Assembly: GCA_041648975.1 (NCBI GenBank)
Contig: JBAZNZ010000001.1
Coordinates: 40,961-104,960, forward strand
DNA: 64,000 bases
Direction: 5' to 3'
Source of the DNA: Candidatus Omnitrophota bacterium
Lineage (GTDB): Bacteria; Omnitrophota; Gorgyraeia; 2-01-FULL-45-10
Notes under the pieces: generated by a model
Seen by the model: the letters and a program-made list of their open reading frames with translations, nothing else
What the model was told of the DNA's origin: nothing
The model's database searches: none
Shown here: positions 1 to 64,000 of the stretch, one piece after another
Layout of the letters: every line of letters begins with the position of its first letter
Numbering within the stretch: position 1 is the stretch's first letter
Translations under genes and position numbers: made by a program

Positions 1-108
1 CTGGTCATATTATTATTCAGTCCGCCCAGGAAAAAGGATCCGTAAGGATGAAAGAGGGGGACCGCTGCCGCATGCTTTACATGAATGCCGCCTTAAGATA
101 TAATCTGG

Positions 109-399
109 TTGGGTGAAATGGCTATGGAAAAGGGAAAAAACGACCCCAAAATAATCTCAAGGATGCTTTTTGTGATCGCGGGCGTTATGGGAATCATAGC
201 GCTGATAGCGGGAATTATATGTGGCGTGGCCGGGGTTAATACCGTTCCGATAATATTGTTTTTCGGGTTGACGGGGATGGTATTGCTTTATGCGGCGATC
301 ATATTGCATTGTATCGTCTCAGGCGATGATGATCATCCTCCCGCCGAAGGTGTAAAAAAACCGGAAGAAACAGGTCCGGCAAGGACCGGCAATGGTTAA
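109..399 (+). CDS. small hydrophobic membrane protein (2 predicted TM helices), function unknown
   Basis: 96-aa ORF with two long hydrophobic stretches (IISRMLFVIAGVMGIIALIAGIICGVAGV / PIILFFGLTGMVLLYAAIILHCIV). No recognisable motif. Confidence 0.35.
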   Translation: MGEMAMEKGKNDPKIISRMLFVIAGVMGIIALIAGIICGVAGVNTVPIILFFGLTGMVLLYAAIILHCIVSGDDDHPPAEGVKKPEETGPARTGNG

Positions 400-541
400 A
401 AAGATCCTGGTCACCATGACCCTGACAGGGGCCAAGGCTTTTTTTGACGCGCGGATCGACGGAAGGATGTTCCGGGCCGTGATTAAAGAAGGCATCTCTG
501 CTTGGACGTCCGAACGTACCCGACGTACCCGAAAAAATCAG

Positions 542-570
542 TTGACATAATTTAAGGTCAGTGCTACTAT
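542..570 (+). promoter_or_regulatory. sigma70-type promoter of the pyr operon (TTGACA-17 nt-TACTAT)
   Basis: TTGACA at 542-547, TACTAT at 565-570, exact 17-nt spacer, about 130 nt upstream of pyrR. Confidence 0.6.
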
Positions 571-597
571 TTACGCAGATATAGCCTTTTAAAGATC

Positions 598-611
598 GGT
601 CCCGAGAGGCC
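598..611 (+). promoter_or_regulatory. PyrR-binding loop motif in the pyr leader RNA
   Basis: GGTCCCGAGAGGCC matches the conserved PyrR binding-loop consensus (UCCnGnGAGG) known from Bacillus-type pyr attenuators. It lies between the promoter and the leader terminator. Confidence 0.6.
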
Positions 612-642
612 GAAAAAGGAGAACCGAAATGCAAGGACATGA

Positions 643-682
643 CCTGTTTATCTTATTTGTGAGATGAACAGGTATTTTTTTT
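643..682 (+). terminator. leader attenuator terminator hairpin of the pyr operon
   Basis: CCTGTT(643-648)...AACAGG(667-672) stem followed by a T run (675-682), directly upstream of the pyrR RBS (GAGGTG) and ATG at 697. Confidence 0.5.
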
Positions 683-696
683 AATGAGGTGTTAAA

Positions 697-1257
697 ATGA
701 CGTTGAAAGAGAAGGCGAAGGTCCTGGATAAAGATTCGATGGAGCGGACTATAGAACGCCTCGCCCATGAGATCATTGAGAAAGTAAAACCCATGGACAA
801 GATCGCCGTCATCGGGATAAAATGCCGGGGCGCTTATATAGGCCAGAGGCTTGCCGGAAAGATAGAGGAAATAGGCGGCAAGAAAATCCCGGTAGGCGCG
901 CTTGATATTACGTTATACAGAGACGACCTTACGCAGGCCTCAGAACAGCCCGTAGTTCACGCCACCGAGATAGATTTTGAGATAGACGGCAAGAAGATAA
1001 TCCTGGTGGACGACGTCCTCTACACAGGCAGGACGGTAAGGTGCGCGCTCGACGCGCTTGTGGATTTCGGCCGTCCCGCCCAGATACAGCTAGCGGTCCT
1101 GGTCGACAGGGGCCACAGGGAACTGCCGATACGGGCGGATTACGTCGGGAAGAACGTGCCGACGTCGATCGACGAGGTTGTCGAGGTAAAGTTGAGCGAA
1201 GTGGATGGCAAGGATGAAGTCGTGTTGTGCGAAAAGCGAAGCGGTAAAGGCAGGTAA
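697..1257 (+). CDS. pyrR: bifunctional pyrimidine operon regulator / uracil phosphoribosyltransferase PyrR
   Basis: 186 aa with a PRTase fold signature ([13 protein letters not shown]). First gene after a PyrR-type attenuator, overlapping the pyrB start (ATGG junction). Confidence 0.9.
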
Positions 1258-2201
1258 TGGATAACAAGCTGGTCTGGACGAAGAAGGACCTTCTCGGTCT
1301 CGAGTACCTTTCAAAAGAAGAGATCGAATTTATTTTATATACCGCCCAGGGCTTTAAAGAGGTCACGACCCGCCAGATCAAAAAAGTCCCCGCGCTTCGC
1401 GGCAAGACGGTGGTCAATCTCTTCTACGAACCCTCGACGAGGACCAGGACTTCCTTTGAACTCGCCGCGAAGAGGCTTTCGGCCGACGTCGTAAACGTCG
1501 AGATAGAGGCCTCCAGCGTAAAGAAGGGCGAAACCTTAATAGACACGGGCCGGAACATAGAGGCCCTTAAGATAGACATAATCGTCGTCCGCCATAGCGC
1601 GAGCGGCGCTCCCAATATACTGGCGCGTTCGGTGAAGTCGAGCGTCGTCAATGCCGGCGACGGCTGGCACGAACATCCCACCCAGGCGCTTCTCGACATG
1701 TTCACGCTCCAATCGAAGCTAGGCTCGATCAAGGACCTGAAGGTTAGCATAATCGGCGACATCGCCCATTCACGCGTAGCCCGTTCCAATATCTGGGGCC
1801 TGACAAAACTGGGCGCGAAGGTAACCGTCTGCGCCCCGAAGCTATTGATACCCGAAGGAATAGAGAGGATGGGCGTCAACATCACCAGCGATATCGACGA
1901 AGCCCTCAAAGGGGCGGACGCGATAAACGTCCTGAGGATGCAATTCGAGAGGGACCAGGCGCTCGCCTTCCCTTCAAAGCTGGAATATTTCAAACAGTTC
2001 GGCATTACGGCCGAAAGGCTCAAGAAGTGCAAGCCTGATATAGTAGTGATGCACCCGGGCCCGATAAACCGCGGCATAGAGATGTCGAGCGAGGTCGCCG
2101 ACGGAAAGAACTCGGTCATACTGGAACAGGTGACGAACGGCATAGCGGTCAGGATGGCGGCGCTGTATCTTGTAAGCCACGCCAAAGAGGTCTCCAAATG
2201 A
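1257..2201 (+). CDS. pyrB: aspartate carbamoyltransferase catalytic subunit
   Basis: 314 aa with STRTR, HPTQ and HPGP motifs of the ATCase/OTCase family, in a pyr operon context. Confidence 0.9.
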   Translation: MDNKLVWTKKDLLGLEYLSKEEIEFILYTAQGFKEVTTRQIKKVPALRGKTVVNLFYEPSTRTRTSFELAAKRLSADVVNVEIEASSVKKGETLIDTGRNIEALKIDIIVVRHSASGAPNILARSVKSSVVNAGDGWHEHPTQALLDMFTLQSKLGSIKDLKVSIIGDIAHSRVARSNIWGLTKLGAKVTVCAPKLLIPEGIERMGVNITSDIDEALKGADAINVLRMQFERDQALAFPSKLEYFKQFGITAERLKKCKPDIVVMHPGPINRGIEMSSEVADGKNSVILEQVTNGIAVRMAALYLVSHAKEVSK

Positions 2202-3481
2202 AGTATCTCATAAAGAACGGACGCCTGATAGATCCGGCTAATTCGATCGACCAGGTATGCGATATTCTTATTGCGGACGGCCTGGTGGAAAAGATAGGCA
2301 AGGACCTGAACGGGAAAGCGGACGAGGCCATAGACGCTTCCGGCCATATCGTAGCGCCGGGATTTGTCGATATGCATACGCACCTGAGGGAGCCGGGCAG
2401 GGAGGACGAAGAGACCGTGCGCACCGGGACCCGTGCCGCGGTCAAGGGCGGGTTCACGAGCGTTGCCTGCATGCCGAATACGGAGCCGGCCATAGACGAC
2501 GGCAATACCGTCCGTGCGTTGAAGGCTATAATTAAGAAGGACGCGATGTGCAACGTCTTCATCGTCGGGGCGATCACCGAGGACAGGCTGGGGAGGAGCT
2601 TAAGCGACTTCAAAGGAATGAAGGCGGAAGGCATCGTGGGGATTTCCGACGACGGATCGCCGGTTGCCGACGAGAAGGTCATGCTGGAGGCGTTGAAAGA
2701 AGCGAAGAGAGACTCGTTAATACTTATAGCGCACTGCGAAGACGTCAGGCTCTCGGCGAACGGCGTGATAAATAAGAGTTTCACGGCTACGAAGATGGGC
2801 CTGCGCGGCATATCCAGGGAATCCGAATACGAGATCGTGAAACGCGACTTAGCTCTGGCGAAGAAGGCTCAGTCGCAGATCCATATCGCGCACGTTAGCT
2901 GCGCCGAATCGGTCGATATTATACGTAAAGCGAAAAAGGACGGCGTAAGAGCGAGCGCCGAGACGGCCCCGCATTATTTTTCCCTTACGGAAGAATGCTG
3001 CGTCACTTACGACACGAACACCAAGATGAACCCGCCGCTCAGGGCCAAAGAGGATGTGGAGGCGATAAAGAGGGCCTTATCCGACGGCACCATAGACGCG
3101 ATAGCCACAGATCACGCCCCGCATACGGATTCGGAGAAGGACGTGGAGTTCGACTTCGCGCCATTCGGCATAATAGGGCTCGAGACGGCGCTCGGCGTCG
3201 CGTTCATGGAGCTGGTCGAGCCGAAAACGATCTCGTGGAGCGGCCTGATAACAAAGATGTCCGTCAATCCGGCGAAGATACTGGGAATAGACAGAGGCAG
3301 CCTCGCGAAGGGGAAGGCTGCGGACATAGTGATAATAGATCCCGAAAAGGAATGGATATATAAGAAAGAGTCGATAGAATCGAAGTCGAGGAACTCGCCG
3401 TTCATAGGCTGGACGATGAGGGCAAAAGCGACGCACCTCTTCGTCGGCGGTAAGCTTGTAATGAAGGACGGCTCTATTTAA
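2198..3481 (+). CDS. pyrC: dihydroorotase (class I, 427 aa)
   Basis: DMHTHLREPG and DHAPH metal-binding motifs. The start overlaps the pyrB stop (ATGA). Confidence 0.9.
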   Translation: MKYLIKNGRLIDPANSIDQVCDILIADGLVEKIGKDLNGKADEAIDASGHIVAPGFVDMHTHLREPGREDEETVRTGTRAAVKGGFTSVACMPNTEPAIDDGNTVRALKAIIKKDAMCNVFIVGAITEDRLGRSLSDFKGMKAEGIVGISDDGSPVADEKVMLEALKEAKRDSLILIAHCEDVRLSANGVINKSFTATKMGLRGISRESEYEIVKRDLALAKKAQSQIHIAHVSCAESVDIIRKAKKDGVRASAETAPHYFSLTEECCVTYDTNTKMNPPLRAKEDVEAIKRALSDGTIDAIATDHAPHTDSEKDVEFDFAPFGIIGLETALGVAFMELVEPKTISWSGLITKMSVNPAKILGIDRGSLAKGKAADIVIIDPEKEWIYKKESIESKSRNSPFIGWTMRAKATHLFVGGKLVMKDGSI

Positions 3482-3492
3482 GGGTGCCTAAG

Positions 3493-4722
3493 ATGTTTAT
3501 AGCGGACCTTCATATCCATTCGAAATATTCACGCGCCACGTCGAAAGAGATGGACCTGGAGAGCCTGACGAAATGGGCAAAGATAAAAGGCGTATCGATG
3601 CTCGGCACAGGGGATTTTACCCATCCCGCCTGGCTTGCCGAATTGAAGAACAAGCTGGAAGAGGTCGAATACGGCGTTTATAAGCGCGAAGGCGTATATT
3701 TCCTGCTGACCACGGAGGTCTCCAATATATATTTTAAGGCCGGCAGGACGCGCAAGGTCCACAACATATTGATCGCTCCAAGCTTCAAGGCCGCGGATGA
3801 GATAAATTCGGCCCTGTCTGAATACGGCAGCCTCTCCTCCGACGGGCGGCCGATACTCAGCCTCGAATGCGACAAGATGGTGCGCGCTCTTTCCGGGATA
3901 GACCCGGACATAATATTCATACCGGGCCACGCATGGACGCCGCATTTCGGCATATTCGGGTCGAACTCGGGGTTCGATTCGCCGGAAGAATGCTTCGAAG
4001 GCGAACTGGGGAAGATATTCTCGATCGAGACCGGACTCTCGAGCGACCCGGCGATGAACTGGCGATGGTCAAAGCTCGACAGGTTCTGCCTCACGTCCCA
4101 TTCGGATGCCCATTCGCCGTCGAAGATCGGCCGCGAGGCGAACGTATTTAAGGATAAGATAAATTATAAAGACCTTGTCGAAATATTGAAGACAAAAGAT
4201 AAGACGAGATTCCTCTATACCGTGGAATTTTTTCCCGAGGAAGGGAAATACCACTGGGACGGGCACAGGAATTGCAAGGTGAGGATGCCTCCCCGGGAAG
4301 CGCTGCGTTCGAACAACCTCTGCCCTGTATGCGGAAAGAAGATCACAATAGGCGTTATGCATAGGGTCGAAGGGCTTGCCGACCGGAAAGAGGGGTATGT
4401 CGACGCCTCGAGCCCGTCGTTCAAGAGGGCGGTCGGGCTCGTCGAGATCATAGGGGACGCGCTGGGCGTCGGAGCCGCGACGCTAACAGTCGAAAGAGAG
4501 TACCTGCGGCTCATAAAGAATTTCGGGAACGAATTCAATATACTGCTGGATATGCCGGAGAGTGAGATAGCGGAAAATTTACCTCCCAGGATAGCAAAAG
4601 GGATCCTGAACGTAAGGCGCGGCAACCTCGAGATAGAGCCCGGTTATGACGGTGAATACGGCAAGGTGAAGATATTCAAAGAAGGCGATAAAGAGGCGGA
4701 GAAGCAGATGAGTTTCCTATGA
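3493..4722 (+). CDS. PHP-domain nuclease, endonuclease Q-like
   Basis: N-terminal PHP motif (ADLHIHSKYSRATS), about 410 aa, C-terminal Cys cluster (NC...CPVCGKK). Domain order and length resemble EndoQ (deaminated-base endonuclease). Start chosen at ATG 3493 (GTG at 3484 also possible). Confidence 0.5.
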   Translation: MFIADLHIHSKYSRATSKEMDLESLTKWAKIKGVSMLGTGDFTHPAWLAELKNKLEEVEYGVYKREGVYFLLTTEVSNIYFKAGRTRKVHNILIAPSFKAADEINSALSEYGSLSSDGRPILSLECDKMVRALSGIDPDIIFIPGHAWTPHFGIFGSNSGFDSPEECFEGELGKIFSIETGLSSDPAMNWRWSKLDRFCLTSHSDAHSPSKIGREANVFKDKINYKDLVEILKTKDKTRFLYTVEFFPEEGKYHWDGHRNCKVRMPPREALRSNNLCPVCGKKITIGVMHRVEGLADRKEGYVDASSPSFKRAVGLVEIIGDALGVGAATLTVEREYLRLIKNFGNEFNILLDMPESEIAENLPPRIAKGILNVRRGNLEIEPGYDGEYGKVKIFKEGDKEAEKQMSFL

Positions 4723-5495
4723 AACAGCTAAAGGCAAAGATAATACAGAACGAAAAGATTGCTGAAGGTTTCTACAGGATGCGCGTGGAGTCGCCGTATC
4801 TTGCCGCGCGCGCGAGGCCGGGCCAGTTCGTGGAGGTCAGGTGTTCCGACGGTGTAGAACCGCTGCTGCGCCGTCCCCTCGGGTGCCACAGGATACTGAA
4901 GAGCGGCATCGATCTGCTGTATGAGGTGGTCGGGGAAGGGACAGGGCTCCTTTCCCGGAAAAAAGCCGGCGAGTATCTGAATGTGATAGGCCCTCTGGGG
5001 AACGGGTTCGATATATGCGGAACGAAACCGGCTATACTTGTCGCCGGAGGCGTCGGGGCCGCGCCGTTATTGGCGTTGGCGGAAAAATTAAGGGCTCAAA
5101 ATATCGAAGTCAATGTATTGATAGGCGCGAGTAAAAAATCGCACGTCCTCTGCGAAAGAGAATTTAAAAAATTGGGATGCAAGGTCAGCGTTTCTACCGA
5201 TGACGGCTCTGCGGGGCGCAAGGGCTTTGTAACGGATCTGCTGTCCATTTTACTTACGACTTACAACTTATCACTTACAACTATATACGCCTGCGGGCCC
5301 AACGCGATGTTGAAAGAGGTTGCGCGCATCGCCGGGAAGCGCGGCGTGCCGTGCCAGGTCTCGCTCGAAGAGCGGATGGCATGCGGCGTCGGCGTCTGCC
5401 TGGGTTGCCCTGTCAAAATAAAAAATTCGAAATTTGTATATAAGATGGTCTGCAAAGACGGGCCGATATTCGATGCCAAAGAGATAGCCTGGTAG
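4719..5495 (+). CDS. pyrK: dihydroorotate dehydrogenase electron-transfer subunit
   Basis: 258 aa, FAD/NAD-binding ferredoxin-reductase fold, C-terminal 2Fe-2S Cys cluster (CGVGVCLGC), immediately upstream of pyrD. Confidence 0.85.
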   Translation: MKQLKAKIIQNEKIAEGFYRMRVESPYLAARARPGQFVEVRCSDGVEPLLRRPLGCHRILKSGIDLLYEVVGEGTGLLSRKKAGEYLNVIGPLGNGFDICGTKPAILVAGGVGAAPLLALAEKLRAQNIEVNVLIGASKKSHVLCEREFKKLGCKVSVSTDDGSAGRKGFVTDLLSILLTTYNLSLTTIYACGPNAMLKEVARIAGKRGVPCQVSLEERMACGVGVCLGCPVKIKNSKFVYKMVCKDGPIFDAKEIAW

Positions 5496-5507
5496 GAAGA
5501 GAGATAT

Positions 5508-6431
5508 ATGAAATCCGATATGTCGGTAAAGATAGGAAAGCTTAAACTGAAAAATCCCGTGATGGCGGCGTCAGGGACATATGGTATGGAATACGCCGAA
5601 CTATCCGGCATCGATACGTTCGGCGCCGTAGTGACGAAGACGATAACATTAAAGGGCCGCGCGGGTAACCCTCCCCCGAGGGTGGCGGAGACGGCATCAG
5701 GCATGCTCAATTCCATAGGCCTCGAGAATAAAGGATTGGAAGACTTCATTATTAATAAACTACCGCTCTACGATAGATTCAAAGGGGCCGTAATAGTAAG
5801 TATATCGGGCGACAACGAGAGTGAATTTGCGAAGCTGGCGTCGGCGCTTGGTTCTATCCGACGCGTAGACGCGCTGGAGCTTAACCTGTCGTGCCCGAAT
5901 CTGATGAGGGGCGCGGAAAAAGGGACAGGCATAATCGCGCAGGACGAAAAAGCGGTATATAAGATCGTTAAAGCCGTGAGAAGGGCCGCTCCCATTACGG
6001 TCATAGCAAAACTTTCGCCTAATGTCACCGATATGGGTAATGTAGCGAGCTCGGCCGAAGCAGGCGGAGCGGATTCGATATCCCTGGTAAATACGTTCCT
6101 GGGGATGGCCGTAGATATTGATACAAAAAAGCCTAAACTCGGCAATATCACGGGCGGCTTAAGCGGTCCGGCGATAAAACCGATAGCTCTCAGGATGGTC
6201 TGGGAGGCGTACAAAGCGGTCGATATCCCGGTAATAGGTATGGGCGGGATAATGGACTGGCGCGACGCGGTTGAATTTATTATATGCGGCGCCTCTGCCG
6301 TCCAGGTGGGGACGGCCAATTTTGTCGATACGGCCGCGGCGGGCGGGATAGTTCGCGGCATTGAAAATTATTTATCGAAGAACAAAATCGGTGGTATAAA
6401 AAGATTAGCAGGAACTCTCAGGTTGGGATGA
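5508..6431 (+). CDS. pyrD: dihydroorotate dehydrogenase catalytic subunit (class 1B)
   Basis: 307-aa TIM-barrel DHOD (NLSCPN, GGISSG-like), paired with pyrK. Confidence 0.9.
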   Translation: MKSDMSVKIGKLKLKNPVMAASGTYGMEYAELSGIDTFGAVVTKTITLKGRAGNPPPRVAETASGMLNSIGLENKGLEDFIINKLPLYDRFKGAVIVSISGDNESEFAKLASALGSIRRVDALELNLSCPNLMRGAEKGTGIIAQDEKAVYKIVKAVRRAAPITVIAKLSPNVTDMGNVASSAEAGGADSISLVNTFLGMAVDIDTKKPKLGNITGGLSGPAIKPIALRMVWEAYKAVDIPVIGMGGIMDWRDAVEFIICGASAVQVGTANFVDTAAAGGIVRGIENYLSKNKIGGIKRLAGTLRLG

Positions 6432-6442
6432 GGAGAAACGGC

Positions 6443-7180
6443 ATGGCAATGAACGCAAGAGACGCCTTGATAGTCGCCCTCGACATGGATAGCGAAGATA
6501 AGGCAATAAAAGCTGTCGAAAAGCTGAAAAACGATGTGCGGTTCTTCAAGGTGGGGCTGGAGCTATTCTCGTCGTGCGGGCCGGACATAGTAAGGCGCAT
6601 TAAAGAGGCCGGATGCGAAGTCTTCCTCGATCTTAAATTCCACGATATACCGAATACTGTAGCTAAGGCCGCCGTGTCCGCGGCAAGGCTCTCGCCGTTC
6701 ATGTTCAATGTTCATGCGCTCGGCGGGTACGATATGATGAAACGGACCGCCGAAGCGGTCGCGGAAGAAGCTAAGAAGTCTCCGGCGCGCTCAAGGCCGA
6801 AAGTCCTCGCGGTCACAATATTGACGAGCATGGACGAAAACGCTTTGGCAAGTATAGGTATAAAAGATAATGTGGAAAAGGCCGTATTAAGGCTGGCGGA
6901 GACGGCAAAGTCGGCCGGTCTTGACGGCGTCGTGGCCTCGCCCGCTGAGACCGCTCTTATAAGAGAGAAACTGGGCAAAGGCTTTTTAATAGTGACGCCG
7001 GGTGTGCGGCCTGCCTGGGCGGCTGTGAACGACCAGAAGAGGATAGCCACACCTAAGGACGCTATCGGCGCGGGGGCCGATTTCATAGTGGTTGGGCGGC
7101 CGATAACGGAAGCAAGAGATCCAGGTAAAGCTGTGCGGGAAATATTGGATGAAATGATCGAAATAGATAGAAATTTATAG
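6443..7180 (+). CDS. pyrF: orotidine 5'-phosphate decarboxylase
   Basis: ALDMD...FLDLKFHDIPNT motif (catalytic Asp/Lys). Start set at ATG 6443 after GAGGAG. The longer ORF begins at 6428. Confidence 0.85.
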   Translation: MAMNARDALIVALDMDSEDKAIKAVEKLKNDVRFFKVGLELFSSCGPDIVRRIKEAGCEVFLDLKFHDIPNTVAKAAVSAARLSPFMFNVHALGGYDMMKRTAEAVAEEAKKSPARSRPKVLAVTILTSMDENALASIGIKDNVEKAVLRLAETAKSAGLDGVVASPAETALIREKLGKGFLIVTPGVRPAWAAVNDQKRIATPKDAIGAGADFIVVGRPITEARDPGKAVREILDEMIEIDRNL

Positions 7181-7217
7181 AAATAAGTTGTGAATTGAAA
7201 AGGTTGAGGTAATTATA

Positions 7218-7829
7218 ATGACGGAAAAAGACGTATTGAAGATATTCGAGGACAACAACGCGCTTTTGACAGGCCACTTTAAGCTTTCAAGCGGCCTTCA
7301 TAGCGAGAAATATTTGCAGTGCGCGCTCGTCCTGCAATTCCCGGAGATCGCCCAGAAGCTGTCTGAGGAGCTGGCGAAGAAGTTTTCTAATCTCGGGAAG
7401 ATCGATCTTGTGGTAGGGCCGGCGCTGGGCGGAGTGACGCTGGCGTATGAGGTCGCGAGGGCGCTCGACGTAAGAGGGCTATTTACGGAGAGGCAAGAGG
7501 GCCCGCCTGCCGCGATAGAAATTCCGAGCAGTCGGGCAGGAAAGATGGTCCTTCGCAGAGGGTTTGCTATTAAAGCGGGTGAGAAGGCCCTGGTCGTGGA
7601 GGATGTCGTGACTACCGGCGGCTCGACGAAAGAGGTCATCGACGTAGTGAAGGCATGCGGGGGCGTAGTCGCGGGGGTCGGAAGCGTTATCGATAGGTCG
7701 AGCGCTCCCGTCGACTTCGGAGTGCCGTTCGCGGCGCTCGCCAGGGTGAAGGTCGAGACCTATAAAGAGGAAGCGTGCCCTCTCTGTAAAAAAGGTGTGC
7801 CGGTATACAAGCCGGGCTCGAGGAAGTAA
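7218..7829 (+). CDS. pyrE: orotate phosphoribosyltransferase
   Basis: 203-aa type I PRTase (VVEDVVTTGGS), last gene of the pyr cluster. Confidence 0.9.
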   Translation: MTEKDVLKIFEDNNALLTGHFKLSSGLHSEKYLQCALVLQFPEIAQKLSEELAKKFSNLGKIDLVVGPALGGVTLAYEVARALDVRGLFTERQEGPPAAIEIPSSRAGKMVLRRGFAIKAGEKALVVEDVVTTGGSTKEVIDVVKACGGVVAGVGSVIDRSSAPVDFGVPFAALARVKVETYKEEACPLCKKGVPVYKPGSRK

Positions 7830-7841
7830 AGCTTGTAATAC

Positions 7842-7887
7842 CAGAACCCTCGTGATATAGTAACATAACACTAATACGAGGGTTCTG
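7842..7887 (+). promoter_or_regulatory. 12-bp-stem hairpin between pyrE and the next ORF (CAGAACCCTCGT...ACGAGGGTTCTG)
   Basis: Perfect inverted repeat at 7842-7853 and 7876-7887 with a 22-nt loop and no T tract. The 3' arm contains the GAGGG RBS of the ORF at 7890. Confidence 0.4.
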
Positions 7888-7889
7888 TA

Positions 7890-8642
7890 ATGAAAGTTGA
7901 GGAAAGAAATAGGGCGCGACAATTACGCTCGAAGGGATGGTCTTTACGTGCCATAGCGTTTGAAATAAAGTGCTCTAAAAGCGTAGTAAGCAAGTGGATA
8001 TCGGACATACAATTAACAGAAAAACAGATAGAAAAATTAAAGGATAATCAAGATAGGGGACGAGCAAGGGCTGCTCAACATCCCAACAGCCCAAAAAAGA
8101 AATGGGAAAGAATAAGAAATGAGATTATCGAACAGTCATCGACAGAGATGCCAACGACCTTTTCAAAAACAGAGCTTAAAATTATAGGAGCCGCCCTATA
8201 TTGGGCTGAGGGATACAATGCTTCTCGAAATTATTTTTTGTTTACTAACTCTAATCCGGATATGATAAAAGTTATGATGCATTTTTTAAAAGAATGTTGC
8301 AATGTGCCGCTTAATAAAATTAAGGGGAGAGTTAATATCCACCCTCATCTGGATATTAAGAAAGCGGAAAAATTTTGGTTAAATGTTACTGGTATGCATA
8401 GATGTAACCTAAACAAACCGCTCCTGGCCGTAAGTAGAGCAAGCAAGCATAAAAAAGACACCTTACCTATGGGTACTTTTAATATAGGGATTTGTGATGT
8501 TTATTTGCTTTCAAAAGTTAAAGGGTGGATAAAAGGAATAGCCAAGGGGGCAGCTAGCTCAGTCGGTAGAGCATCCGGCTTACATCCGGAAGGTTCACAG
8601 GTTCGAGCCCTGTGCTGCCCACCAAATTTTACCAGAGTTTAA
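7890..8642 (+). CDS. HTH plus LAGLIDADG-like homing-endonuclease-like protein. The ORF reads through tRNA-Val, so the true C-terminus is uncertain
   Basis: N-terminal HTH (RNRARQLRSKGWSLRAIAFEIKCSKSVVSKWI), then IIGAALYWAEGY (a LAGLIDADG-like xxGxxxxxEG block). The reading frame has no stop before 8642 and overlaps tRNA-Val (8548-8624). Confidence 0.35.
   Translation: MKVEERNRARQLRSKGWSLRAIAFEIKCSKSVVSKWISDIQLTEKQIEKLKDNQDRGRARAAQHPNSPKKKWERIRNEIIEQSSTEMPTTFSKTELKIIGAALYWAEGYNASRNYFLFTNSNPDMIKVMMHFLKECCNVPLNKIKGRVNIHPHLDIKKAEKFWLNVTGMHRCNLNKPLLAVSRASKHKKDTLPMGTFNIGICDVYLLSKVKGWIKGIAKGAASSVGRASGLHPEGSQVRALCCPPNFTRV
8548..8624 (+). tRNA. tRNA-Val (anticodon TAC)
   Basis: Manual fold: acceptor GGGCAGC/GCTGCCC, anticodon arm TCCGG-CTTACAT-CCGGA, T arm ACAGG-TTCGAGC-CCTGT, encoded CCA. 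Confidence 0.85.
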
Positions 8643-8784
8643 CTCAAGTAAAATTTGTCCTGAGGAAGCTGAAGTTAGACTGTATGCTGACGAGGGGCTA
8701 CCTTTAAAAAGACTGCAGTTGTCTGAAAGGTTTTCCTTAATGTTCCTTTCCAAAATGGATGCAAAGAGGCGCAGAAAATAGTCC

Positions 8785-9033
8785 TTGATGAAAGAATGGG
8801 TTTTATATATAATTAAATGCCGCGACGGTTCATTATATACAGGTATTACGACCGATCTAAATAAGCGGCTTCGGCTTCACAACGAGGGTAAGGCATCGAA
8901 ATATACGCGATCCCGCAGGCCGGTCAGGCTGGCGCGTACAGAGGTCTTTAACAACGAATCTTCGGCAAGGAAGAGGGAGGCCGAGGTCAAAAGCCTTTCC
9001 CGCGCCGAGAAATTAGAATTAACAGCAAAATAG
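8785..9033 (+). CDS. GIY-YIG nuclease family protein (YhbQ/UPF0213-like), 82 aa
   Basis: WVLYIIKCRDGSLYTGITTDLNKRLRLHN is a canonical GIY-YIG signature. It ends 20 nt before tRNA-Asp. Confidence 0.75.
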   Translation: MMKEWVLYIIKCRDGSLYTGITTDLNKRLRLHNEGKASKYTRSRRPVRLARTEVFNNESSARKREAEVKSLSRAEKLELTAK

Positions 9034-9052
9034 CAGTTTAAGACACAAGACT

Positions 9053-9129
9053 GGGGACGTAGTTCAGTTGGTTAGAACGTCAGATTGTCGATCTGAAGGT
9101 CGCGGGTTCGACCCCCGTCGTCCCCGCCA
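9053..9129 (+). tRNA. tRNA-Asp (anticodon GTC), integration target of the island
   Basis: Acceptor GGGGACG/CGTCCCC, anticodon arm TCAGA-TTGTCGA-TCTGA, T arm GCGGG-TTCGACC-CCCGT, CCA encoded. The 3' 19 nt are repeated at 19436-19454. Confidence 0.85.
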
Positions 9130-9133
9130 TATA

Positions 9134-9165
9134 TAGCCGAGGGTAACACCTCGGCTATCTTTTTT
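9134..9165 (+). terminator. rho-independent terminator immediately after tRNA-Asp
   Basis: TAGCCGAGG-gtaaca-CCTCGGCTA stem-loop followed by TCTTTTTT. Confidence 0.6.
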
Positions 9166-9258
9166 ACGTCGGAGATCCTATTTGTCGTCGAGAAATCGTC
9201 GAGAGATAGGATTTTTTGTTTTCATGGCATTCTTGGAAATCTTGGTAATTTAGACACA

Positions 9259-9282
9259 TTTTGTCACGCGCTGTCACGCTGC
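9259..9282 (+). repeat. left arm-type repeat (TTTTGTCACGcgcTGTCACGCTGC), likely an integrase arm-binding site
   Basis: Direct TGTCACG repeats, and nearly the same 24-mer recurs at 19364-19387 near attR. Confidence 0.5.
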
Positions 9283-9398
9283 TACCCCACCGTCATTGCG
9301 AGGGCCGACCTGTCCTCCGAAGCTCGAAGAGCGAAGGAGGAAGGCCCGAAGCAATCTAATTCCCCGGGGATTGCCCCTATTTTTATAGAGGTAGCCCC

Positions 9399-9860
9399 AT
9401 GAAAGGCTACCAATTCCTTGAAAATGACTTCTTTGAACTTTGCCAGACCCGGGAGATAGGCCATACGCCTATGCTTCTCTATATCTACCTCAGAGGCCTA
9501 TTCTGCCGTTTCCAAAAGCCGATCTTTACCTGGCAGGACAAACAAACAATAAAACACCTCGGCATATCTCAAAGCACCCTCCTTAGAGCCAGGGAGTACC
9601 TCCAGACGCGGGGAATGATTAAATATGTGAGCGGCAAAGGCAGTCGGCATACCGAATATACCATGCTCGGCACCGTCCTTTTACCTATCATCAAAAAGAC
9701 GACAGGGTATCGTTACGCCAAGCCCATAAGGTATCGTCAAAATGACGACACCAATAATACGAGTAAAGAAAGATTAAAGAATATAGTAGGGAATGAAATA
9801 TTTAAGGGTATAACCGAAGAAGACAGGGCCTTTTTAAGGAACAAGGGGCTCTATGATTAG
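9399..9860 (+). CDS. hypothetical protein, possible winged-helix DNA-binding (phage/plasmid-like)
   Basis: 153-aa ORF, first gene inside the island. The central region TIKHLGISQSTLLRAREYLQTRGMIKY resembles an HTH. No catalytic motif. Confidence 0.4.
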   Translation: MKGYQFLENDFFELCQTREIGHTPMLLYIYLRGLFCRFQKPIFTWQDKQTIKHLGISQSTLLRAREYLQTRGMIKYVSGKGSRHTEYTMLGTVLLPIIKKTTGYRYAKPIRYRQNDDTNNTSKERLKNIVGNEIFKGITEEDRAFLRNKGLYD

Positions 9861-10074
9861 CCCGTGGAGCCTCATAAGGTGTCTAATATATCCCAAAACC
9901 TATATACGGGTGGATGTAATTTATGCCGCGGAAACCACCAAGGCTGTGTTAATCATATTCGACGGCCGAAAAGCATGGATACCTAAGGCCTGGATTGCGC
10001 GGCTTAAACGGACAGGAGGCAGATCTATTAAGATTAAAATATCAGATTATCACTGGGCCAAAAAATTTGCGTAG
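9853..10074 (+). CDS. hypothetical small protein (73 aa)
   Basis: ORF overlapping the previous stop (ATGA-type junction), basic C-terminus, no motif. Confidence 0.3.
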   Translation: MISPWSLIRCLIYPKTYIRVDVIYAAETTKAVLIIFDGRKAWIPKAWIARLKRTGGRSIKIKISDYHWAKKFA

Positions 10075-10165
10075 CATAGCGTTAAGAATCTAAAGCTAGT
10101 TTATCCCTTATCTATGATAGATGGTGTAAATCGTAAATAAGCACTTTATAATCTACGATACTCAT

Positions 10166-10296
10166 AAATTACTAATAAATTACTAATATCTACTAAATTA
10201 GTAATTTACTTGACATTTTTTTATATATTATGTACACTTATAATTGCAATTAGGCACTAAATACTAACCAATTACTAATGAAAGCTAAATTAGTAA
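10166..10296 (+). promoter_or_regulatory. cluster of AAATTACTAAT/ATTAGTAATTT dyad motifs flanking a TTGACA promoter upstream of the island Fic gene
   Basis: Copies at 10166-10176, 10177-10187 and 10197-10207 (inverted), plus 10270-10279 and 10287-10296 (inverted). TTGACA at 10210-10215. Confidence 0.45.
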
Positions 10297-10330
10297 CGGT
10301 ATATCTTTTGTAACTAAATAGGATGAAAAA

Positions 10331-11722
10331 ATGAAAATACCTGAAAATGCGCCAAAATTGGAATCACTAAAGCCGGGATATTTTGAAAAATTGTTTGATG
10401 TTCAAAGCTCAAAAGAAATGTCTTATATTGCTACATTGGCAAATAAGGAATATCTTTATTGGGATAAATTCAAATATCTTAATTTTCCCGAAACCGTCCC
10501 TCCAGATCTTGCCTGGATATCTCTTAAATTGACGCGAAATTCTCAAATTAAGAAAATACCGCTTCGCGATACTAATGGCCGATATTTCGGATGCTGGCTT
10601 CCGGATGAGGTGTTAAAATATTTGCATGAAATTGATCAAAAAGCAAGCGGCCAGATTCTCGTTGACGATCCAATGACTCATGCAGGCGAGAAAGAGCGAT
10701 ATTTAATTAATTCTATAATGGAAGAAGCTATCGCATCCAGCCAACTTGAGGGGGCAGCTATTACAAGAGAAAAAGCAAAAGAGATGCTGCGATTAGGAAA
10801 AAAGCCGGTCGACATTGCCGAACAGATGATATTAAATAATTATATTACAATAAGGGGTATAAAAAAAATTATAGACAAGCCATTATCCCGAGATCTAATT
10901 ATTAAAATACAGGCCTCAATAACCAAGGATACGCTTGAGAACGCTGATGCTGTGGGACGATTTAAGAAAAAAGGTGAAGAATATCAGGTTGTTGACCAGG
11001 GCGATGGAGTAGTTTTGTTTGATCCGCCGCCGGTGGATGAGATCGACGAGCGAATACAGGCTTTATGTGATTATGCGAACGAAACAAAAAACGATACCTT
11101 TATCCATCCCGTAGTCAAAGCAACCATATTGCATTTTTGGCTTGCGTATATACATCCGTTTGTCGACGGCAATGGAAGAACGGCAAGAGCTCTATTTTAT
11201 TGGCACATGTTAAAAAACAATTATTGGCTATTCGAGTATCTGTCTATTTCGCGAATATTGTACCGAACCCCGGAACAATACAAAAGAGCATTCGTCTATT
11301 CAGAAATTGACGAACAAGATATGACATACTTTTTGATGTTTAATGTGCGTGCAATCGATCTATCTATAAAAAGCCTGCATTTATATTTAGCCAAGCAACA
11401 ACAAGAATTTCAGGAAACAGTCGGACTAATACGAAAATATCCCGGCTTAAATCATCGGCAATGCGATCTTTTATATCATGCAGCTTCTCATCCGCGAGCC
11501 CTGTACACTGTCAAGTTTCAACAGAACGTTCATAATGTAGCATACCAGACCGCCAGGACCGATCTTTTAGAACTTGAGAAAAAAGGGTTTTTATCAAAGA
11601 TAAAAGCAAAAGGCAAGGAGTTTGTTTTTGTCCCAGCGAAAGAACTTCACTCAAAAATTAAAAACTTACTAACAAGTAGAAATTCCCATAATGGGAATAG
11701 CCCAGAAAGTGCCCACCCATGA
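10331..11722 (+). CDS. Fic/DOC family protein (463 aa) with C-terminal winged helix
   Basis: Fic active-site motif HPFVDGNGRTARAL (HPFx[DE]GNGR). Confidence 0.8.
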   Translation: MKIPENAPKLESLKPGYFEKLFDVQSSKEMSYIATLANKEYLYWDKFKYLNFPETVPPDLAWISLKLTRNSQIKKIPLRDTNGRYFGCWLPDEVLKYLHEIDQKASGQILVDDPMTHAGEKERYLINSIMEEAIASSQLEGAAITREKAKEMLRLGKKPVDIAEQMILNNYITIRGIKKIIDKPLSRDLIIKIQASITKDTLENADAVGRFKKKGEEYQVVDQGDGVVLFDPPPVDEIDERIQALCDYANETKNDTFIHPVVKATILHFWLAYIHPFVDGNGRTARALFYWHMLKNNYWLFEYLSISRILYRTPEQYKRAFVYSEIDEQDMTYFLMFNVRAIDLSIKSLHLYLAKQQQEFQETVGLIRKYPGLNHRQCDLLYHAASHPRALYTVKFQQNVHNVAYQTARTDLLELEKKGFLSKIKAKGKEFVFVPAKELHSKIKNLLTSRNSHNGNSPESAHP

Positions 11723-11784
11723 CAACTAGGGTGGCGACAAAAGAAATGAGCGGAGGAGTTAGATGAGAGGAAGAGAAGGGTTTT

Positions 11785-12009
11785 ATGATAAAAATTGCTG
11801 ATAGAGATGTAGTGCTAATGTTTGCCGCAATTCCTATCGTAGTTATAGTTATGTCGATAATTACTTTTGGATTTATTAGCCCCTTTCCTAACCCGTCCAA
11901 AATAAGCTCAGCCATTATTTTACTGTTAATAATAGTTTGGATATTTTTGTTATCGTATCTCATTATCCGCTTCATCATTTGGGCGGTAAAGACATTACGA
12001 AAGAGATGA
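11785..12009 (+). CDS. small membrane protein (74 aa, 2 TM)
   Basis: Two hydrophobic helices. Its stop overlaps the ATG of the next small ORF (ATGA at 12006-12009). Confidence 0.35.
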   Translation: MIKIADRDVVLMFAAIPIVVIVMSIITFGFISPFPNPSKISSAIILLLIIVWIFLLSYLIIRFIIWAVKTLRKR

Positions 12010-12122
12010 AAAATAAGAAATTAGAGATAATGCTTATTTATCTTGCCATATTCGGCGTTCTATTGTTATTTGGATTATATGGAAGGTATATATTTGCGTT
12101 TATATTCCAAATCCCCAACTGA
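12006..12122 (+). CDS. small membrane protein (38 aa, 1 TM), translationally coupled to the previous ORF
   Basis: ATG at 12006 is in frame with the annotated ORF 11937..12122. MKNKKLEIMLIYLAIFGVLLLFGLYG is a single TM helix. The longer 61-aa form is also possible. Confidence 0.3.
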   Translation: MKNKKLEIMLIYLAIFGVLLLFGLYGRYIFAFIFQIPN

Positions 12123-12127
12123 GAAAA

Positions 12128-12173
12128 AATAGGGACAGCGCTCATTTTTCGCAAAATAAATAGTCGCTGATCC
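12128..12173 (+). repeat. island 46-bp repeat copy R1 (AATAGGGACAGCGCTCATTTTTCGCAAAATAAATAGTCGCTGATCC)
   Basis: Member of a 7-copy family, 27 bp before the start of the 12201 gene. Confidence 0.85.
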
Positions 12174-12200
12174 TAAATAAGATGAATATGGAGTAAGCGC

Positions 12201-13448
12201 ATGGCAAGGGATGAAGCATTGTTTTGTAGACTGGGTGATATGCATGATTTTTTGGAAAAGCAAAAGCTTGGATACAGAGCTGAGATCGAATGTTTAAATA
12301 GAGATTACATTTTAAAAGTCAGCGAACAAGATTTATGCAAAAGCCTGATAGATAAACATACCCTAGAAACGCCTGCTTTACATGATGACAAATTATATGC
12401 CCTACCCGCAAGAGACGCAAATATAGATGTAAGCGGTAGGTGTGATTATGCAATATCTAGGCGCGAGAGTCCTTATTATGTTAAAGGTACTTCTATAACA
12501 ATAGCCATTCCATTTGAAGGCGATGGACAATTTTTCGAGTTCAGCCCGTCAGTCTATACATCGTATTTTCCTCGAGGGGTCATAACAGACAATGAAATTC
12601 TTCTCACATATAACGGTGTAAACATGGAACCTGCAAAAGTCAAAAGTGAATACGAAAATGACGTGAAAATAATAAAGGAACATTTGAGATCCATCTCTAA
12701 CATGGTAAAGCAACACAATGGATTTATAGAATCAGAAACAAAACGGCTTGTTGCAAATCGAAAAGACAAAATATTAAAAGAGCATAATTTAGTAGCCGCT
12801 CTCGGAATACCGATAAAAAGGCGGGAAGATTCACCAGCCACTTATACTATTCCTACCGTTCGAAGAAAACCCAAAATAGAATTACCTAAGGTTGGGGGTG
12901 GTGTTTTTAAACCAGAACCCACATTAGCCGAAACCGAATATGAACATATCTTAAAAATAATACACGATATGGCATTGGTGCTCGAAAGAAGTCCACGCGT
13001 ATTTATCGATATTAAAGAAGAAAACTTGCGAACACATTTCTTAGTTCAGCTTAATGGTCAGTATGAAGGAAAAGCAACAGGAGAAACATTTAATTTCAAC
13101 GGAAAAACAGACATTTTAATTCGAGATGACGGAGGAAATATATTTATTGCAGAATGTAAATTCTGGACTGGAGACAAAGGATTTACGGAAACAATAGACC
13201 AACTTTTAAAATATGTAACTTGGCGCGATACCAAAACGGCAATCATTCTTTTTAATAGGAACAAAGAGCTCTCATCTGTTTTATCAAAAATACCAGAGAT
13301 TGTAAAATCTCATAAATGCTTCAAGCGCGAACTTGGTAACAAAAATGAAACGTCTTTTAAGTATGTCTTTCAGCAACCTAGCGATTTGAATAGGGAATTA
13401 CTTTTAACAGTAATGGTGTTTGATGTACCAACAGAATTTAAAAGCTAA
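12201..13448 (+). CDS. PD-(D/E)xK nuclease-fold protein (415 aa), possible standalone defence nuclease
   Basis: C-terminal region E-x(n)-D-x(n)-ECK: KTDILIRDDGGNIFIAECKFW, a restriction-endonuclease-like core. N-terminal 250 aa have no recognisable domain. Confidence 0.45.
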   Translation: MARDEALFCRLGDMHDFLEKQKLGYRAEIECLNRDYILKVSEQDLCKSLIDKHTLETPALHDDKLYALPARDANIDVSGRCDYAISRRESPYYVKGTSITIAIPFEGDGQFFEFSPSVYTSYFPRGVITDNEILLTYNGVNMEPAKVKSEYENDVKIIKEHLRSISNMVKQHNGFIESETKRLVANRKDKILKEHNLVAALGIPIKRREDSPATYTIPTVRRKPKIELPKVGGGVFKPEPTLAETEYEHILKIIHDMALVLERSPRVFIDIKEENLRTHFLVQLNGQYEGKATGETFNFNGKTDILIRDDGGNIFIAECKFWTGDKGFTETIDQLLKYVTWRDTKTAIILFNRNKELSSVLSKIPEIVKSHKCFKRELGNKNETSFKYVFQQPSDLNRELLLTVMVFDVPTEFKS

Positions 13449-13483
13449 AATGACCAAGCAAGTGAGTGTGTCTAATAATAAAA

Positions 13484-13529
13484 AATAGAGACAGCACCTA
13501 TTTTTTGCAAAATAAATAGTCACTAACTC
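13484..13529 (+). repeat. island repeat copy R2 (diverged: AATAGAGACAGCACCTATTTTTTGCAAAATAAATAGTCACTAACTC)
   Basis: Same family, 33 bp upstream of the 13563 ORF. Confidence 0.8.
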
Positions 13530-13562
13530 AAATTGGCAGAAAATAATATTAGGAGATAAAAA

Positions 13563-13781
13563 ATGGAAATAAAAGAATCTGCTAAAGAAATAACTAAAAA
13601 AATGGACTTTATTTCAGGGGAAATAGCAACTTTTAAAGAAGCTCTTTGTACAATTATCGATAAAGCAAATAATACAACCGATAAAATGTTTTGGGCTTCA
13701 ATAATATATTTTTTAGGCAGCCTTATTCTTTCGGGGACTATTGCTTTTGCCGCACTAGTCCAAGCGAAGATATTAAGATGA
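13563..13781 (+). CDS. small protein (72 aa) with a C-terminal TM helix
   Basis: Hydrophilic N-terminus, then IIYFLGSLILSGTIAFAALV TM segment. Confidence 0.35.
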   Translation: MEIKESAKEITKKMDFISGEIATFKEALCTIIDKANNTTDKMFWASIIYFLGSLILSGTIAFAALVQAKILR

Positions 13782-13812
13782 TCTATGCAAAAAAGGCGAA
13801 TGGTTAGAAATG

Positions 13813-13855
13813 AGGAACGGTGTCTATCTTTTGCAGAATAAATAGTCGCCGACCC
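13813..13855 (+). repeat. island repeat copy R3 (diverged)
   Basis: AGGAACGGTGTCTATCTTTTGCAGAATAAATAGTCGCCGACCC, 34 bp upstream of the 13890 ORF. Confidence 0.75.
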
Positions 13856-13889
13856 GATTTAGGATTTTACTCAATTCCATCTAATAATT

Positions 13890-14642
13890 ATGGCTATTAA
13901 TTTTAATTCTATAAGAAATTTTATAAGGTATGGAGTAGATGTTAATAAACCTTTTTTAAAACTGTATGATATAGAAAAATTACGGCTTGATATAGAAGGG
14001 CTAAATCATAATATCAAAACGATCGATTATTATATGAGATCAGACCTTGACCCAGAGAATTTTTATTTAGAGCCAAATAAAGAGTTTTATAAAATGACAT
14101 TAAATGCCCAGGCAAATGTTATGCTGAACAGAATTGGATTTTCTCAAATTGATTGCCTAGTATGTTTTAGTAAAATTAAAGGAGCGGGACTTTTTATTGA
14201 AAAGCCAATCCCGTCTTTTAATATAAATGATAAAAGCCTATCATGGTCCAATAAAAATATTTCTCTCGAAATACAAATTTCATCTGCATTTAGAAATAAC
14301 CCTTTAATCATATCTGGAATTTTAGCGCATGAAATAACACATTTTTATTTTAAAAAGAAAAACTTAGGTAAATTATTCGATGCAAAAATTTCAGAAGAAA
14401 ATAATTGTGACCTGTCATCATTTTTGCTTGGATTTGGTAAGTTTGTTCTTAATAGTATTGGAGAGACAGGTAGAAATAGCGCTGATGCGGCAATTAAAAT
14501 AAAACATTATTTACCATGGTATTACCTTTGCTATATTTATGAAACGATAAATAGGATAAAAGCAATCTCAGAGGATATTTCGCAAAAAAATCTTACCAAT
14601 AGAGCGCTGAGTATGCTGTATGAGATTAACAGATGTTTTTAG
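13890..14642 (+). CDS. hypothetical protein with an HExxH zinc-metallopeptidase-like motif (250 aa)
   Basis: ILAHEITHFYF contains HEITH (HExxH). Asn/Lys-rich, no signal peptide. Confidence 0.4.
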   Translation: MAINFNSIRNFIRYGVDVNKPFLKLYDIEKLRLDIEGLNHNIKTIDYYMRSDLDPENFYLEPNKEFYKMTLNAQANVMLNRIGFSQIDCLVCFSKIKGAGLFIEKPIPSFNINDKSLSWSNKNISLEIQISSAFRNNPLIISGILAHEITHFYFKKKNLGKLFDAKISEENNCDLSSFLLGFGKFVLNSIGETGRNSADAAIKIKHYLPWYYLCYIYETINRIKAISEDISQKNLTNRALSMLYEINRCF

Positions 14643-14659
14643 AAAATTAAGAATACCGA

Positions 14660-14691
14660 AAATTTTTCGCAAAATAAATAGTCGCTGACCC
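14660..14691 (+). repeat. island repeat copy R4 (5'-truncated; no ORF follows before R5)
   Basis: AAATTTTTCGCAAAATAAATAGTCGCTGACCC lacks the GGGACAGCGCCC left part. Confidence 0.75.
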
Positions 14692-14744
14692 TAATTATTC
14701 TACATTGCCACCTCATGAAGGTATGAGAATACCTATAAGGAAAA

Positions 14745-14790
14745 AATAGGCGCAGTGCCCATTTTTCGCAAAATAAATAGTCGCTGACCC
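14745..14790 (+). repeat. island repeat copy R5
   Basis: AATAGGCGCAGTGCCCATTTTTCGCAAAATAAATAGTCGCTGACCC, 53 bp upstream of the 14843 ORF. Confidence 0.85.
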
Positions 14791-14842
14791 CCTTAAACAT
14801 TTAAACATTAAAGCATTAAAGAGAAAAGAATTAGGAGGAGAT

Positions 14843-15106
14843 ATGAACAAAACGTTATTATTTATTCTGGCATTGTTTTTAGTTTTATTACCAAATGTCT
14901 GTTTTTCCCAAATAGATAGGGATATTGACAATGATGGCGTTTGGGATGCTGACAAGGGCGGAGTTGATAGAGACTTAGATAATGACGGAGTTTGGGATTC
15001 CAATCAAGGTGGCGTGGACAGAGATATTGACAATGATGGCGTTTGGGATGCTGACAAGGGCGGAGTTGATCGAGACTTAGACAACGATGGCGTGTGGGAT
15101 CAATAA
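14843..15106 (+). CDS. secreted Ca-binding-repeat protein (87 aa; signal peptide plus 4x DxDxDG loops)
   Basis: N-terminal signal peptide MNKTLLFILALFLVLLPNVCFS. Four DRD(I/L)DNDGVWD loops matching the DxDxDG calcium-binding motif. Confidence 0.55.
   Translation: MNKTLLFILALFLVLLPNVCFSQIDRDIDNDGVWDADKGGVDRDLDNDGVWDSNQGGVDRDIDNDGVWDADKGGVDRDLDNDGVWDQ
14921..15103 (+). repeat. near-perfect 102-bp tandem duplication inside the Ca-binding-repeat gene
   Basis: GATATTGACAATGATGGCGTTTGGGATGCTGACAAGGGCGGAGTTGAT recurs at 14921 and 15023 with a 102-bp period. Each unit contains two 51-bp half repeats. Confidence 0.8.
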
Positions 15107-15118
15107 GAAGAGTAGAGA

Positions 15119-15173
15119 AATAGAACAGCGCCCATTTTTCGCAAAATAAATAGTCGCTGATCCTAATTATCTG
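15119..15173 (+). repeat. island repeat copy R6
   Basis: AATAGAACAGCGCCCATTTTTCGCAAAATAAATAGTCGCTGATCC, about 47 bp upstream of the 15218 ORF. Confidence 0.85.
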
Positions 15174-15217
15174 TTAAAAAGAATTGATATGCTTAAGTCA
15201 ATAGCGGGGGTGTGAGA

Positions 15218-15481
15218 ATGGCTATAAAAGATATAAGAGATTTTACACTCGAAGAAATTGTAAATAAAGCCACGAAAGGAATGGTGCCTCAAGATACCGA
15301 TAAATCTGTCTCTATGATAAGCTCCGCAGATGTTCTTAAAATTGTTGCTGATTTCAAAATTGCTCAGAAGCAGGATGAGCTAAATACAAAATTAATTCGG
15401 CTTACTAAATGGCTTGTTATATTAACTATCACACTTGTTATTTTAACGATTATTTTAACTTACAAAACCGTCAATCCATAA
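15218..15481 (+). CDS. small protein (87 aa) with a C-terminal TM anchor
   Basis: ATG 15218 preceded by GGGGGTG. C-terminal LTKWLVILTITLVILTIILTY helix. Confidence 0.4.
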   Translation: MAIKDIRDFTLEEIVNKATKGMVPQDTDKSVSMISSADVLKIVADFKIAQKQDELNTKLIRLTKWLVILTITLVILTIILTYKTVNP

Positions 15482-15499
15482 GCAGGGTAAATAAGAGAA

Positions 15500-16639
15500 A
15501 TGAAACGAACTATCCTAGCAATAGTTTTTCTTTTCACCTTAGCCCTTACCAGTGCTGCTTACGAATCATCTCCTGCCCAAGTTACCGATATATCCGACCG
15601 AGCGTATGAAGGGGCGATTATAAAGCTGCTCGACAGCGCGAAGCAGTCGATAACCATATCGATGTACACCATCACGCTGGCAAGCGAGAAGCGCAATCCG
15701 ATATCGATGCTTCTGAATGACCTGTTGGAGGCGCGGTCGCGCGGCGTAGCGGTAACCCTCTATCTCAATACGCGGTTCAAAGGCGATAAGGATATCCGCG
15801 GTAACCTGGAACGAAATCCCGCACTCAAGAAACTGCAGGACGCCGGATGCGTGATACACTTCATGGCGCCGAACAAACGGCTCCACGATAAGCTTATCAT
15901 AGTTGACGGCCGGTACGTGGTAGAAGGCTCGACCAACTGGTCTCTCTCGGCGCTATTGGATAATTACGAGTCAGCTACATTGATAGATTCGCCGGGACTC
16001 GCGCGCGTAAAACTCATGCGGCTTCAGGCGATGGCGCTCGCCGGAGAAGAAGCTCCGGGAGCGCTCGAGATAAAGCGCTCATTATATTCGGATAAGATGC
16101 CTGCCGAAATAGGACTACCCGAAGTTCTTCTTACCGATAGGCGGTACTTCCCGAAAATGGTAACAGAGAGAGATGAGCGCGCTATGGACGCGTATCTAGT
16201 CTTGTCGGCTATCTCGGCCGCGGGTGGGGACAATGAATTTTTCGTGGATCTTGAGTCGCTGGCTGTCAGCCTGGGGCTCAAGGCAGACGCCACGGACAGC
16301 GATCTCAGGCGCCAGGCGATCCGCTGGCTGAAAGATCTCGATGAGAACTACAAACTCATAGAGGTCCGCTTCTTCCATGGCAAGGATGCTCATGTGAAAC
16401 TTGTCACGCTTGAGGGGCCCCGCTTCCGGATAGGTTCGGCGATAACGCTCCCTGCGACCGACGGCAAGCTTTCGGCGCGAGTCAAGTTCATGAGAATGAT
16501 TAAGGCATATCTCGATGCACGCGGCGAGGATATAAATGCAATCTCCGACTATGAGCTTGCCGGCCGGTTTTACGCCAGCCGGCGGATGTTTTGTGACGCG
16601 CGAAGGGACATGTTAAAAGGGAATATAGGGGAAAGATAA
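15500..16639 (+). CDS. secreted phospholipase D/nuclease-family (single HKD) protein, 379 aa
   Basis: Signal peptide MKRTILAIVFLFTLALTSAA. HKD motif HDKLIIVDGRYVVEGSTNWS (HxK-x4-D-x6-GSxN), then a C-terminal domain of unknown function. Confidence 0.65.
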   Translation: MKRTILAIVFLFTLALTSAAYESSPAQVTDISDRAYEGAIIKLLDSAKQSITISMYTITLASEKRNPISMLLNDLLEARSRGVAVTLYLNTRFKGDKDIRGNLERNPALKKLQDAGCVIHFMAPNKRLHDKLIIVDGRYVVEGSTNWSLSALLDNYESATLIDSPGLARVKLMRLQAMALAGEEAPGALEIKRSLYSDKMPAEIGLPEVLLTDRRYFPKMVTERDERAMDAYLVLSAISAAGGDNEFFVDLESLAVSLGLKADATDSDLRRQAIRWLKDLDENYKLIEVRFFHGKDAHVKLVTLEGPRFRIGSAITLPATDGKLSARVKFMRMIKAYLDARGEDINAISDYELAGRFYASRRMFCDARRDMLKGNIGER

Positions 16640-16655
16640 ATGAGGGGAGAGTAAT

Positions 16656-16814
16656 ATGGCTGACGGAGGATTCATAATAAAGTTTAACGGAAAAGAGATT
16701 AAGCGATGTTATGCGGTGGCGTTCGATTACGATGAATGGAAATATACGGTTAATGAGAAGGAAGAAAAAGCATTGCCACAAGATGTTAAATCCATTACTA
16801 TTGAGGTAGAATAG
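16656..16814 (+). CDS. possible small ORF (52 aa), unannotated in the 60-aa track
   Basis: ATG 16656 after GAGGGGAGAG. MADGGFIIKFNGKEIKRCYAVAFDYDEWKYTVNEKEEKALPQDVKSITIEVE, stop TAG 16812-16814. Confidence 0.25.
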   Translation: MADGGFIIKFNGKEIKRCYAVAFDYDEWKYTVNEKEEKALPQDVKSITIEVE

Positions 16815-16832
16815 TAATAAAATGAGATCGAA

Positions 16833-17612
16833 ATGAAGAAAACGCTTAAAGGTGATATATATTATTTTGTGGATGAATCGGGCGATCCCTGTTTCTATGA
16901 TAAGAACGGCAATTATATCGTAGGACAAGAAGGGTGTTCAAAAATGCTTATGCTTGGCTTTATCCAAACGGATGAACCTAAGCATATAAGAAAGGCTCTT
17001 GACGAGGTGCGGGAGAAAATTAAGAATGATCAGTATTTAAAAGAGATCCCATCCATTGAAAAATCATTGAAACATTTCCACGCTACCGATGACTGTCCAG
17101 AGGTGAGGCAGGCAGTATATAATTGTTTGAGCACGCTTAATTTTAAGGCCCAATTCGTGGTTGCACGTAAAATCGAAGGTGTTTTTAAGAAGCACGACTG
17201 CGATGAGAATAAGTTCTACGATTCGCTCATAGAGCATTTATTCAAAAACGTTCTTCACAGAGCGGAGACGAACCACATCTATTTTTCAAAGCGCGGATCC
17301 AGCACCAGGCAAGAGCCGCTGGAAAAGGCGATTGACCGCGCCAAGAATCAGTTTGAGAAGAAGTTTTTTATTAAAGTACGCTCTAACGTTGATATTCAGT
17401 CTCAGGTTCCTACAGGGGAGCCGTGTTTACAGGTAATCGATTACATGAACTGGGCCATACAGAGAGTATTTGTAAAGGGTGAGATGAGGTACTTTAATTT
17501 TGTGAAGGATAAGGTGAGTTTTGTCTGGGATATTTATGATACGGGCAAATACCCTAAGAACTTTTATAGCAAGGCGAATGAACTTGATAGCAAAAAAACA
17601 AGCCTTCTATAG
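16833..17612 (+). CDS. DUF3800 family protein (259 aa)
   Basis: N-terminal DIYYFVDESGD motif typical of DUF3800. Confidence 0.6.
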   Translation: MKKTLKGDIYYFVDESGDPCFYDKNGNYIVGQEGCSKMLMLGFIQTDEPKHIRKALDEVREKIKNDQYLKEIPSIEKSLKHFHATDDCPEVRQAVYNCLSTLNFKAQFVVARKIEGVFKKHDCDENKFYDSLIEHLFKNVLHRAETNHIYFSKRGSSTRQEPLEKAIDRAKNQFEKKFFIKVRSNVDIQSQVPTGEPCLQVIDYMNWAIQRVFVKGEMRYFNFVKDKVSFVWDIYDTGKYPKNFYSKANELDSKKTSLL

Positions 17613-17736
17613 CTAGGTGGTTTCCCACACACGGCATGACGCCGGCTTTCGCTATTAGAAGACTCGAGTATTAGTATACCCTAAAATAAACGCAAGTCAA
17701 GGGCTCTCATAAAAAATAAAATAATTAAAAAAGTAC

Positions 17737-17765
17737 TTGACAGATGCCCAAGCATATGCTATTAT
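17737..17765 (+). promoter_or_regulatory. sigma70 promoter (TTGACA-17-TATTAT) for a leaderless cI-like repressor gene, overlapping operator O1
   Basis: TTGACA 17737-17742, TATTAT 17760-17765, ATG at 17773 with no RBS. ATGCCCAAGCAT dyad at 17744-17755. Confidence 0.55.
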
Positions 17766-17772
17766 TTAAACG

Positions 17773-17952
17773 ATGACAGATCAGGAGATCGTAGGGAAGA
17801 TAGAGACATACCTGTCAAAGAATAATCTCCGGCAGTACGAGCTAGCAAAGCAGATAGGCGTTCCAGAATCAACGATTAATAGATGGCTGAAGAGAAAGAC
17901 TAAGATTTCGAACGCCTATAGAGCTGTGTTAAAGACAAAAGGGATTATATGA
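17773..17952 (+). CDS. small HTH (Cro/C1-type) transcriptional regulator, 59 aa
   Basis: NNLRQYELAKQIGVPESTINRWLKRKTKIS is an XRE-family HTH. Not in the ORF track (<60 aa). Stop TGA at 17950-17952. Confidence 0.6.
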   Translation: MTDQEIVGKIETYLSKNNLRQYELAKQIGVPESTINRWLKRKTKISNAYRAVLKTKGII

Positions 17953-17976
17953 TTTTTTTTGGATTCAAAATTAGCA

Positions 17977-18036
17977 TATGCCCAAGCATAAGACAATATT
18001 TTTTTGTCTAAAAAATGAGCATGTGCCAAAGCACAT
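17977..18036 (+). promoter_or_regulatory. operators O2 (TATGCCCAAGCATA, 17977-17990) and O3 (ATGTGCCAAAGCACAT, 18021-18036) upstream of xis
   Basis: Dyad-symmetric motifs related to O1, positioned between the repressor gene and the excisionase RBS (GGAGGTGGGAG, ATG 18054). Confidence 0.5.
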
Positions 18037-18053
18037 AACCATGGAGGTGGGAG

Positions 18054-18239
18054 ATGACGCTTGTAACGGCAAAAGAGGTGTCGGAGAAGTATAGCATTCC
18101 CCCGGGAACGGTCTATTACTATGTCTCAAGGAACGAGATCCCGCACTATCAAATAAGGGGCAGAAGAAAATTTAACCCTGTTGAAATAGAAAATTGGATC
18201 AACCAGGGGAGATCGAGTGTCAATTCTAAAGTTTGGTAG
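18054..18239 (+). CDS. excisionase/Xis-family DNA-binding protein (HTH_17-like), 61 aa
   Basis: YSIPPGTVYYYVSRNEIPHYQIRGRRKF is an excisionase-type HTH, directly upstream of and overlapping the integrase. Confidence 0.65.
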   Translation: MTLVTAKEVSEKYSIPPGTVYYYVSRNEIPHYQIRGRRKFNPVEIENWINQGRSSVNSKVW

Positions 18240-19287
18240 GATATACAGTCGGAACGACAGCCCGTTCTTATGGATCTGGTACTATGATGCCAACGGGAAA
18301 AGGCACAGAGAGAGCACCGAGACAAATAATAAGAAGCTGGCAGAGGAGATACTTCATAGCAGGATTATCGAATTTCAAAGCCTGCAAAACGGCAATAAGA
18401 CAGTCAGCGATATGCCGTATGCACATTTCTCAGCGGAATTTCTAAAGCACTATAAAGCGCGGTATCCCTATGAGACATTTAAATCTCACAGCAGCGCGGT
18501 CAATGAGTTCACCAAATTCTTAAACTTTGCCGGTATAAGCCGATTATCCGAGATCACGACGGCGGTAATAGATAAATATATTACATACCTGAGAGAATCA
18601 AAGGGGAATAGGGCCAATACCTGCAATAACCACCTGAAGAATATCAAAACCCAGTTCAATTTTGCGATCAGTCATAATTTAATGAGAGAGAATCCGGCCA
18701 AGAGTTGCCGGAAGGTCGAAGTAAACGACGCTAAGAAGAAGAGCGCCCTTTCGCCAGATGAATATAAGAGTTTTATGGCGATCGCGGAAAAGGAACACCC
18801 ACACTACTATCCGATATACTACACCTTTATCCATACCGGCCTTAGGTTTACGGAGCTGATCAAATTAAAGTGGCAGGATATCGACTTTGAGAATAAAGTG
18901 CTATGGATCATGAAGCCCAAGTGCAAGAAGAAGCCGGATTTTGTCAGTATGCACGATAGTCTTATAAGGACTCTGGAGGATTTAAAGAAAGAGAGCGACA
19001 GCGAATATGTCTTTACCGATGAAAAAGGCGAGCCGTTTGGATTTAGGACCCGGAAGATCATACGACGGCTGAAAAACATACTAAAAACGGCCAATATTGC
19101 CAGCATAAGCACCGTTCACGAGCTCAGGCATACACATTGCAGCTACCTTTTCAATATAGGGCTCAATACGCGAGAAGTCATGGAGCAGATGAGGCATACA
19201 GAGATGAGGACCACGGAAGGGTATGCGCATATATTTAGGCCGGAAGCCAATAGGAAAATAAAGAAATTGGAGAGGTTGGATCGATGA
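18217..19287 (+). CDS. tyrosine-type site-specific integrase (phage integrase family)
   Basis: Catalytic region TGLRFTELIKLKWQDI...ELRHTHCSYLF...TTEGYAHI (R...HxxR...Y), with an N-terminal SAM-like core-binding domain. Adjacent to attR. Confidence 0.85.
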   Translation: MSILKFGRIYSRNDSPFLWIWYYDANGKRHRESTETNNKKLAEEILHSRIIEFQSLQNGNKTVSDMPYAHFSAEFLKHYKARYPYETFKSHSSAVNEFTKFLNFAGISRLSEITTAVIDKYITYLRESKGNRANTCNNHLKNIKTQFNFAISHNLMRENPAKSCRKVEVNDAKKKSALSPDEYKSFMAIAEKEHPHYYPIYYTFIHTGLRFTELIKLKWQDIDFENKVLWIMKPKCKKKPDFVSMHDSLIRTLEDLKKESDSEYVFTDEKGEPFGFRTRKIIRRLKNILKTANIASISTVHELRHTHCSYLFNIGLNTREVMEQMRHTEMRTTEGYAHIFRPEANRKIKKLERLDR

Positions 19288-19320
19288 ATAGAGATTGCTT
19301 CGCTTCGCTCGCAATAACGA

Positions 19321-19344
19321 TAGGGCACACTAAAGTGTGCCCTA
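19321..19344 (+). promoter_or_regulatory. perfect 10-bp-arm palindrome TAGGGCACAC-TAAA-GTGTGCCCTA just after the int stop
   Basis: Seen directly. No T tract follows, so it may be a terminator-like hairpin or a protein site. Confidence 0.35.
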
Positions 19345-19363
19345 CAATACGATGGGATGGGAT

Positions 19364-19387
19364 TTTGTCACGAAATTGTCACGCTGC
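19364..19387 (+). repeat. right arm-type repeat (TTTTGTCACGaaatTGTCACGCTGC)
   Basis: Matches the left-end 24-mer at 9259-9282. Confidence 0.5.
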
Positions 19388-19404
19388 GAAAAATTCACAC
19401 CAAT

Positions 19405-19809
19405 TTACCGACGGAGAGACCACTTCACGTCACACACCCCCGTCGTCCCCGCCAATTGGTAAAGGGAGCGCTCGATAGATAATGTCGGAAGGTACCTTCC
19501 GACGAAAAATTTATCCGCCGCCATATAAAAGTAGTAACTGGTTAAATACCAGCCCTTTAGCCGTAACAAGTTGATAACACGACTGGTTACGGCTATTTTA
19601 TTTGTCTTGCGTGTTTTGAGAATTAGTAAGTTGACAGACGTCCTATTTAGCACGCTTGAAAGCATAGCTACATCATGTTCAGTGAATGCAAACGGTAATA
19701 TGTAAGAATGTTTCCTTGTTTTGAACTGGTGCCAAATTGGCACCAGTTCCTTCCATTCCTCATCGGTAAGTTGAAACATAAATTCTTTAGGAGATCTCAC
19801 GGGACACAT
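19405..19809 (-). pseudogene. N-terminally truncated ORF6N-domain protein whose 3' end runs into attR
   Basis: FMFQLTDEEWKELV...LPFAFTEHDVAMLSSVLN matches the conserved ORF6N core, but the about 40-aa N-terminal part typical of the family is absent. The last about 10 codons lie in attR/island DNA. Confidence 0.35.
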
Positions 19810-19891
19810 TATTTAATTCAGTTGAATTAGGTATTGTGTCCCCCAAATTTAAGTGGGATGGCCCCACTAGTCAGGTCTGCACAAGCAGGAG

Positions 19892-21052
19892 TTACTTCGG
19901 GTCAAATATTTTTAATAGTTCTTCCGCGCAGTATATCTTCCCGCGTTCTTTATCCGTAGTTTCAGTTAGTATATTCATCGACTCTAACTTCTCTACGGCA
20001 GCCTTGGCCGTATGGAACGAGGTCTTAAGCGCCTCAGCGGTTCTTGGTATGCTTATGTATGGATTTTTTGATATAAGGTCGAGCAATTTAAACACATACA
20101 TGGAAGGTCTTTTTTGCTCAACCCGTTTCCTGTAATTATCCAACAAGGCGAGTATGGCCCTTGAATTTTCGACAGCATTCTTCGACTCATCCGCTATCGC
20201 TTTTAAGAAGAATTTAATCCATCCTGGCCAGTCTCCTCTCTGGCTTACGCCAAGAAGCCTCTCGTAATACTGGCTACGATTCCTATCGAAATAAGCGCTT
20301 AAGCACAACAAAGGATATTTCAAATATTCTCTTTCGCACAAAAAAATCATGGTTAATAACCTGCCCATCCTTCCGTTGCCATCGAGAAATGGATGTATCG
20401 CTTCAAATTGATAATGCGTTACCGCGCACTGCACCAGTCCGTCGAGGGCGTCTCTATTGTGAATAAACTTTTCAAGATCGCTTAACGCATCTTTCATTGC
20501 TTCAACGGGAGGCGGTACATAGGTTGCATCATTAAGAGTGCAGCCTCCGGGACCGATCCAATTTTGACTTTTGCGGAATTCTCCCGGTGTCAAATGCTGA
20601 CCTCTTACACCTTTCATGAGAATAGAGTGTATTTCTTTAATAAGGCGCAGCGATATTGGCAATGTACCGAGTCTTTTAATCCCATAATCGACGGCCTTGA
20701 CATAATTGACGACTTCCAGCACATCTGTCCTGCCGGCCTCTTTTTTCTGCTCGGCCTTACGGGCTGCTTCAAAATAGAATAATTCCGAAAGAGATGTCTG
20801 GGTACCTTCTATCCTGGAACTTAGGACAGCCTCTTTCCTAACGTATGGAATAATCAAAAGCGCCGGATTGGGCAGCTGCATTCCTACACCGTTCAGATTT
20901 CCCAGATTCCGGCTTGCCTCAGACAACAATTGTACAAAACTTTCATCATAAGTAATTTTTGGAGGCAACGGATTGGGAATAAAAGCAAAGTATCCTTTTT
21001 GAGTATTGATTACTTTACCAGCCGAGCTATCCCTGAAGGCATCGTTATCCAT
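19892..21052 (-). CDS. Fic/DOC family protein (386 aa) with Fic_N-like N-terminus
   Basis: HPFLDGNGRMGRLL Fic motif. Second Fic gene, lying outside the island. Confidence 0.8.
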   Translation of the reverse strand: MDNDAFRDSSAGKVINTQKGYFAFIPNPLPPKITYDESFVQLLSEASRNLGNLNGVGMQLPNPALLIIPYVRKEAVLSSRIEGTQTSLSELFYFEAARKAEQKKEAGRTDVLEVVNYVKAVDYGIKRLGTLPISLRLIKEIHSILMKGVRGQHLTPGEFRKSQNWIGPGGCTLNDATYVPPPVEAMKDALSDLEKFIHNRDALDGLVQCAVTHYQFEAIHPFLDGNGRMGRLLTMIFLCEREYLKYPLLCLSAYFDRNRSQYYERLLGVSQRGDWPGWIKFFLKAIADESKNAVENSRAILALLDNYRKRVEQKRPSMYVFKLLDLISKNPYISIPRTAEALKTSFHTAKAAVEKLESMNILTETTDKERGKIYCAEELLKIFDPK

Positions 21053-21219
21053 ATAAATTCCCCTTTCGTGCTATTGAAGTTGACTTCAATTGTACAAATC
21101 GTAATTGAAGAAGTCAAGCATTTTCTTCAATTAGAGCTACGCAGACCTTTAGCTACCCCGGGCCTACTTAATACTAATAATGCACTTGACTACATTAAAA
21201 CTCGTGCTATACTTGTATC

Positions 21220-22506
21220 ATGGATAAAAGATTAGTTACTCGGGAAATATTCAAGGATGTATCCGCGCACCTTAAAGAGCGTGAAGTGACGGTTGTTACC
21301 GGCGCGCGTCAGACAGGCAAGACCACGCTTCTTTTACAACTAAAAGAATGGCTCATTAATAGCTGCGGTATAAAAGAGACCCAAATATTATTTTTTAATC
21401 TGGATCTTATAAATGATTTCACAAACCTTCAGAGTCAGGGAGATTTTATTAAATATCTTCGGGAAGAGATAGCCCAGCACAAATTCCTTTATGTATTTAT
21501 AGACGAGGTCCAGCGATTAACCGATCCGGGAAGATTTCTTAAAGGTATTTACGATATAAAACTCCCCGTTAAGATAATCGTCAGTGGATCATCATCGCTT
21601 GAGATAAGATCCAGGGTGTCCGAATCTTTGACCGGACGAAAGCGCATTTTCCATCTCTGGCCTTTTTCGTTCTCAGAATATATAAGCCATTACGCGCCTA
21701 CTCTTACAAATCCTCTTAATAGAGATGATATGTCAGGTGTGAATAAAAGGAAGATAATAGAGCATATGCATGATTTCCTGGTCTTTGGAGGATATCCGCG
21801 GCTTGTATCGGCTAAGAATAATGAAGATCGCATGGCTATCCTGAATGAAATATACTCAAGCTATATAGAAAAGGACATTGTCGGCTTCATGAAGGTGAAG
21901 AGTCCGATAGCGTTTTCAAAAATGGTCGCGCTGCTTGGCGATCAAATAGGAGGCCTTGTAAACCTTCACGAAATAAGCGCAACTCTTGGCCTCAATTTCA
22001 GAACCGCCGAAAATTATCTTTTCGCGCTTGAGAATACATTTGTAATAAACTTGGCCCGTCCATATTTTACCAATGCGCGAAAAGAATTGACCAAGATGCC
22101 CAAGGTATATTTTGCCGATCCGGGGCTGCGCAATCTTGCCGTGAAATATTTTGCGCCATTTTCTGAAAACAGGGACAAAGGAAAGCTTCTGGAGAATTTT
22201 GTAGCCGCATCTCTAGTAAGGCAACCCCAGACGGCAGTCAATTACTGGCGCACAAAGGACAAGGCCGAAGTAGATTTTATCCTCAAGGATTACCATGGCC
22301 ATATTACACCAATCGAGGTAAAGGCAGCTGAGCTTAACTCTCCGGACATTACCAAAGGCCTAAGGGCGTTTATTGATAAGTATAAACCATCAAAAGCGAT
22401 CGTTGTAAACCTGTCTTTAGAAAAGAATGTAAAATTGAGCTATACCCGGGTAAATTTTATTCTCCCTTATAGTTTAGAGCATCTCCTCCAATCAAGCTCG
22501 AAATAG
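21220..22506 (+). CDS. AAA+ ATPase (COG1373-type, AAA_14 plus DUF4143)
   Basis: Walker A VTGARQTGKTTLL, Walker B VFIDEVQ, 428 aa. Confidence 0.7.
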   Translation: MDKRLVTREIFKDVSAHLKEREVTVVTGARQTGKTTLLLQLKEWLINSCGIKETQILFFNLDLINDFTNLQSQGDFIKYLREEIAQHKFLYVFIDEVQRLTDPGRFLKGIYDIKLPVKIIVSGSSSLEIRSRVSESLTGRKRIFHLWPFSFSEYISHYAPTLTNPLNRDDMSGVNKRKIIEHMHDFLVFGGYPRLVSAKNNEDRMAILNEIYSSYIEKDIVGFMKVKSPIAFSKMVALLGDQIGGLVNLHEISATLGLNFRTAENYLFALENTFVINLARPYFTNARKELTKMPKVYFADPGLRNLAVKYFAPFSENRDKGKLLENFVAASLVRQPQTAVNYWRTKDKAEVDFILKDYHGHITPIEVKAAELNSPDITKGLRAFIDKYKPSKAIVVNLSLEKNVKLSYTRVNFILPYSLEHLLQSSSK

Positions 22507-22569
22507 ACCGCATCGATATTATCACAAAATAATGAAGGTACTCGGCAGGCCGGACTTTACCCGCCTATA

Positions 22570-22660
22570 TTGACTACACCAAGGTTTATAGACGTCCTAT
22601 TTAGGTACACCCTGCAGAGCAGGGTGTCACAAAGTAGGACGTCCGCAGAGTTATAAACCC
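22570..22660 (+). promoter_or_regulatory. large nested inverted-repeat structure upstream of arsR
   Basis: GGTTTATA...TTATAAACC outer arms, GACGTCCTA/TAGGACGTC middle arms, CACCCTGC-AGA-GCAGGGTG inner perfect palindrome. The 15-mer AGACGTCCTATTTAG also occurs at 19634-19648. Confidence 0.4.
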
Positions 22661-22687
22661 CGCGCGCAGACGGCGCAAAAATAATGC

Positions 22688-22716
22688 TTGACAATATTAG
22701 AATATTGCAATATACT
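22688..22716 (+). promoter_or_regulatory. sigma70 promoter TTGACA-17-TATACT driving a leaderless arsR transcript
   Basis: TTGACA 22688-22693, TATACT 22711-22716, first ATG 2 nt downstream and second ATG at 22724. Confidence 0.5.
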
Positions 22717-22723
22717 TATGCCT

Positions 22724-23029
22724 ATGCGAAGAAGAAACGGCAACGCGGAAATAGCGGACATGGCTTTCGCGCTTAAGAGCATCGCCCACCGGGATCGCCT
22801 GAAGATATTGATGCTCCTGGCCTGCAGGAAAGAGCTCTCCGTCTCAGAACTGCAAAAAGGGGTGGGGCTCACTCAGTCGATGACAAGCCAGCACCTCTTG
22901 GCCATGAAGGCGCGGGGAGTGCTCTTGTCCGAGAAGCGGGATAACAGGGTATTCTATTCGATACGGAATAAAAATGTCCTGAAGGTCATGGCGTGCATGA
23001 AGAAGTGCGCCGGGAAAGAGGGGATATGA
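22724..23029 (+). CDS. ArsR/SmtB family transcriptional regulator
   Basis: HTH region DRLKILMLLACRKELSVSELQKGVGLTQSMTSQHLLAMKARG. Start set at ATG 22724 (leaderless). The ORF-track frame begins at TTG 22688. Confidence 0.75.
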   Translation: MRRRNGNAEIADMAFALKSIAHRDRLKILMLLACRKELSVSELQKGVGLTQSMTSQHLLAMKARGVLLSEKRDNRVFYSIRNKNVLKVMACMKKCAGKEGI

Positions 23030-25359
23030 GAGGGATCATCGGTTTTTCAATGCGGCGGCCGAAACTCGTCATAGCGGCCACAGCGGTTTTGACATTGCTG
23101 GCCGCGGCGCAGTTCCTTAAGGTCAAGATCGACACGGATCCCGAGAACATGCTTCCGGAGAAGGAGTTCGTCCGCGTATTTCATAAAGAGATAAAGAAAG
23201 AATTCGTCCTCTACGACCATGTCGTGCTCGGCATAGTGAATGAACAGGACAGCCGCGGCGTCTTTAATCCGCGGACATTGGATAAGATATACCGTATTTC
23301 AGAGTACGCGAAGAGCCTGGACGGCGTTATAGCCTATGAGCTCATCAGCCCGACCACTAAGGATGATATCGAGCAAGCGGGGCCCGGGACCGTCAGTTTC
23401 AAATGGCTTATGAAAGAACCGCCGTATAAGGAAGAAGACGCCGCTAAGATAGGAGCCAGGGCCATGGAGAACCCGCTCTTCTATAATACGGTCGTATCGC
23501 AAGACGGGAAAGCGCTCTGCATTTACGTCCCGATAAAGTCAAAAGATCTCAGTTATGCCGTATCGAAGAAGATACGCTCCTTCGTTTCGGGCTTTAAAGG
23601 CGGCGAAAAATATTACATGACCGGGCTGCCGCTCGCCGAGGACGCTTTTGGCCGGGAGATGTTCGTCCAGATGGCCGTCTCGGCCCCCGCGGCGATGCTT
23701 ATCATATTTCTTCTGCTGCTCCTCTTCTTCAGGAATATACAGCTTGTAATCGCGCCCATGATACTGGCCGGCGTTGTGGTCGTCATGACGATGGGGCTCC
23801 TGGTAGGGATGGGGTTTCCCATACACATCATGAGCTCGATGATACCGATATTTCTCATGCCTATAGCGGTCCTTGATTCGGTCCACATTTTGAGCGAATT
23901 CTCCGATAAGTTCAAGAAATATAACGACAAGGCAAAGACCATCGCCGCCGTAATGAACGGGCTCTTCAGCGCGATGCTCTTTACGTCGCTGACGACGGTA
24001 GCGGGGTTCTTCTCGTTGTCCTTCGCCCCGATACCGCCAATACAGGTCTTCGGCATATTTGTCGCGATCGGAGTCGCTATCGCCTGGATCCTGACGATGA
24101 CGTTCATCCCCGCGTTCATAACGTTGCTCGATCCGTCGCGGTTTAAAGGGTACGGAGAGACGGAGAAACAGATGGAGGGCGGCATTACCAATAAGATACT
24201 ATCGCTGTTTGAAGATACGGCGGTGAAGCGCTGGAAGGCCGTTCTCGCGGTCACGGGGGCCGTGATCGCCGTCTCGATATGGGGGATAACCCGGATAGAA
24301 ATTAACGACAACCCCGTCAAATGGTTTACCGCTAAACATCCGATACGCCTTGCCGATACCGTCCTCAACCGGCATTTCGGCGGCACCTATACCGCGTATC
24401 TTATCCTCGAGGCGCGCGATAAGTCCGGCGAGGTCTTTAAGGAACCGCGGATGCTTGAGTACATAGAAAAGCTGCAGCAATACCTTTACCGGAAAGGCGA
24501 CGTCGGCAAGTCGACGTCTCTGGCCGATGTGACAAAGAAGGTCTATTACGAGCTCCTCGGAGGGGACAAGAGCCGGGCGTCGATACCTCCGACCAAAGAG
24601 GCGGTAGCGCAGTGCCTGATATCGTACGAGAACTCACATAAGCCCGACGATCTCTGGCATTTTGTGACCCCCGATTACGGGAAACTGAACCTGTGGCTGC
24701 AGCTAAGATCCGGTGATAACAGGGATATGACGCGCGTCGTCAGGCAGGTCGAGGAGTTTTTTAGGAGCAACCCGCCGCCGTACCCGCTTCAGTATAACTG
24801 GTCGGGCCTTACCTATATAAATATGATATGGCAGGACCGCATGGTAGTCGGCATGCTCTTCAACTTCATCGGGAGTTTTGTCATAGTGCTCTTCATGATG
24901 ATAGTGCTCTTTAAATCTCCGGTCAAGGGCCTGATATCGATGGTCCCTATGACCGTGACGGTCCTCTTCATCTACGCCACGCTTGGCTTTACGGGCAGGA
25001 ATTACGACATGCCTGTAGCGGTGCTCTCCGCGCTTACGCTCGGTCTTTCGATCGACTTCGCTATCCATTTTCTGCAGCATTCCGTAGAATATTACGAAAA
25101 GAATCCGGATTGGCTCGCGGTCTCCCGTAAGATGTCCGGCGGCCCGGGCAGGGCCCTCATGCGCAACGCCCTGGTTATCGCCATCGGGTTTTTACCCCTC
25201 TTGTTATCGCCGCTCGTACCCTATAATACGGTGGGCATATTCATGTTCCTGATCATGCTTGCATCGAGCGTCGCGACGATGATAATACTGCCGGCCATAA
25301 TAACAGCGATGCCGGCGCTGATGCTTGGAAAACCGAAAAAACGAGGAGAACGGTCATGA
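23026..25359 (+). CDS. RND superfamily MMPL-type exporter (12 TM, two large periplasmic loops)
   Basis: 788-aa ORF with duplicated 6-TM bundles and two large soluble loops. Start ATG 23026 overlaps the arsR stop. Confidence 0.7.
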   Translation: MRGIIGFSMRRPKLVIAATAVLTLLAAAQFLKVKIDTDPENMLPEKEFVRVFHKEIKKEFVLYDHVVLGIVNEQDSRGVFNPRTLDKIYRISEYAKSLDGVIAYELISPTTKDDIEQAGPGTVSFKWLMKEPPYKEEDAAKIGARAMENPLFYNTVVSQDGKALCIYVPIKSKDLSYAVSKKIRSFVSGFKGGEKYYMTGLPLAEDAFGREMFVQMAVSAPAAMLIIFLLLLLFFRNIQLVIAPMILAGVVVVMTMGLLVGMGFPIHIMSSMIPIFLMPIAVLDSVHILSEFSDKFKKYNDKAKTIAAVMNGLFSAMLFTSLTTVAGFFSLSFAPIPPIQVFGIFVAIGVAIAWILTMTFIPAFITLLDPSRFKGYGETEKQMEGGITNKILSLFEDTAVKRWKAVLAVTGAVIAVSIWGITRIEINDNPVKWFTAKHPIRLADTVLNRHFGGTYTAYLILEARDKSGEVFKEPRMLEYIEKLQQYLYRKGDVGKSTSLADVTKKVYYELLGGDKSRASIPPTKEAVAQCLISYENSHKPDDLWHFVTPDYGKLNLWLQLRSGDNRDMTRVVRQVEEFFRSNPPPYPLQYNWSGLTYINMIWQDRMVVGMLFNFIGSFVIVLFMMIVLFKSPVKGLISMVPMTVTVLFIYATLGFTGRNYDMPVAVLSALTLGLSIDFAIHFLQHSVEYYEKNPDWLAVSRKMSGGPGRALMRNALVIAIGFLPLLLSPLVPYNTVGIFMFLIMLASSVATMIILPAIITAMPALMLGKPKKRGERS

Positions 25360-26147
25360 AGAAGATACTGTATCCGCTCTGCGCGGCGGCCGCCCTGATG
25401 GCGGCGGGGCCGCTTAATGCGGAAATAACGGCCGGGGAGATCGTAAAGAACGCCAACCACGCGGCGTATTACGAAGGCAAAGACGGCAGGGCGAAGGCGA
25501 GGATGGTCATCACCGATTCCCAGGGCAGGACGCGGGAGCGGGTCATTACAATACTTAAACTCAATATAGCGGACGGCGGCGAACAGAAGTATTACGTCTA
25601 TTTCCACAAACCGAGCGACGTTAAGAATATGAGCTACCTGGTCTGGAAATACATAGGAAGAGACGACGACAGGTGGCTCTATCTGCCGGCGCTCGATCTG
25701 GTGCGCAGGGTGGCGGCGAGCGATAAACGGTCGAGTTTCGCGGGGACGAACTTCCGGTATGAGGATATCTCAGGCAGGAATCCGGATGAGGATGACCATG
25801 AGCTTGTCGGCTCGGGAGGGGATTTCTATGAATTGAAGAACACGCCGAAGAATCCCGGCTCTGTCGAGTTCGCGTACTATACCGCGCGCATCGACAAGAA
25901 GAACTTCATTCCGATGAAGGCCGATTATTATGACAAGTCCGGCAAGGTCTACCGGATCGTCGAGGCCCTCGAGGTCAAGGAGATAGAGGGGCATCCGACA
26001 ATAACGAAGATGAAAGCCTCGGACCTCAACTCCAACTCCTCGACTGTTACGGAATTCACGGATATTAAGTACGATGTAGGGCTGAATGACGGGATATTCA
26101 CGGAGCGGTATCTGCGCAGGGCTCCGTCGCAATGGATCGGGCAGTAG
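25356..26147 (+). CDS. LolA-like outer-membrane lipoprotein-sorting family protein (periplasmic)
   Basis: Signal peptide MKKILYPLCAAAALMAAGPLNA. Size and position next to the MMPL exporter match the conserved MMPL/LolA-like/beta-barrel triad. Confidence 0.5.
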   Translation: MKKILYPLCAAAALMAAGPLNAEITAGEIVKNANHAAYYEGKDGRAKARMVITDSQGRTRERVITILKLNIADGGEQKYYVYFHKPSDVKNMSYLVWKYIGRDDDRWLYLPALDLVRRVAASDKRSSFAGTNFRYEDISGRNPDEDDHELVGSGGDFYELKNTPKNPGSVEFAYYTARIDKKNFIPMKADYYDKSGKVYRIVEALEVKEIEGHPTITKMKASDLNSNSSTVTEFTDIKYDVGLNDGIFTERYLRRAPSQWIGQ

Positions 26148-26155
26148 GGGTTAAT

Positions 26156-27448
26156 ATGATGAAGATACGAGCCGCCTTATTTACCGCTATGGCTATCCTG
26201 TACGCCTTTGGCGCGGCGTACGCGGCCGATATGCCGAAGCTGCATGGTTTTGTCGAAGCCAATATCGGGTTGAAGGTCAATGACGACAAGCTGGCGGCGA
26301 AGAACGGCTATAACATGGCCGAACAGCGCGCCGAGTTCACGCTCCGTTATTTTCCGGACGAGTTGTATATCCTCAAGAAGTGGAACACCGAGATATTCTT
26401 CAAGACGGACGTCCTTATCGACGAGTATACCGAGCGGCCGAAATGGTGGCTTCCGCGGGAACTCTACGCGGCTTTTACCCCGCTCGATTTTCTCGATCTT
26501 AAGATCGGCGAGCAGATACTCACGTGGGGCACCGGCGACTACATATTCATAAATGATCAATTTCCGAAAGACTACGTCTCATTTATAATAGGAAGAGACG
26601 ACGACTATCTCAAACTGCCTTCCTACGCGGCGAAACTCACGTTCTTTACCAGGATCGCGTCGCTTGACCTGATCGCCATCCCGTACTTTACGCCGAATAA
26701 AGTGCCGGACGGCGGCAGGATATCGTTCTTCGACCCGCTCTTTGGCCGGATAGTCGGCGCGCAGTCGGACAGGTACCTGCACGAACCCGCCGCGCAGTTC
26801 GAGAATACCGAAATAGCCCTCCGGCTCTACGGCACGATAGAAAGTTACGAATGGGCGCTGTATTATAACCACGGCTTCTATAAGAACCCTGCAGGCTATG
26901 AAAATCAGCGGACCGGCATCCTCTATTATCCCCAGCTCGACGTCTACGGCGCGAGCGTCCAGGGGCCCGTCCCCATGATCGGAGGTATCGCCAATTTTGA
27001 GACCGGCCTTTTCAATTCAAAGGAGGACGACTATGGCAGGAACCGGCTGGTTCAGGATTCGACCATGCAGTATCTTGCCGGATATAAGCGGGGTTTCAAG
27101 AACGATCTTGAGGTCGGCATCCAGTACTACATCATCCAGATGCTGCATTACACCGCCTACAAGAAAAGCCTTTTGCCCGGCGACTACCAGGATGACAAGG
27201 TGTATCAGCAGTACACGTTGAGGCTTACGAAACTTTTCGCGGGCCAGACGGTCAACGCGTCTTTATTCGTGTTTTACAGCCCCGTCGATAACGACGCGTA
27301 CTTAAGGCCGGTGCTCTCATGGAAAGCCACCGACTCATGGAGCCTCGTTGTCGGCGGTAATATATTCCTGGGGGACCAGGATAACGCCGATTGGGGGCAG
27401 TATAAAGGCGATTCGAATATTTACGGGCGTTTGCGTTACAGCTACTAA
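26156..27448 (+). CDS. outer-membrane beta-barrel protein (DUF1302-like)
   Basis: Signal peptide, alternating amphipathic strands, C-terminal aromatic (…RLRYSY). Genomic association with the MMPL exporter. Confidence 0.5.
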   Translation: MMKIRAALFTAMAILYAFGAAYAADMPKLHGFVEANIGLKVNDDKLAAKNGYNMAEQRAEFTLRYFPDELYILKKWNTEIFFKTDVLIDEYTERPKWWLPRELYAAFTPLDFLDLKIGEQILTWGTGDYIFINDQFPKDYVSFIIGRDDDYLKLPSYAAKLTFFTRIASLDLIAIPYFTPNKVPDGGRISFFDPLFGRIVGAQSDRYLHEPAAQFENTEIALRLYGTIESYEWALYYNHGFYKNPAGYENQRTGILYYPQLDVYGASVQGPVPMIGGIANFETGLFNSKEDDYGRNRLVQDSTMQYLAGYKRGFKNDLEVGIQYYIIQMLHYTAYKKSLLPGDYQDDKVYQQYTLRLTKLFAGQTVNASLFVFYSPVDNDAYLRPVLSWKATDSWSLVVGGNIFLGDQDNADWGQYKGDSNIYGRLRYSY

Positions 27449-27509
27449 AGGCCGATGTCAGAGACATCGGCACTTAGCCAACAAAGTGGCTGAATAAACT
27501 TGGAGGTAT

Positions 27510-27695
27510 ATGATGGCTGAAAGAATATTAAGGGGCATAGCGGGATCTTTTATTCTCGGGAGCCTCGCGCTTGCGTACTATATTAGCCCGCTGTGGTTAT
27601 GGTTTACGGCTTTTGTGGGGCTTAATCTTCTGCAATCCGCTTTTACGAACTGGTGCCCGATGATGTGGGTAATTAAAAAAATGGGTATCGCATAA
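27510..27695 (+). CDS. DUF2892 (YgaP-like) small inner-membrane protein
   Basis: ERILRGIAG...NWCPM motif typical of DUF2892, 2 TM. Confidence 0.6.
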   Translation: MMAERILRGIAGSFILGSLALAYYISPLWLWFTAFVGLNLLQSAFTNWCPMMWVIKKMGIA

Positions 27696-27696
27696 A

Positions 27697-28410
27697 ATGA
27701 AAACACAGACGATAAGCTTCGACATCAGGGAAAACTACGATAATTATTACGACGGCAGCTCGCAGTGGAGGGGCCTGGCCGCGGCGGATTCGGTAGACCA
27801 CATACTTGCCGCCTGCTCCAAGTATCCGCACGGACGGGTATTGGACATCGGTTCGGGCGAGGGGGCCGTGCTGGAAAGGCTGTCGGATATTAAATTTTGC
27901 GACGCCCTGTATTCGCTCGAAGTGTCCAAGAGCGGCCTCGAGGCCATACGCGCAAGGAAGATCGGGTCATTGGCGGAGGCTAAGCTCTTCGACGGATACG
28001 CGGTACCTTATGAGGACAAGGCCTTTGACCTGGCTATCTTAAGCCACGTCGTGGAGCATCTGGAGTTCCCGAGGATTCTGCTGTATGAAGCGGCCCGCGT
28101 GGCGAGGTATGTCTTCATAGAGGTGCCGCTGGAAGACACGATGAGATTTAAAAGAGACTATGTCCCCGGCCCGATCGGCCATATCAATCCGTATTCGTAT
28201 AAGACGATAAGGAGACTCGCGCAGACCTCCCGCCTCGAGGTATTATCGCAGGCCCTCGCGAACATATCGTACCAGATGTACGAATACCAATACGGCAGGA
28301 AGGCTGCCCTTAGATATTTACCGAAAGAGGCCCTTTTGAGGATCATGCCTGTCATGGCCGCGAGATTTTTCGGTTATAATTGCTACTTGCTCTGCAGGAG
28401 TCTCGCATGA
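27697..28410 (+). CDS. class I SAM-dependent methyltransferase
   Basis: Motif I VLDIGSGEGAV. Confidence 0.7.
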   Translation: MKTQTISFDIRENYDNYYDGSSQWRGLAAADSVDHILAACSKYPHGRVLDIGSGEGAVLERLSDIKFCDALYSLEVSKSGLEAIRARKIGSLAEAKLFDGYAVPYEDKAFDLAILSHVVEHLEFPRILLYEAARVARYVFIEVPLEDTMRFKRDYVPGPIGHINPYSYKTIRRLAQTSRLEVLSQALANISYQMYEYQYGRKAALRYLPKEALLRIMPVMAARFFGYNCYLLCRSLA

Positions 28411-29261
28411 ATATCGCCGAGAAGGTCAAATGGTTCTTGCCGTCATCCTTTAAGAAATTTATAAGGCAGGCGCTCTTTGCGCCTCTGGATATTTTTGAAT
28501 CGATATTCAAGAGAGACGGCGAACTGCGGCCGCCCCGATGGGCCATAGGGGGGAACTATGGGTCCGGTTCCGGGAATTTTAAGGATAGCGGCCGGAGGCT
28601 GCTTAGCCATCTCGTAGACCTGGGCGGCCTGGCCCCGGGGGACGCCGTGCTTGACGTCGGGTGCGGCATAGGAAGGCTGGCGATCCCGCTCACCGGATAT
28701 TTAACAAAGAACGGGAGATATGAAGGGTTCGACGTCATCGGGTATAATATAAAATGGTGCTCCCGGCACATCTCGGCGCGATATCCCAACTTCCGTTTTA
28801 CGCACTCGGATGTATATAATAAATTCTATAACCGGACAGGCCGTTACAAAGCGCGGGATTATGTATTCCCGTACCAAAGCGATTCGTTTGACATGGTCTT
28901 TCTCCTGTCTGTTTTTACTCACATGCTCCCTGAGGACATGGAGCATTATGTGTCTGAAATAAGCCGCGTCACCAAAAGATCCGGGCGGTGTTTCGTTACA
29001 TTTTTCCTGCTGAACCCGGAATCTATCGATCTGATGAATAAAGGCAAGGCCGGCCATACCTTCCGCCGGACAGGCAATGATATCTACAGGGTGGACGACA
29101 AGGATATACAGGAAAGCATCATAGCGTATGACGAAAATTTCGTGAAAGAACTCTTCGCCCGGCATGGATTTATAACACAATCGCCTATTCATTACGGGTC
29201 CTGGTGCGGGAGGAAGGATTCCGCCGATAAGATGGATATACTCATATTTACCAAGGGTTGA
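28407..29261 (+). CDS. class I SAM-dependent methyltransferase (second, translationally coupled)
   Basis: Motif I VLDVGCGIGRLAIPL. ATG 28407 overlaps the upstream TGA (ATGA). Confidence 0.7.
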   Translation: MNIAEKVKWFLPSSFKKFIRQALFAPLDIFESIFKRDGELRPPRWAIGGNYGSGSGNFKDSGRRLLSHLVDLGGLAPGDAVLDVGCGIGRLAIPLTGYLTKNGRYEGFDVIGYNIKWCSRHISARYPNFRFTHSDVYNKFYNRTGRYKARDYVFPYQSDSFDMVFLLSVFTHMLPEDMEHYVSEISRVTKRSGRCFVTFFLLNPESIDLMNKGKAGHTFRRTGNDIYRVDDKDIQESIIAYDENFVKELFARHGFITQSPIHYGSWCGRKDSADKMDILIFTKG

Positions 29262-29496
29262 GGATCGCGCTTGTTTCTTAACCCCAAATATATCAATAGG
29301 TTCGGCAAAAACCTGCCGGATAGAGAAACCCTCCGAAGCAGGCTATTTTCAGATAAAGATGGACAGGCGGGGGAGAACGTGGTAAGATAAGCCATGACCG
29401 ATAATCGTCTTTTTGCCGCTTGGTGAGCGTTTATTTGCCGGGCGGCCTTTTGTTTTTAGCTCAACCGTGGCCGGACCAACAGAAAGGACCGTTAAA

Positions 29497-29703
29497 ATGC
29501 ACAAAGGAAAGATAAAGAAGCTCGTGCGCGACAGGGGCTTCGGGTTTATAGACGATACGGACGGCAGGGAGATATTTTTCCATCAATCCAGCCTGATAGA
29601 CGTAGTTTTTACGGCATTGAACGACGACCAGCAGGTCGAATTTGAAGTCGAGAAGAGCGATAAGGGTCCGCGCGCCATAGATGTGCGCGTGGTCCAACAG
29701 TGA
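29497..29703 (+). CDS. cold-shock domain protein (CspA family)
   Basis: GKIKKLVRDRGFGFIDDTDGREIFFH is the RNP1/RNP2 cold-shock motif. Start ATG 29497. Confidence 0.8.
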   Translation: MHKGKIKKLVRDRGFGFIDDTDGREIFFHQSSLIDVVFTALNDDQQVEFEVEKSDKGPRAIDVRVVQQ

Positions 29704-29868
29704 TATCATGTCGAAAAAGATAAAAACTAACAAAAAACACAGGGTGTGCCGGTTCCCCGGCTGCAAGCAGACGTTGAGCATGTATAACTCAGAGTCTTAT
29801 TGCCATGTCCACCAGCAGGCCGCAATATCAAAAGGGCTGTATACAGCCTCATTCGCGAGGTGTTAAAG

Positions 29869-31131
29869 ATGACGCAGCAGATCCAACATTCGAACGCTTC
29901 TTTTTACGGTCTTGGCATAGCGCCGAAGATCCTTGAGATCCTGGACCGTATGAAATTCACCGTTCCGACGCCTATACAGCACAAGGCTATCCCTGTCGCG
30001 TTAGAGGGTAAGGACATCATAGGGGTGGCGCAGACCGGGACCGGTAAGACATTGGCTTTCGCCATACCGATCATCCAGCGCCTGTCCCAGAGAAAAGGCA
30101 ACTGCCTGGTGCTTGTGCCTACCAGGGAACTTGCCATACAGGTCGACGAGACATTCCAGAAACTGGCGCCGCTATTCGGCATGAAGTCGGCTGTAATCAT
30201 TGGCGGAGCTTCCATGCATCTGCAGATACAGGCGCTGAGGAAGAGCCCGCGCATCATAATAGCCACACCGGGCCGGCTTGTCGATCATATAGGTCAGCGC
30301 AACATTCTTCTCGCGTTTATGAGCATACTGGTCCTGGACGAAGCGGACCGCATGCTCGATATGGGATTCCTGCCGCAGATCGAGCAGATATTGAAATATG
30401 TGCCTAAGGACCGGCAGACGATGCTGTTTTCCGCGACGATACCTACGGAGATCATATCGATAGGCACGGCGCACATGAAGCTTCCCATCAATATAGAAGT
30501 TGCGCCCTCCGGCACGACAGCCGAGCGTGTTATTCAGGAGCTCTTTATAGTAAAAAGAGACTCGAAACGGCCGCTTTTAGGTAAATTGCTGAATCAGTAT
30601 AACGGTTCGGTCCTGTTGTTCACCAGAACGAAGATAGGCGCGGCGAAGATCACGCGTTTAATAAGAGGGATGGGACATTCCGCCGCCGAGATACATTCAA
30701 ACCGTTCGCTCGGCCAGAGAAAAGAGGCGCTGGAAGGTTTTAAGAACGGGAAATACAGGGTGCTTGTCGCGACGGACATAGCCTCCAGGGGCATCGATGT
30801 CACAGGGATAGAGCTCGTCATCAACTACGATCTCCCGGAAGACGCCGAAAATTACGTGCACCGCATAGGCAGGACGGCAAGGGCCGGGCGCGAAGGGCGC
30901 GCCATATCGTTCGCCACGCCGGACCAGAAAGACGACATTAAGAGCATCGAACGGATAATCAAGACTGTATTGCCGATCTCAAAGCATCCGGAATTCGCTA
31001 CGGAGAGCTTCGTCTCAAGCCAGAATTTACCGCAGGGCGTCCGCGGGAGCGGCGCGAGGCCCGGCGGATTTCACCGCAGGAAACACCACTTCGCGGCGCA
31101 ATTCCACCGTCCGAAAAGACATACCGGGTAA
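29869..31131 (+). CDS. DEAD-box ATP-dependent RNA helicase
   Basis: AQTGTGKT, PTRELA, VLDEADRMLDMGF (DEAD), SAT, HRIGRTARAGREG motifs. Start ATG 29869 after GAGGTG. Confidence 0.9.
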   Translation: MTQQIQHSNASFYGLGIAPKILEILDRMKFTVPTPIQHKAIPVALEGKDIIGVAQTGTGKTLAFAIPIIQRLSQRKGNCLVLVPTRELAIQVDETFQKLAPLFGMKSAVIIGGASMHLQIQALRKSPRIIIATPGRLVDHIGQRNILLAFMSILVLDEADRMLDMGFLPQIEQILKYVPKDRQTMLFSATIPTEIISIGTAHMKLPINIEVAPSGTTAERVIQELFIVKRDSKRPLLGKLLNQYNGSVLLFTRTKIGAAKITRLIRGMGHSAAEIHSNRSLGQRKEALEGFKNGKYRVLVATDIASRGIDVTGIELVINYDLPEDAENYVHRIGRTARAGREGRAISFATPDQKDDIKSIERIIKTVLPISKHPEFATESFVSSQNLPQGVRGSGARPGGFHRRKHHFAAQFHRPKRHTG

Positions 31132-31166
31132 CCATTTCATGATTTAAAAGGAAAGGAAGGGGCGGG

Positions 31167-32159
31167 GTGAAGATCAAAGAGTTGGCTATATTGGTAAAGG
31201 GAGTATCCGAAGGCGACGACGATATAAATATCACGGGATTGAGCGGCATAGAGTCCGCCCGTCTGGGAGATCTCACCTTTGCCGTGGATGAGGCGCATTT
31301 AAAAAGCGCCGAGGACAGCGACGTCTCCTGCGTCCTGACCGACGACCGCCTTAGAAAATCTACCAAGCCTCTGATAAGGGTAAAAAACCCGAAGCTCTCT
31401 TTTCTCATTATCTATAATAAATTTCACACGAAGGAGATCAAGAACGCTTTTGTGCATTCCACGGCGGTCGTCTCGGCTTCCGCGCATATCGGGAACAATG
31501 TCTGGATAGGGCCCGGGGTGGTGGTGGAGGATGCCGTTGACATAGGCGATCATACTATTATCGAATCGAACTCCGTAGTGAAGAAGAATTCCGCGATCGG
31601 GGCATTTTCCCACATCTATCCGAATGTTACACTTTATGAGAATACGAAGCTGGGGAAGAACGTCATCCTGCATGCCGGGGTTGTAATAGGGTCGGATGGG
31701 TTCGGTTATGTAAAAGATGACGGCAATATCTATAAATTTCCTCAGCTTGGGTCTGTTATCGTCGGAGATGGTGTCGAGATCGGCGCCAATACCACCATAG
31801 ATCGCGGCTCTTTGAGCGATACCATAATAGGCTCGGGAACAAAGATAGATAATCTCTGCCAGATCGCGCATAATGTCAAGATCGGTAAGAATGTCCTTAT
31901 AGCGGCCCAGTGCGGCATATCCGGCAGCACGGTCATCGGCAACGACGTCACTATGGCCGGCAAAGTAGGGGTGGTCGATAATGTATCGATAGGAGATAAT
32001 GTGACTATAGGCGGCGGCAGCGCCGTCATAGGAGACATAAAAAAGAACTCTGTCGTATGGGGAATGCCGGCAAGGCCGATCAACCAGACAAAAAAACAGA
32101 TGGCCGTCCTATCGTGGCTCACCAAAAACTTCAAAGCCGTATCAAAGTCTATAAAATAG
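31167..32159 (+). CDS. lpxD: UDP-3-O-acylglucosamine N-acyltransferase LpxD
   Basis: 330 aa. N-terminal LpxD-specific domain, then a left-handed beta-helix with hexapeptide repeats (IGxNVxIG...). GTG start. Confidence 0.8.
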
Positions 32160-32341
32160 GCCCCGCCCGGACCCGGATTTGTCTTGATTTTTGGTGAAAA
32201 AGCGGTAAAATATGAGCCGATAACGTTGTAGTAGTCCCAAGTTTGAAGGTGGGTCTGGATCGTGAATAAAGAGAAACCTTTGCTAATTAGGCGATGCCTG
32301 ATAGCGAAGGTTTTTTGCGCTTAAAAGCGCCTGAAATTAAT

Positions 32342-34138
32342 ATGATAAATTTTTTATCAAAAGAACTCTTTCTTTTGGATCCCCTGGCAATATTCTTCCT
32401 TGCGGTCATAGGTTTCGTTTCGATACCCTCGGCGATATTTTCGATAGGTTATATGAGCGGCGAATCGATGGGGAAGAAACTGCTCGACTGGGCGCTCCTG
32501 GCGGCATTCATAATATCGATGTGCCTCGTAGTAACCGCAGGCAACCTCTTCTCATTCCTCATATTCTGGGAGCTGATGTCGCTCGCTTCATATTTTCTCG
32601 TAGTATCCGACTATAAGCATGAAAGGTCCATACAGGCCGGCACGATATACTTCATCATGACCCATGTGGGCACAGCCTGTCTCATGGCGGCCTTCTTCAC
32701 CCTTTATAATTACAGTAATTCCTTCGATTTTTCCGCGGTCATTCAGGGGGCCGCAGTAATGCCTCCCCAAATACGCAATGTCGTCTTCCTGCTTCTATTG
32801 ACCGGATTTTCGACGAAGGCGGGCGTCGTGCCTTTACATATCTGGCTGCCTTACGCGCATCCTCAAGCGCCGAGCCACGTCTCGAGCATAATGTCGGGCG
32901 TGATGATAAAGATCGCGATATACGGCATGATACGTTTCTTTGTGACGCTTCTGGGCCCCGGATCCGCGTGGTGGGGCGCGCTTATTTTGGTCCTCGGAAT
33001 GATATCGTGCCTTGTCGGCGTAATATATGCCCTCATGGACCACGACCTGAAGAAATTGCTGGCCTATCATAGCGTCGAGAATATCGGGATAATCCTTTTG
33101 GGCGTAGGCGCCGCCATCTTTTTCGGGAACCTCGGCTTAGGCGCCGTCGCGGCGCTGGCCATGTGCGCAGGGCTGTACCATCTGATAAACCACGCGTTAT
33201 TTAAAGGGCTTCTATTCCTTTGTTCGGGGAGCGTATTTAAGGCGACGGGGCTGCGCGACATGGAGAAGATGGGAGGCCTTATCAAGACTATGCCGCAGAC
33301 CGCCTTCTTTTTCCTGGTCGGGGCAATGGGCATCTCCGCGCTTCCCCCCTTGAACGGATTTGTCAGCGAGTGGCTCACCTTCCAGGCGTTCTTCTTGGGC
33401 GTCCTGCAGTCGCAGGGGGCCGTAAAGATATTTATGGTCCTGTCCGCGGCGGTGTTGGCCCTGACGAGCGGTCTCGCGGCGGCCTGTTTCGTTAAGGCGT
33501 TCGGCATCGCATTCCTTGCCATGCCGCGGAGTAAGCGCGCCCGGGAATCGAAAGAGGTTTCATTTTCGATGAAGGCAGGCATGGCGCTATTGGCCGTTGG
33601 TGTGGTGGTATTCGGCATGGGGGCAGGATTTGTCGCGCCCTTGATCATGGGAGTTTCACAGGATGCGCTTGGGATGGAAAAGGCCGCGGGGCCTTTTCAT
33701 CTCGTATCGGCCCTGCCTCCGATGATCGCGGCGGCATTACTTGTTATAGGAGGTGTGATCTTCCTGTGGTTCAAATTCGGGTTACGCCGAAAACAGGTCC
33801 GCTACAATACGTGGGATTGCGGATATTATGCCCTCGACAGCCGTAACGAATATACGGCGACCGCATTCTCGAAGCCGTTCAGGATAGCGTTCAGCTTTTT
33901 CCTGTTGCCATACCGGAAGAGCGAGAAGATAAGAGATTCTTTCTACCATATCCGCAAATTTACATACGAGACGCATACTACCCTGGTATTTAAAAATTAT
34001 TTTTACGACCCGCTGGTGCGCATGGTCTACCAGGCAGCGGTCAAGATACGCAAGCTGCAGCCGGGGAGCATACATCTGTATATCCTTTATATCTTCATCA
34101 CCCTGGCGACGTTGCTGATAATCACGGCGGTCTTCTAA
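32342..34138 (+). CDS. hydrogenase-4 component B-like / NuoL-type antiporter-like membrane subunit
   Basis: About 600-aa polytopic protein with Mrp/ND5-family signatures (WLPxAHxxAPxxVSxxxHSxTMV-like: WLPYAHPQAPSHVSSIMSGVMIK). Confidence 0.75.
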   Translation: MINFLSKELFLLDPLAIFFLAVIGFVSIPSAIFSIGYMSGESMGKKLLDWALLAAFIISMCLVVTAGNLFSFLIFWELMSLASYFLVVSDYKHERSIQAGTIYFIMTHVGTACLMAAFFTLYNYSNSFDFSAVIQGAAVMPPQIRNVVFLLLLTGFSTKAGVVPLHIWLPYAHPQAPSHVSSIMSGVMIKIAIYGMIRFFVTLLGPGSAWWGALILVLGMISCLVGVIYALMDHDLKKLLAYHSVENIGIILLGVGAAIFFGNLGLGAVAALAMCAGLYHLINHALFKGLLFLCSGSVFKATGLRDMEKMGGLIKTMPQTAFFFLVGAMGISALPPLNGFVSEWLTFQAFFLGVLQSQGAVKIFMVLSAAVLALTSGLAAACFVKAFGIAFLAMPRSKRARESKEVSFSMKAGMALLAVGVVVFGMGAGFVAPLIMGVSQDALGMEKAAGPFHLVSALPPMIAAALLVIGGVIFLWFKFGLRRKQVRYNTWDCGYYALDSRNEYTATAFSKPFRIAFSFFLLPYRKSEKIRDSFYHIRKFTYETHTTLVFKNYFYDPLVRMVYQAAVKIRKLQPGSIHLYILYIFITLATLLIITAVF

Positions 34139-34140
34139 CT

Positions 34141-35022
34141 ATGATAAATATGGATAATATTATCGCGGTCATATGGAAGACGGTTCTGCTGGCGCTCGCC
34201 GCGCCGCTCGTGAGCGGCGTCATACGAAAGATCAAAAACAACCTCCGCATGCGGAAAGGGCCGACCATATTCCAACCCTACTTAGACGCGCGCAAACTTT
34301 TCCTGAAGGATGAGGTCGTTTCAAATAACGCGTCGTGGATATTTTACGCGGCGCCTGTCATAGTCTTTGCCTCGAGCGTATGCGCGCTTACAATGATCTT
34401 AGCCGCGGGCAAGGCGCCTTTAATGAATGACGGCCTGGCGATCCTCATAGCCGCGCTATTTGTGCTGGGCCTGGGACGCTTCTTCCTGGCCCTGGCCGGT
34501 CTCGACGCAGGCTCCTCGTTCGGCGGGATGGGTTCGTCCCGGGAGATGTTCATTTCAAGTTTTGCCGAGCCGGCGGCTTTCATCGCCGTATTTGTCCTGT
34601 GCATGGGCGGCGGGGACGGATTCAGGATCTCGAACGTTCTGGCGGGATTCGCGCTCTCGATGGTCGCGCTCGCCGAGACTTCGCGGATACCTGTGGACAA
34701 CCGGGAGACGCATCTGGAATTGACGATGGTCCACGAGGCGATGGTGCTCGAATATTCGGGCAGGTCGCTGGCGCTCATAGAATTGGCAAGCCATATAAAA
34801 CAGATGGCGTTCTTTACTCTGATCACCTTCTTTTTTATAGCGCCTGCCGCCTTATGCCCGGCATGGCCGCAATTTGCGGTCAAAATAGCGGTGATCGCTT
34901 TAGTCTTTGCGCTCGTAGAAATATCGGTGGCAAAGATGCGGCTCTTCAGGGTGGTGGATTTTCTGACTTTTTCTTTTTTTGTAGCGCTCATCGCAACGAT
35001 CGCGGCGGGCCTGGGGCTATGA
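34141..35022 (+). CDS. NuoH/HycD-like membrane subunit
   Basis: Conserved ETHLELTMVHEAMVLEYSGRSLALIE region (E...E...YSG, as in NuoH/HycD). Confidence 0.65.
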   Translation: MINMDNIIAVIWKTVLLALAAPLVSGVIRKIKNNLRMRKGPTIFQPYLDARKLFLKDEVVSNNASWIFYAAPVIVFASSVCALTMILAAGKAPLMNDGLAILIAALFVLGLGRFFLALAGLDAGSSFGGMGSSREMFISSFAEPAAFIAVFVLCMGGGDGFRISNVLAGFALSMVALAETSRIPVDNRETHLELTMVHEAMVLEYSGRSLALIELASHIKQMAFFTLITFFFIAPAALCPAWPQFAVKIAVIALVFALVEISVAKMRLFRVVDFLTFSFFVALIATIAAGLGL

Positions 35023-35086
35023 AGCCCATGGTTATAATCGTCGGGGCGGAATCCCGCCCCGAGCAGGACAAATAGCGGGATAAGAA

Positions 35087-35725
35087 ATGACACTCACATT
35101 CATACTTAGCGGTTTTTTGATAGTAACCTTTCTCCTCGTGACCGCGAAGAGGATCACGGCGCTCATCCGGACGTTCAGGATCCAGTCCGTATTCTTATTC
35201 CTTTACACATTTTATATGGCATATAACCAGAATCATCTTGAGCTCTTTGTCGTATGCGGCCTGGTCTTCGCGCTTAAAGCGGTGGTCATCCCGTTCGTAC
35301 TTCTTCGCATTATGCGGCGCATCAAAGCGGAAGAGGACCTGGGCCTCCTGGTGAATCCCCAGATCTCGCTTGTCATAGCGCTCATCTTCGCGTACCTTTC
35401 GTATCTTTTTGCCCATAACGCGATGTCGCTCGGGAATTCTCCGGAATCCGCGGCGTTCGTAGTTTCGATAACGGCGCTGTGCGTCGGTTTCTTCATAATG
35501 GTAAGCCGGATGAAGGCATTCGGCCAGATCATCGGGCTCCTGGTTATGGAAAACGGCATATTTCTCGCCGCGGCGGCCATAGCCGGCGGCATGCCGTTCT
35601 TCGTCGAGATCGCGCTCTTTTTCGACGTCTTCGTCTTCGTTATAATATTGGAAATATTCATATATAAAGTGAACAGGCTCTTTACGCACATCGATACCTC
35701 TAAGATGAAATCGTTAAAAGGATAG
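35087..35725 (+). CDS. HyfE-like small membrane subunit (212 aa)
   Basis: Polytopic protein of the size and position of hydrogenase-4 component E in hyf-type operons. Confidence 0.5.
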   Translation: MTLTFILSGFLIVTFLLVTAKRITALIRTFRIQSVFLFLYTFYMAYNQNHLELFVVCGLVFALKAVVIPFVLLRIMRRIKAEEDLGLLVNPQISLVIALIFAYLSYLFAHNAMSLGNSPESAAFVVSITALCVGFFIMVSRMKAFGQIIGLLVMENGIFLAAAAIAGGMPFFVEIALFFDVFVFVIILEIFIYKVNRLFTHIDTSKMKSLKG

Positions 35726-35727
35726 AC

Positions 35728-37191
35728 ATGCTTATCGCTTCGATAGTAATTATACCTGTGATCTTATTGATCCTCTCTCCGCTTGTAAAGAAGGTGAAGT
35801 TGTTGGGGGTCATAAACGCTTCAGGTTACCTGGTTTTGCTTGCAGCTTGCGTCTTCTTCTTAAAGGATTTTTCGGCTGCAGGGAGCGCCGCTGTAAGCCT
35901 ATGGGGATGGGTCTACATCGATTCTTTAAGCGTCTTCTTCCTGTTTACTACGGCAATAGTAAGTTTTGCCGCGGCCGTATATTCTATCGGTTATATCACC
36001 TCGGAGGTGGAGGAAGGGAAGATATCCGCCCACAAGGCATGCGCGTACTATCAATTATTTAACCTCTTTTCACTAACAATGCTTGTCGTCCCGCTTCTGA
36101 ACAACCTTGCGCTTGTGTGGATCGCAATAGAGATGACGACGCTCATATCGGCGTTCCTTGTCGGGTTCCATAACGTGAAGGAGTCGATCGAGGCGGCGTG
36201 GAAATATATCATCATCTGCTCTGTCGGGATCACCTTCGCGCTTTTGGGAATAATATTCTTTTATTACACCTCTTCAAGGGACGCAGGGGTCAAGTCCCTG
36301 GAGTGGGCAAGCATGCTTGCCGGGTCGGGAATGTTCGATCCTAAGATAGTGAAGCTCGCGCTCGTCTTCATCATGGTCGGATATGGCACGAAGGCGGGTT
36401 TTTCGCCGATGCATAACTGGCTACCGGATGCCCACAGCCAGGCTCTTTCTCCTATAAGCGGGTTATTATCCGGGGTGCTTCTCAAGATATCGTTGTACGC
36501 TATATTGCGTTTCGTGATGCTCGCTAACCTCTCGGCAGGATATGCGTACAGCGCGAAGCTGTTTATCCTCTTTGGCATCGTCTCCATGGGTATAGCGGGC
36601 TCCTTTATCCTGGTGCAGAAAGACCTGAAGAGGCTTCTGGCTTATTCGAGCATAGAGAATATAGGGCTCGTATCTTTAGGCCTGGGATTCGGGCCGTTCG
36701 GCGGGATATTCGCCGGCCTCCTCCAGGCATTTAACCACGCCGTGACCAAGGCGCTTATGTTCTTCTCGGCCGGGGAAGCCGTTCGCGCTTACCGCGGTAA
36801 TAATATGAACCAGATGCAGGGCATGATAAGGCTTATGCCTTTCGCGGGGACGGCGCTCTTCCTCGGATTTTTCGCTCTTGTCGGGATGCCGCCTTTCTCC
36901 ATATTTGTAAGCAAATTATCGATACTCATAGCGGCGTTCCAGGGCGGGTATTTTCTCATCGCGAGCCTCGCGCTTATATTTATAGCCCTTGCTTTCGCCG
37001 GGCTTCTCTATCACATATCAAGGATAGCCCTGGGGAATGTGCCCCATACAGCGTGGGCGCAAAAAGAGCCGCTTAGCTCGAAGATAGCCTTACTCTTCTT
37101 AGGTATATTTATCCTGGGATTCGGTTTATATATTCCTCAAACGTTTTTGAACCTGCTTGCCGGCTGCGAGCGGCTTATTTTGGGCAGATAG
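35728..37191 (+). CDS. NuoM/N (HyfF)-type antiporter-like membrane subunit
   Basis: 487 aa, proton-conducting membrane transporter family (WLPDAHSQALSPISGLLSGVLLK). Confidence 0.7.
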   Translation: MLIASIVIIPVILLILSPLVKKVKLLGVINASGYLVLLAACVFFLKDFSAAGSAAVSLWGWVYIDSLSVFFLFTTAIVSFAAAVYSIGYITSEVEEGKISAHKACAYYQLFNLFSLTMLVVPLLNNLALVWIAIEMTTLISAFLVGFHNVKESIEAAWKYIIICSVGITFALLGIIFFYYTSSRDAGVKSLEWASMLAGSGMFDPKIVKLALVFIMVGYGTKAGFSPMHNWLPDAHSQALSPISGLLSGVLLKISLYAILRFVMLANLSAGYAYSAKLFILFGIVSMGIAGSFILVQKDLKRLLAYSSIENIGLVSLGLGFGPFGGIFAGLLQAFNHAVTKALMFFSAGEAVRAYRGNNMNQMQGMIRLMPFAGTALFLGFFALVGMPPFSIFVSKLSILIAAFQGGYFLIASLALIFIALAFAGLLYHISRIALGNVPHTAWAQKEPLSSKIALLFLGIFILGFGLYIPQTFLNLLAGCERLILGR

Positions 37192-38775
37192 ATGGATAAT
37201 ATAAAAATTGTTTCGGATATACTGGCTTCCAAAAAGATCGATGTGACGGATCTGGCTGTTCTGCACCGGAACGAATTGTATATTGCCGTGTCCGGAGAAC
37301 ATTTCGTAAAGGCCTGCAACCTTCTGCATAAGGCCTTAAACTCTCCGGTAATGATGTTATTCGCGGAAGACATGCGGCCGTCGTCGGGCGTATATATGCT
37401 TTATTGCGTATTCTTGAACGTCCATACGCGTTGCTGGATATTTGTGCGGCAGGAGATCGCGCCCGGCGATATGAAGTTCTACTCTCTCGCGAAGGACATA
37501 TACTCCGCCAGCCTTTTTGAACGCGAGGTAAAAGAGATGTTCGGTATTGAGCCGTCAGGCAATCCCGACACCAGGAGGCTCAAGCTTCACAATGAGGTCT
37601 GGCCCGGAGGATATTATCCTCTGCGCAAAGATTTTATCCCTCCCCGGGACGACATTGGCGGGGAGTCGCTCTACCAATTTAAGCGCGTGGAAGGCGAGGG
37701 CGTTTTTGAAGTCCCTGTCGGTCCCGTCCATGCGGGCATAATAGGCCCGGGACATTTCAGGTTCAGCGTGGCGGGCGAGCCCATAATCAATTTGGAGACA
37801 AGGCTTGGCTGGACGCATAGAGGCGTAGAGAAACTGCTCGAAGGCAAAGACCCGCGTGAGGCGGTAAAGATATTCGAATGCGTAAGCGGCGACACGGCGT
37901 TCGGATACAGCCAGGCGTTCTGCCAGAGCGTCGAAAAGGTCCTTGGTTTAGAGATCCCCGATAGGGCGCAAATTATACGCGTATTATGTCTCGAACTCGA
38001 GCGGCTGTACAATCACGCCAATGACATGGGCGGGATCGCCCTCGATGTCGGTTTCAGCTTTCCCGCGCAATTCGCAAGCCTTGTTAAAGAGAATATCCTT
38101 CAGCTTAACCAAAGCCTTAGCCTCTCGCGGTATCTTAAAGGCATTAACGCCATCGGAGGGGTAGAGCAGGACATCGGCCCGGAGAAGATAGCGCTTATTC
38201 AAAAAGCGCTGCCGAATATTCAAAAAGATCTCCTCGCCCTCGAAGAGATGCTCTTCTCCAGCGTATCTTTTATGGACCGGGTAGACACAACCGGGACACT
38301 GCGTGTCACAACGGCGCGCGATCTCGGGGTAACCGGAGTTGCCGCGCGAGCTAGCGGCATAGCGCTCGATATACGAAAGGGTTTTCCCGGCGCGTACGGC
38401 AAATTTTCTTTCAATATCGCAAAAGAACATTCGGGAGATGTGGCCGCACGCCTGAAGGTCAGGTGCATAGAGGCGAAGGAATCGATCAGTCTCGTCCGGC
38501 AGTGCATAGAGAAGCTAGGAAGCTGTGAAGGCTCCCTTAAAGCCGCGGCGCAATATAAGGAAGGCATCGCATTGGGAGTTGTGGAGGCATGGCGCGGCCC
38601 GGTGCTCGTATGGACGCGGCTGAACATCGAAGGCAGGATCGCGCGGTGTAAGATAGTAGATCCTTCTTTCCACAATTGGGAGGGGCTCTCTTACGCCGTC
38701 ATCGGCAATATAATCCCGGATTTCCCGTTGTGCAATAAAAGTTTCGACCTGTCATATTCAGGTAACGACCTATGA
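37192..38775 (+). CDS. fused NuoC-NuoD / HycE-like large subunit LACKING the [NiFe]-binding cysteines (Ehr-like)
   Basis: Strong similarity to HycE (HAGIIGPGHFRF; ...VEKVLGLEIPDRA). The N-terminal RxCGxCxxxH motif is replaced by ECVSGDTAFGY, and the C-terminal DPCxxCxxR motif by DFPLCNKSF, so at most one Cys per motif. Confidence 0.7.
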   Translation: MDNIKIVSDILASKKIDVTDLAVLHRNELYIAVSGEHFVKACNLLHKALNSPVMMLFAEDMRPSSGVYMLYCVFLNVHTRCWIFVRQEIAPGDMKFYSLAKDIYSASLFEREVKEMFGIEPSGNPDTRRLKLHNEVWPGGYYPLRKDFIPPRDDIGGESLYQFKRVEGEGVFEVPVGPVHAGIIGPGHFRFSVAGEPIINLETRLGWTHRGVEKLLEGKDPREAVKIFECVSGDTAFGYSQAFCQSVEKVLGLEIPDRAQIIRVLCLELERLYNHANDMGGIALDVGFSFPAQFASLVKENILQLNQSLSLSRYLKGINAIGGVEQDIGPEKIALIQKALPNIQKDLLALEEMLFSSVSFMDRVDTTGTLRVTTARDLGVTGVAARASGIALDIRKGFPGAYGKFSFNIAKEHSGDVAARLKVRCIEAKESISLVRQCIEKLGSCEGSLKAAAQYKEGIALGVVEAWRGPVLVWTRLNIEGRIARCKIVDPSFHNWEGLSYAVIGNIIPDFPLCNKSFDLSYSGNDL

Positions 38776-39302
38776 GCATAAATATCATTAAGAACAGTTT
38801 TAGAAAAGGGAGAGTCACTATTTCGCTCGACCCAAAGCTTTCGCCTCTGCCTCCCGAGATAGAGAAGATGGGGCCGACGCTTAAGAGGGCGATCCACGCG
38901 AAATTCGGGAGGTCTTTCCATATCCGTGAAGTGGATACAGGCTCCTGCGGCGCATGCGAATCGGAGATAATCGCCTGCTCGAATCCTTTGTATGATATAC
39001 AGCGTTTTGGGATAGATTTTGTCGCTTCCCCCCGCCATGCGGACGCGCTCCTGGTCACGGGTCCGGTCTCAAAAAATATGGAGCTTGCGCTCAAAAAAAC
39101 CTACGACGCGATGCCCGACCCGAAATTCGTGATAAGCCTGGGCGATTGCGCGAAAGACGGGGGACTGTTTAAGGGTTCCTACTATACCTGCGGCGGCGTT
39201 AAGAATGTCCTGCCTGTCGTTTTACACATACCGGGATGTCCGCCGGATCCGGCTACGATAATTAAAACATTATTGGCTTTTCTGTCCCGCCGCAAGCCAT
39301 GA
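38772..39302 (+). CDS. NuoB/HycG-like small subunit retaining 4 Cys for a [4Fe-4S] cluster
   Basis: GSCGACESE, LGDCAKDGG, IPGCPP motifs (group-4 small-subunit pattern GSCNGC...C...GCPP). Confidence 0.7.
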   Translation: MSINIIKNSFRKGRVTISLDPKLSPLPPEIEKMGPTLKRAIHAKFGRSFHIREVDTGSCGACESEIIACSNPLYDIQRFGIDFVASPRHADALLVTGPVSKNMELALKKTYDAMPDPKFVISLGDCAKDGGLFKGSYYTCGGVKNVLPVVLHIPGCPPDPATIIKTLLAFLSRRKP

Positions 39303-39368
39303 AACAAATCAAATCATCCTCTCTAAAAAATACCCTTGCATAATCCGAAAGGTATGATATAATTAGTT

Positions 39369-39442
39369 ATGAACATACGTTCATAATGTAATATATCATC
39401 CAAAATAATTTCTTCGAGTAGCCGACATTTAAATGTCGGCTA
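39369..39442 (+). promoter_or_regulatory. two perfect palindromes upstream of the ars-type cluster (TATGAACATACGTTCATA 39369-39386; TAGCCGACATTTAAATGTCGGCTA 39419-39442)
   Basis: Seen directly. AT-rich cores with no T tract, so candidate operators rather than terminators. Confidence 0.45.
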
Positions 39443-39498
39443 CGACATCAACGAAACACTTTTTACGCTGATATATTACTTCATAACTGAAAGGCGGT

Positions 39499-39804
39499 AT
39501 GCGCCCGAAAAAGACGAGATGGATAAAGTGCCGCCCAGGTGAGAGGTGTTTTAAGCCGATGTGCAAGCCTTTAGGTAAGGTAAAGAGCGTATGCCTTACT
39601 CTGGACGAATTCGAGGCGATACGGCTCTCCGACCTGGAAGGGTTGGAACAGCTTGCCGCGGCCAAACAGTTTAAGATATCGCGTCCGACGTTCTCGAGGA
39701 TATTGTCGGCGGCGCGTAATAAGATAGCTGACGGCCTGGTCAATATCAAGGCGATCAGGATAGAAGGCGGCTGCTGTCAAATCATCAAAGGGAGCGGAAA
39801 GTGA
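39499..39804 (+). CDS. DUF134 (UPF0251) predicted DNA-binding protein
   Basis: 101 aa with the C-terminal sigma70-region-4-like HTH typical of DUF134 (EFEAIRLSDLEGLEQLAAAKQFKISRPTFSRIL). Confidence 0.65.
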   Translation: MRPKKTRWIKCRPGERCFKPMCKPLGKVKSVCLTLDEFEAIRLSDLEGLEQLAAAKQFKISRPTFSRILSAARNKIADGLVNIKAIRIEGGCCQIIKGSGK

Positions 39805-40973
39805 AAGATTGGAAGAAACTTTTATACGTTGTAGCGGCTTTTTTGGCGTGTTTCTACCTGCCGATCGAGAATTTGCGGTTTACCAACGCTATATTTGAAG
39901 CTTTGGCTTTGGTTAAATGGTACGCCCGCGAGCACGTTCTTCTATGCCTCGTGCCGGCGTTCTTTATAGCAGGAGCTATATCGGTATTTGTCAGTCAGGC
40001 TTCCGTCATGAAATATTTTGGAGCCAGGGCGAATAAAATTCTTTCTTACAGCGTGGCTTCCGCGTCGGGAACAATCCTCGCCGTATGTTCCTGCACTGTT
40101 TTGCCTCTATTCTCAGGGATTTATAAAAGAGGGGCAGGGCTTGGCCCTGCGATGGCTTTTCTGTATTCGGGGCCGGCTATAAATGTTTTAGCTATCATTT
40201 TGACCGCACGCATTCTTGGCTGGCAGTTAGGCTTGGCCAGAACCATAGGTGCGGTGCTATTTAGCGTAGTTATCGGCATTCTTATGCACCTTATATTTTT
40301 AAAGGAGGAACGCGCGCGCCATGTTTCCGGAGATCTTCAGTTTGGCGAAGTTAAAACAACAAGGCCGCTTTGGAAAGATATGGTTTATTTCTTCTCTATG
40401 GTCGCAATACTTGTTTTCGCTAATTGGGGGAAGCCTTTAGAGGGTGATACGGGAATATGGAGCGTAATCTACGGCTATAAATGGTGGATAACAGGATTTT
40501 TCTTAGCGGTTTTAACATATACTCTTTTTAGCTGGTTCAAGAAAGATGAGTTAAAAGATTGGACTCAAGCCAGCTGGGGATTCGCTTTACAGATATTACC
40601 GCTGCTTCTGGGAGGCGTTTTAATATCCGGATTCCTTCTGGGCAGAGTTGGTCATGAAGGCATTATTCCTTCCCGTTGGGTGGAGGCGCTGGTTGGAGGA
40701 AATTCTTTAAGAGCGAATTTCTTTTCCTCAATTGTGGCGGCGTTTATGTATTTCGCCACGCTTACCGAGGTGCCTATTTTACAGGGCTTGATCGGGTCCG
40801 GGATGGGTAAAGGGCCCGCCCTGGCGCTTCTACTGGCCGGACCCGCTTTGAGCCTGCCGAGTATGCTGGTTATTCGAGGAGTTATAGGCACAAAGAAAAC
40901 CGTTGTTTATGTCAGTCTCGTTGTGGTTATGGCGACGATAAGCGGCATGATATTTGGAGCGATAGTTAAATGA
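39801..40973 (+). CDS. ArsP-like permease (DUF318/YraQ family), putative organoarsenical efflux
   Basis: Two-repeat permease. AVCSCTVLP resembles the ArsP TPFCSCS motif. Gene context is arsM/acr3/arsC. Confidence 0.5.
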   Translation: MKDWKKLLYVVAAFLACFYLPIENLRFTNAIFEALALVKWYAREHVLLCLVPAFFIAGAISVFVSQASVMKYFGARANKILSYSVASASGTILAVCSCTVLPLFSGIYKRGAGLGPAMAFLYSGPAINVLAIILTARILGWQLGLARTIGAVLFSVVIGILMHLIFLKEERARHVSGDLQFGEVKTTRPLWKDMVYFFSMVAILVFANWGKPLEGDTGIWSVIYGYKWWITGFFLAVLTYTLFSWFKKDELKDWTQASWGFALQILPLLLGGVLISGFLLGRVGHEGIIPSRWVEALVGGNSLRANFFSSIVAAFMYFATLTEVPILQGLIGSGMGKGPALALLLAGPALSLPSMLVIRGVIGTKKTVVYVSLVVVMATISGMIFGAIVK

Positions 40974-41752
40974 GAAACGATGCTGATAAAATTAAAAAGA
41001 TCGTCAGGGATGGCTATGCGAAGGCAGTGACACAGAAGTCTTCATGCTGTTCTACTAAATCTTGTTGCGGAGGCATAGACCAAGCTAAAGATATAAGCAA
41101 GATCGTCGGCTATAGTGATTCAGAAATAAACGCTGTTCCCGAAGGGGCGAATTTAGGCTTTGGGTGCGGTAATCCGGTTGCGCTTGCCTCGTTAAAAGAA
41201 GGCGATGTTGTGCTTGATCTGGGCAGCGGGGCGGGGTTTGACGCATTTTTGGCAGCGCAGAGAGTCGGCAAGACAGGCAGGGTTATCGGCGTTGATATGA
41301 CTCCGGAGATGCTCGCAAAGGCGAAGGAAAATGCGAAGAAAGGTAAGTATACCAACGTGGAGTTTCGCTTAGGTGATATTGAAAAGCTTCCGGTTGAAGA
41401 TGATTCTATCGATGTGATCATTTCAAACTGTGTTATTAACCTCTCGCCTGATAAAGAGGAAGTATTTAAAGACGCTTACAGGGTCTTGAAGGCAGGAGGC
41501 CGATTGATGGTCTCGGATTTGGTGTTAGCAAAAGATCTGCCACAAGAAATCAAGGACTCTGTCGAGGCGTATGTGGGATGCCTTGCCGGAGCCATTAAAA
41601 AAGAGGAATATCTGTGTTGTATTGAACAGGCGGGATTCCAAGATATCAAAATTATAAGCGAATCGAGTTATCCGGTAGATGCCATGTTTGATGATCTTGA
41701 GGCCGCTCAGGACGCGATAGTAAGTGTCAAAGTCGCGGCGGTTAAAAAATAA
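40970..41752 (+). CDS. arsM: arsenite S-adenosylmethionine methyltransferase ArsM
   Basis: Conserved Cys pairs (CCSTKSCCGG) plus SAM motif VLDLGSGAGFDAF. 260 aa. Confidence 0.7.
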   Translation: MRNDADKIKKIVRDGYAKAVTQKSSCCSTKSCCGGIDQAKDISKIVGYSDSEINAVPEGANLGFGCGNPVALASLKEGDVVLDLGSGAGFDAFLAAQRVGKTGRVIGVDMTPEMLAKAKENAKKGKYTNVEFRLGDIEKLPVEDDSIDVIISNCVINLSPDKEEVFKDAYRVLKAGGRLMVSDLVLAKDLPQEIKDSVEAYVGCLAGAIKKEEYLCCIEQAGFQDIKIISESSYPVDAMFDDLEAAQDAIVSVKVAAVKK

Positions 41753-41764
41753 CGGAGGCATAAA

Positions 41765-41998
41765 ATGAAAATCGAAATATTAGGTGTCGGTTGTCCCAAA
41801 TGCAAACAGCTTACCGCTAATGCTGAGGCGGCTGTCAAGGAGCTGAACATTCAGGCGGAGATTGGGAAAATTACGGATATCGACAAGATTACTGAATATG
41901 GAGTGATGATGACTCCGGGCCTTGCGGTCGATGGAACAGTGGTTTCAGCGGGCAAGGTATTGAGCAAAGACGAGATCAAAAAGATTTTATCGAAATAA
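41765..41998 (+). CDS. thioredoxin-family small redox protein (redox-active disulfide protein 2-like)
   Basis: MKIEILGVGCPKCKQL is a CPKC active site in a 77-aa protein. Confidence 0.65.
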   Translation: MKIEILGVGCPKCKQLTANAEAAVKELNIQAEIGKITDIDKITEYGVMMTPGLAVDGTVVSAGKVLSKDEIKKILSK

Positions 41999-42010
41999 GG
42001 GAGGACATTA

Positions 42011-42415
42011 ATGGGCAATTGCATGTGTCAAGAGGCGGGTGTTTTGATATTTCCGTGCTCCGGCGGGTCGGATGTGGGCGAACTGTCTGACCGCGTAGCT
42101 CGCAAGATGGCCAAATGCGGGCAGGCGAAGATGTTTTGTCTGGCTGGTGTTGGGGCGCATATCCCGGGGATGATTGAGTCAACAAAGGCGGCGAATAAAA
42201 TTATCGCTATCGACGGATGTCAGGTTTTATGTTCGAAAAAGATTCTTGAACACGCTGGATTCAATCCAATTTCTTTTAATCTTAAAGAAATGGGATTTGA
42301 GAAAGGCAAGACTCAGATTACTGAGGAAATTATCGAAAAAGCGGCTAATAAAATTTCAGGAGGTAAAAGTGAAGAGACTTCTTCTCGTAATTCTGGCGGC
42401 TGTTGCGGTAATTAG
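42011..42415 (+). CDS. DGC-domain putative metal-binding protein
   Basis: Cys-rich (CMCQ..FPCSGG..AIDGCQVLC). The eponymous DGC motif is present. Confidence 0.5.
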   Translation: MGNCMCQEAGVLIFPCSGGSDVGELSDRVARKMAKCGQAKMFCLAGVGAHIPGMIESTKAANKIIAIDGCQVLCSKKILEHAGFNPISFNLKEMGFEKGKTQITEEIIEKAANKISGGKSEETSSRNSGGCCGN

Positions 42416-42788
42416 CTCCGCGATAGCCTTCGCGGCAGATAGCAATTCAGTGAAAGTCATAGCGTATTATTTTCATGGGTCATTCCGTTGCCCCACGTGT
42501 ATGAATATGGAGAAGTATTCAAGGGAAGCGATTGATTCAAATTTCAAAGACGCTCTTGCTTCAGGCAATCTTGAGTTCAAGGTTGTTGATGTGGAGGAGC
42601 GCGGCAACGAGCATTTCGTGAATGACTATAAGCTATATACCAAAACGCTTATCCTCTCGATGATCAAGGATGGTAAGGAAGTTAAATCAAAAAATCTTGA
42701 TAAGATTTGGGAGCTCGCCCGCAATAAGCAGAAATTCATCGAGTACGTTGCCGGAGAAGTGAACGCTTTTATGAAGGACGCTCGATAA
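42369..42788 (+). CDS. periplasmic thioredoxin-fold protein (CPTC), partner of CcdA
   Basis: GTG start 42369 after AGGAGG. Signal peptide, then YYFHGSFRCPTCMNME. Immediately upstream of a DsbD/CcdA-type membrane protein. Confidence 0.5.
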   Translation: MKRLLLVILAAVAVISSAIAFAADSNSVKVIAYYFHGSFRCPTCMNMEKYSREAIDSNFKDALASGNLEFKVVDVEERGNEHFVNDYKLYTKTLILSMIKDGKEVKSKNLDKIWELARNKQKFIEYVAGEVNAFMKDAR

Positions 42789-43474
42789 TGGAATTATTAA
42801 TCGCTTTCGGTTCGGCATTATGGCTGGGGATATTGACCTCGATCAGCCCTTGTCCTTTGGCCACGAATATCGCGGCGGTGTCGTTTCTTTCAAAGAAGAT
42901 AGCCCATCCATTTATGGTGTTTGTATCCGGGCTCGCCTATACGCTGGGCAGGATGGCTGCTTATGCGGTTCTTGGCTGGATCATTATAAGTTCTCTTTTA
43001 AGCGTGCCGCAGGTGGCTCAGTTTTTGCAGAAATACATGGTTAAGGCTTTAGGCCCTCTACTCATAATCACCGGATTATTTTTGCTGGAAGCGCTTACGA
43101 TAAAATTGCCCGGCGTGGCGTTATCTCAAAAGCATCACAATAAGCTGGTGGAGTCCGGCGCACCGGGGGCTTTTCTTTTGGGCCTTATCTTCGCCCTGGC
43201 GTTTTGTCCGGTTTCAGCGGCGTTATTCTTCGGAAGTCTTATTCCTCTGGCGCTTAATAGTAAGGCGGGAACTTTGCTGCCGTTTATTTACGGTGTAGGG
43301 ACAGGGCTTCCGGTCTTGATATTCGCTATTGCTATTGCATTAGGCGTCACTTCAATGAGCCGCTGGTTTAGTAAGATCACAAAGCTTGAATACTATACCC
43401 GCAGGATCACCGGAGGGATTTTTATTCTTGTCGGGTTGTATTACGCGGGGATTTACATCTGGAAATTGTTTTAA
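42788..43474 (+). CDS. CcdA/DsbD-family transmembrane thiol-disulfide electron transporter
   Basis: SISPCPL and a second Cys in TM helices. 6 TM. Confidence 0.65.
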   Translation: MELLIAFGSALWLGILTSISPCPLATNIAAVSFLSKKIAHPFMVFVSGLAYTLGRMAAYAVLGWIIISSLLSVPQVAQFLQKYMVKALGPLLIITGLFLLEALTIKLPGVALSQKHHNKLVESGAPGAFLLGLIFALAFCPVSAALFFGSLIPLALNSKAGTLLPFIYGVGTGLPVLIFAIAIALGVTSMSRWFSKITKLEYYTRRITGGIFILVGLYYAGIYIWKLF

Positions 43475-43482
43475 GGTAGACG

Positions 43483-44292
43483 GTGGAAATAGACAAAGAT
43501 AAGCGTTACGAAATAATAGTTTTTTCTAATCAAGAGGAAGGCCTGAAGGCCCAAAGGATACTGGTTACAAAAGGCATAGGTTTTAAACATATTTCGACAT
43601 TAGCGGTTGTGGTGCCCGGATCCGAGCGGCAGATGATCTGTAAAACTCTTATCGATGAAGGCGCTTCGATAAGCGGTTATTATGATTTCCTCTACCGTGA
43701 TTATGAAGATGATTTTTTTAGGAAGGCAGAGAGTTACAAGGCATCCGACAAGGGCGGTGAATTTTTAAAGAATATCACATTGTGTTATGTCGCGCCCTGT
43801 ATGGCTGATGAGAAGAAGATACGGCTGATCGCGTATTTTGACCGCAACATAACAGAAATCCTGCCGTATCTGAATGCAGTTATAAAAAGAGCTTCGTATA
43901 ATAAAAACGCTTCTACATTAACCTACGCAAAAGAAAAGCGCCTTATTAATCTATATAATGTTAAGGTAACGATTGCCAAGGCTGACGACATTATTGACGC
44001 ATGGGTTGTGCTGGATGAGATCAAAAGACTTATTAACGATACTTATAGCCAAAAGGACAGCATAAAACCCAGTTATGAAGAAAAGATCAAGGTAACCGCT
44101 CTTCAAATTTACGGCTGGCTCCCGAAGACAAATTGCAGGGCTTGCGGCGAAGCGACGTGTCTTGCTTTTGCGTGCAGGCTTTTACTGGGAGAACAGAAAC
44201 TTTCAAAATGCGTTCCATTGTCAACAGAACAAAAATTTGCGGAGAATAGAGAGATTATGCAAGAGATGGCAGAAGCATTAGGCGTCGCTTGA
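43483..44292 (+). CDS. DUF3343-like N-terminal domain fused to a C-terminal putative Fe-S cluster domain (CX2CX4CX16C)
   Basis: C-terminus [26 protein letters not shown]. The N-terminus resembles the small Se/S-carrier-like DUF3343. Confidence 0.4.
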
Positions 44293-44311
44293 TAAGGATA
44301 AGGAGGCAGAT

Positions 44312-45358
44312 ATGGGCGAAGGTATTGTTAAAAAACTATCATTCTTGGATAGATTCCTGACTCTATGGATATTTTTAGCTATGGCGACCGGTGTGCTCTG
44401 GGGATATTTCTATCCTTCGGTCGTCGGTTTTTGGAATAAATTCCAAGTCGGAACTACTAATATTCCGATTGCCATAGGACTGATCCTTATGATGTACCCG
44501 CCGCTTGCCAAGGTGCGTTATGAGGACCTTGGAGATGTGCTGCGCGATAAAAAGGTGCTTATTTTATCGCTTATACAGAACTGGATCATCGGTCCTGCGC
44601 TCATGTTTGTCCTGGCAATTATATTCCTCAGGGGATATCCGGAGTATATGGTCGGGCTTATCCTTATCGGCATTGCCAGGTGCATTGCCATGGTGATCGT
44701 TTGGAATGAGCTTGCCAGGGGGGATACGGAATATTGCGCCGGCCTGGTCGCTTTCAATTCTTTTTTTCAGGTAATATTTTATTCAGCGTATGCCTGGTTC
44801 TTCATTACGATCGCCCCTACATGGTTCGGGCTTAAGGGCATGGTTGCGCCGGTATCCATGGCACAGATCGCGCACAGCGTGTTTATTTATTTGGGCATTC
44901 CTTTTATCGCGGGTATGCTGACGCGTTTTGTTGTGATTAAAATAAAAGGTAAAATCTGGCATCATGAAAAATTTATCCCTCGCATCAGCCCTTTGACATT
45001 GATAGCGCTATTATTCACCATAGTCGTTATGTTCTCTATGAAGGGCGAATATATCGTTAAGATACCCCTGGATGTCGTAAGGATCGCGATACCGCTTCTT
45101 ATTTACTTTGTTATTATGTTTATCGTTTCATTCTATATGAGCAGTAAGGCCAGGGCCGGCTACGCCAAGAGCGCGACACTTTCGTTTACTGCGGCAAGTA
45201 ATAACTTTGAGCTTGCGATCGCTGTGGCCGTCGCGGTGTTCGGGATAAATTCAGGGCAGGCGTTTGCCGCGGTCATTGGGCCGCTGGTCGAAGTGCCGGC
45301 GCTCATCGGGTTGGTCAATGTGGCGCTCTATTTCAAAAGGAAGCATTTTGGTGAATAA
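44312..45358 (+). CDS. acr3: ACR3-family arsenite efflux transporter
   Basis: 348-aa, 10-TM BART-superfamily protein with an N-terminus typical of Acr3 ([20 protein letters not shown]). Confidence 0.8.
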
Positions 45359-45761
45359 GAAAAAAGTTCTATTTCTTTGTACGGGTAATTCCTGTCGTAG
45401 TCAGATGGCAGAGGGGTTTTTACGTTCTCTGGCCGGCGACAAGTTTGAGGTATTTAGCGCAGGTGTAAAGCCGACGCAGGTTAATCCGTTGGCTATAAAA
45501 GTAATGGCCGAGGCAGGTATAGATATATCTAAACACAGATCTAAATCCGCGATGGAATTTATCGGCCAACAGTTTGATTATGTGATTACGGTGTGCGACA
45601 ATGCCAGGCAGACATGCCCAATCTTTCCCGGTAAGTATGAAAAAATCCACTGGGACCTGGAAGATCCGGCAGAGGCGCAGGGTAGCGAGGAAGAACGAAT
45701 GGTGGTATTTAGAAAAATACGAGATGAGATAAAAAAAAGAATTGAAGAATGGAATAGATGA
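45351..45761 (+). CDS. arsC: arsenate reductase ArsC (LMW-PTPase, thioredoxin-coupled type)
   Basis: [14 protein letters not shown]-loop (CX5R), with downstream Cys residues. GTG start overlapping the acr3 end. Confidence 0.75.
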
Positions 45762-45869
45762 TAGGCGTGGCAAGAAAGAGCGCAAATAAGAAAATGCTCA
45801 AGCATGGAGCGGTTGCCATTTGCAAAAAAGCGTGATATACTTTTTCTGCGGTCTTTATAACCATGAGGT

Positions 45870-47321
45870 GTGATGAGATTTAAAAATAAAATATTAATAG
45901 TAGGCTTCGGATCCGTCGGAAAATGCGCCCTTCCCGTACTTCTCGAACATATCGATGTCCCATACCAGAATATAACCATCGTAGATTTCGCCGATAAACG
46001 CGCCGCCCTTGCCCCCTGGATAAAAAAAGGCATACGATATTCCCAGGAAAAGATCACTCCTTTGAACTTTACGAAGGTGCTCTCAAAATATGTCAGCGCA
46101 GGAGGGCTTATAATAGACCTTTCCTGGAACATCGAGTGCACCGATATGCTTACCTGGTGTCACAATAACAAGGTATTCTATGTGAATACCTCTGTCGAGG
46201 AATGGGATCCGTACGCGGCCATCTACAATAAGAGCCCTTTTAAAAAATCACTCTATTATAAGCAGATGGAGATCCGCGACATGATCGCGAGATGGAACAA
46301 CGGCGCGATAACGGCCGTGTTGGACCATGGCGCGAATCCGGGGCTCATCTCGCATTTCGTGAAGAAGGGCCTCGTGGACCTGGCCGGCAGGATGCTGGAG
46401 GATAATGCCGTGCCGAAGACCGAAAAAAAGAAGATAGAACAATGCCTGCATGAGAAAGATTTTCCGCGGCTTGCCATGGAGACGGGCGTCAAGGTAATAC
46501 ATTGCAGTGAGCGCGATACCCAGATAAGCGGCAGGCCCAAGGAAGTGGACGAGTTCGTCGGGACGTGGAGCATAGAGGGGCTGCGCGAAGAGGGGACGGC
46601 CCCGGCTGAAATGGGCTGGGGCACGCACGAGAAGAAGCTCCCCAGGCACGCGCACGTGCCACCGTACGGCCCGAAGAACCAGATCTTCCTGTCGCAGATG
46701 GGGATGAATACCTGGGTCAGGTCATGGGCTCCTTACGGCGAGATAGTGGGAATGGTCATAAGGCACGCCGAGGCTTTTTCGATCTCCGACTACCTTACGG
46801 TAAGGAAAGGCAACAAGGTAATATACCGCCCGACGGTGCATTACGCTTACATGCCGTGCGACGCTACGATAGCGTCTCTCCATGAGCTCCGCGCCAGAGG
46901 CTATGAACTGCAGCCGAAGCAGAGGATAATGGGCGACGAGATAACAGGCGGAGAAGATACGCTGGGAGCCCTGCTGATGGGGCACAGGTATAATTCGTGG
47001 TGGACCGGTAGTGTCTTAAGCATAGAAAAGTCGCGGAAGCTGGTGCCCGGCCAGAACGCGACTACCGTTCAGGTGGCTATCGGAGTGGTCTCGGCTGTCA
47101 TGTGGGTGATCGAGAACCAGGGTAAAGGCGTATGCCTGCCCGACCACCTGCCGCATGACTATATATTGAAGATAGCCATCCCGTATCTCGGGAAGTTCGT
47201 TTCAGGGCCTGTCGATTGGACGCCTTTCAAGAACTACCAGATATTTTTCAAGGAAAATCCAGAGCTCTATCTGGATAAGAAAAACGTCTGGAGCTTCCAA
47301 AACTTCCTTTGCCGCTATTAG
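45870..47321 (+). CDS. hss: homospermidine synthase (saccharopine-dehydrogenase-like NAD-binding)
   Basis: ILIVGFGSVGKCALPVLLEH...VNTSVEEWDPY N-terminal pattern and about 480-aa length match bacterial HSS. Confidence 0.6.
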   Translation: MMRFKNKILIVGFGSVGKCALPVLLEHIDVPYQNITIVDFADKRAALAPWIKKGIRYSQEKITPLNFTKVLSKYVSAGGLIIDLSWNIECTDMLTWCHNNKVFYVNTSVEEWDPYAAIYNKSPFKKSLYYKQMEIRDMIARWNNGAITAVLDHGANPGLISHFVKKGLVDLAGRMLEDNAVPKTEKKKIEQCLHEKDFPRLAMETGVKVIHCSERDTQISGRPKEVDEFVGTWSIEGLREEGTAPAEMGWGTHEKKLPRHAHVPPYGPKNQIFLSQMGMNTWVRSWAPYGEIVGMVIRHAEAFSISDYLTVRKGNKVIYRPTVHYAYMPCDATIASLHELRARGYELQPKQRIMGDEITGGEDTLGALLMGHRYNSWWTGSVLSIEKSRKLVPGQNATTVQVAIGVVSAVMWVIENQGKGVCLPDHLPHDYILKIAIPYLGKFVSGPVDWTPFKNYQIFFKENPELYLDKKNVWSFQNFLCRY

Positions 47322-47330
47322 ATCCGCTTA

Positions 47331-48968
47331 TTATTGATGCGGGTGATGGTGCTCATGCGCTTGATGGTGCGCCGGGGGTTGGTATGCCTTATGTAGAGCG
47401 CTGTTCCTTATCCCGTAAGAGAAATAGACCACAAGGCCTAAGATAAGCCATATTACAAAACGCACCCAGGTAACGCCCGGCAGTCCGGTCATGAGGAAGA
47501 TACACGACGCGACGCCAAGTAGCGGCGTCACGGGGCTGAAGGGCACTTTGAAGGTGCGGTGCCTGGACGGGTCCTTTACGCGGAGTATTATTATCCCGAA
47601 GCATACCAGGACGAACGCGAAGAGCGTGCCTATATTCGTGAGGTCGACCATTTCGTCGATATTCGTGAAGGCGGCGATGGACGCGATGAGTATCCCTACG
47701 GTGATCGTCGTGACGTGAGGTGTTTTGAATTTCTTGTGGACGCGCGAGAAAATTCCCGGCAAGAGCCCGTCGCGGGCCATCGAGAAGAATATCCTCGATT
47801 GCCCGAGCTGCAGGACGAGGAGGACGGCGATGTGCGCTACGATAGAACCGAAAGCGACGATGATAGCGGCCCAGCCGAGGTTTATGTGCTGCATGGCGAG
47901 CGTCAACGGTTCCGCCTTCTCGTGGGCGAGCGCCGTCTTTAATTGCGCGAACGGCACTATCCCGGTAAATACCGCCGCGACCAATATATAGATGATGGTG
48001 CAGATGATAAGCGACCCTATTATTCCGATCGGCATATCACGTTTGGGGTTACGCGTCTCCTCGGCCACGGTCGAGACGCAATCGAACCCTATATAAGCGA
48101 AGAACGCTATGGCCGCGCCCGCTTTTATTCCCGCGAAACCATTAGGAGCGAACGGCACCCAATTCTGCGGTTTTACGAAGAACGACCCCAGCGCTACGAA
48201 GAAACCGAGTACAAGCAATTTTACCGTGACCATCGCTATATTGAAACGCGAGCTCTCCTTTATGCCGCGGACGAGTATCACGGTCAGGAGAAGGACGATG
48301 ATGAACGCGGGGACGTTGCATATGAGCGGGAATCCTAATATGTTGGGCGCGTTGTGCACAGCGTACCAGGCCTTCTGCATCGCCGGATTGAGCGCTTCGA
48401 AAGCGACGCCGCTGTTTAACAGGTCGGAGGCTTTTACAAAACCGTGTATGGCCGACCGGTAGTCGATAGTGGCCCACGCCGGAAGAGAAATTCCGAAACC
48501 GTTAAGTAACGCCGTGAAATAACCGGACCAGCTTATCGCGACCGCGATACTTCCGACGCAATATTCCAGCATCAGGTCCCACCCGATTATCCACGCTATG
48601 AGTTCGCCGAATGTGGCGTATGAATAAGTATACGCGCTGCCGGAAATAGGGACGAGCGAGGCGAATTCCGCGTAGCAGAGCGCCGCGAAGCAGCACGCCA
48701 CCGCGGTGATCGCGAAAGAGAGCATTAGGGCGGGCCCGGCGCCGGGACGGAGACTGTCGCCCGCGGCAGCTGTGCCGACGGTCGCGAATATTCCCGCGCC
48801 TATAATGACGCCGATACCGAACAGGATGAGCTCGAACGGGCCGAGGGCCTTCTTGAGCTTATGCTCGGGGTCGTGGCTTTCAGCCAGGATCTGGTTAAGG
48901 TCTTTAAGTTTGAATAGCCTGCGCGCCAGGTTTTTCATCGCTAGCGGATATTCTACTAAAAAAGACAC
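47331..48968 (-). CDS. APC-family amino acid/polyamine permease
   Basis: 545 aa, 12+ TM, APC superfamily pattern, divergent to hss. Confidence 0.7.
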
Positions 48969-49041
48969 GTTTTTTAAATAAAAAACTCGTCCTTTTTAAT
49001 TTTCTTGACCATATGAGGATCAGGCGTTATGATAACCGTTA

Positions 49042-49401
49042 ATGAGAGAAATATTGTTCCTTATATTAGGACTTTCGGCCGGTACGCTCTCCGGCTTGTT
49101 CGGGATCGGAGGCGGCGTCATATTGATACCGGGCCTTGTCTTCCTGGCGGGATTGACACAGCATGAAGCTCAAGGCACGACGCTTGCCATATTGCTCCTT
49201 CCAATAGGGCTTCTTGCCGTCCTGCGATATTATAAGGGCGGCCATGTCAACCTGTATATCGCGTTATTCATCTGCGTAGGATTTTTTATCGGCGGGCTTC
49301 TCGGCGCGAATATCGCCGAAGGCATATCGAATCTCGTATTGAGAAGGGCCTTCGGGGCATTTTTGCTGATAGTCGCGTTCTATACCATATTCTCGAAATG
49401 A
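49042..49401 (+). CDS. TSUP (DUF81/TauE-like) half-size membrane protein
   Basis: GLFGIGGGVILIPGL motif, 119 aa (4 TM). Confidence 0.5.
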   Translation: MREILFLILGLSAGTLSGLFGIGGGVILIPGLVFLAGLTQHEAQGTTLAILLLPIGLLAVLRYYKGGHVNLYIALFICVGFFIGGLLGANIAEGISNLVLRRAFGAFLLIVAFYTIFSK

Positions 49402-50981
49402 TCATGAAAAATATTATTTTTACGCTGATCGCCACCGTCCTGGTATTCGCGGCGGCCGAAGGGGCGAGCAGGCTATTTGTCCATCCGGGCTCGTATGATT
49501 TCATAGAGCGGCGCGCTATGGAGCAGAGCCTGAAACATAATAAGGCCGGCGGAGAAATACGTATACTCCTTTTCGGCGAATCGACCATGTTCGGCGGCTC
49601 CCTCTATCCGTATTCGACGATAGACAAGTGGCTGAAGATGTATCTTGCCGACCTCCTTCCCGAAGAGGAATATAAGCGCGTAACGGTGATGAATTTCGCC
49701 AGGCTTGGCGTGGACAGCCGGTTTGTATCGACCGCTTTTATCGACCTCATCCCTTACAAGCCCGATCTCGCCGTCTTTTACACCGTCCACAACGATTTTA
49801 TACAGCCGGGCAGCCGGCGCGTCCTGCTCGGCGGGGAATCGCCCGCAAAAGAACGCAGAGAATATTTTAGGCGCCTCCGCAAAAAGAGCGCTTTTCTCAA
49901 TCTCTTAAACAGGCTTATTATCAGGTGGAAGATGTATCGCAGCTCGATAAAGGACGCCAGGGCAAAGAGCTCCGACGATTGGTATCTTGAAGGGGACGCG
50001 GGTGACGGCATCTGCAAAAATGAATCCGACCTCCTGCGGCCGGACTCGCCGGGTTACGAAGTCATTAAAAAGAATTTCGAAAATAATATCAACAGGATCA
50101 TTTCCGCAGGCGCCCGGAACTCGATACCGGTAATATTTTTCGAAGGGTTGTCGAAATGGAAGGGTTATGAGCCGGTGAGGCCCTTCCACGGGAGACTCAT
50201 GACCCCGGAGCTTCTGGCCGCATGGTCGAGAGGCTTCGACACGGCCGAAGCGGACTTCCGTCTCGGGCAGTATGAGAGCGCGCTTAAGATGTACGCCGCC
50301 TGTAAAGAGGCGGATCCGGAGTACGCGCTTACTTATTACAGGATGGGACAATGCTTTGAAGGCCTGAGGCAGTTCAGCCGCGCCAATGAATATTACGCGA
50401 CGGCTAACGATAAAGACCATTACCCGATACGCGCGCCGGCGTTCGTCAACCGGGTATATGAAAAACTGCGCCTCTCGAGGGTCCCGCGGGTCTATTTCAT
50501 AAGAACCCAGAAATTATTCGAAGAACGCTCTCCTGACGGCATAATAGACGACAGCCTGGTCATAGACCAGATCCATCCCACTATCGAAGGGCAGGCGATG
50601 ATGGCGCTTGAATTGGCCAGGACGATTTACGATAACGGCCTTTTAATCCCGAAAGATAAGTGGCGATGGGACCGGCTGCGGAGCGCGGCGGAGATGAAGA
50701 AGTCCCTTCGCCTGGATGAGGATGCGGAATTCGATATATGCCTGGCATCGGCAGGTTATGTGGCAAGAGCCTACTCAAAGGCTGCCGAATTTTTAGAGCA
50801 GGCCGTAAAGATAAGGCCGCGTTCCGTATTCGCCAGAAGTTGGCTCGCATGGTCGTATTGGAAAGACGGCAGTAAGGCAAAGGCCGTCAACCTGTATAAT
50901 GAGCTTTACCGGAAAGCCCCGGACAAGGCTTCGGTATTTTTGGACAAATACCCCGAGATAAGGAAAGCGCTCCCCATATAA
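49398..50981 (+). CDS. membrane-anchored SGNH/GDSL-like hydrolase fold protein with C-terminal TPR repeats
   Basis: N-terminal TM, RILLFGESTMFGG (block I-like GDS(L) motif), TPR-like C-terminal half. Confidence 0.45.
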   Translation: MIMKNIIFTLIATVLVFAAAEGASRLFVHPGSYDFIERRAMEQSLKHNKAGGEIRILLFGESTMFGGSLYPYSTIDKWLKMYLADLLPEEEYKRVTVMNFARLGVDSRFVSTAFIDLIPYKPDLAVFYTVHNDFIQPGSRRVLLGGESPAKERREYFRRLRKKSAFLNLLNRLIIRWKMYRSSIKDARAKSSDDWYLEGDAGDGICKNESDLLRPDSPGYEVIKKNFENNINRIISAGARNSIPVIFFEGLSKWKGYEPVRPFHGRLMTPELLAAWSRGFDTAEADFRLGQYESALKMYAACKEADPEYALTYYRMGQCFEGLRQFSRANEYYATANDKDHYPIRAPAFVNRVYEKLRLSRVPRVYFIRTQKLFEERSPDGIIDDSLVIDQIHPTIEGQAMMALELARTIYDNGLLIPKDKWRWDRLRSAAEMKKSLRLDEDAEFDICLASAGYVARAYSKAAEFLEQAVKIRPRSVFARSWLAWSYWKDGSKAKAVNLYNELYRKAPDKASVFLDKYPEIRKALPI

Positions 50982-51063
50982 TAGCCGCCCGTTACTGCCG
51001 GCAATCTTCGACAAAGGGAACTTTTCAGCCGCTTCAGGCTGTCTAAAGTAGTGAAAGGCGCGC

Positions 51064-51627
51064 ATGAACAATATATCGCAGGAGCTCCTCGCGAGGGCTT
51101 CGAACGGCGACATGGGAGCGTTCGAGGAGATATATAAAGCCTCTTCGGGGTTTGTCTATAACGTATGCCTCAGGATAACGCAGGATATACCCGACGCGGA
51201 AGAGGCGACGCAGGATGTTTTTTTGAAGATTCACAGGAACCTGAAGGATTTCGCGTTCCGGTCATCTTTCAAGACATGGATATACAGGATAGCTGTCAAC
51301 GCGGCGATTAACAGGTACAGGGTCTCAGCGAGGAATAGAGGAAGATATTTAAGCTATGACGAGGGGAGCGGGAACGACGCATTTCCGGTGGAAAGCCAGG
51401 TGTATGAATCTGCCGACAAGGAAGAGCGTAAAGCGATGGTCGACTCGCTCCTGTCGAGCTTAAGCGCGGAGTTAAGGTCATGCATAGTGTTGAGGGAGAT
51501 AGAGGGCATGGATTATAAAGAGATAGCCAGGACCCTGGATATACCTATAAATACGGTCCGCTCGAGATTAAAGAGGGCGAGGGAAAAGCTGCTTATATAT
51601 GCGGCGGGGGGAGGCGGTAGATCATGA
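51064..51627 (+). CDS. ECF-subfamily RNA polymerase sigma factor
   Basis: Regions 2 and 4 (FEEIY...VYNVCLRIT..DAEEATQDVFLKIH; ...MDYKEIARTLDIPINTVRSRLKRAR). Confidence 0.85.
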   Translation: MNNISQELLARASNGDMGAFEEIYKASSGFVYNVCLRITQDIPDAEEATQDVFLKIHRNLKDFAFRSSFKTWIYRIAVNAAINRYRVSARNRGRYLSYDEGSGNDAFPVESQVYESADKEERKAMVDSLLSSLSAELRSCIVLREIEGMDYKEIARTLDIPINTVRSRLKRAREKLLIYAAGGGGRS

Positions 51628-52094
51628 GGTGCAAAGAGATCCGTGAGTTGATCATGACCGATTATCTGGACGGAGAGCTGAAGGGCAAGACGCTCGAAGA
51701 GGTAAGGCTCCATATAGAAGGATGCGCGGAGTGCCGCGCGATCGAGATACGCCTTAAGGGGCTGGGCGCGTCTTTAAAAAAGGCTGTTCCAGCCGAGCCG
51801 AGAGGCGAGGTATGGGAGCGCATCCGCGCAGATCTGACCTCCGGAAAGGCGTACCGGCCCGGGATATTCGCGGAAGCCCGGGAGGGCCTTAGGGCGTTTC
51901 TGCTGGGGCCGAGATTTGTTTTTGCGAGGACGGCCGCGGTTGCCGCTGTGGTCGTCATCATGCTCGTAAGCTCGATGTGGCTGCGGGGCAGTACGACGAT
52001 AAGCGGTGAGGACGCATTTATTACATACCTTTCGAACGGCACGGCCGACGCCGGGCAGGATTTCGGGACGTCCATTGAGGAATATTTCCTTTAG
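51624..52094 (+). CDS. anti-sigma factor (zinc-finger HxxxCxxC, single TM)
   Basis: HIEGCAECRA ZAS-type motif, central TM helix, overlapping the sigma stop. Confidence 0.7.
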   Translation: MRCKEIRELIMTDYLDGELKGKTLEEVRLHIEGCAECRAIEIRLKGLGASLKKAVPAEPRGEVWERIRADLTSGKAYRPGIFAEAREGLRAFLLGPRFVFARTAAVAAVVVIMLVSSMWLRGSTTISGEDAFITYLSNGTADAGQDFGTSIEEYFL

Positions 52095-52108
52095 GGAGGT
52101 GAATTGAT

Positions 52109-52573
52109 ATGAAGAAGATAGCAAGTGTTCTGATGGCTATTTTCGCGGCTTTTGCGGTGTTTACATCGAGTGTATACGCCTATGATAAAGGATGCGGCAG
52201 CGAAAAGACGCATATGGGGAAGAAATGGGAGAGCCTGACGAAAGAGCTCGGCCTGACGCCGGAGCAGGACCGGAAGCTCGAGGCCAACCGCAAGGCGCAA
52301 TTCGAAAAGATGAAAGGCTTCCGCAAGGCGATGAAAGAGAAGGGGGATGAGCTGGCGAAGGCGCTGGAGAACCCCGCAGCTACGCGCTCGAGCGTAGAGC
52401 CAATCGCCGCCGGGATGAAGGCGCTGGAGTCGCAGTCGGTCGACCAGAGGATCGACGGTATCTTTTCCGTGAAAGAGATACTGACGCCAGAGCAGTTCGC
52501 GAAGTTCAATTCGCTTATGGAGAAGAAGAGGCTTGAGCGCAAAGAGCGGGGCAGAGGCGGCTGGGAGCGTTAA
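52109..52573 (+). CDS. periplasmic Spy/CpxP-family protein
   Basis: Signal peptide plus two LTPEQ motifs (LGLTPEQDRKLE, ILTPEQFAKFNS). Confidence 0.65.
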   Translation: MKKIASVLMAIFAAFAVFTSSVYAYDKGCGSEKTHMGKKWESLTKELGLTPEQDRKLEANRKAQFEKMKGFRKAMKEKGDELAKALENPAATRSSVEPIAAGMKALESQSVDQRIDGIFSVKEILTPEQFAKFNSLMEKKRLERKERGRGGWER

Positions 52574-52590
52574 TAGAAGTACCGGTAATG

Positions 52591-52636
52591 AGACGGAAGA
52601 TGGCGTGGTTATATTCGCTATCTTCCGTCTTTTTTA
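52591..52636 (+). terminator. rho-independent terminator after the ECF module
   Basis: AGACGGAAGAT...ATCTTCCGTCT 11-bp stem followed by TTTTTT. Confidence 0.7.
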
Positions 52637-52711
52637 TACCCGCAAATAATATTCTGATTTATATTATTTATGATATAATATGAAAACATACCTATAATAA
52701 CAGGAGGAGCC

Positions 52712-53032
52712 ATGGCCAGTTTCGAGGATTTTAAAAAACTGGAATTCAAGACAGCGAAGATAAAAGAGGTGAACGACCACCCTAATGCCGACAGGCTATA
52801 CGTGATAATGCTCGACGTGGGGGATAAGACAAAACAGGTCGTTGCAGGCATAAAGAACGCGTATAAGAAAGAGGATCTCGTCGGTCGCCAGGTCGTCCTG
52901 GTCGATAATCTCGATCCGGCTATGCTGCGCGGCGTGGAGAGCCAGGGCATGATACTGGCCGCTTCCGACGATAAGGGGATGGCGATAGTGACGCCCGACA
53001 AAGAGATGACGCCGGGGAGCGTCGTAAAGTAA
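52712..53032 (+). CDS. tRNA-binding protein (CsaA/EMAP-like domain)
   Basis: KIKEVNDHPNADRLYV...GIKNAY signature of the Myf/EMAP tRNA-binding fold. Confidence 0.7.
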   Translation: MASFEDFKKLEFKTAKIKEVNDHPNADRLYVIMLDVGDKTKQVVAGIKNAYKKEDLVGRQVVLVDNLDPAMLRGVESQGMILAASDDKGMAIVTPDKEMTPGSVVK

Positions 53033-53117
53033 AGTTTTGCGCGTCTGTCCTCCTTCGCTCTTCAGAGTGAGATTATGGTAGAGCTTCGGCGGGACTGGGC
53101 GCCGGAGTAAGAATGGA

Positions 53118-53233
53118 GCGCCTGTAGCTCAGTTGGATAGAGTATCTTCCGCCTATGCTGCACAGAAAAACAACACATGGCGGATCCGCCATGAATAGTT
53201 TTGAGTTGGGTTTAGGCGGAGGCTACGAACCAG
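53118..53233 (+). pseudogene. degenerate tRNA-Arg fragments (5' acceptor and D arm at 53118-53144; anticodon-loop 13-mer at 53221-53233) separated by a 76-nt insert
   Basis: GCGCCTGTAGCTCAGTTGGATAGAGTA matches the first 27 nt of tRNA-Arg at 53482 with 3 mismatches. GGCTACGAACCAG is identical to its anticodon region. No T arm or acceptor 3' strand follows. Confidence 0.5.
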
Positions 53234-53243
53234 AGTATGTTTT

Positions 53244-53504
53244 ATGTATAACGTGTATGCGTTGCTTAGTCTAAAAAATGGCAAGAGATATATCGGCTTT
53301 ACGTCCAAAACTCCGGAGTTGAGGTTGAAAGAGCATAACAAGGGATGCAACAGTTGGGCTCGCCAGAATAGGCCATTTGAACTTATTTATATGGAAGAGT
53401 GTGATACTTCAAAAGAAGCGAGAAATAGAGAAAAATTTCTCAAATCAGGTCAAGGTAGAAGGGAAATAGACAATGTTTTGCGCGCCCGTAGCTCAACTGG
53501 ATAG
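53244..53504 (+). CDS. GIY-YIG nuclease family protein whose 3' end overlaps tRNA-Arg
   Basis: VYALLSLKNGKRYIGFTSKTPELRLKEHN GIY-YIG motif. The last 7 codons and stop (TAG inside GGATAG of the D arm) are encoded by the tRNA. Confidence 0.7.
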   Translation: MYNVYALLSLKNGKRYIGFTSKTPELRLKEHNKGCNSWARQNRPFELIYMEECDTSKEARNREKFLKSGQGRREIDNVLRARSSTG

Positions 53505-53558
53505 AGTAACTGGCTACGAACCAGTAGGTTGGCCGTTCGAGCCGGCCCGGGCGCGCCA
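53482..53558 (+). tRNA. tRNA-Arg (anticodon ACG)
   Basis: Acceptor GCGCCCG/CGGGCGC, anticodon arm ACTGG-CTACGAA-CCAGT, T arm GGCCG-TTCGAGC-CGGCC, CCA encoded. Confidence 0.85.
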
Positions 53559-53574
53559 CTCTTGAAGAACATAT

Positions 53575-54039
53575 ATGACCAGGATCGACGAAATATACAT
53601 GACGGAGGCTTTGAGGGAGGCAAAGAAGGCCTTTGAAAAGGACGAAGTCCCCGTCGGAGCTGTAATAGTCCACAGCGGCAGGGTAATAGCCAGGGCACAT
53701 AACCAGATAAAGATGCTGAAGGACCCTACGGCGCACGCCGAGATGATAGCGGTCACGCAGGCCGCATCTTATCTGGGAAGCGAACGGTTGCTTGAGAGCG
53801 CGATCTATGTTACTATTGAGCCTTGTGCGATGTGCGCGGGCGCCCTTATCCTGGCAAGGGTGAATAGGTTGTGTTTTGGGGCCCCCGATGCTAAGACGGG
53901 CGCGTTCGGTTCCGTCCTGGATATCAATAAGAAGAAGCTGAACCACAGGATATCGGTAACAAAAGGCGTGTTGGAAGAAAGATGCGCCGGGATATTGAAA
54001 GAGTTCTTTAAGAAGAAACGAAATACAAAGTCTTTTTAG
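53575..54039 (+). CDS. tadA: tRNA-specific adenosine-34 deaminase TadA
   Basis: HAEMIAV...TIEPCAMCAGAL zinc-binding CDA motifs. 154 aa, typical TadA size. Confidence 0.8.
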   Translation: MTRIDEIYMTEALREAKKAFEKDEVPVGAVIVHSGRVIARAHNQIKMLKDPTAHAEMIAVTQAASYLGSERLLESAIYVTIEPCAMCAGALILARVNRLCFGAPDAKTGAFGSVLDINKKKLNHRISVTKGVLEERCAGILKEFFKKKRNTKSF

Positions 54040-54113
54040 ATGTAGTCCCTCGCATCATGAATTAGGCAATATATGCTCGGGACGATTTACCTCAAGTTAA
54101 ATGACAGTAAATC

Positions 54114-54207
54114 GGAGAGATCGCCTAGTGGTCTAGGGCAGCGGTTTGCTAAACCGCCATGCGCTTGAAAAGGTGCATCGAGAGTTCAAATCTCTCTCTC
54201 TCCGCCA
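54114..54207 (+). tRNA. tRNA-Ser (anticodon GCT)
   Basis: Acceptor GGAGAGA/TCTCTCC, anticodon arm GCGGT-TTGCTAA-ACCGC, long variable arm, T arm GAGAG-TTCAAAT-CTCTC, CCA encoded. Confidence 0.8.
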
Positions 54208-54327
54208 TTTTTTTGGTGAACCCTCCGACGAGAGCCATAGCTAGTTTTGGCTTGCGCAGAAGGGGATTCGAATTACGGATAAATATTTGTTAAGTGGAAA
54301 AATTATTATGCTGAAAAGGGATGAACA

Positions 54328-54566
54328 ATGCAGTTCTCGGTAGTCATCCCGGCCCGAAATGAAGCTGAGCGTATCGGTGCATGTCTGGAGTCAATTTTAC
54401 CGCATCCCAATCCTATACGGGGCAGACCGAGATCATAGTTGTGCTCAACCGATGTACAGACTCTACAGGAGATATCGCGCGAAAATACGGCGCACGTATT
54501 GTCAATGATTCCGAATTTGGGGTCATCCTACAAGAGGGCACTCTACAAGATGGACGCGAAATTTAA
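54328..54566 (+). pseudogene. N-terminal fragment of a family-2 glycosyltransferase, frameshifted and truncated
   Basis: MQFSVVIPARNEAERIGACLESIL in one frame continues as YTGQTEIIVVLNRCTDSTGDIARKYGARIVN in another. Only about 70 aa of an expected about 250. Confidence 0.55.
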
Positions 54567-54624
54567 GATTCTAGGCTGTCCCTAAATAGGATGGCTCCAA
54601 AGCATATATCTTCTGCCGCCCCAA

Positions 54625-54651
54625 CTTGAGGTCACAAATTGTGACCTCAAG
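54625..54651 (+). promoter_or_regulatory. 27-bp perfect palindrome CTTGAGGTCACAA-A-TTGTGACCTCAAG
   Basis: 13-bp arms with a 1-nt centre, in an AT-rich degraded intergenic region. Confidence 0.35.
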
Positions 54652-55046
54652 ATTGTAAGTTCTTGCCTCTTATCTGAAATATTATGCTCTCAATCTTCTC
54701 GATCGACACAAGCTTCATTATTATTCCTCCTTCTGTTATATGCACAAAAAATCCCGCCCGAATCTTTAAAAATTCAAGCAGGATCTAGTACTCTATTACA
54801 GACGCGAACCCAATATATCATATAGCATATTTTTGCCAAGAAAATTCAGCCTTGTGTTAGAGTAAATACATTGTATAATATCACCAATAACCCGGGTTAA
54901 GTCCAAAAAGGGCAGGTTTAATCGCGTCCCCCGTGGACCTGGTTCCGAAGCCACGGGTTGGCCGCAACCGGCTAATGCTTGTTTATTGCTGGGGAAAGTA
55001 ATATAATATCAGTCGGAAAAGGCGGTTTTTTAACCTGGGGGATATC

Positions 55047-55889
55047 ATGAAAAGGCTTTTTATTTTTATTATGGCAGTATCGATGCTCATCGCCGCGGAC
55101 GTGTTCGCTGCGGGGATCGACGAATTGATGCCGGTACTTAAGCAGGTGAAGCAGAGTATCAACGCTACGTTGTCGGAAATAGACAAAGATCTCGCCTCCG
55201 CGGCGAAGCAGCTGTCTGTCGTGGACCTGAAAGGGGAGGCCGCGCGGAAGATATTGAACGACTTGCGCAAATTCCGGCCTTATGTGGTAAATTGCTCTAT
55301 TATTGACGCGAACGGTTTAAAAATTACGGTTGAACCGCAGACATACCAGAAGTATGAAGGCGCCGACAGGGCGGAACTGCCGTCGGTGATCAGGCTGCTG
55401 AAGGACAAAAAGCCTGTGGTGAGCGACGTCTACTATGCGGCAGAAGGCATTAACGCTATAAGCATAGGTTATCCCATATTTTCAGATAAGGGCGAATTAT
55501 TAGGGGCTGTCAGGATGCTTATAAGACATGAATTGTTCCTGAAACCTATGGTCGAGGGCAAGCCCTGCATGATATGGATAATGCAGCCTAACGGACTCCT
55601 TATGTACGATCCGGACCCCGGAGAGACAGGCAAGAATATATTTACCGACCCGCTCTTTAAACCGTTTGAGGACCTGGTCTCTTTTTCCAAGACCGTCGCG
55701 TTATCTAATAGCGGCGCGGGGTCATATGATTTTTACGCTAACGGGCTTCAGGACAAGACGCTTACCAGGAAGATGGCGGTCTGGGATACCGTCGGGCTGT
55801 ACGGCACCGAATGGCGGGTTATAGCGGTGGATATTGAAAGGACGCTGGAAGAAAAACAGCTTGCCTCCGCTGCCCAAATAAAGGATTAA
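55047..55889 (+). CDS. secreted Cache-like (dCache) sensor-domain protein without an output domain
   Basis: Signal peptide, then about 250-aa periplasmic sensor-like fold. Immediately upstream of a PilZ gene. Confidence 0.45.
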   Translation: MKRLFIFIMAVSMLIAADVFAAGIDELMPVLKQVKQSINATLSEIDKDLASAAKQLSVVDLKGEAARKILNDLRKFRPYVVNCSIIDANGLKITVEPQTYQKYEGADRAELPSVIRLLKDKKPVVSDVYYAAEGINAISIGYPIFSDKGELLGAVRMLIRHELFLKPMVEGKPCMIWIMQPNGLLMYDPDPGETGKNIFTDPLFKPFEDLVSFSKTVALSNSGAGSYDFYANGLQDKTLTRKMAVWDTVGLYGTEWRVIAVDIERTLEEKQLASAAQIKD

Positions 55890-55902
55890 ACAGGAGGAAA
55901 GC

Positions 55903-56364
55903 ATGTCGGAACAACAGACTGCCGAGCGCCGTCATTACTTAAGACATCCGTTGAACTTTCCGCTCGAATATAAGGTGTTGGAAAAAGGCTCGCCCGGACA
56001 GCTTAAAGGAGTGCGGTCCTCGACGCTCAATATAAGCCACGCCGGGTTGATGTTCTCGGCTAAGCAGCCGGTAGATATCAAAACTGTGATAAGGATAAAG
56101 ATGCCGGTCCAGTCGAAGGTGTTCAATATAAAGGCCGAGGTCGCCCACTGTGATAAGGACGAGGAGACCGGCCTTTACAACATAGGCGTGTCGTTCCGCA
56201 GGTTCAGCGATGCGTTTAAGACTAAGCTTGTCGAGCAGATATACCTGATAATAGAATACCGCGACATACGCAGCCTCCAGCTAGGCAGGGATATGTCGCT
56301 CGAAGAGGCGTCGAGGGAATGGATAAAACGTTATTCGGAGAGGTTCAAGAAGCTCTACTGGTGA
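55903..56364 (+). CDS. PilZ-domain c-di-GMP-binding protein
   Basis: RRHYLRHPL (RxxxR) and LNISHAGLMF (D/NxSxGG) PilZ motifs. Confidence 0.7.
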   Translation: MSEQQTAERRHYLRHPLNFPLEYKVLEKGSPGQLKGVRSSTLNISHAGLMFSAKQPVDIKTVIRIKMPVQSKVFNIKAEVAHCDKDEETGLYNIGVSFRRFSDAFKTKLVEQIYLIIEYRDIRSLQLGRDMSLEEASREWIKRYSERFKKLYW

Positions 56365-56397
56365 TGTGGTTGGTTGCAAAAAAAAGGAGGCAGGAAG

Positions 56398-56679
56398 ATG
56401 AAGAAACTGGCGGTTATATTAGCGGCGGCGGCAGTGGTTTTAGTGTCGATGCAGGTATTTGCCGATGACGGCGGCGGCAAGTCGATATTCCAGTCGATGT
56501 ATGACGCAATGAACGTGCCGTGCAAGGCGCCGGCTAAGAGTGAGAGCGCGGATGTAAAAGAGGCTAAGAAAGAGATTGAGGCGGTGAAAAAAGTGCAGAT
56601 ATTTCAGAATATGGCCGACGGGATAAAAGAAGGGTCCGCGAAAGCGAAGCAGATGTCGTTGCGCACACGTACGAAATAA
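56398..56679 (+). CDS. small secreted protein (signal peptide, Lys/Ala-rich)
   Basis: ATG 56398 after GGAGG. MKKLAVILAAAAVVLVSMQVFA signal peptide. Confidence 0.4.
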   Translation: MKKLAVILAAAAVVLVSMQVFADDGGGKSIFQSMYDAMNVPCKAPAKSESADVKEAKKEIEAVKKVQIFQNMADGIKEGSAKAKQMSLRTRTK

Positions 56680-56832
56680 GGTCGCCTACGAAGCACCTAC
56701 GAGGTGTGACGGGTCTAAGTAATCACTCCTCGTAGGTGAAATACGGTTCGCAGTAGCAAGATTGTAGCAAGAAGGTGCTTCGGCAGCTAAGGCTGTCTCA
56801 GCATCGCTTGCCGGAGTAAGATTGTAGCAAGC

Positions 56833-56922
56833 GGAGGAGTGGCAGAGCGGTTGAATGCGGCGGTCTTGAAAACCGTTAGAGACGTAAGTCTCTCGAGGGT
56901 TCGAATCCTTCCTCCTCCGCCA
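56833..56922 (+). tRNA. tRNA-Ser (anticodon TGA)
   Basis: Acceptor GGAGGAG/CTCCTCC, anticodon arm GCGGT-CTTGAAA-ACCGT, long variable arm, T arm GAGGG-TTCGAAT-CCTTC, CCA encoded. Confidence 0.8.
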
Positions 56923-57137
56923 GTTTTCGCCATAGACTAAGTCACGCGAAAATTGATCCCGAGTAGCTATGGTTAGACCGAGGCTACGAGGGACTACCGC
57001 TAAAAGGACGCTATTAAATAGTGTTAAGCAGACGTCAAAAAGGTACGCCCTATAGGCTGTTCCCAAACAGGATGGCCCCAATAACACAATGCAAATATAG
57101 CTGTCTGTATTGATGTGGCTATGTTAGGAGAAAAGTG

Positions 57138-57293
57138 ATGATTAAATTCAGCCCGTATCAGGTCGTAGCGGCCCTGGGCTCATTACTGCTCGTTGTTTCC
57201 GGGATAATGCGGTTTTCTCAATCCGGCAGTCCGAAAGAAATTCTTATCGGGTTACTTTATTTTGCCGCCAATATTATTATATTTTGCTTTTAG
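57138..57293 (+). CDS. possible small membrane protein (51 aa)
   Basis: ATG 57138 after AGGAGA. Two hydrophobic segments. Not in the 60-aa ORF track. Confidence 0.25.
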   Translation: MIKFSPYQVVAALGSLLLVVSGIMRFSQSGSPKEILIGLLYFAANIIIFCF

Positions 57294-57316
57294 ATAGCGC
57301 GTTTCGGGAAACAGCC

Positions 57317-58048
57317 ATGGAAATTTACGATAAGATAGCCGAGAGTTACACCAGGCAGAGCCTTTCCGACGTTAAAAGGCGCCTTACTGTCGATTATACT
57401 TTTTTAAACTTGATCGGGGACGTGCGGGGAAAAAACGTGCTGGATCTTGCCTGCGGAGACGGGCATTACTGCCGCCCGTTGAAGCGCTCCGGGGCGGCCG
57501 AGGTGGTCGGAGTGGATATTTCAAGCAGGATGATAGATCTTGCAAAAAACGGAGAGAAGAAGAACCCATTAGGCATCAGGTATGAATGCATGGATGCGCT
57601 GAAACTGCCTGTTGTAGGCAAGTTCGATATCGCGCTGGGCTCGTTCCTCCTGCACTACAGCAGGACAAGAGACGAGCTTTTTGCCATGTGCAGGAATATC
57701 TACGCTAATCTTAGGGATGGCGGAAGATTTGTCGGAGTAAATGACTCTCCCGACAAGCCGCTGCAATCGGATCCAAGATATGGCATCACCAGGACCTGCG
57801 AAGACCCGGTTAAGGAGGGATCCATTATCAAGGTCACGTTATACGAGGATGGTAAACCGGCGTGTGTTTTCGATAACTATCATTGGGCGAGGAAGACCTA
57901 CGAAGACGCTTTTATTTCCGCCGGTTTCAAAAATATCATGTGGCACGGGCTGAAGGTATCTCAAGAGGGCCTCGATAAATTCGGATCCCGATTCTGGGAG
58001 CCATACCTGAAGCAGCCGGGAGTGGTCATTTTTGAATGCGGCGGATAA
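57317..58048 (+). CDS. class I SAM-dependent methyltransferase
   Basis: VLDLACGDGHY motif I. The ORF-track frame begins at TTG 57284. Confidence 0.7.
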   Translation: MEIYDKIAESYTRQSLSDVKRRLTVDYTFLNLIGDVRGKNVLDLACGDGHYCRPLKRSGAAEVVGVDISSRMIDLAKNGEKKNPLGIRYECMDALKLPVVGKFDIALGSFLLHYSRTRDELFAMCRNIYANLRDGGRFVGVNDSPDKPLQSDPRYGITRTCEDPVKEGSIIKVTLYEDGKPACVFDNYHWARKTYEDAFISAGFKNIMWHGLKVSQEGLDKFGSRFWEPYLKQPGVVIFECGG

Positions 58049-58559
58049 TATGAAGCACAGATTAAATCCTGAATATATGAAGCTGGCGGTTAAGGCGGCC
58101 CAAAAAAGCATCAAGACTTTGGGCGGAGGCCCTTTCGGCGCCTGCGTAGTCAAGTCCGGTAAAGTGGTGGCTGTCGCCGGGAACACTGTATTTAAGGAAG
58201 ACGCTACCTGCCATGCGGAAGTCAATGCCATAAGGATAGCCTCGAAGAAGCTTAAGTCATACGATCTTTCGGGATGTGTCATGTATACCACTACAGAGCC
58301 GTGCCCGATGTGTTTCAGCGCCATACACTGGTCCGGGATAGGCCTCGTCATATTCGGCTCCAGGATAGCCGACGCGGCAAAGGCCGGGTTTAACGAGCTT
58401 TCCATATCCGCGAAAAAGATGAAAAAAGAGGGCGGGAGCAGAGTTAAAATATGCCCGGGTTTTCTTGCAAAGGATTGCGGGAAACTGTATAAAGAATGGG
58501 AAGCCCTGGAAAAAGGGAGGGCCGGCCTGATAGACCATAAATCTCCTTATTTCAAGTAA
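58032..58559 (+). CDS. CMP/dCMP-type nucleoside (guanine/cytosine-like) deaminase
   Basis: CHAEVNAI and PCPMC zinc-binding motifs. Confidence 0.7.
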   Translation: MNAADNMKHRLNPEYMKLAVKAAQKSIKTLGGGPFGACVVKSGKVVAVAGNTVFKEDATCHAEVNAIRIASKKLKSYDLSGCVMYTTTEPCPMCFSAIHWSGIGLVIFGSRIADAAKAGFNELSISAKKMKKEGGSRVKICPGFLAKDCGKLYKEWEALEKGRAGLIDHKSPYFK

Positions 58560-58560
58560 A

Positions 58561-59355
58561 ATGCCGACAGCAAAACTGAATAATATATTCCTATATTACG
58601 AGATCTACGGCAAGGACCATCCGCTATTATTGATATCGGGCGTTAACTCGGATAACGCGAGCTGGTCCGGTGTGCGCGGAAAGCTGGCGAAGCATTTCCG
58701 CGTCATAACATTCGATAATCGCGCCTCCGGCAGGAGCGATGACCCTGGTAAAAAATTCACGATTCGCGACATGGCCGATGACGCGATAGGTCTCCTTGAC
58801 CATTTGCGGATAAAGAAATGCCATTGTATTGGCCATTCGATGGGCGGTTACATCGCCCAGGAACTGGCTATAAATTATCCGGAGCGCGTCGAAAAACTTG
58901 TGCTCGAAGCCACCGCCCCTGTCTCATCGGCCCGCAATAATATGTTATTGAACGATTTTTTAAACCGCTTCGAAAAAGACCGCGATAACGAAGCGTTGAT
59001 GCGGTCGTGGGCATACTGGTCGTTCTCTCCGAAAACATTCGAACGTAAAAGTTATATAGCGGCATTCGTAAAATACGCGTCGACTTATCCGTATTCGCAA
59101 TCGGCCGAAGGGTTCAAAAGTCAGATAGGAGCCGTCGCTTTATTTGACGCGCGCGCCAGGATAAAAAATATTAAAGCCGGGACGCTTGTTGTTATCGGAA
59201 GCGACGACATACTCATTTACCCGGCAGAATCGATGAAGCTTGTAAAGGGTGTCAAAGGCAGCGTCCTTGAGAAAATAAAGGACGCCGGCCATTGCGCGCA
59301 TGTTGAAAAACCCGATCTATTTGCGTCTGTGGTTACGCGATTCTTAAAAAAGTAG
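58561..59355 (+). CDS. alpha/beta-hydrolase fold protein
   Basis: GHSMGG nucleophile elbow, with Asp/His downstream (DAGHCAHVEKP). Confidence 0.75.
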   Translation: MPTAKLNNIFLYYEIYGKDHPLLLISGVNSDNASWSGVRGKLAKHFRVITFDNRASGRSDDPGKKFTIRDMADDAIGLLDHLRIKKCHCIGHSMGGYIAQELAINYPERVEKLVLEATAPVSSARNNMLLNDFLNRFEKDRDNEALMRSWAYWSFSPKTFERKSYIAAFVKYASTYPYSQSAEGFKSQIGAVALFDARARIKNIKAGTLVVIGSDDILIYPAESMKLVKGVKGSVLEKIKDAGHCAHVEKPDLFASVVTRFLKK

Positions 59356-59371
59356 TTATTATAACAAGAAT

Positions 59372-59417
59372 AATAGGGACAGCGACCATTTTTCACAAAA
59401 TAAATAGTCGCTAACCC
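59372..59417 (+). repeat. orphan chromosomal copy (R7) of the island 46-bp repeat
   Basis: AATAGGGACAGCGACCATTTTTCACAAAATAAATAGTCGCTAACCC, 54 bp upstream of the 59472 ORF and 40 kb from the island. Confidence 0.85.
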
Positions 59418-59471
59418 ATTTTTGCAATGGTTATGACGCCGCGATGTACGATATGGGGATGTAATAGGTAG

Positions 59472-60485
59472 ATGCAAAAAATTCGATACGAGATAGATCC
59501 TTACAACAGGCTGGTTCTCGACGCTCCCTCAGCGAAAAGCGACCTGCAGAAATTCCGGCAGGTCCTGGACGGCCGGTTCAAGATCGGCCGGAACAACAAC
59601 CTCTCCTACCATATAAAGGCGCCGCTCGCCTGGCGCGGATGCCTGCCCAACCAGGTCACGCTGAAAGGCGAATGGTCGCTCTCGGACAGCCACGAACTGC
59701 GGCTTACCCTGGACAAGTCGTCCAGGGAGACGTTCGGCGACCGGATAACTTTGAAAGGGGACATTTCGGATGTGAGCGATAATTCCATCACATTCGCCGT
59801 CGCTGCGACATCGAAGGACGGCAAACAATCGGCTTATAACGTAAGCCTGGGCGGATCATGGAAGGCGGATGAAAATAACCGCCTTACTTTTTATGTAAAG
59901 AAGGAAGGCGCCCGGCGCGATATCCTGACCTTCGGCGGCGTGTGGGAAGTAAATAAAAACCACGAGCTGATATATAAGTATGAGAAGGCCTCTCTCATAA
60001 AAAAGAAGAGACAGGCCCATACGTTGACGTTCAAGGGGCATTGGGACATAAGGGATGCGCTGCGCCTGTCGTATGCCCTGGGCGGCGCGACGGATTCGAC
60101 GTTCAATTTCAAGGCGAGCGCCGGTATGTTCAAGGAAGGCACGATCCGTTACGAGATAGGGATAGGCCTGGACGCCTGCCCGGATCCCGTAAGGCGGGTT
60201 GTTACGCTGTCCGGCAAATGGAATTTAAAGAAAGACGTGGGCCTCGTCTTCGAAATGGGATTTGGAAATAAGAGAAGACGTGCTATAATATTTGGTGCCG
60301 ACGCGAGGATTACCGGTAAAGATACGGTATCGTTCAGGCTCAGGAACGCAGCGGATAATAAGGACCTCGGGGTTGAGTTGAAGCTGTCCCATAAGATATT
60401 AAAAGGCGACGGAGAGATCTTCTTTCGGGCGCTCGCTTCGCGGCCCGAATCTGCCGTTTACGCCGGCGCCGCGTGGAGATGGTGA
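59472..60485 (+). CDS. hypothetical protein (337 aa), the only non-island gene preceded by the island repeat
   Basis: No signal peptide. Repetitive beta-rich sequence with internally similar approx 60-80-aa segments (KGEWSLSDSHELRLTL / GGSWKADENNRLTFYV / GGVWEVNKNHELIYKY / KGHWDIRDALRLSYAL / SGKWNLKKDVGLVFEM). Confidence 0.45.
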   Translation: MQKIRYEIDPYNRLVLDAPSAKSDLQKFRQVLDGRFKIGRNNNLSYHIKAPLAWRGCLPNQVTLKGEWSLSDSHELRLTLDKSSRETFGDRITLKGDISDVSDNSITFAVAATSKDGKQSAYNVSLGGSWKADENNRLTFYVKKEGARRDILTFGGVWEVNKNHELIYKYEKASLIKKKRQAHTLTFKGHWDIRDALRLSYALGGATDSTFNFKASAGMFKEGTIRYEIGIGLDACPDPVRRVVTLSGKWNLKKDVGLVFEMGFGNKRRRAIIFGADARITGKDTVSFRLRNAADNKDLGVELKLSHKILKGDGEIFFRALASRPESAVYAGAAWRW

Positions 60486-60591
60486 CAGGATAAAAATATT
60501 ACAAATACCGCTTGACAGAAAACCGGTCAGATGGTATATTTTTTTACAGGATTTATGTAAACGATTACATTTTAAAAGAGAGGTGACGGCG

Positions 60592-61617
60592 ATGGGCCCG
60601 GGAAAGAGCAAGATCAGCCGGATAGTCAAGGCCACAGGTTTTTCTATAGCCACCGTATCCAGGGCATTGAACGAGGGCACGGCGTCTATGGTCAAGCCGC
60701 AGACGCGGGACAGGATAATGCGCGCCGCGGAGAAGTTCGACTACATACCCGACAGGGCGGCCAGGTCGCTAAGGAAACAGCATGCGGACACGTTCGGGTT
60801 CCTTATAAACTTCGAGATGGATACGATAAGCGGCTACGTGCATGAAGTCCTGGACGGCATCATGGCCGGATTGAAAGGCACCGGGTTCGATCTCAAGATA
60901 ATTTCGACCAACCACCACAATACTATCGACGGGATAATACGGACGCACGGATTGGACGGCCTCATACTGCCTCACGGCTTTGGCCACGTATTCCGCGATA
61001 TGGCCTCGGAGAGCGAGAAGCACAAGCATAAGCCGTGGCCGGTCGTCGTCATAAACGACTACCATCCGAAATTCCGCGTGAACCAGTTATACGGCGACAA
61101 TGAACACGCTGCCCGGTATATGGCCGACTACCTGATCGGCAGGGGATTTAAGAAATTCTTTCTTGTCGGATGCGGCGACGATTCCCCCGACGCGACCGCG
61201 AGAAAAAAAGGTTTCCTGGACGCGCTTAATGAGGCTGAGATACGTTTTGACCCGGCGCAGGACGCCGCTAACGGTTATTTTCAGGAGATAGGCGGCTACA
61301 AGGCCGCGATCAACCTTTTCAGTAAACGGCCCGACTATCGCGGCGTCGTCTTCTGCGTGAACGACGCGATGGCATTCGGCGTATTACGCGCTGTAGGCGA
61401 GGTGGGCCTTAGATGCCCTCAGGAGGTCGTGGTAACGGGCTTTGACGGGATAGCGGCAGGTGAGTTCTCAAACCCCTCCCTTACGACGATAAAGTTCGAG
61501 TTATATGAAATGGGAAAAGCCGCGGTCGGGATGCTGAAGGATATAGTTTCCGGCAGCCAGAAGAAGGTCGTAAAGCGTAAATTCCCTTTCAGGCTTATAG
61601 AACGGCGTTCAACATAA
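60592..61617 (+). CDS. LacI-family transcriptional regulator
   Basis: N-terminal HTH (ISRIVKATGFSIATVSRALN) plus a periplasmic-binding-protein-like sugar-binding domain. Confidence 0.8.
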   Translation: MGPGKSKISRIVKATGFSIATVSRALNEGTASMVKPQTRDRIMRAAEKFDYIPDRAARSLRKQHADTFGFLINFEMDTISGYVHEVLDGIMAGLKGTGFDLKIISTNHHNTIDGIIRTHGLDGLILPHGFGHVFRDMASESEKHKHKPWPVVVINDYHPKFRVNQLYGDNEHAARYMADYLIGRGFKKFFLVGCGDDSPDATARKKGFLDALNEAEIRFDPAQDAANGYFQEIGGYKAAINLFSKRPDYRGVVFCVNDAMAFGVLRAVGEVGLRCPQEVVVTGFDGIAAGEFSNPSLTTIKFELYEMGKAAVGMLKDIVSGSQKKVVKRKFPFRLIERRST

Positions 61618-61631
61618 AAGAAGGAGAGGAT

Positions 61632-64000
61632 ATGAAAGTTAAAATCGTAATTCTTTTAACAGCGATTTTTCTTGTTACGGGTGCCGGGATGTCTGATGCC
61701 GCCGCGCATAAAGCAAACTATGCGCCGAGGGCCAATACCCTTACGCCTTCGCGTGGGTCTGCCCTGGCGGCGACGCCGGTCAACTTTACGTCTTCATATG
61801 CAGACAATAACGGGTATTCGGATATCAAGACGGCGATATGCCAGGTCAATACCTCCACTAACCGCAAAAAGGCTTTCTGCGGTTATTATAACAGGACTAC
61901 GAACAGGCTGTACCTATATAATGACGCCGGCACAGGGTTTGTGCCCGGAAACGGCGCTCCCGGCTCGGATGTCATCCTGGAAAATTCGTACGCGAAACTC
62001 GACTGCTCCCGGACCAGGGTGAGCGCTTCGGGTAAGGTGCTTGTGGTGAACTGGAACGTCACATTTAAAACCCCCGCCGTTTCCAGAACGCCGAAAAAGA
62101 TATATCTCTATGCGGCCGATTCGAAGAACGCCGCGACCGGATGGGTCCAAAAAGGGACATGGCAGGTCAAGGAAGCCGTTGTGGCACCGGCCGCTGATTT
62201 CACCGCAGATCCGGCGAGCGGCGATACCCCGCTTACGGTTCGGTTCACGGATAAGACGACAGGATCCGTTACAAGCCGTTCGTGGGATTTCGGCGACGGC
62301 GTCAGGAGCACAGCGACAAATCCGGCCCACGCTTATTCACTCGTGAGCCCGTGGGATGTCGATTATCAGGCCGATGATCTGCCTCAGGACGCAGGGGCAG
62401 GATGGACGCGGCATATTCGCGGGACGCCCGAGACCGAATCTATAGAGGCCGGAGTCCTGCATAATAAGTGCAACTATACCGCGGGCCAGGCGGCCTGGTA
62501 TGACAGGAGCGCCGACTTCTCGGCCGCGTCTCTCTATACGGTAGAGGCCCGTATGCGGCTTGCGTCATTCGCGGGCATTTCATACGGGGCGATGTGCCTC
62601 GGCGCCTACGACAGCGTTTACGCCTGGAGGCTCGACATTACGCCCAATAACATCAATCTTGGCTGGAGCGCCGAATATAAAGCGACTTATGAAATGGATA
62701 CGACCTCCGATTTTCACACGTACCGCGTAAAAGTCCTGAACGGTGTTGTCAGTGTATATGTGGACGGGGTGAGACGGATGACCGCCGATATGAAACACAC
62801 CGCGGCGCACGGCTATCCTTCGAGCGTATATTTCGGCCAGATAATAGCCTCCGGCGTTGTTTTGCCGTATCCGCCCACGACGCCCGAATACATAGAAGCA
62901 TACTGGGACCATATTAAGATAGATAATACTTTAAGCCAGCCGCCGTCGCAGCGTTATTATACGGTAGCGCTTACCGCGACCGGTCCTGGCGGTTCGAACA
63001 CGAAGACCGTAACAAATCGCGTAAATGTGCTTGCCCCCGCCCCCGAGATATTCACTAAAGGCCTTGCAGACGGCGTGGTCAATGAACGCTATGCGGAGAC
63101 GCTGTACGCGGATAACGGCGTCCTGCCGTATACGTGGTCTGTCGTGAGCGGCTCAATACCTTCGGGGCTCAGCCTCAAAAGCTCGACGGGCGAGATCACC
63201 GGATGGCCGAGCGCCGCCGGGGCATACGAATTTATCGTGGAGGCGAGGGACTATAAAGGAAGGACAGATATGCAGGCCATCAGTATAAGCGTTGCGCCAT
63301 ACCCGGCGCTGACAGATTTGCAATTGTTATGGGAAACGGAGGCAAAGTCCGCGGCTTACTTCTATTATGAAGCGCTGTCGAACGGTTTCGTGAAAGACAG
63401 CACCATGAACAGTTACTGCGCGAGTATAGGCGCCACCGGGTTCGGTCTCGCCGCGATGTGCGCCATCGCGAACAATAGCCTGATCGACTCCCCGACTTCC
63501 CCGTGGAAGATAACCGGCGCGCAGGCGCGCGAAAGGGTCATACAGATCCTAGATAACTGCATCGCGTACCAGAATATGCAGACGGACTACGGCAACGAAT
63601 ACGGTTACGGCGGATTCCTGCCGCATTTTATAGAGTCGGACGGGACGTGTTATGATAACCGTGAGGTTTCCACGGTGGATATGGCGCTCTTCATGGCCGG
63701 CGCGGTAACGGCAGGCGAGTATTTCGGCCTCGAGGTCAAGGAGAAGGTCGAGACTATATATAATAAGCTCCAGTGGAGGCTGTTCCTGAACATCTACTCC
63801 AAACAGTTCTCGCACGGCTGGGACCCGAAGACGGGCAGTATCATCTCCCAGACCTGGGACAGGCCCGGCGACGAGACGATACTCGTATCGGTGATGGCCC
63901 TCGGCAAGGAACCGGACGCGATGGACTTCCTCGAGACTATGTACAGCTGGCCGCGCACCGTGCGCCGGTACGGCGGGTACGATGTGGTGAACTCGTATTT
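61632..64000 (+). CDS. large secreted multidomain protein (signal peptide, PKD domain, putative-Ig/cadherin-like domain, C-terminal alpha-rich domain), 3' partial
   Basis: ATG 61632 after AAGGAGAGGA. Signal peptide MKVKIVILLTAIFLVTGAG. PKD signature ...TVRFTDKTTGSVTSRSWDFGDG at about 62230-62300. LPYTWSVVSGSIPSGLSLKSSTGEITGWPS at about 63123-63210 (He_PIG-type Ig). The frame is open to the window end. Confidence 0.6.
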   Translation, partial: MKVKIVILLTAIFLVTGAGMSDAAAHKANYAPRANTLTPSRGSALAATPVNFTSSYADNNGYSDIKTAICQVNTSTNRKKAFCGYYNRTTNRLYLYNDAGTGFVPGNGAPGSDVILENSYAKLDCSRTRVSASGKVLVVNWNVTFKTPAVSRTPKKIYLYAADSKNAATGWVQKGTWQVKEAVVAPAADFTADPASGDTPLTVRFTDKTTGSVTSRSWDFGDGVRSTATNPAHAYSLVSPWDVDYQADDLPQDAGAGWTRHIRGTPETESIEAGVLHNKCNYTAGQAAWYDRSADFSAASLYTVEARMRLASFAGISYGAMCLGAYDSVYAWRLDITPNNINLGWSAEYKATYEMDTTSDFHTYRVKVLNGVVSVYVDGVRRMTADMKHTAAHGYPSSVYFGQIIASGVVLPYPPTTPEYIEAYWDHIKIDNTLSQPPSQRYYTVALTATGPGGSNTKTVTNRVNVLAPAPEIFTKGLADGVVNERYAETLYADNGVLPYTWSVVSGSIPSGLSLKSSTGEITGWPSAAGAYEFIVEARDYKGRTDMQAISISVAPYPALTDLQLLWETEAKSAAYFYYEALSNGFVKDSTMNSYCASIGATGFGLAAMCAIANNSLIDSPTSPWKITGAQARERVIQILDNCIAYQNMQTDYGNEYGYGGFLPHFIESDGTCYDNREVSTVDMALFMAGAVTAGEYFGLEVKEKVETIYNKLQWRLFLNIYSKQFSHGWDPKTGSIISQTWDRPGDETILVSVMALGKEPDAMDFLETMYSWPRTVRRYGGYDVVNSY

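Follow-up and report, generated by a model that had tools for sequence, protein, structure and literature searches.

Identification of the gene

Does the 415-amino-acid protein encoded in this stretch of Candidatus Omnitrophota DNA (64,000 nucleotides, called the window below) belong to a bacterial defence system, and is its C-terminal half a nuclease? The first-pass annotation had proposed a stand-alone defence protein, and its reading of the gene was confirmed exactly (forward strand, ATG start, 415 aa). The two segments that it had quoted, EENLRTHFLVQL and GKTDILIRDDGGNIFIAECKFW, were both present in the translation. The gene and its ribosome-binding site are as follows.

12201..13448, + strand: complete PDC-S54-family gene, 415 aa, ATG start, stop codon within the range
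12190..12193, + strand: ribosome-binding site GGAG (Shine-Dalgarno), 7 nt 5' of the ATG, read off the sequence

The protein was identical to a hypothetical protein from a Candidatus Omnitrophota MAG. Neither the whole protein nor its halves had any match in Pfam, NCBIfam or PHROGs, and Pfam searches of 32 homologues at E<=10 returned only scattered coiled-coil noise with no consistent weak signal. Searched against PDB sequences, the single protein and the full-length and C-domain profiles returned nothing beyond Cas4 at E 0.69 and coiled-coil/actinin noise. The PADLOC scan of the protein matched PDC-S54 (PDLC05036) with an E-value of 1.1e-150 and 500.6 bits, covering residues 1-411 against model positions 1-408 of 410, and apart from one noise match nothing else was found. 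The earlier statement that nothing matches the first 250 or so residues is true of Pfam, NCBIfam, PHROGs and PDB sequences, but not of PADLOC, where PDC-S54 spans the whole protein.

The protein is a member of the already catalogued and widespread single-gene defence candidate family PDC-S54, and since the PADLOC model already covers it, the proposal of a defence role is a re-derived prediction. The PDCs are 145 untested candidates nominated by their embedding in BREX, DISARM or type I restriction-modification (RM) loci (Payne et al. bioRxiv 10.1101/2024.01.29.577857). PADLOC lists PDC-S54 without a description or domain analysis and records no experiment on it, and our literature search found no mention or experimental test of it. 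Of eight other PDC/HEC candidates, a set that does not include PDC-S54, four gave E. coli protection against phage (PMC12881386).

Genomic island and the 55-nt repeat

The gene was said to lie on an island, and the island is real: it has low GC, it is inserted at tRNA-Asp, and 19-nt direct repeats flank a tyrosine integrase.

9111..9129, + strand: attL, 19-nt direct repeat at the tRNA-Asp 3' end, left border of the ~10.3-kb island
12125..12179, + strand: 55-nt repeat copy 1, ending 22 nt before the start codon
18054-18239, preceding the integrase: excisionase-like HTH gene (mad1/HTH match 9.8e-09)
18217..19287, + strand: tyrosine integrase (Pfam Phage_integrase 7.5e-26)
19436..19454, + strand: attR, second copy of the 19-nt repeat, ACCCCCGTCGTCCCCGCCA, right border of the island

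The island also carries Fic, small ORFs, a PLD nuclease, DUF3800 and the integrase. Pfam and PADLOC detected no type I RM gene near this copy in the window, so this member of PDC-S54 sits on a tRNA-Asp integrative island and is not embedded in an RM locus.

The 55-nt repeat occurs in five further copies before or between the next small genes, up to position 15169, and a seventh copy was found at ~59373-59420, beyond the island. The copy outside the island indicates that the repeat is spread genome-wide and does not mark cassettes specifically. The description of the gene as the first of a repeat-punctuated cassette array is correct as to the placement of the repeats, which precede this gene and the next small genes, but not as to their specificity for cassettes. 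An integron cassette array was rejected: on reading the sequence, the repeats have no attC R''/R' ends (RYYYAAC...GTTRRRY), the integrase is an ordinary tRNA-site tyrosine type located at the distal end of an island bounded by att repeats, and one copy of the 55-nt repeat lies outside that island. Sigma-70 promoters were also rejected, there being no consensus promoter match at the repeats. The repeat had no Rfam match and no exact match in metagenome contigs, and it folded only into a weak hairpin (-4.2 kcal/mol).

C-terminal domain

The C-terminal domain and its putative catalytic residues were located as follows.

12930..13430, + strand: C-terminal domain, residues 244-410, PD-(D/E)xK-like, alpha-beta-beta-beta-alpha-beta core with three extra strands; proposed DNase effector
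13017..13022, + strand: E273-E274, start of core helix alpha1 (helix 273-287 in the model); putative metal-site glutamate
13110..13112, + strand: D304 in GKTDILIR, on beta2; putative catalytic aspartate
13152..13160, + strand: E318-C319-K320 in IAECKFW, on beta3; putative (D/E)xK
13200..13214, + strand: Q334-L-L-K-Y338 (QxxxY), on core helix alpha2

The E...D...ExK motif was borne out by the alignment of 194 near-full-length homologues, where E273, E274, R277, D304, E318, C319, K320, Q334 and Y338 are each at least 97% conserved. The motif residues are also kept in an E. coli relative at 29% identity, and 13 residues lie between D304 and E318. Pairwise identity was 70% in the effector core versus 34-40% in the N-terminal module, as would be expected of a conserved effector joined to a faster-evolving sensor.

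The AF2 model of the domain alone had pLDDT 86 and pTM 0.86. In its own numbering it consists of a helix at 34-48, strands at 53-58, 62-70 (with D65) and 73-82 (with E79 and K81), a helix at 86-99 (with Q95 and Y99) and a strand at 106-113, and the full-length model gave the same order. Compared by the secondary-structure order of the AF2 models and not by coordinates, the domain has two features of the PD-(D/E)xK superfamily: the D, (D/E)xK and helix E residues, and the alpha-beta-beta-beta-alpha-beta order with D on beta2 and ExK on beta3.

Foldseek searches of the PDB with the full-length and domain models gave nothing at E<=0.001 (E 0.014-0.025, TM at most 0.32). The search of viral structures gave nothing significant, and its named weak matches were mostly endonuclease-like. 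McrC (7vsr_M) superposed best in both PDB searches and ranked first by E-value in the full-length search, though not significantly. The top ranks of the domain search were taken by Pol beta-type nucleotidyltransferases. The Pol beta/lambda/TUT7 entries were rejected as fold matches: the domain search superposed them at an rmsd of 13-18 A (TM<=0.30), and the full-length search aligned them over only 47-70 columns. The G[GS]...DxD motif of nucleotidyltransferases was also absent from the sequence.

Among the profile comparisons, hhalign of the C-domain against a 114-sequence McrC profile was the best of all, with E 0.0015, a probability of only 17% and the catalytic residues in register. An 8-sequence HsdR-N profile gave no significant score, although it aligned ExK in the correct register. 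With single sequences of McrC, HsdR, Mrr and a plasmid PDDEXK_1 protein, hhalign gave no separation from negative controls (the control LgoD scored 8.4%, McrC 5.7%), and the profile HMM search of PDB sequences with the C-domain gave no PD-(D/E)xK match. That PD-(D/E)xK domains can evade sequence and Foldseek searches is well established. The proposed structure prediction gave a divided result: the motif residues stand at canonical positions of a confident model, but neither fold nor profile comparisons gave a significant match.

The nearest resemblance that we found for the catalytic core is McrC, the PD-(D/E)xK subunit of the type IV McrBC system (PF10117; PDB 6hz4, 7vsr). TDILIR, IAECKFW and QLLKY of our protein align with TDITIR, IVDAKYY and QLMNY, so that D304, E318 and K320 correspond to McrC D244, D257 and K259. 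All Pfam-annotated McrC homologues retrieved carry PF10117, whereas the members of PDC-S54 do not. The McrC N-terminal half is also unrelated to the N-terminal module of PDC-S54 (hhalign 0.5%), and, unlike McrC, the protein has no McrB AAA+ GTPase neighbour in the window, nor does any ATPase or GTPase recur as a partner of its homologues at the 80 loci surveyed below.

The protein shares the E, D, ExK and QxxxY set with Cas4/RecB nucleases, and GKTDILIR...IAECK aligns with GRADAIIR...VIEIK of 4IC1 at a non-significant E of 0.69, this structure being Cas4 SSO0001 (PMC5704561). Unlike Cas4, it matched neither Cas_Cas4 (PF01930) nor PDDEXK_1 (PF12705), and it lacks the four-cysteine Fe-S signature, only C319 and C373 being conserved. 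A neighbouring plasmid gene at the locus of a homologue (L015) served as a positive control and matched both Pfam families.

The C-terminal domain may instead be an unrelated alpha/beta fold whose conserved residues serve other chemistry or binding, so that the nuclease label would be wrong even for a defence protein. In its favour, a confident model (pTM 0.86) had no match at E<=0.001 among either PDB or viral structures, Pol beta-type entries led the Foldseek ranking, the hhalign probabilities are low, and 32 members gave no Pfam nuclease at E<=10. Against it, the Pol beta superpositions are not real fold matches, and the strands and helices follow exactly the canonical order, with E, D, ExK and QxxxY each at its canonical place. 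Three independent weak comparisons, with Cas4 (phmmer), McrC (Foldseek and hhalign) and HsdR (hhalign), also align the same residues, which counts for PD-(D/E)xK. We consider the unrelated fold unlikely; the PD-(D/E)xK assignment fits the motif conservation, the predicted secondary-structure order and the weak in-register matches.

N-terminal module and linker

12201..12815, + strand: N-terminal module (N-module), residues 1-205, three helices, a small beta-sheet and a 57-residue helix (144-200); proposed sensor/oligomerisation part
12816..12929, + strand: linker, residues 206-243, basic, proline-rich, predicted disordered, conserved

The N-module was mostly modelled at pLDDT 80-93 over residues 11-190, falling to 62 at 81-90, and had no Pfam, NCBIfam, PDB or PHROG match. 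Its homologues form 4,419 representative clusters (E<=1e-3), in some of which it is fused to other effectors: TIR_2 (five verified), HEPN_Swt1 or Schlafen AlbA_2. P91, G96, P104, G107, E132, N173 and R187 are constant across these architectures. The C-domain was likewise found with another N-terminus, on the E. coli plasmid pEC_CBJ3C beside a DEAD/DEAH helicase and a retron. These fusions of the N-module to TIR, HEPN and Schlafen, and the nuclease-like domain with alternative N-termini, are new here.

The effector parts of the fusions match other PADLOC candidates, PDC-S66 and PDC-M34B, and the PDC-S54 HMM matches the TIR, HEPN and Schlafen proteins via the N-module alone, with E of about 1e-45 to 1e-56. 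The PDC-S54 "family" is thus really a modular set, and in annotation the PADLOC model will call such proteins "S54" through the common N-module.

The linker (consensus IKRREDxPxTYxIPxxRRKPKIExPK...EP) was modelled at pLDDT below 50 over residues 208-239, and its mean pairwise identity is 48% versus 34-40% for the folded N-module; across the 194 homologues T214, E239 and P240 are conserved at 97% or more. It is within the linker that effectors are swapped, and the HEPN and TIR variants keep part of it. Whole proteins of the modular set are only about 360-460 residues long.

The first-pass annotation had called the protein Shedu-like. The likeness to Shedu (SduA) is one of architecture alone: in both, one polypeptide carries a regulatory or sensing region at its N-terminus and a PD-(D/E)xK-type effector at its C-terminus, and domains are swapped. 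The protein and 32 homologues at E<=10 had no Pfam match to DUF4263 (PF14082), and no Shedu model of PADLOC matched, which places it outside Shedu. Shedu proteins combine a constant nuclease with varying N-termini, whereas in PDC-S54 the N-module is more widely shared and the effectors vary, the nuclease also occurring with alternative N-termini. Avs/NLR-like and ABC-3C effector sets likewise combine one conserved module with alternative toxic effectors. They differ in having a STAND or ABC NTPase, which PDC-S54 lacks; its shared module is only about 205 residues and belongs to no known family. One module with interchangeable toxic effectors is a recognised signature of abortive-infection immune proteins.

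Distribution and gene neighbourhoods

The PDC-S54 family comprises more than 6,900 clusters at 90% identity among the candidates scored. It occurs in at least 542 species-representative genomes, from many bacterial phyla and from Asgard and Bathyarchaeia archaea, and homologues were found on 21 plasmids and 2 phages. For the neighbourhood survey that had been proposed, 80 species-level loci with 10-kb flanks were taken and the neighbours were clustered all-against-all by BLAST. No obligate partner gene was found in the 80 loci: the commonest neighbour family, HsdM, occurred in ten, and none was near-universal. The lack of a conserved partner agrees with the listing of PDC-S54 as a single-gene system.

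Type I RM genes were present within the fetched flanks at 15 of the 80 loci and absent from them at the other 65. The gene is embedded in 6 of the 80, and an hsd gene overlaps it or lies within 41 nt in 9. At one locus (L002) the homologue stands between hsdM and hsdS with overlapping stop and start codons, and at another the order is HsdM-Fic-homologue. One homologue lies immediately 3' of hsdMSR on an integrase island, and one shares an islet with Fic and TIR within a trp operon. The commonest immediate neighbours are HsdS/HsdM, mad5, NYN, integrases, ResIII and GmrSD; relaxases and transposases were also found. Certain homologues stand alone amid housekeeping genes. The surroundings expected of a defence gene were found in part: they are rich in defence or mobilome genes, with no obligate partner, but some homologues are solitary in housekeeping surroundings. 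The family shows the embedding by which the PDCs were nominated, while the copy in this window does not. The PDC-S54 family is very widespread and horizontally mobile, and lies often in or beside type I RM operons, other defence genes or mobile genes.

The close placement with hsd genes raises the possibility of an accessory or "guardian" of type I RM, like PrrC with EcoprrI, which would be latent in the RM complex and released when a phage inhibits restriction. Translationally coupled placement within hsd operons agrees with such a role, as does the nomination of the PDCs by embedding itself. However, this window and 65 of 80 loci have no type I RM gene, which means that the protein must function, or at least persist, without RM, and no RM subunit co-varies with it. 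We hold a guardian role to be very unlikely.

Equally improbable in our judgement is a non-defence role in mobile elements, as an addiction or stability toxin or as a nuclease of inter-element competition or recombination, hitch-hiking in defence islands. The integrative island here, the plasmids and phages elsewhere and the integrase, relaxase and transposase neighbours speak for this. The gene has no conserved antitoxin-like or recombinase partner, however, it sits inside RM operons and not at element ends, and the range of TIR, HEPN, Schlafen and PD-(D/E)xK effectors on one N-module is typical of immune proteins.

The protein may also be a stand-alone type IV or type IIM-style restriction enzyme, in which the N-module would read a feature of foreign DNA (e.g. 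base modification), the McrC-like domain would cut and the host would survive. McrC, a type IV nuclease, is the nearest relative at the motif level and by Foldseek. Both McrC and PDC-S54 are associated with type I RM loci, type IV enzymes typically lying beside type I RM (mcrBC-hsdRMS-mrr in E. coli K-12), and GmrSD-type enzymes occur among the neighbours. Such an enzyme needs no partner or methyltransferase, in agreement with the solo, widely transferred distribution. But the N-module is also carried by TIR, HEPN and Schlafen proteins, which are not directed at a sequence or modification on DNA, and this makes a reader of DNA modification less likely. It also lacks any recognisable modified-DNA reader of the single-chain type IV enzymes (SRA, EVE, YTH or Mrr winged helix) by Pfam, NCBIfam and PDB comparison, though it may be a reader of novel fold, and there is no McrB-like GTPase partner. 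We rate this enzyme as unlikely, with more in its favour than a guardian or mobile-element role.

Proposed function

The explanation that we prefer, and consider fairly likely, is a modular immune protein that works on its own, belongs to the PDC-S54 candidate family and is encoded on a tRNA-Asp-integrated island. Judged by its architecture, it is probably a sensor-plus-effector protein acting by abortive infection. The N-module may sense an infection cue, oligomerise via its 57-residue helix, or both. This would release or assemble the C-terminal domain as a Mg2+-dependent PD-(D/E)xK DNase, and the activated putative DNase would degrade DNA. The infected cell would most likely undergo abortive infection or stop growing, rather than carry out sequence-specific restriction, because the effectors found in place of the nuclease (TIR NADase, HEPN RNase, Schlafen) are toxic without discrimination. 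If the nuclease were toxic at all times, the cell would have to keep it in check, and this analysis identified no means of control. The original proposal, a stand-alone defence protein whose C-terminal part is a PD-(D/E)xK-like effector and whose N-terminal part is sensor-like, is supported computationally, but the fold has no significant match and the candidate is not new.

A broader reading, which we offer tentatively and rate as rather doubtful, takes the N-module and linker as an undescribed and very widespread infection-sensing or oligomerising domain. It would define a superfamily of compact single-protein abortive-infection systems in bacteria and archaea, each with its own effector (PD-(D/E)xK DNase, TIR NADase, HEPN RNase or Schlafen). 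PDC-S54 and parts of both PDC-S66 and PDC-M34B would then belong to one modular system, in which the linker might be an autoinhibitory tether or a trigger-binding element.

The gene alone adds little, being a further copy of a catalogued defence-candidate family. The value lies at the family level: a Pfam orphan present in hundreds of bacterial and archaeal species, with a portable half joined to four classes of toxic effector and a nuclease-like half that resembles the McrC catalytic core and is too divergent for standard detection. PDC-S54 is a well-defined experimental target, with a short single gene, clear putative catalytic residues and natural effector-swap variants, and it could help to discover a new phage-sensing domain.

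Identity of the gene and its family

The first-pass annotation had proposed a candidate single-gene defence nuclease with E / D / ExK motif segments. Its ORF was found exactly as claimed, with an ATG start and the quoted segments present in the translation.

12201-13448, + strand: gene under study, 415 aa
7 nt upstream of the 12201 ATG, + strand: ribosome-binding site GGAG

GC content around the gene is low, at 31-44% compared with 51-57% in the flanks. The motif goes beyond chance: E273, E274, R277, D304, E318, C319, K320, Q334 and Y338 are the same in all 32 diverse homologues aligned and at least 97% conserved in 194 near-full-length members of PDC-S54, a PADLOC model of a candidate phage-defence family.

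The protein had no match in Pfam, NCBIfam or PHROGs. In PADLOC-DB it matched PDC-S54 over its full length (E 1.1e-150, residues 1-411 against model positions 1-408 of 410), and by all computable criteria the gene is a member of this family. PDC stands for phage defence candidate; 145 of them were taken from genes embedded in BREX, DISARM and type I RM loci and entered PADLOC explicitly as untested candidates (Payne et al., bioRxiv 10.1101/2024.01.29.577857). A 2026 survey reported the majority of PDCs as still unvalidated (PMC12988326), and four of eight assayed PDC/HEC candidates, S54 not among them, protected E. coli (PMC12881386). No mention of PDC-S54 was found in the literature searched. 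Because the match is full-length and PDCs are catalogued as untested candidates, the defence prediction for this gene is already in PADLOC, and the first-pass annotation re-derived it independently; the gene adds one member to a catalogued family.

The protein has the same sequence as a hypothetical protein from a Candidatus Omnitrophota MAG. The family comprises more than 6,900 clusters at E<=1e-3 among 8,000 candidates scored, with relatives in at least 542 species-representative genomes, including Planctomycetota, Acidobacteriota, Chloroflexota, Cyanobacteria, Pseudomonadota, Nitrospirota, Patescibacteria, Asgard archaea and Bathyarchaeia. Relatives were also found on 21 plasmids, haloarchaeal and Spiroplasma ones among them, and in two phage records. 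One of the latter (phage NatCom_35866, PV036449.1, 1437-2705) is a full-length divergent homologue with 29% identity, located near one end of a 64.8-kb gut Caudoviricetes genome and adjoining transposase fragments and a DNA invertase. PDC-S54 genes may be morons of phages or prophages.

Domain structure

The full-length protein was modelled by AlphaFold2 with the 32-sequence alignment as input, giving two confident modules and a disordered segment between them. The N-module (residues 1-200) has three helices and a small sheet, and ends in a 57-residue helix (144-200). The linker is basic and proline-rich (9 K/R and 7 P in 43 residues), and its residues 208-239 have pLDDT <50; disordered in the model, it is yet better conserved than the folded N-module (mean pairwise identity 48% vs 34-40%). 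The C-domain (residues 244-408) gave pLDDT 86 and pTM 0.86 when modelled alone, and its core is the most conserved part, with 70% mean pairwise identity.

In the predicted model the C-domain follows the order alpha-beta-beta-beta-alpha-beta. The first helix begins with E273/E274 and the helix after the strands bears Q334xxxY338, with D304 on beta2 and E318-x-K320 on beta3 in between. This arrangement agrees with what is reportedly the canonical placement of the PD-(D/E)xK motif. In a weak hhalign comparison with McrC, TDILIR/TDITIR, IAECKFW/IVDAKYY and QLLKY/QLMNY were paired, which sets D304, E318 and K320 on McrC D244, D257 and K259, presumably the McrC catalytic residues. A similarly weak hhalign comparison with the HsdR N-domain profile placed D on D and ExK on ExK, and phmmer against Cas4 SSO0001 (4IC1; PMC5704561) aligned GKTDILIR...IAECK with GRADAIIR...VIEIK (E 0.69). 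Thus the same residues line up in three independent comparisons, each of them weak. In each of the two PDB searches by Foldseek, McrC (7vsr_M, identity confirmed) superposed best, and with the full-length model it also had the top E-value; the named weak matches in the Foldseek viral library were mostly endonuclease-like. For the proposed PD-(D/E)xK core, motif placement and strand/helix order are thus canonical in the model, and the matches to known nucleases fall short of significance. That the C-domain is something other than a nuclease appears unlikely.

The gene is not a member of Cas4, McrC or Shedu: the defining Pfam/HMM matches are absent, as are the Fe-S cysteines of Cas4 and the McrB partner of McrC. 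The description "Shedu-like" holds for the outline, which is similar to Shedu-type and other sensor-effector single-protein systems.

The N-module with other effectors

A profile of residues 1-205 was searched against 1.84 billion representative proteins and matched 4,419 at E<=1e-3 and 2,666 at E<=1e-10. In nearly all of the 150 listed matches the N-module is at the extreme N-terminus. We analysed 148 of these locally: 68 have the PDC-S54 C-domain in full or truncated form, about 19 run on for more than 60 residues without it, and most of the others are fragments stopping soon past the N-module. By Pfam, the N-module is followed by TIR_2 in P0244, P0262, P0307, P0323 and P0363, by HEPN_Swt1 in P0273 and by Schlafen AlbA_2 in P0355 (all proteins from this search). 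The N-module is kept across all architectures (invariant P91, G96, P104, G107, E132, N173 and R187), and conservation extends through the "LGIPIK" linker start, so that the swap point lies inside the linker. The C-terminal part of the TIR variant matches PADLOC PDC-S66 (6e-65), and the HEPN part matches PDC-M34B (7e-27).

A single module combined with interchangeable TIR, HEPN, Schlafen or nuclease effectors is the recognised architecture of abortive-infection immune proteins. In our view no other computational result speaks as strongly for a defence role as this effector swapping. It also counts against the N-module as a reader of DNA modification, and a type IV-style restriction enzyme, for which such a reader would be expected, is improbable. 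In the sensor-effector reading, the N-module would detect an infection cue and/or oligomerise via its long helix, the conserved flexible linker would position or restrain the effector, and the activated C-domain would cleave DNA in a metal-dependent manner. Because the sister architectures bring NADase or RNase effectors, the infected cell would probably stop growing or die.

Through the N-module alone, TIR, HEPN, Schlafen and other variants (P0244, P0307, P0323, P0273, P0355, P0291) score E 1e-45 to 1e-56 against the PDC-S54 HMM; P0244 has matches to PDC-S54 and PDC-S66 alike. "PDC-S54" calls made automatically by PADLOC may therefore group proteins with different effectors.

The nuclease-like C-domain also occurs with an unrelated N-terminus, on E. 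coli plasmid pEC_CBJ3C (NZ_ON960341.1):

6488-7522: 344-aa Pfam-orphan protein, C-domain only, 29% identity, PADLOC 9e-38 over residues 178-341
7851-10913: 1,020-aa DEAD/DEAH helicase (ResIII/SWI2_SNF2), after the 344-aa protein

A retron Ec78/PtuA system lies nearby. The pair recalls Hachiman and could constitute a two-gene defence system not yet described.

Neighbourhoods of homologues

Sampled homologues (X) were found in an hsdM-X-hsdS-DUF3800-hsdR locus with overlapping stop/start codons, in the order hsdM-Fic-X, immediately 3' of hsdMSR on an integrase island, in a Fic/excisionase/TIR islet that splits a trp operon, on a resolvase/DUF3800/Mom island, and once solitary amid housekeeping genes. 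Neighbours of plasmid homologues included HsdS, RelE/HigA, a restriction endonuclease, a methyltransferase and a PDDEXK_1 nuclease.

In an unbiased survey, adjacent ORFs of 80 species-level loci were clustered all against all. No neighbour family occurred in more than 10 of the 80 loci, and hence PDC-S54 has no obligate partner. HsdM, HsdR, HsdS and Fic recurred, and after them came an ABC/AAA_21 ATPase cluster and a relaxase/MarR-type cluster. A search with phmmer seeds placed type I RM genes within the fetched flanks in 15/80 loci; the homologue was embedded between RM genes in six, and an RM gene overlapped it or lay within 41 nt in nine. By rough estimate rather than computation, about 1% would be expected for a random gene. 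A guardian of type I RM in the manner of PrrC seems very unlikely. The commonest families among 150 immediate flanking genes were type I S and M subunits, MADS mad5, NYN, integrases, ResIII and GmrSD. Consistent housekeeping contexts, named beforehand as evidence against a defence role, were not seen in the survey, although a fraction of homologues are solitary. A non-defence role in mobile elements has a slim probability.

Fic genes occurred near homologues in 4/80 survey loci and two sampled contigs (L009, L011/L017, L021, L040, L058), directly upstream in the cases examined. Both Fic and PDC-S54 genes are commonly embedded in type I RM operons, and their pairing may reflect a functional link or mere common habitat. 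DUF3800 genes adjoin homologues at two loci (L001, L002).

The integrative island

The gene is carried on a low-GC integrative island of about 10.3 kb, as 19-nt tRNA-Asp direct repeats flank it and an integrase and an excisionase-like gene lie beside the second copy; the earlier island assignment stands.

9111-9129: attL-side repeat, last 19 nt of tRNA-Asp, ACCCCCGTCGTCCCCGCCA
10331-11722, + strand: Fic-domain protein upstream of the PDC-S54 gene, SoFic-like (1.7e-45)
12125-12179, 13481-13535, 13807-13861, 14643-14697, 14742-14796, 15115-15169: six copies of a 55-nt repeat
13890-14642, + strand: 250-aa ORF with HExxH-like "AHEITH" motif
14843-15106, + strand: 87-aa ORF, signal-peptide-like start, three to four tandem 51-nt repeats
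15500-16639, + strand: PLD-family nuclease (PLDc_2 3e-21; DrmC 2.5e-20; NucT-like)
16833-17612, + strand: DUF3800 protein after the PLD nuclease (PADLOC DUF3800_VII 5.7e-32)
18054-18239: excisionase-like HTH gene, island end far from the tRNA
18217-19287: tyrosine integrase, same end
19436-19454: second copy of the 19-nt repeat, just past the integrase
19892-21052, - strand: bona fide SoFic defence gene just outside attR (PADLOC SoFic 2.7e-123)
21220-22506, + strand: 428-aa ORF just outside attR, P-loop-like GARQTGKT
about 59373-59420: seventh copy of the 55-nt repeat, far outside the island

The island also contains several small ORFs. The PLD nuclease has a hydrophobic signal-peptide-like N-terminus and a C-terminal extension of about 200 residues. 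The 250-aa ORF, for which Pfam, NCBIfam, PADLOC and PHROGs gave nothing, could from its motif encode an orphan metalloprotease-like protein. The 51-nt repeats encode DRDxDNDGVWDxxxGGV units resembling thrombospondin type 3 calcium-binding repeats (TSP_3, E 0.0024), an odd passenger on a defence island. The SoFic gene and 428-aa ORF just past attR, in DNA still low in GC, suggest a second islet adjoining at the same tRNA hotspot.

The 55-nt repeats, described earlier as punctuating a cassette array, are a real direct-repeat family with a nearly invariant core (CGCAAAATAAATAGTC). Five island copies lie 22-47 nt upstream of ORF starts, copy 14643-14697 adjoins the 250-aa ORF's stop codon without a gap, and the seventh is 63 nt upstream of an unrelated 337-aa ORF (59472-60485). 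They fold into only a weak conserved hairpin with two compensatory pairs, match neither the sigma-70 consensus nor any Rfam family, and gave no exact 26-mer match in metagenome contigs. Since they are not attC-like and one copy is outside the island, an integron-like array was rejected. In this Omnitrophota genome the repeat may serve as a promoter, operator or 5'-UTR element specific to the lineage.

Significance

PDC-S54 was already known as a candidate, and the gene itself will not surprise a specialist. What is added concerns the family: its N-module is a modular unit, its proposed nuclease core aligns in an McrC-like register, and it is spread broadly across archaea and bacteria. A caveat is also new, namely that non-nuclease variants are picked up by the PDC-S54 HMM. 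For anyone seeking a new sensing domain, the family offers a clean and tractable target.

Follow-up and report, generated by a model that had tools for sequence, protein, structure and literature searches.

The window analysed in our study, a 64-kb stretch of DNA taken as a whole, carries six tightly packed genes on its plus strand (32342-39302) in the order A-B-C-D-L-S. An ORF check found all six genes of this ehr operon to be intact and translationally coupled, with intergenic gaps from ehrA to ehrS of 2, 64, 2, 0 and -4 nt (Table 1). The gene order given in a preliminary description of this DNA, namely HyfB-, NuoH-, HyfE- and HyfF-like subunits followed by a fused large subunit and a small subunit, was supported by both the ORFs and the family matches. 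The start of ehrA corresponds to M17 of the longest ORF, and was taken as the true start because the N-termini of homologues fall at the same place. A candidate sigma-70-like promoter lies upstream and matched 9 of 12 consensus positions in a scan based on the consensus only; as such sites were little enriched compared to shuffled sequences, we regard it as weak evidence.

Table 1. Features of the ehr operon and its upstream region
Feature	Description	Position	Strand	Remarks
Candidate promoter	Sigma-70-like, TTGATT-16-TAAAAT	32184..32211	+	In 182-nt gap upstream of ehrA
ehrA	Antiporter-like subunit (HyfB/HycC/NuoL type) with C-terminal ND3/NuoA-like extension, 598 aa	32342..34138	+	
ehrB	NuoH/HycD/MbhM-like anchor subunit, 293 aa	34141..35022	+	PF00146 2e-33
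ehrC	HyfE-like small membrane subunit, 212 aa, ~6-7 hydrophobic segments	35087..35725	+	
ehrD	Second antiporter-like subunit (HyfF/NuoM-N type), 487 aa	35728..37191	+	
ehrL	Fused NuoC + NuoD/HycE-like large subunit without NiFe ligands, 527 aa	37192..38775	+	
Beta1-beta2 loop of EhrL	H180-AGIIGPGHFR	37729..37761	+	HycE alignment
Degenerate N-terminal NiFe motif	ECVSGDTAFGYS (RxCGxCxxxH in hydrogenases)	37876..37911	+	HycE alignment
Degenerate C-terminal motif	DLSYSGNDL (DPCxxCxx[HR] + cleaved tail in HycE)	38746..38772	+	HycE alignment; stop codon directly after
ehrS	NuoB/HycG-like small subunit, 176 aa	38772..39302	+	PF01058 1e-29; 4-nt overlap with ehrL (ATGA)

The first four genes encode the membrane arm. 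EhrA matched PF00361 (2e-59) and NCBIfam HyfB (E=2e-188), and its closest solved relative was HycC (7z0s_C, 3e-74). It retains the TM5 Glu (FWELMS), the TM7 Lys (STKAG), which is lost in HycC (L208), the TM8 Lys (MIKIA), the TM11 HxxxHxxxK, the TM12 Glu (FVSEW, HycC E391) and the Cys of the ND3 loop (WDCGYY, HycC C537). EhrD (PF00361, 3e-46; NCBIfam HyfF, 2e-127) carries the TM5 Glu (IEMTT) and the Lys residues of TM7 (GTKAG), TM8 (LLKIS) and TM12 (FVSKLS). EhrB aligned with HycD (7z0s_D, 2e-21) and, using the HycD numbering of PMC9474812, the E-channel residues R108, E130, E138, E189, E199, E203 and E206 correspond to R113, E135, E143, E179, E189, E193 and E199; HycD E201 is replaced by H191, and Y102 by Phe. 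EhrC, which returned zero Pfam and zero PDB sequence matches, was matched over its full length by NCBIfam PRK11492 (hydrogenase 4 membrane subunit HyfE; E=2.8e-23) at 83 bits, below the cut-off of 136. The related loci all carry its gene at this position. HyfE has been said to resemble NuoK (PMC13645896).

The large subunit, EhrL, matched PF00329, PF00346 and an N-terminal piece of PF00374. It aligned well with E. coli HycE (7z0s_E, E=2.9e-66), as had been described, and HAGIIGPGHFRF, VEKVLGLEIPDRA and ECVSGDTAFGY were all confirmed in the protein. Residue-by-residue alignment set HycE RvCGiCgfaH against CvSGDTafgY, in agreement with the earlier claim that ECVSGDTAFGY stands in place of RxCGxCxxxH; the motif Arg becomes C230, the first Cys S232, the second Cys T235 and the His Y239. 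This motif is kept as E-x-[IV]-[SAT]-G-D in the clade to which the window belongs and as SGD across the wider family. The preliminary description was also right that the C-terminal NiFe cysteines are lost, but the segment it gave as their equivalent, DFPLCNKSF, lies about 8 residues too early, the true site being DLSYSG (HycE D529-P-C531-Y-S-C534 aligns to D519-L-S521-Y-S-G524). The C-terminal motif is invariant in 21/21 clade members except for D/N and S/P/A variation, and by the HycE alignment the protein ends 3 residues past it, with no C-terminal maturation peptide. All four NiFe-ligating cysteines, i.e. the cysteines of both L1 and L2, are thus replaced (S232, T235, S521 and G524), so that no NiFe site can be formed, as previously proposed. 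This Cys-less pattern was found in all 21 clade homologues and also across the wider family.

A frameshift or sequencing error hiding the CxxC pairs, which had been raised as a possible objection, can be dismissed for ehrL, as more than 100 homologues share the substitutions; these Omnitrophota proteins are 57-72 % identical to EhrL and the motifs are invariant among them. Furthermore, at least 592 species genomes, from many phyla, gave confirmed matches with the Cys-less pattern and this gene order, which shows these to be substitutions rather than errors. The coupling residues were mapped by alignment onto the FHL structure of PMC9474812; R468, D519, H275, E427 and R386, which belong to the canopy and the proton path, are kept. 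In HycE, E193 is the beta1-beta2 loop carboxylate that hands protons to the terminal Cys (PMC9474812). This proton-donor position (HycE D192/E193) is I184/G185 in EhrL, and Gly or Pro is found at the E193 position only in the window clade, with Glu in all other Ehr proteins and in Cys-containing relatives. EhrL therefore has neither the L1 and L2 motifs nor the loop carboxylate (G185 at E193) of group 4 [NiFe] hydrogenases.

The small subunit, EhrS, aligned with HycG (2.7e-35) and MbhJ (4.6e-33), and its single predicted [4Fe-4S] site (C59, C62, C126 and C156) coincides with the ligands of both proteins, bearing out the four cysteines described for the proximal cluster. These four ligands are conserved in 68-69/74 family members. 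No Fer4 domain or motif was found in EhrS, and none of the reading frames of the window contained a CxxCxxCxxxC ferredoxin-type motif, consistent with the reported absence of HycF/NuoI-type and HyfA-type subunits. The Pfam scan of window ORFs, which took in most of the larger ones, revealed no hyp, hyc, fdh or hycI genes, and no nuoE/F was found in the window. The preliminary description had named hyp genes or a NuoI-like gene as findings that would count against its reading, and neither was present in the operon or among the scanned ORFs.

Complex I (Nuo, Nqo) has the four coupling loops in common with the operon, together with the 'universal adaptor' of core subunits (NuoB, C, D, H and L/M/N). 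Neither the NuoE/F/G NADH module, nor NuoI, nor separate NuoA/J/K was found in the operon or among the scanned window ORFs, and EhrS has the hydrogenase-type CxxC, whereas the complex I small subunit has a tandem CC. T. thermophilus Nqo4 His38 and Tyr87, which we take to be the NuoD quinone ligands of complex I, align to I184 and G233. NuoD/NuoB equivalog scores were far under their cut-offs, and all NCBIfam equivalog matches of the operon were below the curated values. A genuine [NiFe] group-4 hydrogenase or complex I, whose odd motifs reflect sequencing errors or a decaying operon, would agree with the Pfam and NCBIfam matches to hydrogenase and Nuo families and with public annotations such as 'Ni,Fe-hydrogenase III large subunit' and 'NADH-quinone oxidoreductase subunit C'. 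However, this is contradicted by the conservation of the substitutions at 57-99 % identity in >100 clusters and in other phyla, by the intact and coupled ORFs and the lack of a maturation peptide, by the absence of NuoE/F/G/I, NuoA/J/K and hyp genes from the scanned ORFs, and by the missing H38 and Y87 and the sub-threshold equivalog matches. We consider it exceedingly improbable, and for practical purposes refuted by the conserved substitutions and the missing genes and ligands.

Among solved structures, E. coli FHL (Hyd-3/Hyd-4, group 4a [NiFe], PDB 7z0s) was the top match for four subunits (HycE 3e-66, HycG 3e-35, HycC 3e-74 and HycD 2e-21). The NuoC-NuoD fusion and the ND3-like C-terminus on the antiporter subunit are common to FHL and the window, as are the E-channel and canopy residues and the Hyf-type extra arm (HyfE, HyfF) of Hyd-3/Hyd-4. 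In contrast to FHL, the window complex lacks NiFe ligands, an E193 equivalent and the C-terminal peptide for HycI cleavage, has no HycF, HycB, FdhF or HyfA, and has no hyp/hyc accessory genes nearby. Pyrococcus furiosus MBS/MBX (PDB 6u8y) and MBH (6cfw) are further members of this superfamily. MBS, a hydrogenase relative that has ceased to produce H2, reduces its substrate at the proximal [4Fe-4S] cluster or close to it, with coupling to ion pumping, and it serves here as a working analogy. Both MBS and MBH are built from 13-14 subunits, among them a complete Mrp module and a NuoI-like subunit (MbsN in the 13-subunit Mbs cluster), compared to six genes in the operon, and the matches to MbsL (5e-23) and MbsJ (1e-15) were much weaker than those to MbhL (6e-33) and MbhJ (5e-33), and weaker than those to HycE and HycG. 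The six genes and the weak MbsL/MbsJ scores speak against an MBS/MBX sulfane reductase. The loop carboxylate is kept in MbsL (PMC9474812).

We are highly confident that the operon belongs to the energy-converting (or Ech-) hydrogenase-related (Ehr) complexes, a family akin to membrane hydrogenases and respiratory complex I, and that it encodes a complete, selectively maintained, minimal six-subunit form of them. The features that define Ehr in the literature are those found here, and the Saganbacteria and Nitrospirota members of the family are those that have been termed Ehr (PMC6349859, PMC10284858, PMC12342949). The family has been known since 2005/2013, and a 2025 paper states that its 'function remains unknown'. 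Named holders include Geobacter sulfurreducens (GSU0739-45), Margulis-/Saganbacteria, Nitrospira, CPR and ammonia-oxidising archaea. Other Ehr complexes likewise combine NuoL/HyfB-, NuoH-, HyfE- and HyfF-like subunits with a Cys-less NuoCD-like subunit and a NuoB-like subunit with a [4Fe-4S] site, and have the same gene order and Cys to Ser/Thr/Gly pattern (SGD...LSY.G.DL). The subunit composition of the operon is identical to that of Margulisbacteria Ehr (Suppl. Note 4, PMC6349859) and to the Geobacter Ehr subunit names (PMC7894505). We found the A-B-C-D-L-S order in Omnitrophota, Saganbacteria, Elusimicrobia, Nitrospirota, Bacillota, Planctomycetota and Methanomassiliicoccales, and ehrL falls inside a large Cys-less clade with the shared SGD...LSY.G.DL substitutions. 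A rough NJ tree of large subunits, which included no named reference (e.g. Geobacter EhrL) and carries no support values, grouped the window with Saganbacteria and Elusimicrobia inside the Cys-less family; most Cys-containing relatives fell outside, but one (P0131) nested inside.

The Ehr assignment in the preliminary description therefore stands; its treatment of the missing ferredoxin modules as an Ehr trait does not, as many Ehr complexes carry a NuoI-like Fer4. A NuoI-like 2x[4Fe-4S] fusion to the small subunit has been reported for Firmicutes, archaeal and Margulisbacteria Ehr (Suppl. Note 4, PMC6349859). Such a Fer4 dicluster forms the N-terminal part of the small subunit in Bacillota, Bacteroidota, Planctomycetota, Methanocella and Margulisbacteria, and Methanomassiliicoccales have a fused NuoI-like Fer4 or a separate Fer4 ORF, whereas the fused domain is absent from the window clade. 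The absence of the fused Fer4 does not exclude Ehr membership because it is a subfamily trait, also seen in Nitrospirota and Rokubacteria members. The window clade also differs from other Ehr in having Gly for the loop Glu while keeping the canopy Asp (Glu and Asn elsewhere), and the window has one A copy where some Planctomycetota and Deltaproteobacteria have two. The window thus represents an Omnitrophota/Saganbacteria/Elusimicrobia subclade of Ehr with three reductions, i.e. no fused NuoI-like Fer4, no beta1-beta2-loop Glu and an EhrA that is ~62 residues shorter at its N-terminus than other Ehr A subunits, and this stripped-down form is typical of Omnitrophota.

As the E-channel Glu, the antiporter Glu/Lys, the canopy and proton-path residues and the ND3-loop Cys are all kept, the complex is most likely a redox-linked ion translocator, with ion translocation read solely from residue conservation. 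The peripheral arm is made up only of the NuoB-like subunit with one [4Fe-4S] cluster and the NuoC-NuoD-like subunit without NiFe or complex-I quinone ligands. This arm sits on the NuoH-like anchor, which the HyfE-like connector joins to the two antiporter-like subunits, the first of them carrying the ND3-like loop. As in complex I and group-4 hydrogenases, H+ or Na+ translocation would be coupled to a redox change at the single cluster. The complex has neither a catalytic metal site nor a loop proton donor nor an electron-input domain, and its antiporter residues are fully conserved, which would also suit a redox-sensing or redox-independent cation/proton antiporter, in which a Mrp-like membrane arm works and the peripheral arm is structural or regulatory. 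The regulators that recur beside Ehr loci fit this idea too. We nevertheless consider it unlikely, as the E-channel Glu of the NuoH-like subunit is kept, and strong conservation of the four cluster ligands and of the canopy and proton-path residues that surround what was once the active site makes a purely structural peripheral arm hard to explain.

For the redox-linked translocator, a donor must reach the cluster directly because there is no NuoI-like module, and would most plausibly be ferredoxin or another soluble one-electron carrier of low potential. No redox partner was conserved within 6-10 kb of the operon in 17 clade loci or ~80 family loci, so that the donor and acceptor are guesses. 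The only recurrent neighbours of Ehr loci were regulators (ArsR-type, HTH+PTS-EIIA). In formate-grown Geobacter all Ehr subunits were abundant, which indicates that Ehr complexes are expressed (PMC7894505). An alternative put forward for Margulisbacteria and Saganbacteria Ehr (PMC6349859) is that an unlinked oxidoreductase, e.g. a formate dehydrogenase with NuoE/F-like subunits ('FDH-Ehr'), docks on or couples to the complex and supplies the input clusters in trans. This would account for an Ehr form without an input module of its own and for the highest abundance of Ehr subunits in Geobacter being on formate (PMC7894505), although the latter data are correlative. With no fdh, nuoE/F or Fer4 gene found in the window and no conserved partner in the loci surveyed, we judge it quite unlikely. 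That the complex works as a ferredoxin-fed, redox-driven ion translocator is a tentative proposal, to which we would give slightly less than an even chance, and the explanation as a whole, as a compromise between this and the Ehr identity, is moderately favoured. The lost proton-donor Glu, the missing Fer4 input and the short A subunit could equally mean a reduced or altered function. The acceptor of the translocator is other than H+, and a canonical quinone is also improbable. For the window clade, the missing loop carboxylate points to a substrate that is not protonated via the usual beta1-beta2 route.

The six plus-strand open reading frames at 32342-39302, ehrA, ehrB, ehrC, ehrD, ehrL and ehrS, constitute an operon that belongs to the energy-converting hydrogenase-related (Ehr) family and is the most reduced form of this known and widespread family. 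The intergenic spacing is 2, 64, 2, 0 and -4 nt. All NCBIfam equivalog scores of the operon proteins fell under their curated cut-offs, and the proteins therefore lie within these superfamilies, yet none is a named enzyme. For EhrC, the Pfam search gave no match, and comparison of this HyfE-like subunit with solved structures returned no sequence match, even at E<=1. The longest reading frame of ehrA starts at 32294; its homologues have their N-termini 10-12 residues ahead of an FDPLxxFFL motif, which sets the start at 32342, as the preliminary description had correctly placed it, and gives a protein of 598 aa.

Genes of the Ehr operon and two residue positions of EhrL, in window coordinates
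Feature	Coordinates	Strand	Family match or equivalent
ehrA (gene A)	32342-34138	+	PF00361/PF00662; NCBIfam 'hydrogenase 4 subunit B', E=2e-188
ehrB (gene B)		+	PF00146 (NuoH)
ehrC (gene C)		+	Full-length match to HyfE model PRK11492, E=2.8e-23, under curated cut-off
ehrD (gene D)		+	PF00361; 'hydrogenase 4 subunit F', E=2e-127
ehrL (gene L)	37192-38775	+	PF00329 (NuoC), PF00346 (NuoD) and N-terminal piece of PF00374
ehrS (gene S)		+	PF01058 (NuoB)
EhrL I184/G185	37741-37746	+	Position of HycE D192/E193
EhrL D519	38746-38748	+	Canopy Asp, HycE D529

Ehr complexes have been described as relatives of the group 4 hydrogenases (near 4f) without CxxC motifs, made up of NuoB, NuoCD, NuoH, HyfB, HyfF and HyfE homologues (PMC7894505, PMC6349859, PMC7304191, PMC10284858, PMC12342949, PMC10432482). 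They are on record in Geobacter (GSU0739-45; PMC7894505), Margulisbacteria and Saganbacteria (PMC6349859 with Supplementary Note 4), CPR bacteria (PMC7304191), Nitrospira (PMC10284858, PMC12342949) and ammonia-oxidising archaea (PMC10432482), and our literature search found no link between Omnitrophota and Ehr. A rough neighbour-joining tree placed the window EhrL in a clade with Omnitrophota, Saganbacteria and Elusimicrobia, nested inside the Cys-less family.

The best solved relative of EhrL was HycE of the E. coli FHL complex (7z0s_E, E=2.9e-66), a match that settles its fold. In the residue-level alignment, the R-V-C-G-I-C-G-F-A-H of HycE corresponds to C230-V-S232-G-D234-T235-A-F-G-Y239, and D529-P-C531-Y-S-C534-T-D corresponds to D519-L-S521-Y-S-G524-N-D526, directly followed by L527 and the stop codon. 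As aligned, EhrL lacks all four NiFe ligands, as well as the C-terminal maturation peptide. The preliminary description had read the N-terminal NiFe motif in the same way and had also recognized the loss of the C-terminal cysteines, although it placed that motif at DFPLCNKSF, approximately 8 residues too early; this leaves the conclusion unchanged, and save for the one misplaced motif its Ehr observation was borne out. EhrS aligned with HycG (2.7e-35) and MbhJ (4.6e-33), and its C59, C62, C126 and C156 coincide with the four proximal [4Fe-4S] ligands in a hydrogenase-type CxxC arrangement. A regular-expression scan for CxxCxxCxxxC found zero occurrences in six frames of the full 64-kb window, which indicates that no HycF-, NuoI- or HyfA-type protein is encoded there and rules out a hidden ferredoxin subunit within the window. 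When most of the larger reading frames elsewhere in the window were scanned with Pfam, none was a hyp, hyc, fdh or nuoE/F gene. Readings of the operon as a true hydrogenase or as complex I were rejected on metal-site and family evidence and on the gene content of the operon and of the window reading frames scanned.

The Cys-less form is conserved and widely distributed. A search of 5.8 billion proteins recovered >100 clusters at 57-99% identity to EhrL, nearly all from Candidatus Omnitrophota MAGs. Across an alignment of 21 homologues, the degenerate N-terminal motif was kept as E-x-[IV]-[SAT]-G-D...F-x-[YHN]-S and the C-terminal IIPDFP[LV]CNKSF[DN]LSY.GNDL-stop was invariant. A frameshift or sequencing error was ruled out because the motifs are kept in >100 homologues and in other phyla, as was pseudogene decay, given that the reading frames are intact and coupled and the motifs invariant. 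For a dN/dS comparison at 68-72% amino-acid identity, saturation of synonymous sites is to be expected. Among 1.84 billion cluster representatives, searched exhaustively, 873 matched below 1e-30; the best 150 of these were mostly Cys-less (SGD ... NLSY[SA]G.DL), with a minority bearing both CxxC pairs. Scanning a single genome from each species gave at least 592 confirmed matches. Among the matches listed were Omnitrophota, Saganbacteria, Elusimicrobia, Planctomycetota, Nitrospirota, Rokubacteria, Acidobacteriota, Bacillota, Bacteroidota and Deltaproteobacteria, together with Methanomassiliicoccales and Methanocella.

The A-B-C-D-L-S gene order was kept in related loci, with S-A-B-C-D-L and an extra copy of ehrA as variants. 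One Nitrospirota MAG among the related loci (L033, 4778-19847) carries a tandem pair of complete A-B-C-D-L-S operons on a single contig. A Methanomassiliicoccaceae MAG (L021) has a second, different group-4-like set (13930-18581) 1.6 kb downstream of its Ehr operon, comprising a 911-aa antiporter-like, a NuoB-like and a 359-aa NuoD-like protein, and adjoined by a 133-aa Fer4 reading frame.

The preliminary description had counted the missing ferredoxin module as part of the Ehr architecture; the assignment to Ehr stands, but this absence is a trait of a subfamily and no hallmark of Ehr. Many other Ehr operons encode an EhrS of 244-293 aa in which an N-terminal Fer4 dicluster domain is fused to the NuoB domain, a NuoI-NuoB fusion already on record (PMC6349859, Supplementary Note 4), and some have a separate 107-108-aa Fer4 reading frame between ehrL and ehrS. 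The window clade has a short EhrS of 167-176 aa without Fer4, as do Nitrospirota and Rokubacteria. Further traits of the clade concern the proton path. In the FHL structure, D192/E193 in the beta1-beta2 loop of HycE was described as supplying protons to the terminal Cys, its complex I equivalent being a His (PMC9474812). EhrL has I184/G185 at this position in the alignment; a loop Gly or Pro occurred only in the window clade, with Glu in all other Ehr and in the Cys-containing relatives. The canopy Asp is D519 in the window and Asn in most other Ehr. Among the Cys-less large subunits, counts of loop and canopy residues, uncorrected for phylogeny, were 117 for Glu with Asn, 11 for Glu with Asp, 118 for Gly/Pro with Asp and 17 for Gly/Pro with Asn. 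On these uncorrected counts the two carboxylates are nearly mutually exclusive, a pattern that may represent only two clade-level events. Window EhrA also has approximately 62 fewer N-terminal residues than other EhrA, HycC, MbhH and NuoL, so that about two N-terminal transmembrane helices are absent. By comparison with eight related loci (L016, L020, L024, L027, L033, L043, L049 and L083), the Omnitrophota/Saganbacteria EhrA starts at residue ~72-76 of other EhrA and residue 73 of HycC.

Of the canopy and proton path, EhrL keeps R468, D519, N274/H275, E427 and R386 (HycE R478, D529, S283/H284, E437 and R395, respectively). EhrB retains the equivalents of HycD R108, E130, E138, E189, E199, E203 and E206, with E201 changed to His and Y102 to Phe. 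EhrA keeps the TM5 Glu, a TM7 Lys that has been lost from HycC, the TM8 Lys, the TM11 His/His/Lys and the TM12 Glu (HycC E391), as well as an ND3-like C-terminal extension with its loop Cys (HycC C537), and EhrD has the TM5 Glu and the TM7, TM8 and TM12 Lys. Taken together, these residues indicate that the apparatus by which FHL, MBH and complex I link chemistry at the active site to the movement of ions is intact in the window operon. What the complex lacks is a catalytic metal, a proton donor on the loop and clusters for electron input. Nqo4 H38 and Y87, which we take to be the quinone ligands of complex I, align to I184 and G233, and on this comparison the quinone ligands are absent from window EhrL.

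On the best-supported reading, the complex is an ion translocator, linked to redox chemistry, that has one [4Fe-4S] cluster. As there is no NuoI-like relay, this cluster would have to be fed directly by a soluble low-potential carrier, and electrons would pass from it to a non-proton, probably non-quinone acceptor. Alternatively, the complex may be a module on which an unlinked oxidoreductase, for instance FDH, docks, an idea already proposed for the Saganbacteria Ehr (PMC6349859), or it may be an Mrp-like antiporter with a peripheral arm that serves regulation. The neighbourhood of the operons gives no help with the mechanism or its rivals: when flanking reading frames were clustered, each family turned up in at most 4 of 18 clade loci and, across the Ehr family, in at most 8 of about 80, where the recurrent flanking families were an HTH+PTS-EIIA regulator, an ABC ATPase and an ArsR regulator.

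The redox-linked reading can be drawn more sharply, with the minimal, six-subunit Omnitrophota-type Ehr as the simplest redox-driven pump of the complex I superfamily, although we consider this improbable. The [4Fe-4S] cluster, as the single cofactor, would itself be the catalytic site, by analogy with a proposal for MBS; ferredoxin would give electrons to it directly, and a non-quinone, non-proton substrate would be reduced in a putative pocket of conserved S232/G233/D234/T235, Y239, D519 and S521, replacing the NiFe site. On this view, the loss of the loop Glu together with retention of the canopy Asp would be the sign of a re-routed proton path.

At the sequence level, Ehr bridges membrane hydrogenases and complex I; hundreds of species have it, nitrifiers and members of candidate phyla among them. 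With one redox cofactor, six subunits and no conserved neighbouring partner gene found, the Omnitrophota Ehr is a clean candidate for experiments on a minimal coupling unit; on its own it does not unlock the Ehr question, yet it gives experiments a good place to start. The findings also bear upon annotation. Public records call homologues of EhrL 'NADH-quinone oxidoreductase subunit C' (at NCBI) or 'Ni,Fe-hydrogenase III large subunit' (at JGI), and EhrL passes PF00346 at 125 bits. A survey of Omnitrophota scored 'respiratory complex I (PF00346)' (PMC10066038), and part of this reported complex I may therefore be Ehr. Mis-annotation as 'complex I' or 'hydrogenase' is thus likely in Omnitrophota surveys, and respiration or H2 metabolism may be mis-assigned in this phylum and in others.

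A gene for an HTH_17 and PTS-EIIA(Ntr-like) protein recurs immediately upstream of Planctomycetota-type ehrA (L066, L070, L071, L074, L077, L083 and L084), and an ArsR-type regulator recurs beside the Ehr operons of Rokubacteria and some Omnitrophota (L003, 16321-16812); both are possible dedicated Ehr regulators. Directly downstream of the window operon, a lower-GC (0.45) arsenic-type island (39499-45358) encodes a DUF134 regulator, an ArsP permease, an ArsM-like SAM methyltransferase, a DGC-domain protein, a DsbD_2 membrane protein, a PF04060 Fe-S protein and an Acr3/SBF-family transporter. The upstream three-gene set (22993-27448) encodes an MMPL/RND-type transporter, a LolA-like protein and a 438-aa protein without a Pfam match. 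A low-GC (0.34-0.44) island at ~8600-22500 resembles an integrated mobile or defence element, with a tyrosine integrase (18217-19287), two Fic-domain proteins, a PLD-like protein, a DUF3800 protein, an AAA_14/DUF4143 ATPase and several reading frames without a Pfam match. A pyrimidine biosynthesis operon (697-7829) comprises pyrR-like, pyrB, pyrC, pyrK, pyrD, pyrF and pyrE-like genes, and between pyrC and pyrK lies a 412-aa reading frame (3484-4722) with no significant Pfam match and only a weak one to PHP_C.

Follow-up and report, generated by a model that had tools for sequence, protein, structure and literature searches.

A putative selfish GIY-YIG nuclease element within the tRNA-Arg(ACG) transcription unit of a Candidatus Omnitrophota bacterium

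The DNA analyzed here, a stretch of 64 kb in total length referred to as the window, carries a nuclease element that is located inside the transcription unit of a tRNA-Arg(ACG) gene. Judging from the sequences, this locus most probably represents a small selfish, Seg-like free-standing nuclease element whose sole gene encodes an 86-residue stand-alone GIY-YIG nuclease, a reading to which we assign a probability of roughly 0.65. The evidence for a selfish element is comparative and stems from metagenome assemblies. The alignments show that the 5′ part of the ancestral tRNA (positions 1-43) remains beside its native leader, disabled by truncation and by a double hairpin, and that loci of identical architecture exist in several phyla, where many tRNA genes are affected.

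The tRNA-Arg(ACG) locus

All parts of the locus are encoded on the forward (+) strand. The ancestral tRNA-Arg gene has kept its native 5′ leader (53037-53117), as recognized by alignment with the leader of an element-free locus (L084, see below). This leader is followed by a displaced copy of tRNA-Arg positions 1-30 at 53118-53147. This copy covers the acceptor 5′ strand, the D arm and the beginning of the anticodon stem, and 26 of its 30 positions are identical to 53482-53511 of the intact gene. The first-pass annotation of this DNA had pointed out the 27 nt at 53118-53144 (tRNA positions 1-27) as a match with three mismatches, which holds true, with the match running on to 53147. Comparison of the 450 nt upstream with tRNA-Arg gave a local alignment score of 40 (z = 11.7) against a shuffle maximum of 23 (n = 1000), and a chance origin of the upstream fragment is excluded. 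The same local alignment test yielded no comparable upstream match at the other four tRNAs of the window.

Exactly between tRNA positions 30 and 31, the fragment is interrupted by 73 nt (53148-53220). An insert had been noted at this place before, but with a length of 76 nt; it corresponds to the conserved double hairpin that is typical of the family described below. Pattern matching identified hairpin 1 at 53148-53184 (TCCGCC, 25-nt loop, GGCGGA) and hairpin 2 at 53185-53220 (TCCGCC, 24-nt loop, GGCGGA), which together form a long-loop version of the double-hairpin module. Hairpin 1 has the same stems and the same position as the canonical 15-nt hairpins of the loci L001, L002 and L005, and hairpin 2 shares a homologous loop with its counterpart, the second hairpin of L075. 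Folded alone, this long-loop module adopts best one long imperfect hairpin with the palindrome CATGGCGGATCCGCCATG (53176-53193) as its tip. The palindrome had been reported as a feature of the insert, and it is indeed present; however, it is simply the junction of the two adjacent hairpins, composed of the 3′ arm of hairpin 1 and the 5′ arm of hairpin 2.

The broken copy resumes at 53221-53233 with GGCTACGAACCAG, which comprises the anticodon loop and the 3′ strand of the anticodon stem (tRNA positions 31-43), is identical to 53512-53524 at 13 of 13 positions, as stated in the first-pass annotation, and is truncated there. No T arm follows 53221-53233, in agreement with the earlier description, and Rfam searches at E ≤ 10 did not reveal a second tRNA. 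A 10-nt spacer read from the sequence (53234-53243) precedes the start codon of the GIY-YIG nuclease gene (53244-53504; 86 aa plus TAG; UPF0213/Slx1-like; PF01541, E = 2e-16), so that the gene starts 11 nt after the fragment, as had been observed. The intact tRNA-Arg(ACG) gene is found at 53482-53558 (ARAGORN; Rfam RF00005, 59.7 bits). Its first 23 nt (53482-53504) encode the end of the ORF together with the TAG stop, which lies in the D loop, an overlap that had likewise been recognized correctly. The ORF is situated outside any intron, between the tRNA fragment and the tRNA, and the tRNA itself (53482-53558) is uninterrupted; Rfam detected neither a group I intron nor any other family besides tRNA at 52900-53700. 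Within the 364-nt insert, the GIY-YIG gene is the only ORF and no tyrosine or serine recombinase gene was found. An HUH (Y1) transposase is absent from the insert as well, and both hairpins are located on one side of the ORF.

The encoded nuclease

A match to PF01541 with E = 2.2e-16 and 60.4 bits (cut-off 22.6) places the protein in the GIY-YIG superfamily. The match covers residues 1-69 of the 86-aa protein, and no other Pfam match, i.e., no second domain, was found. A metagenome-assembled genome of Candidatus Omnitrophota encodes an identical protein (100%). The protein of the window contains all 15 residues that are invariant in an alignment of 24 family sequences, among them Y5, Y16, G18, R27, H31 and E63, which we take to correspond to the catalytic positions of I-TevI, and the subfamily has a C-terminal motif of its own (EKFLKSGQGRK-LD). 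Profile searches against the PDB gave 1ywl (2.9e-8) and 1zg2 (5.5e-8) as matches, with Slx1 and I-TevI being only marginal. Similarly, the structure model (pLDDT 95) retrieved 1zg2, Slx1 (4xlg, 7cq2, 6seh), 1ywl and then I-TevI as top Foldseek matches, the match to the Slx1 fold having a TM score of 0.63 and an rmsd of 2.6-3.3 Å. Based on sequence profiles and the predicted fold, the protein belongs to the UPF0213/YhbQ-Slx1 branch of the GIY-YIG nucleases as a stand-alone catalytic domain. A search of NCBIfam resulted in a sub-threshold match to a group I intron endonuclease only, and PADLOC yielded no defense-system match.

Element-free relatives

A metagenome scan using the neighboring TadA protein retrieved 80 loci, for which the order tRNA-Arg(ACG), tadA, tRNA-Ser is common and none of which contains a GIY-YIG gene. 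Comparison with relatives lacking this gene, which the first-pass annotation had proposed, was made possible by L084. This locus has the gene order of the window, namely a gene for a tRNA-binding domain, tRNA-Arg(ACG) and tadA, while the nuclease gene is absent. Its 92-nt leader aligns with 53037-53117 of the window and then runs directly into an intact tRNA at the position at which the window has the fragment. This implies that the fragment is the displaced 5′ part of the ancestral gene, and since the nuclease-free locus has an intact tRNA in the place of the fragment, the view that an insertion split an ancestral tRNA-Arg, put forward with the first description of the locus, is supported; it is also in line with the lack of the gene in all 80 TadA loci and with the design shared by the homologs. 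In comparison with L084, the locus has grown by 364 nt, and the start of the functional tRNA has moved downstream by the same distance, behind the ORF. Presence (window) and absence (L084) of the ORF thus occur as a polymorphism at the same locus among relatives.

5′ fragments combined with a GC hairpin but no ORF were observed at five of about 115 control tRNAs of relatives (L086, L093, L123, L141, and L147). Three relatives show ORF-less leaders of fragment plus hairpin at this same tRNA-Arg. A fragment in the absence of a GIY-YIG gene had been named beforehand as an observation that would speak against the insertion, and taken literally it exists at the five control tRNAs; however, these fragments are different from the one in the window. 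The most plausible view is that they are relics without an ORF or have arisen through a nuclease that acts in trans. Their occurrence at control tRNAs implies that the ORF is not needed in cis for their persistence.

Occurrence and design of the family

A profile scan covering one genome per GTDB species yielded 363 loci, the best 80 of which were analyzed together with L001 and L002, resulting in 81 distinct loci (L004 duplicates L001). The hosts belong to Patescibacteria, Omnitrophota, Chloroflexota, WOR-3 and others, and among 1.84 billion protein representatives, 2,756 clusters were matched by the profile at E ≤ 1e-10. Throughout the family, a gene for a UPF0213/Slx1-like nuclease of about 80 residues adjoins the 5′ end of a tRNA gene. 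The closest homologs, L001 and L005 (Omnitrophota, tRNA-Arg TCG) and L002 (tRNA-Arg ACG), show the same design as the window: the 5′ part of the tRNA is followed by two TCCGCC-N4-GGCGGA hairpins, a few tRNA bases, the ATG, the ORF and the intact tRNA. Their hairpins are inserted at the same position in the anticodon stem as in the window, and their ORFs terminate within the intact tRNA, at the TAG of its D loop. L002 is additionally preceded by the tail of another copy of the ORF.

An intact tRNA on the same strand starts between -40 and +150 from the ORF stop in 58 of the 81 loci. In six more, such a tRNA carries a group I intron and was therefore missed by ARAGORN; these introns sit in the neighboring tRNA and are separate from the ORF. 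Another nine loci have an intact tRNA just upstream of the ORF, and for six of the remaining ones the sequence ends less than 100 nt from the ORF stop. The stop codon lies within the tRNA in 32 of the 58 loci and is TAG every time, located at tRNA positions 8-10 in 27 loci and in the D loop in four. At least eleven anticodon classes serve as hosts; the tRNA types include Asn-GTT, which is the commonest, as well as Ala, Ile, Val, Arg, Pro, Phe, Met and Lys. Most loci contain a copy of the 5′ part of the same tRNA 40-130 nt upstream of the ATG, and fragment, hairpin module and ORF are found together in nearly all of the 81 loci. In 58 loci, the distance from the end of the nearest double hairpin to the ATG ranges from 2 to 111 nt and in most cases amounts to 8-30 nt. 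The mirror arrangement, in which an intact tRNA is followed by the ORF and then by the broken copy, is also present.

The double-hairpin module

The canonical module is 30 nt in length and consists of two 15-nt hairpins, i.e., YNNGCC-N3-GGCNNR twice. At least one copy is present at nearly every locus, and loci failing the strict pattern carry mutated or long-loop modules; long loops as in the window also occur in L049, L079, L041, and L075. For testing specificity and covariation, modules were selected on the invariant cores only. The family loci (231 kb) contained 96 matches to the core, 71 of them unique, and the control loci (268 kb) contained none. In both stems, the three outer positions form Watson-Crick pairs in 66-71 of the 71 unique modules (35-57 expected), with CG alternating with AU and UA with CG, and G-T pairs are almost absent from the stems (4 of 426 cells). 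A second covariation analysis agrees with this result, although its input was partly selected for pairing. Pairing of the canonical module as one long hairpin or between the loops was rejected, as the observed values equaled the expectation.

For 62 of the 96 modules, the flanking 8 + 8 nt are contiguous in the neighboring intact tRNA, which indicates that these are precise 30-nt insertions without duplication or deletion. Insertion points in the tRNA are 17|18, 28-30, 12|13, 8|9, 36|37, and the T arm. The base preceding the module is a pyrimidine in 86 of 86 cases, with a one-base microhomology at both junctions. A guide pairing between hairpin arms and target in the manner of IS608 was examined and dismissed, because no consistent pattern emerged apart from this one-base junction microhomology. 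Within about 500 nt of the ORF, modules occur in tRNA-derived sequence only, either upstream in 5′ fragments, downstream in 3′ fragments, or in full-length tRNA copies, of which L059, L003, and L041 hold two modules each. One broken tRNA can hold several modules, and modules can be nested inside modules (L005, L003, L059). Those at different tRNA positions represent different subtypes, each of them conserved across genomes. The orientation of the module is fixed, since some stems occur only in the place of the second hairpin and the composition of position 1 is unlike that of position 16; the composition of the loops, purine-rich in loop 1 and pyrimidine-rich in loop 2, was discarded as a proof of orientation, being symmetric between the strands.

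Altogether, the modules are made of two adjacent GC-rich hairpins, are repeated and show precise presence and absence, as do double-hairpin elements (DHEs). A REP-like genome-wide repeat can be dismissed, as the hairpin motif was found nowhere else in the 64-kb window and the strict core nowhere in the 268 kb of control loci. No Rfam family was found for the module in searches of the window region and one canonical locus (E ≤ 10) and of 28 family loci (gathering score), which matched tRNA, group I introns and an rRNA end only.

Signs of mobility and selection

L065 contains two perfect tandem copies of a 294-nt unit, comprising the module, 14 nt, the ORF and tRNA positions 1-17, and further tandem arrays are present in L055, L069, and L077. 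Extra copies were detected at 20 of the 81 loci; some of them are decayed, while others are second genes that are only 30-44% identical. With dN/dS values of 0.07-0.18, the ORF is under strong purifying selection. Family proteins are 60-80% identical across phyla. The nearest protein neighbor is associated with the same tRNA type in 34 of 57 cases, compared to 9.7 expected, which implies that lineages mostly keep their tRNA type and yet have changed it repeatedly. The structure of the locus is stable across samples of one population.

Concerning a possible carrier, no match was found in the records of cultured phages or plasmids, and among viral contigs only one sequence was clearly related (43% identity, E = 3e-16). 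An integration of the Campbell type, in which the leader would be duplicated, was rejected, because 20-nt leaders are identical at only 8.2 of 20 positions compared to 5.5 in controls, and long leader extensions occur only where the tail of an older ORF lies upstream. In most loci the boundary of the duplication is near tRNA +1. Such a start of the duplication is not predicted by plain homologous recombination.

Comparison with known systems

SegB is a phage GIY-YIG nuclease that recognizes a conserved motif of tRNA genes, cuts inside these genes, homes into alleles without segB, and drives a recombination-dependent tandem amplification of segB together with the tRNA (PMC2330249; PMC13096335). 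Like SegB of T4/T6 and other Seg-type genes, the element of the window is a GIY-YIG gene that is located among or next to tRNA genes and is not intronic, and the tandem units of L065, L055, L069, and L077 resemble the outcome of the SegB amplification. By this analogy, the locus might work like a Seg-type free-standing homing endonuclease gene, with a putative homing activity. In contrast to SegB, however, the element is chromosomal and found in uncultured bacteria, its gene overlaps the 5′ end of the tRNA, and the broken tRNA copies contain a conserved double hairpin that has not been reported for SegB. Moreover, the family proteins consist of 80-86 aa with the catalytic domain only and are closer to UPF0213/Slx1 than to Seg or I-TevI, and the 86-aa protein has no separate DNA-binding domain as these enzymes do. 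UPF0213/YhbQ (1ywl, 1zg2) and Slx1 provide the best matches in sequence and fold, and no genomic link of UPF0213 to tRNA genes was found in the literature. A further group of comparable enzymes, the endonucleases of group I introns in tRNA genes, differs in that the window locus is devoid of a ribozyme core and its tRNA is duplicated and not interrupted.

Integrases typically make use of the 3′ part of a tRNA gene. The islands and prophages of tRNA-targeting integrases leave a partial tRNA repeat, as is seen at the window locus (PMC9897764). Here, however, the 5′ part of the tRNA is duplicated, the insert comprises 364 nt and not kilobases, an integrase is missing, and hairpin modules split the partial copy. 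Fungal mitochondria contain many GIY-YIG genes. Their DHEs are short GC-rich two-hairpin modules that are apparently mobile and occur in intergenic regions as well as inside structural RNA genes (PMC10085805). The family module resembles them in being short, GC-rich, two-hairpin and apparently mobile, which is a likeness in form (PMC10085805). In contrast to DHEs, it is bacterial, exactly 30 nt long, confined to tRNA-derived sequence and tied to one nuclease family. Elements of the IS200/IS605 type and their miniature derivatives are very small, have hairpin-forming ends and, on inserting 3′ of a short motif, do not duplicate the target. Unlike them, the element of the window is devoid of an HUH (Y1) transposase and has its hairpins adjacent on one side of the ORF, and insertions of the family are confined to tRNA-derived DNA.

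Proposed mechanism and alternative explanations

In the Seg-like reading, the nuclease would break the DNA of a tRNA gene, and recombinational repair via short tRNA homology would copy the element, or the 30-nt module alone, into the broken gene. The repair step would also yield segmental duplications, as with phage SegB, and selection would keep one uninterrupted copy of the tRNA. The hairpin module may mark or block the broken copy, either by destroying the target site or by breaking a repeat that would otherwise delete the element. As suggested by the geometry of the locus, transcription of the ORF could be driven by the resident tRNA promoter, and cleavage by RNase P at tRNA position +1 would remove the stop codon of the ORF, presumably keeping the expression of the nuclease low. 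Some observations are difficult to reconcile with such a scheme. Since the intact tRNA retains the insertion sequence of the module (AACT|GGCT), a simple target-destruction logic does not explain immunity, and because the protein, unlike Seg and I-TevI, is devoid of a DNA-binding domain, the source of the specificity is puzzling for a homing reading. A resistant allele was considered in this context, as one base pair of the insertion site is flipped in the intact tRNA of L008; the sites of L003 and the window are unchanged, so this is not general.

A different and rather doubtful explanation is a structure-guided transposon, in which the double hairpin, extruded as hairpins or as a cruciform, is the recognized DNA end and the Slx1-like nuclease cuts at its base. 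Either the bare 30-nt module or the module plus ORF would be cut out or copied and then inserted into tRNA-like DNA, 3′ of a pyrimidine. In this view, the module is the 30-nt non-autonomous partner of an autonomous unit of about 300 nt, and it is similarly doubtful, though conceivable, that the double hairpin and the nuclease of about 80 residues form a new class of mobile DNA with an autonomous unit of this size (294 nt in L065). The covariation of the hairpins as two separate stems with hardly any G-T pairs is in accordance with this idea, as is a pseudo-dyad symmetry of the module, which hints at a structure on both DNA strands. The precision of the insertions, which lack target duplications and without exception follow a pyrimidine with microhomology at the junctions, the accumulation and nesting of modules within broken tRNAs, and the fact that Slx1, the nearest solved fold, cuts branched DNA point in the same direction. 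However, the position-specific subtypes are conserved across genomes, which is unlike recent jumping, within about 500 nt of the ORF every module detected lies in tRNA-derived sequence, which means that free transposition is not seen, the ORF does not have one hairpin at each end, and to our knowledge there is no GIY-YIG transposase. Guidance of the nuclease to the intact tRNA gene by a transcript of fragment and hairpins appears far less probable still.

An unlikely alternative to the selfish element is that the host has domesticated the nuclease for a role at tRNA genes, for instance the resolution of transcription-replication conflicts or R-loops. Fragment and hairpins would then be a regulatory leader coupling the expression of the nuclease to transcription and processing of the tRNA. 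Strong purifying selection, the constant orientation and close linkage to a tRNA that contains the stop codon, the stability of the locus within a population, and the ORF-less leaders at the same tRNA-Arg of three relatives would all suit such a role. The patchy presence of the gene, which is missing from every one of the TadA loci, would not, and neither would the variety of anticodon classes, the tandem arrays, decayed copies and second divergent genes at one locus, nor the 60-80% protein identity across phyla; in addition, broken copies exist on either side of the ORF, and the hairpin is therefore no fixed 5′ leader element. The least probable explanation takes the upstream fragment for a decayed tandem copy of the tRNA, next to an unrelated GIY-YIG gene; the first-pass annotation had offered such a copy as its alternative. 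Tandem duplication of tRNA genes does occur, 4 of 30 positions in the fragment have diverged, and relatives contain fragments without an ORF. The family-wide association contradicts it, however, with fragment, module and ORF occurring jointly in nearly all 81 loci, compared to a fragment at 5 of about 115 control tRNAs, and the interruptions are a conserved, structured 30-nt module and not random decay.

Implications

No description of this family was found in the full-text literature (subscription-only papers being outside the scope of the search), in Rfam, in PADLOC, or in phage and plasmid records. If the preferred reading as a Seg-like selfish element is true, Patescibacteria, Omnitrophota, Chloroflexota and their neighbors would harbor a widespread and additional selfish family (363 loci in species-level genomes, about 2,750 protein clusters). 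Such an element would inhabit essential tRNA genes without destroying them by a compact solution, in which the 5′ part of the tRNA is duplicated, the old copy is disabled by a hairpin plug, and the conserved TAG (tRNA positions 8-10) is borrowed to terminate the ORF. It would also raise the question of how an 80-residue domain without a DNA-binding module finds its target in tRNA genes. For genome annotation, these loci account for pseudo-tRNAs, for ORF starts that are called too far upstream through the hairpins, for contig breaks at such loci and for tRNA genes missed by finders. Furthermore, a testable candidate enzyme is offered for double-hairpin mini-elements. Should the module and the nuclease indeed constitute a new mobile class, they would be the smallest known mobile elements of both the autonomous and the non-autonomous kind, and the unexplained mitochondrial double-hairpin elements would gain a counterpart in bacteria that comes with a candidate enzyme.

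Genomic setting of the tRNA-Arg(ACG) locus and ORF-less variants

In the window, tRNA-Arg(ACG) is directly followed on its 3′ side by tadA (the pair spans 53482-54207), an arrangement shared by about 40 of the loci L083-L162 found through TadA, and tRNA-Ser(GCT) usually comes next. A34 of this tRNA is the editing target of the deaminase TadA. In the window, a gene for a tRNA-binding-domain protein (PF01588, 52712-53032) also lies just 5′ of the locus.

Among about 115 control tRNAs, five of type Arg-ACG or Ser displayed an ORF-less version of the fragment and hairpin pattern, namely L093 (991-1108), L123 (1415-1477), L141 (125-316), L086 (about 1761-1861) and L147 (about 3090-3379), and at none of these five loci was a GIY-YIG domain detectable. 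Here, a copy of the first 13-16 nt of the tRNA is followed by one or more GC hairpins, which start with TCC/CCC and end with GGA/GGG, then by 30-180 nt and finally by the intact tRNA. Such structures represent either remnants or the outcome of trans action by a nuclease encoded elsewhere. Additionally, L141 (1-316) contains a 50-nt leader (ATGCGCACCTTGCGCTTA..AAGTACACATTAAGTAT) in three copies, two of them ahead of the tRNA-Arg fragment and one ahead of the intact tRNA.

Working tRNAs, rRNA-linked tRNA clusters and group I introns

At L008 (1767-1960), the intact tRNA-Asn beside the nuclease ORF has the anticodon stem CTGCC/GCAG, whereas both hairpin-bearing broken copies read CT|GGC, and its T arm likewise differs from that of both copies. 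The functional tRNA and its broken counterparts may thus represent distinct alleles, the functional one possibly being imported or resistant. Such a mismatch was not seen in locus L003 or in the window. Hairpin modules were also found within the loop of another module or partly overlapping with one another (L005, 1432-1485; L030, 1443-1478).

The element also occurs within a tRNA cluster directly 3′ of the end of a 16S rRNA gene (L017, 1-1466), in the order SSU rRNA (1-238), tRNA-Ile (502), tRNA-Phe (760), nuclease ORF (1128-1385) and tRNA-Pro (1390). Its nuclease shares 91% identity with the L025 protein, whose gene occupies the same tRNA-Pro although the genome carries the label of another phylum.

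Proteins P0031, P0097 and P0166 and loci L178-L185 were the source of three further observations. Some database proteins have the GIY-YIG domain twice within 204-214 aa and are fused tandem genes. In many others, the annotated start lies too far 5′, with the reading frame extended through the hairpins, which adds 20-50 residues at the N-terminus. Several contigs end about 200 nt 5′ of the nuclease ORF, as assemblies typically do where they break at a repeat.

A group I intron (Rfam RF00028, 71-95 bits) interrupts the tRNA immediately 3′ of the nuclease ORF at six loci: L026 (1689-2024), L047 (1752-1986), L049 (1760-2027), L074 (748-1102), L075 (1762-1970) and L076 (1767-2070). ARAGORN had overlooked all of these tRNAs because of the intron within each. 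In these cases, one tRNA gene hosts both an intron and the nuclease/hairpin element.
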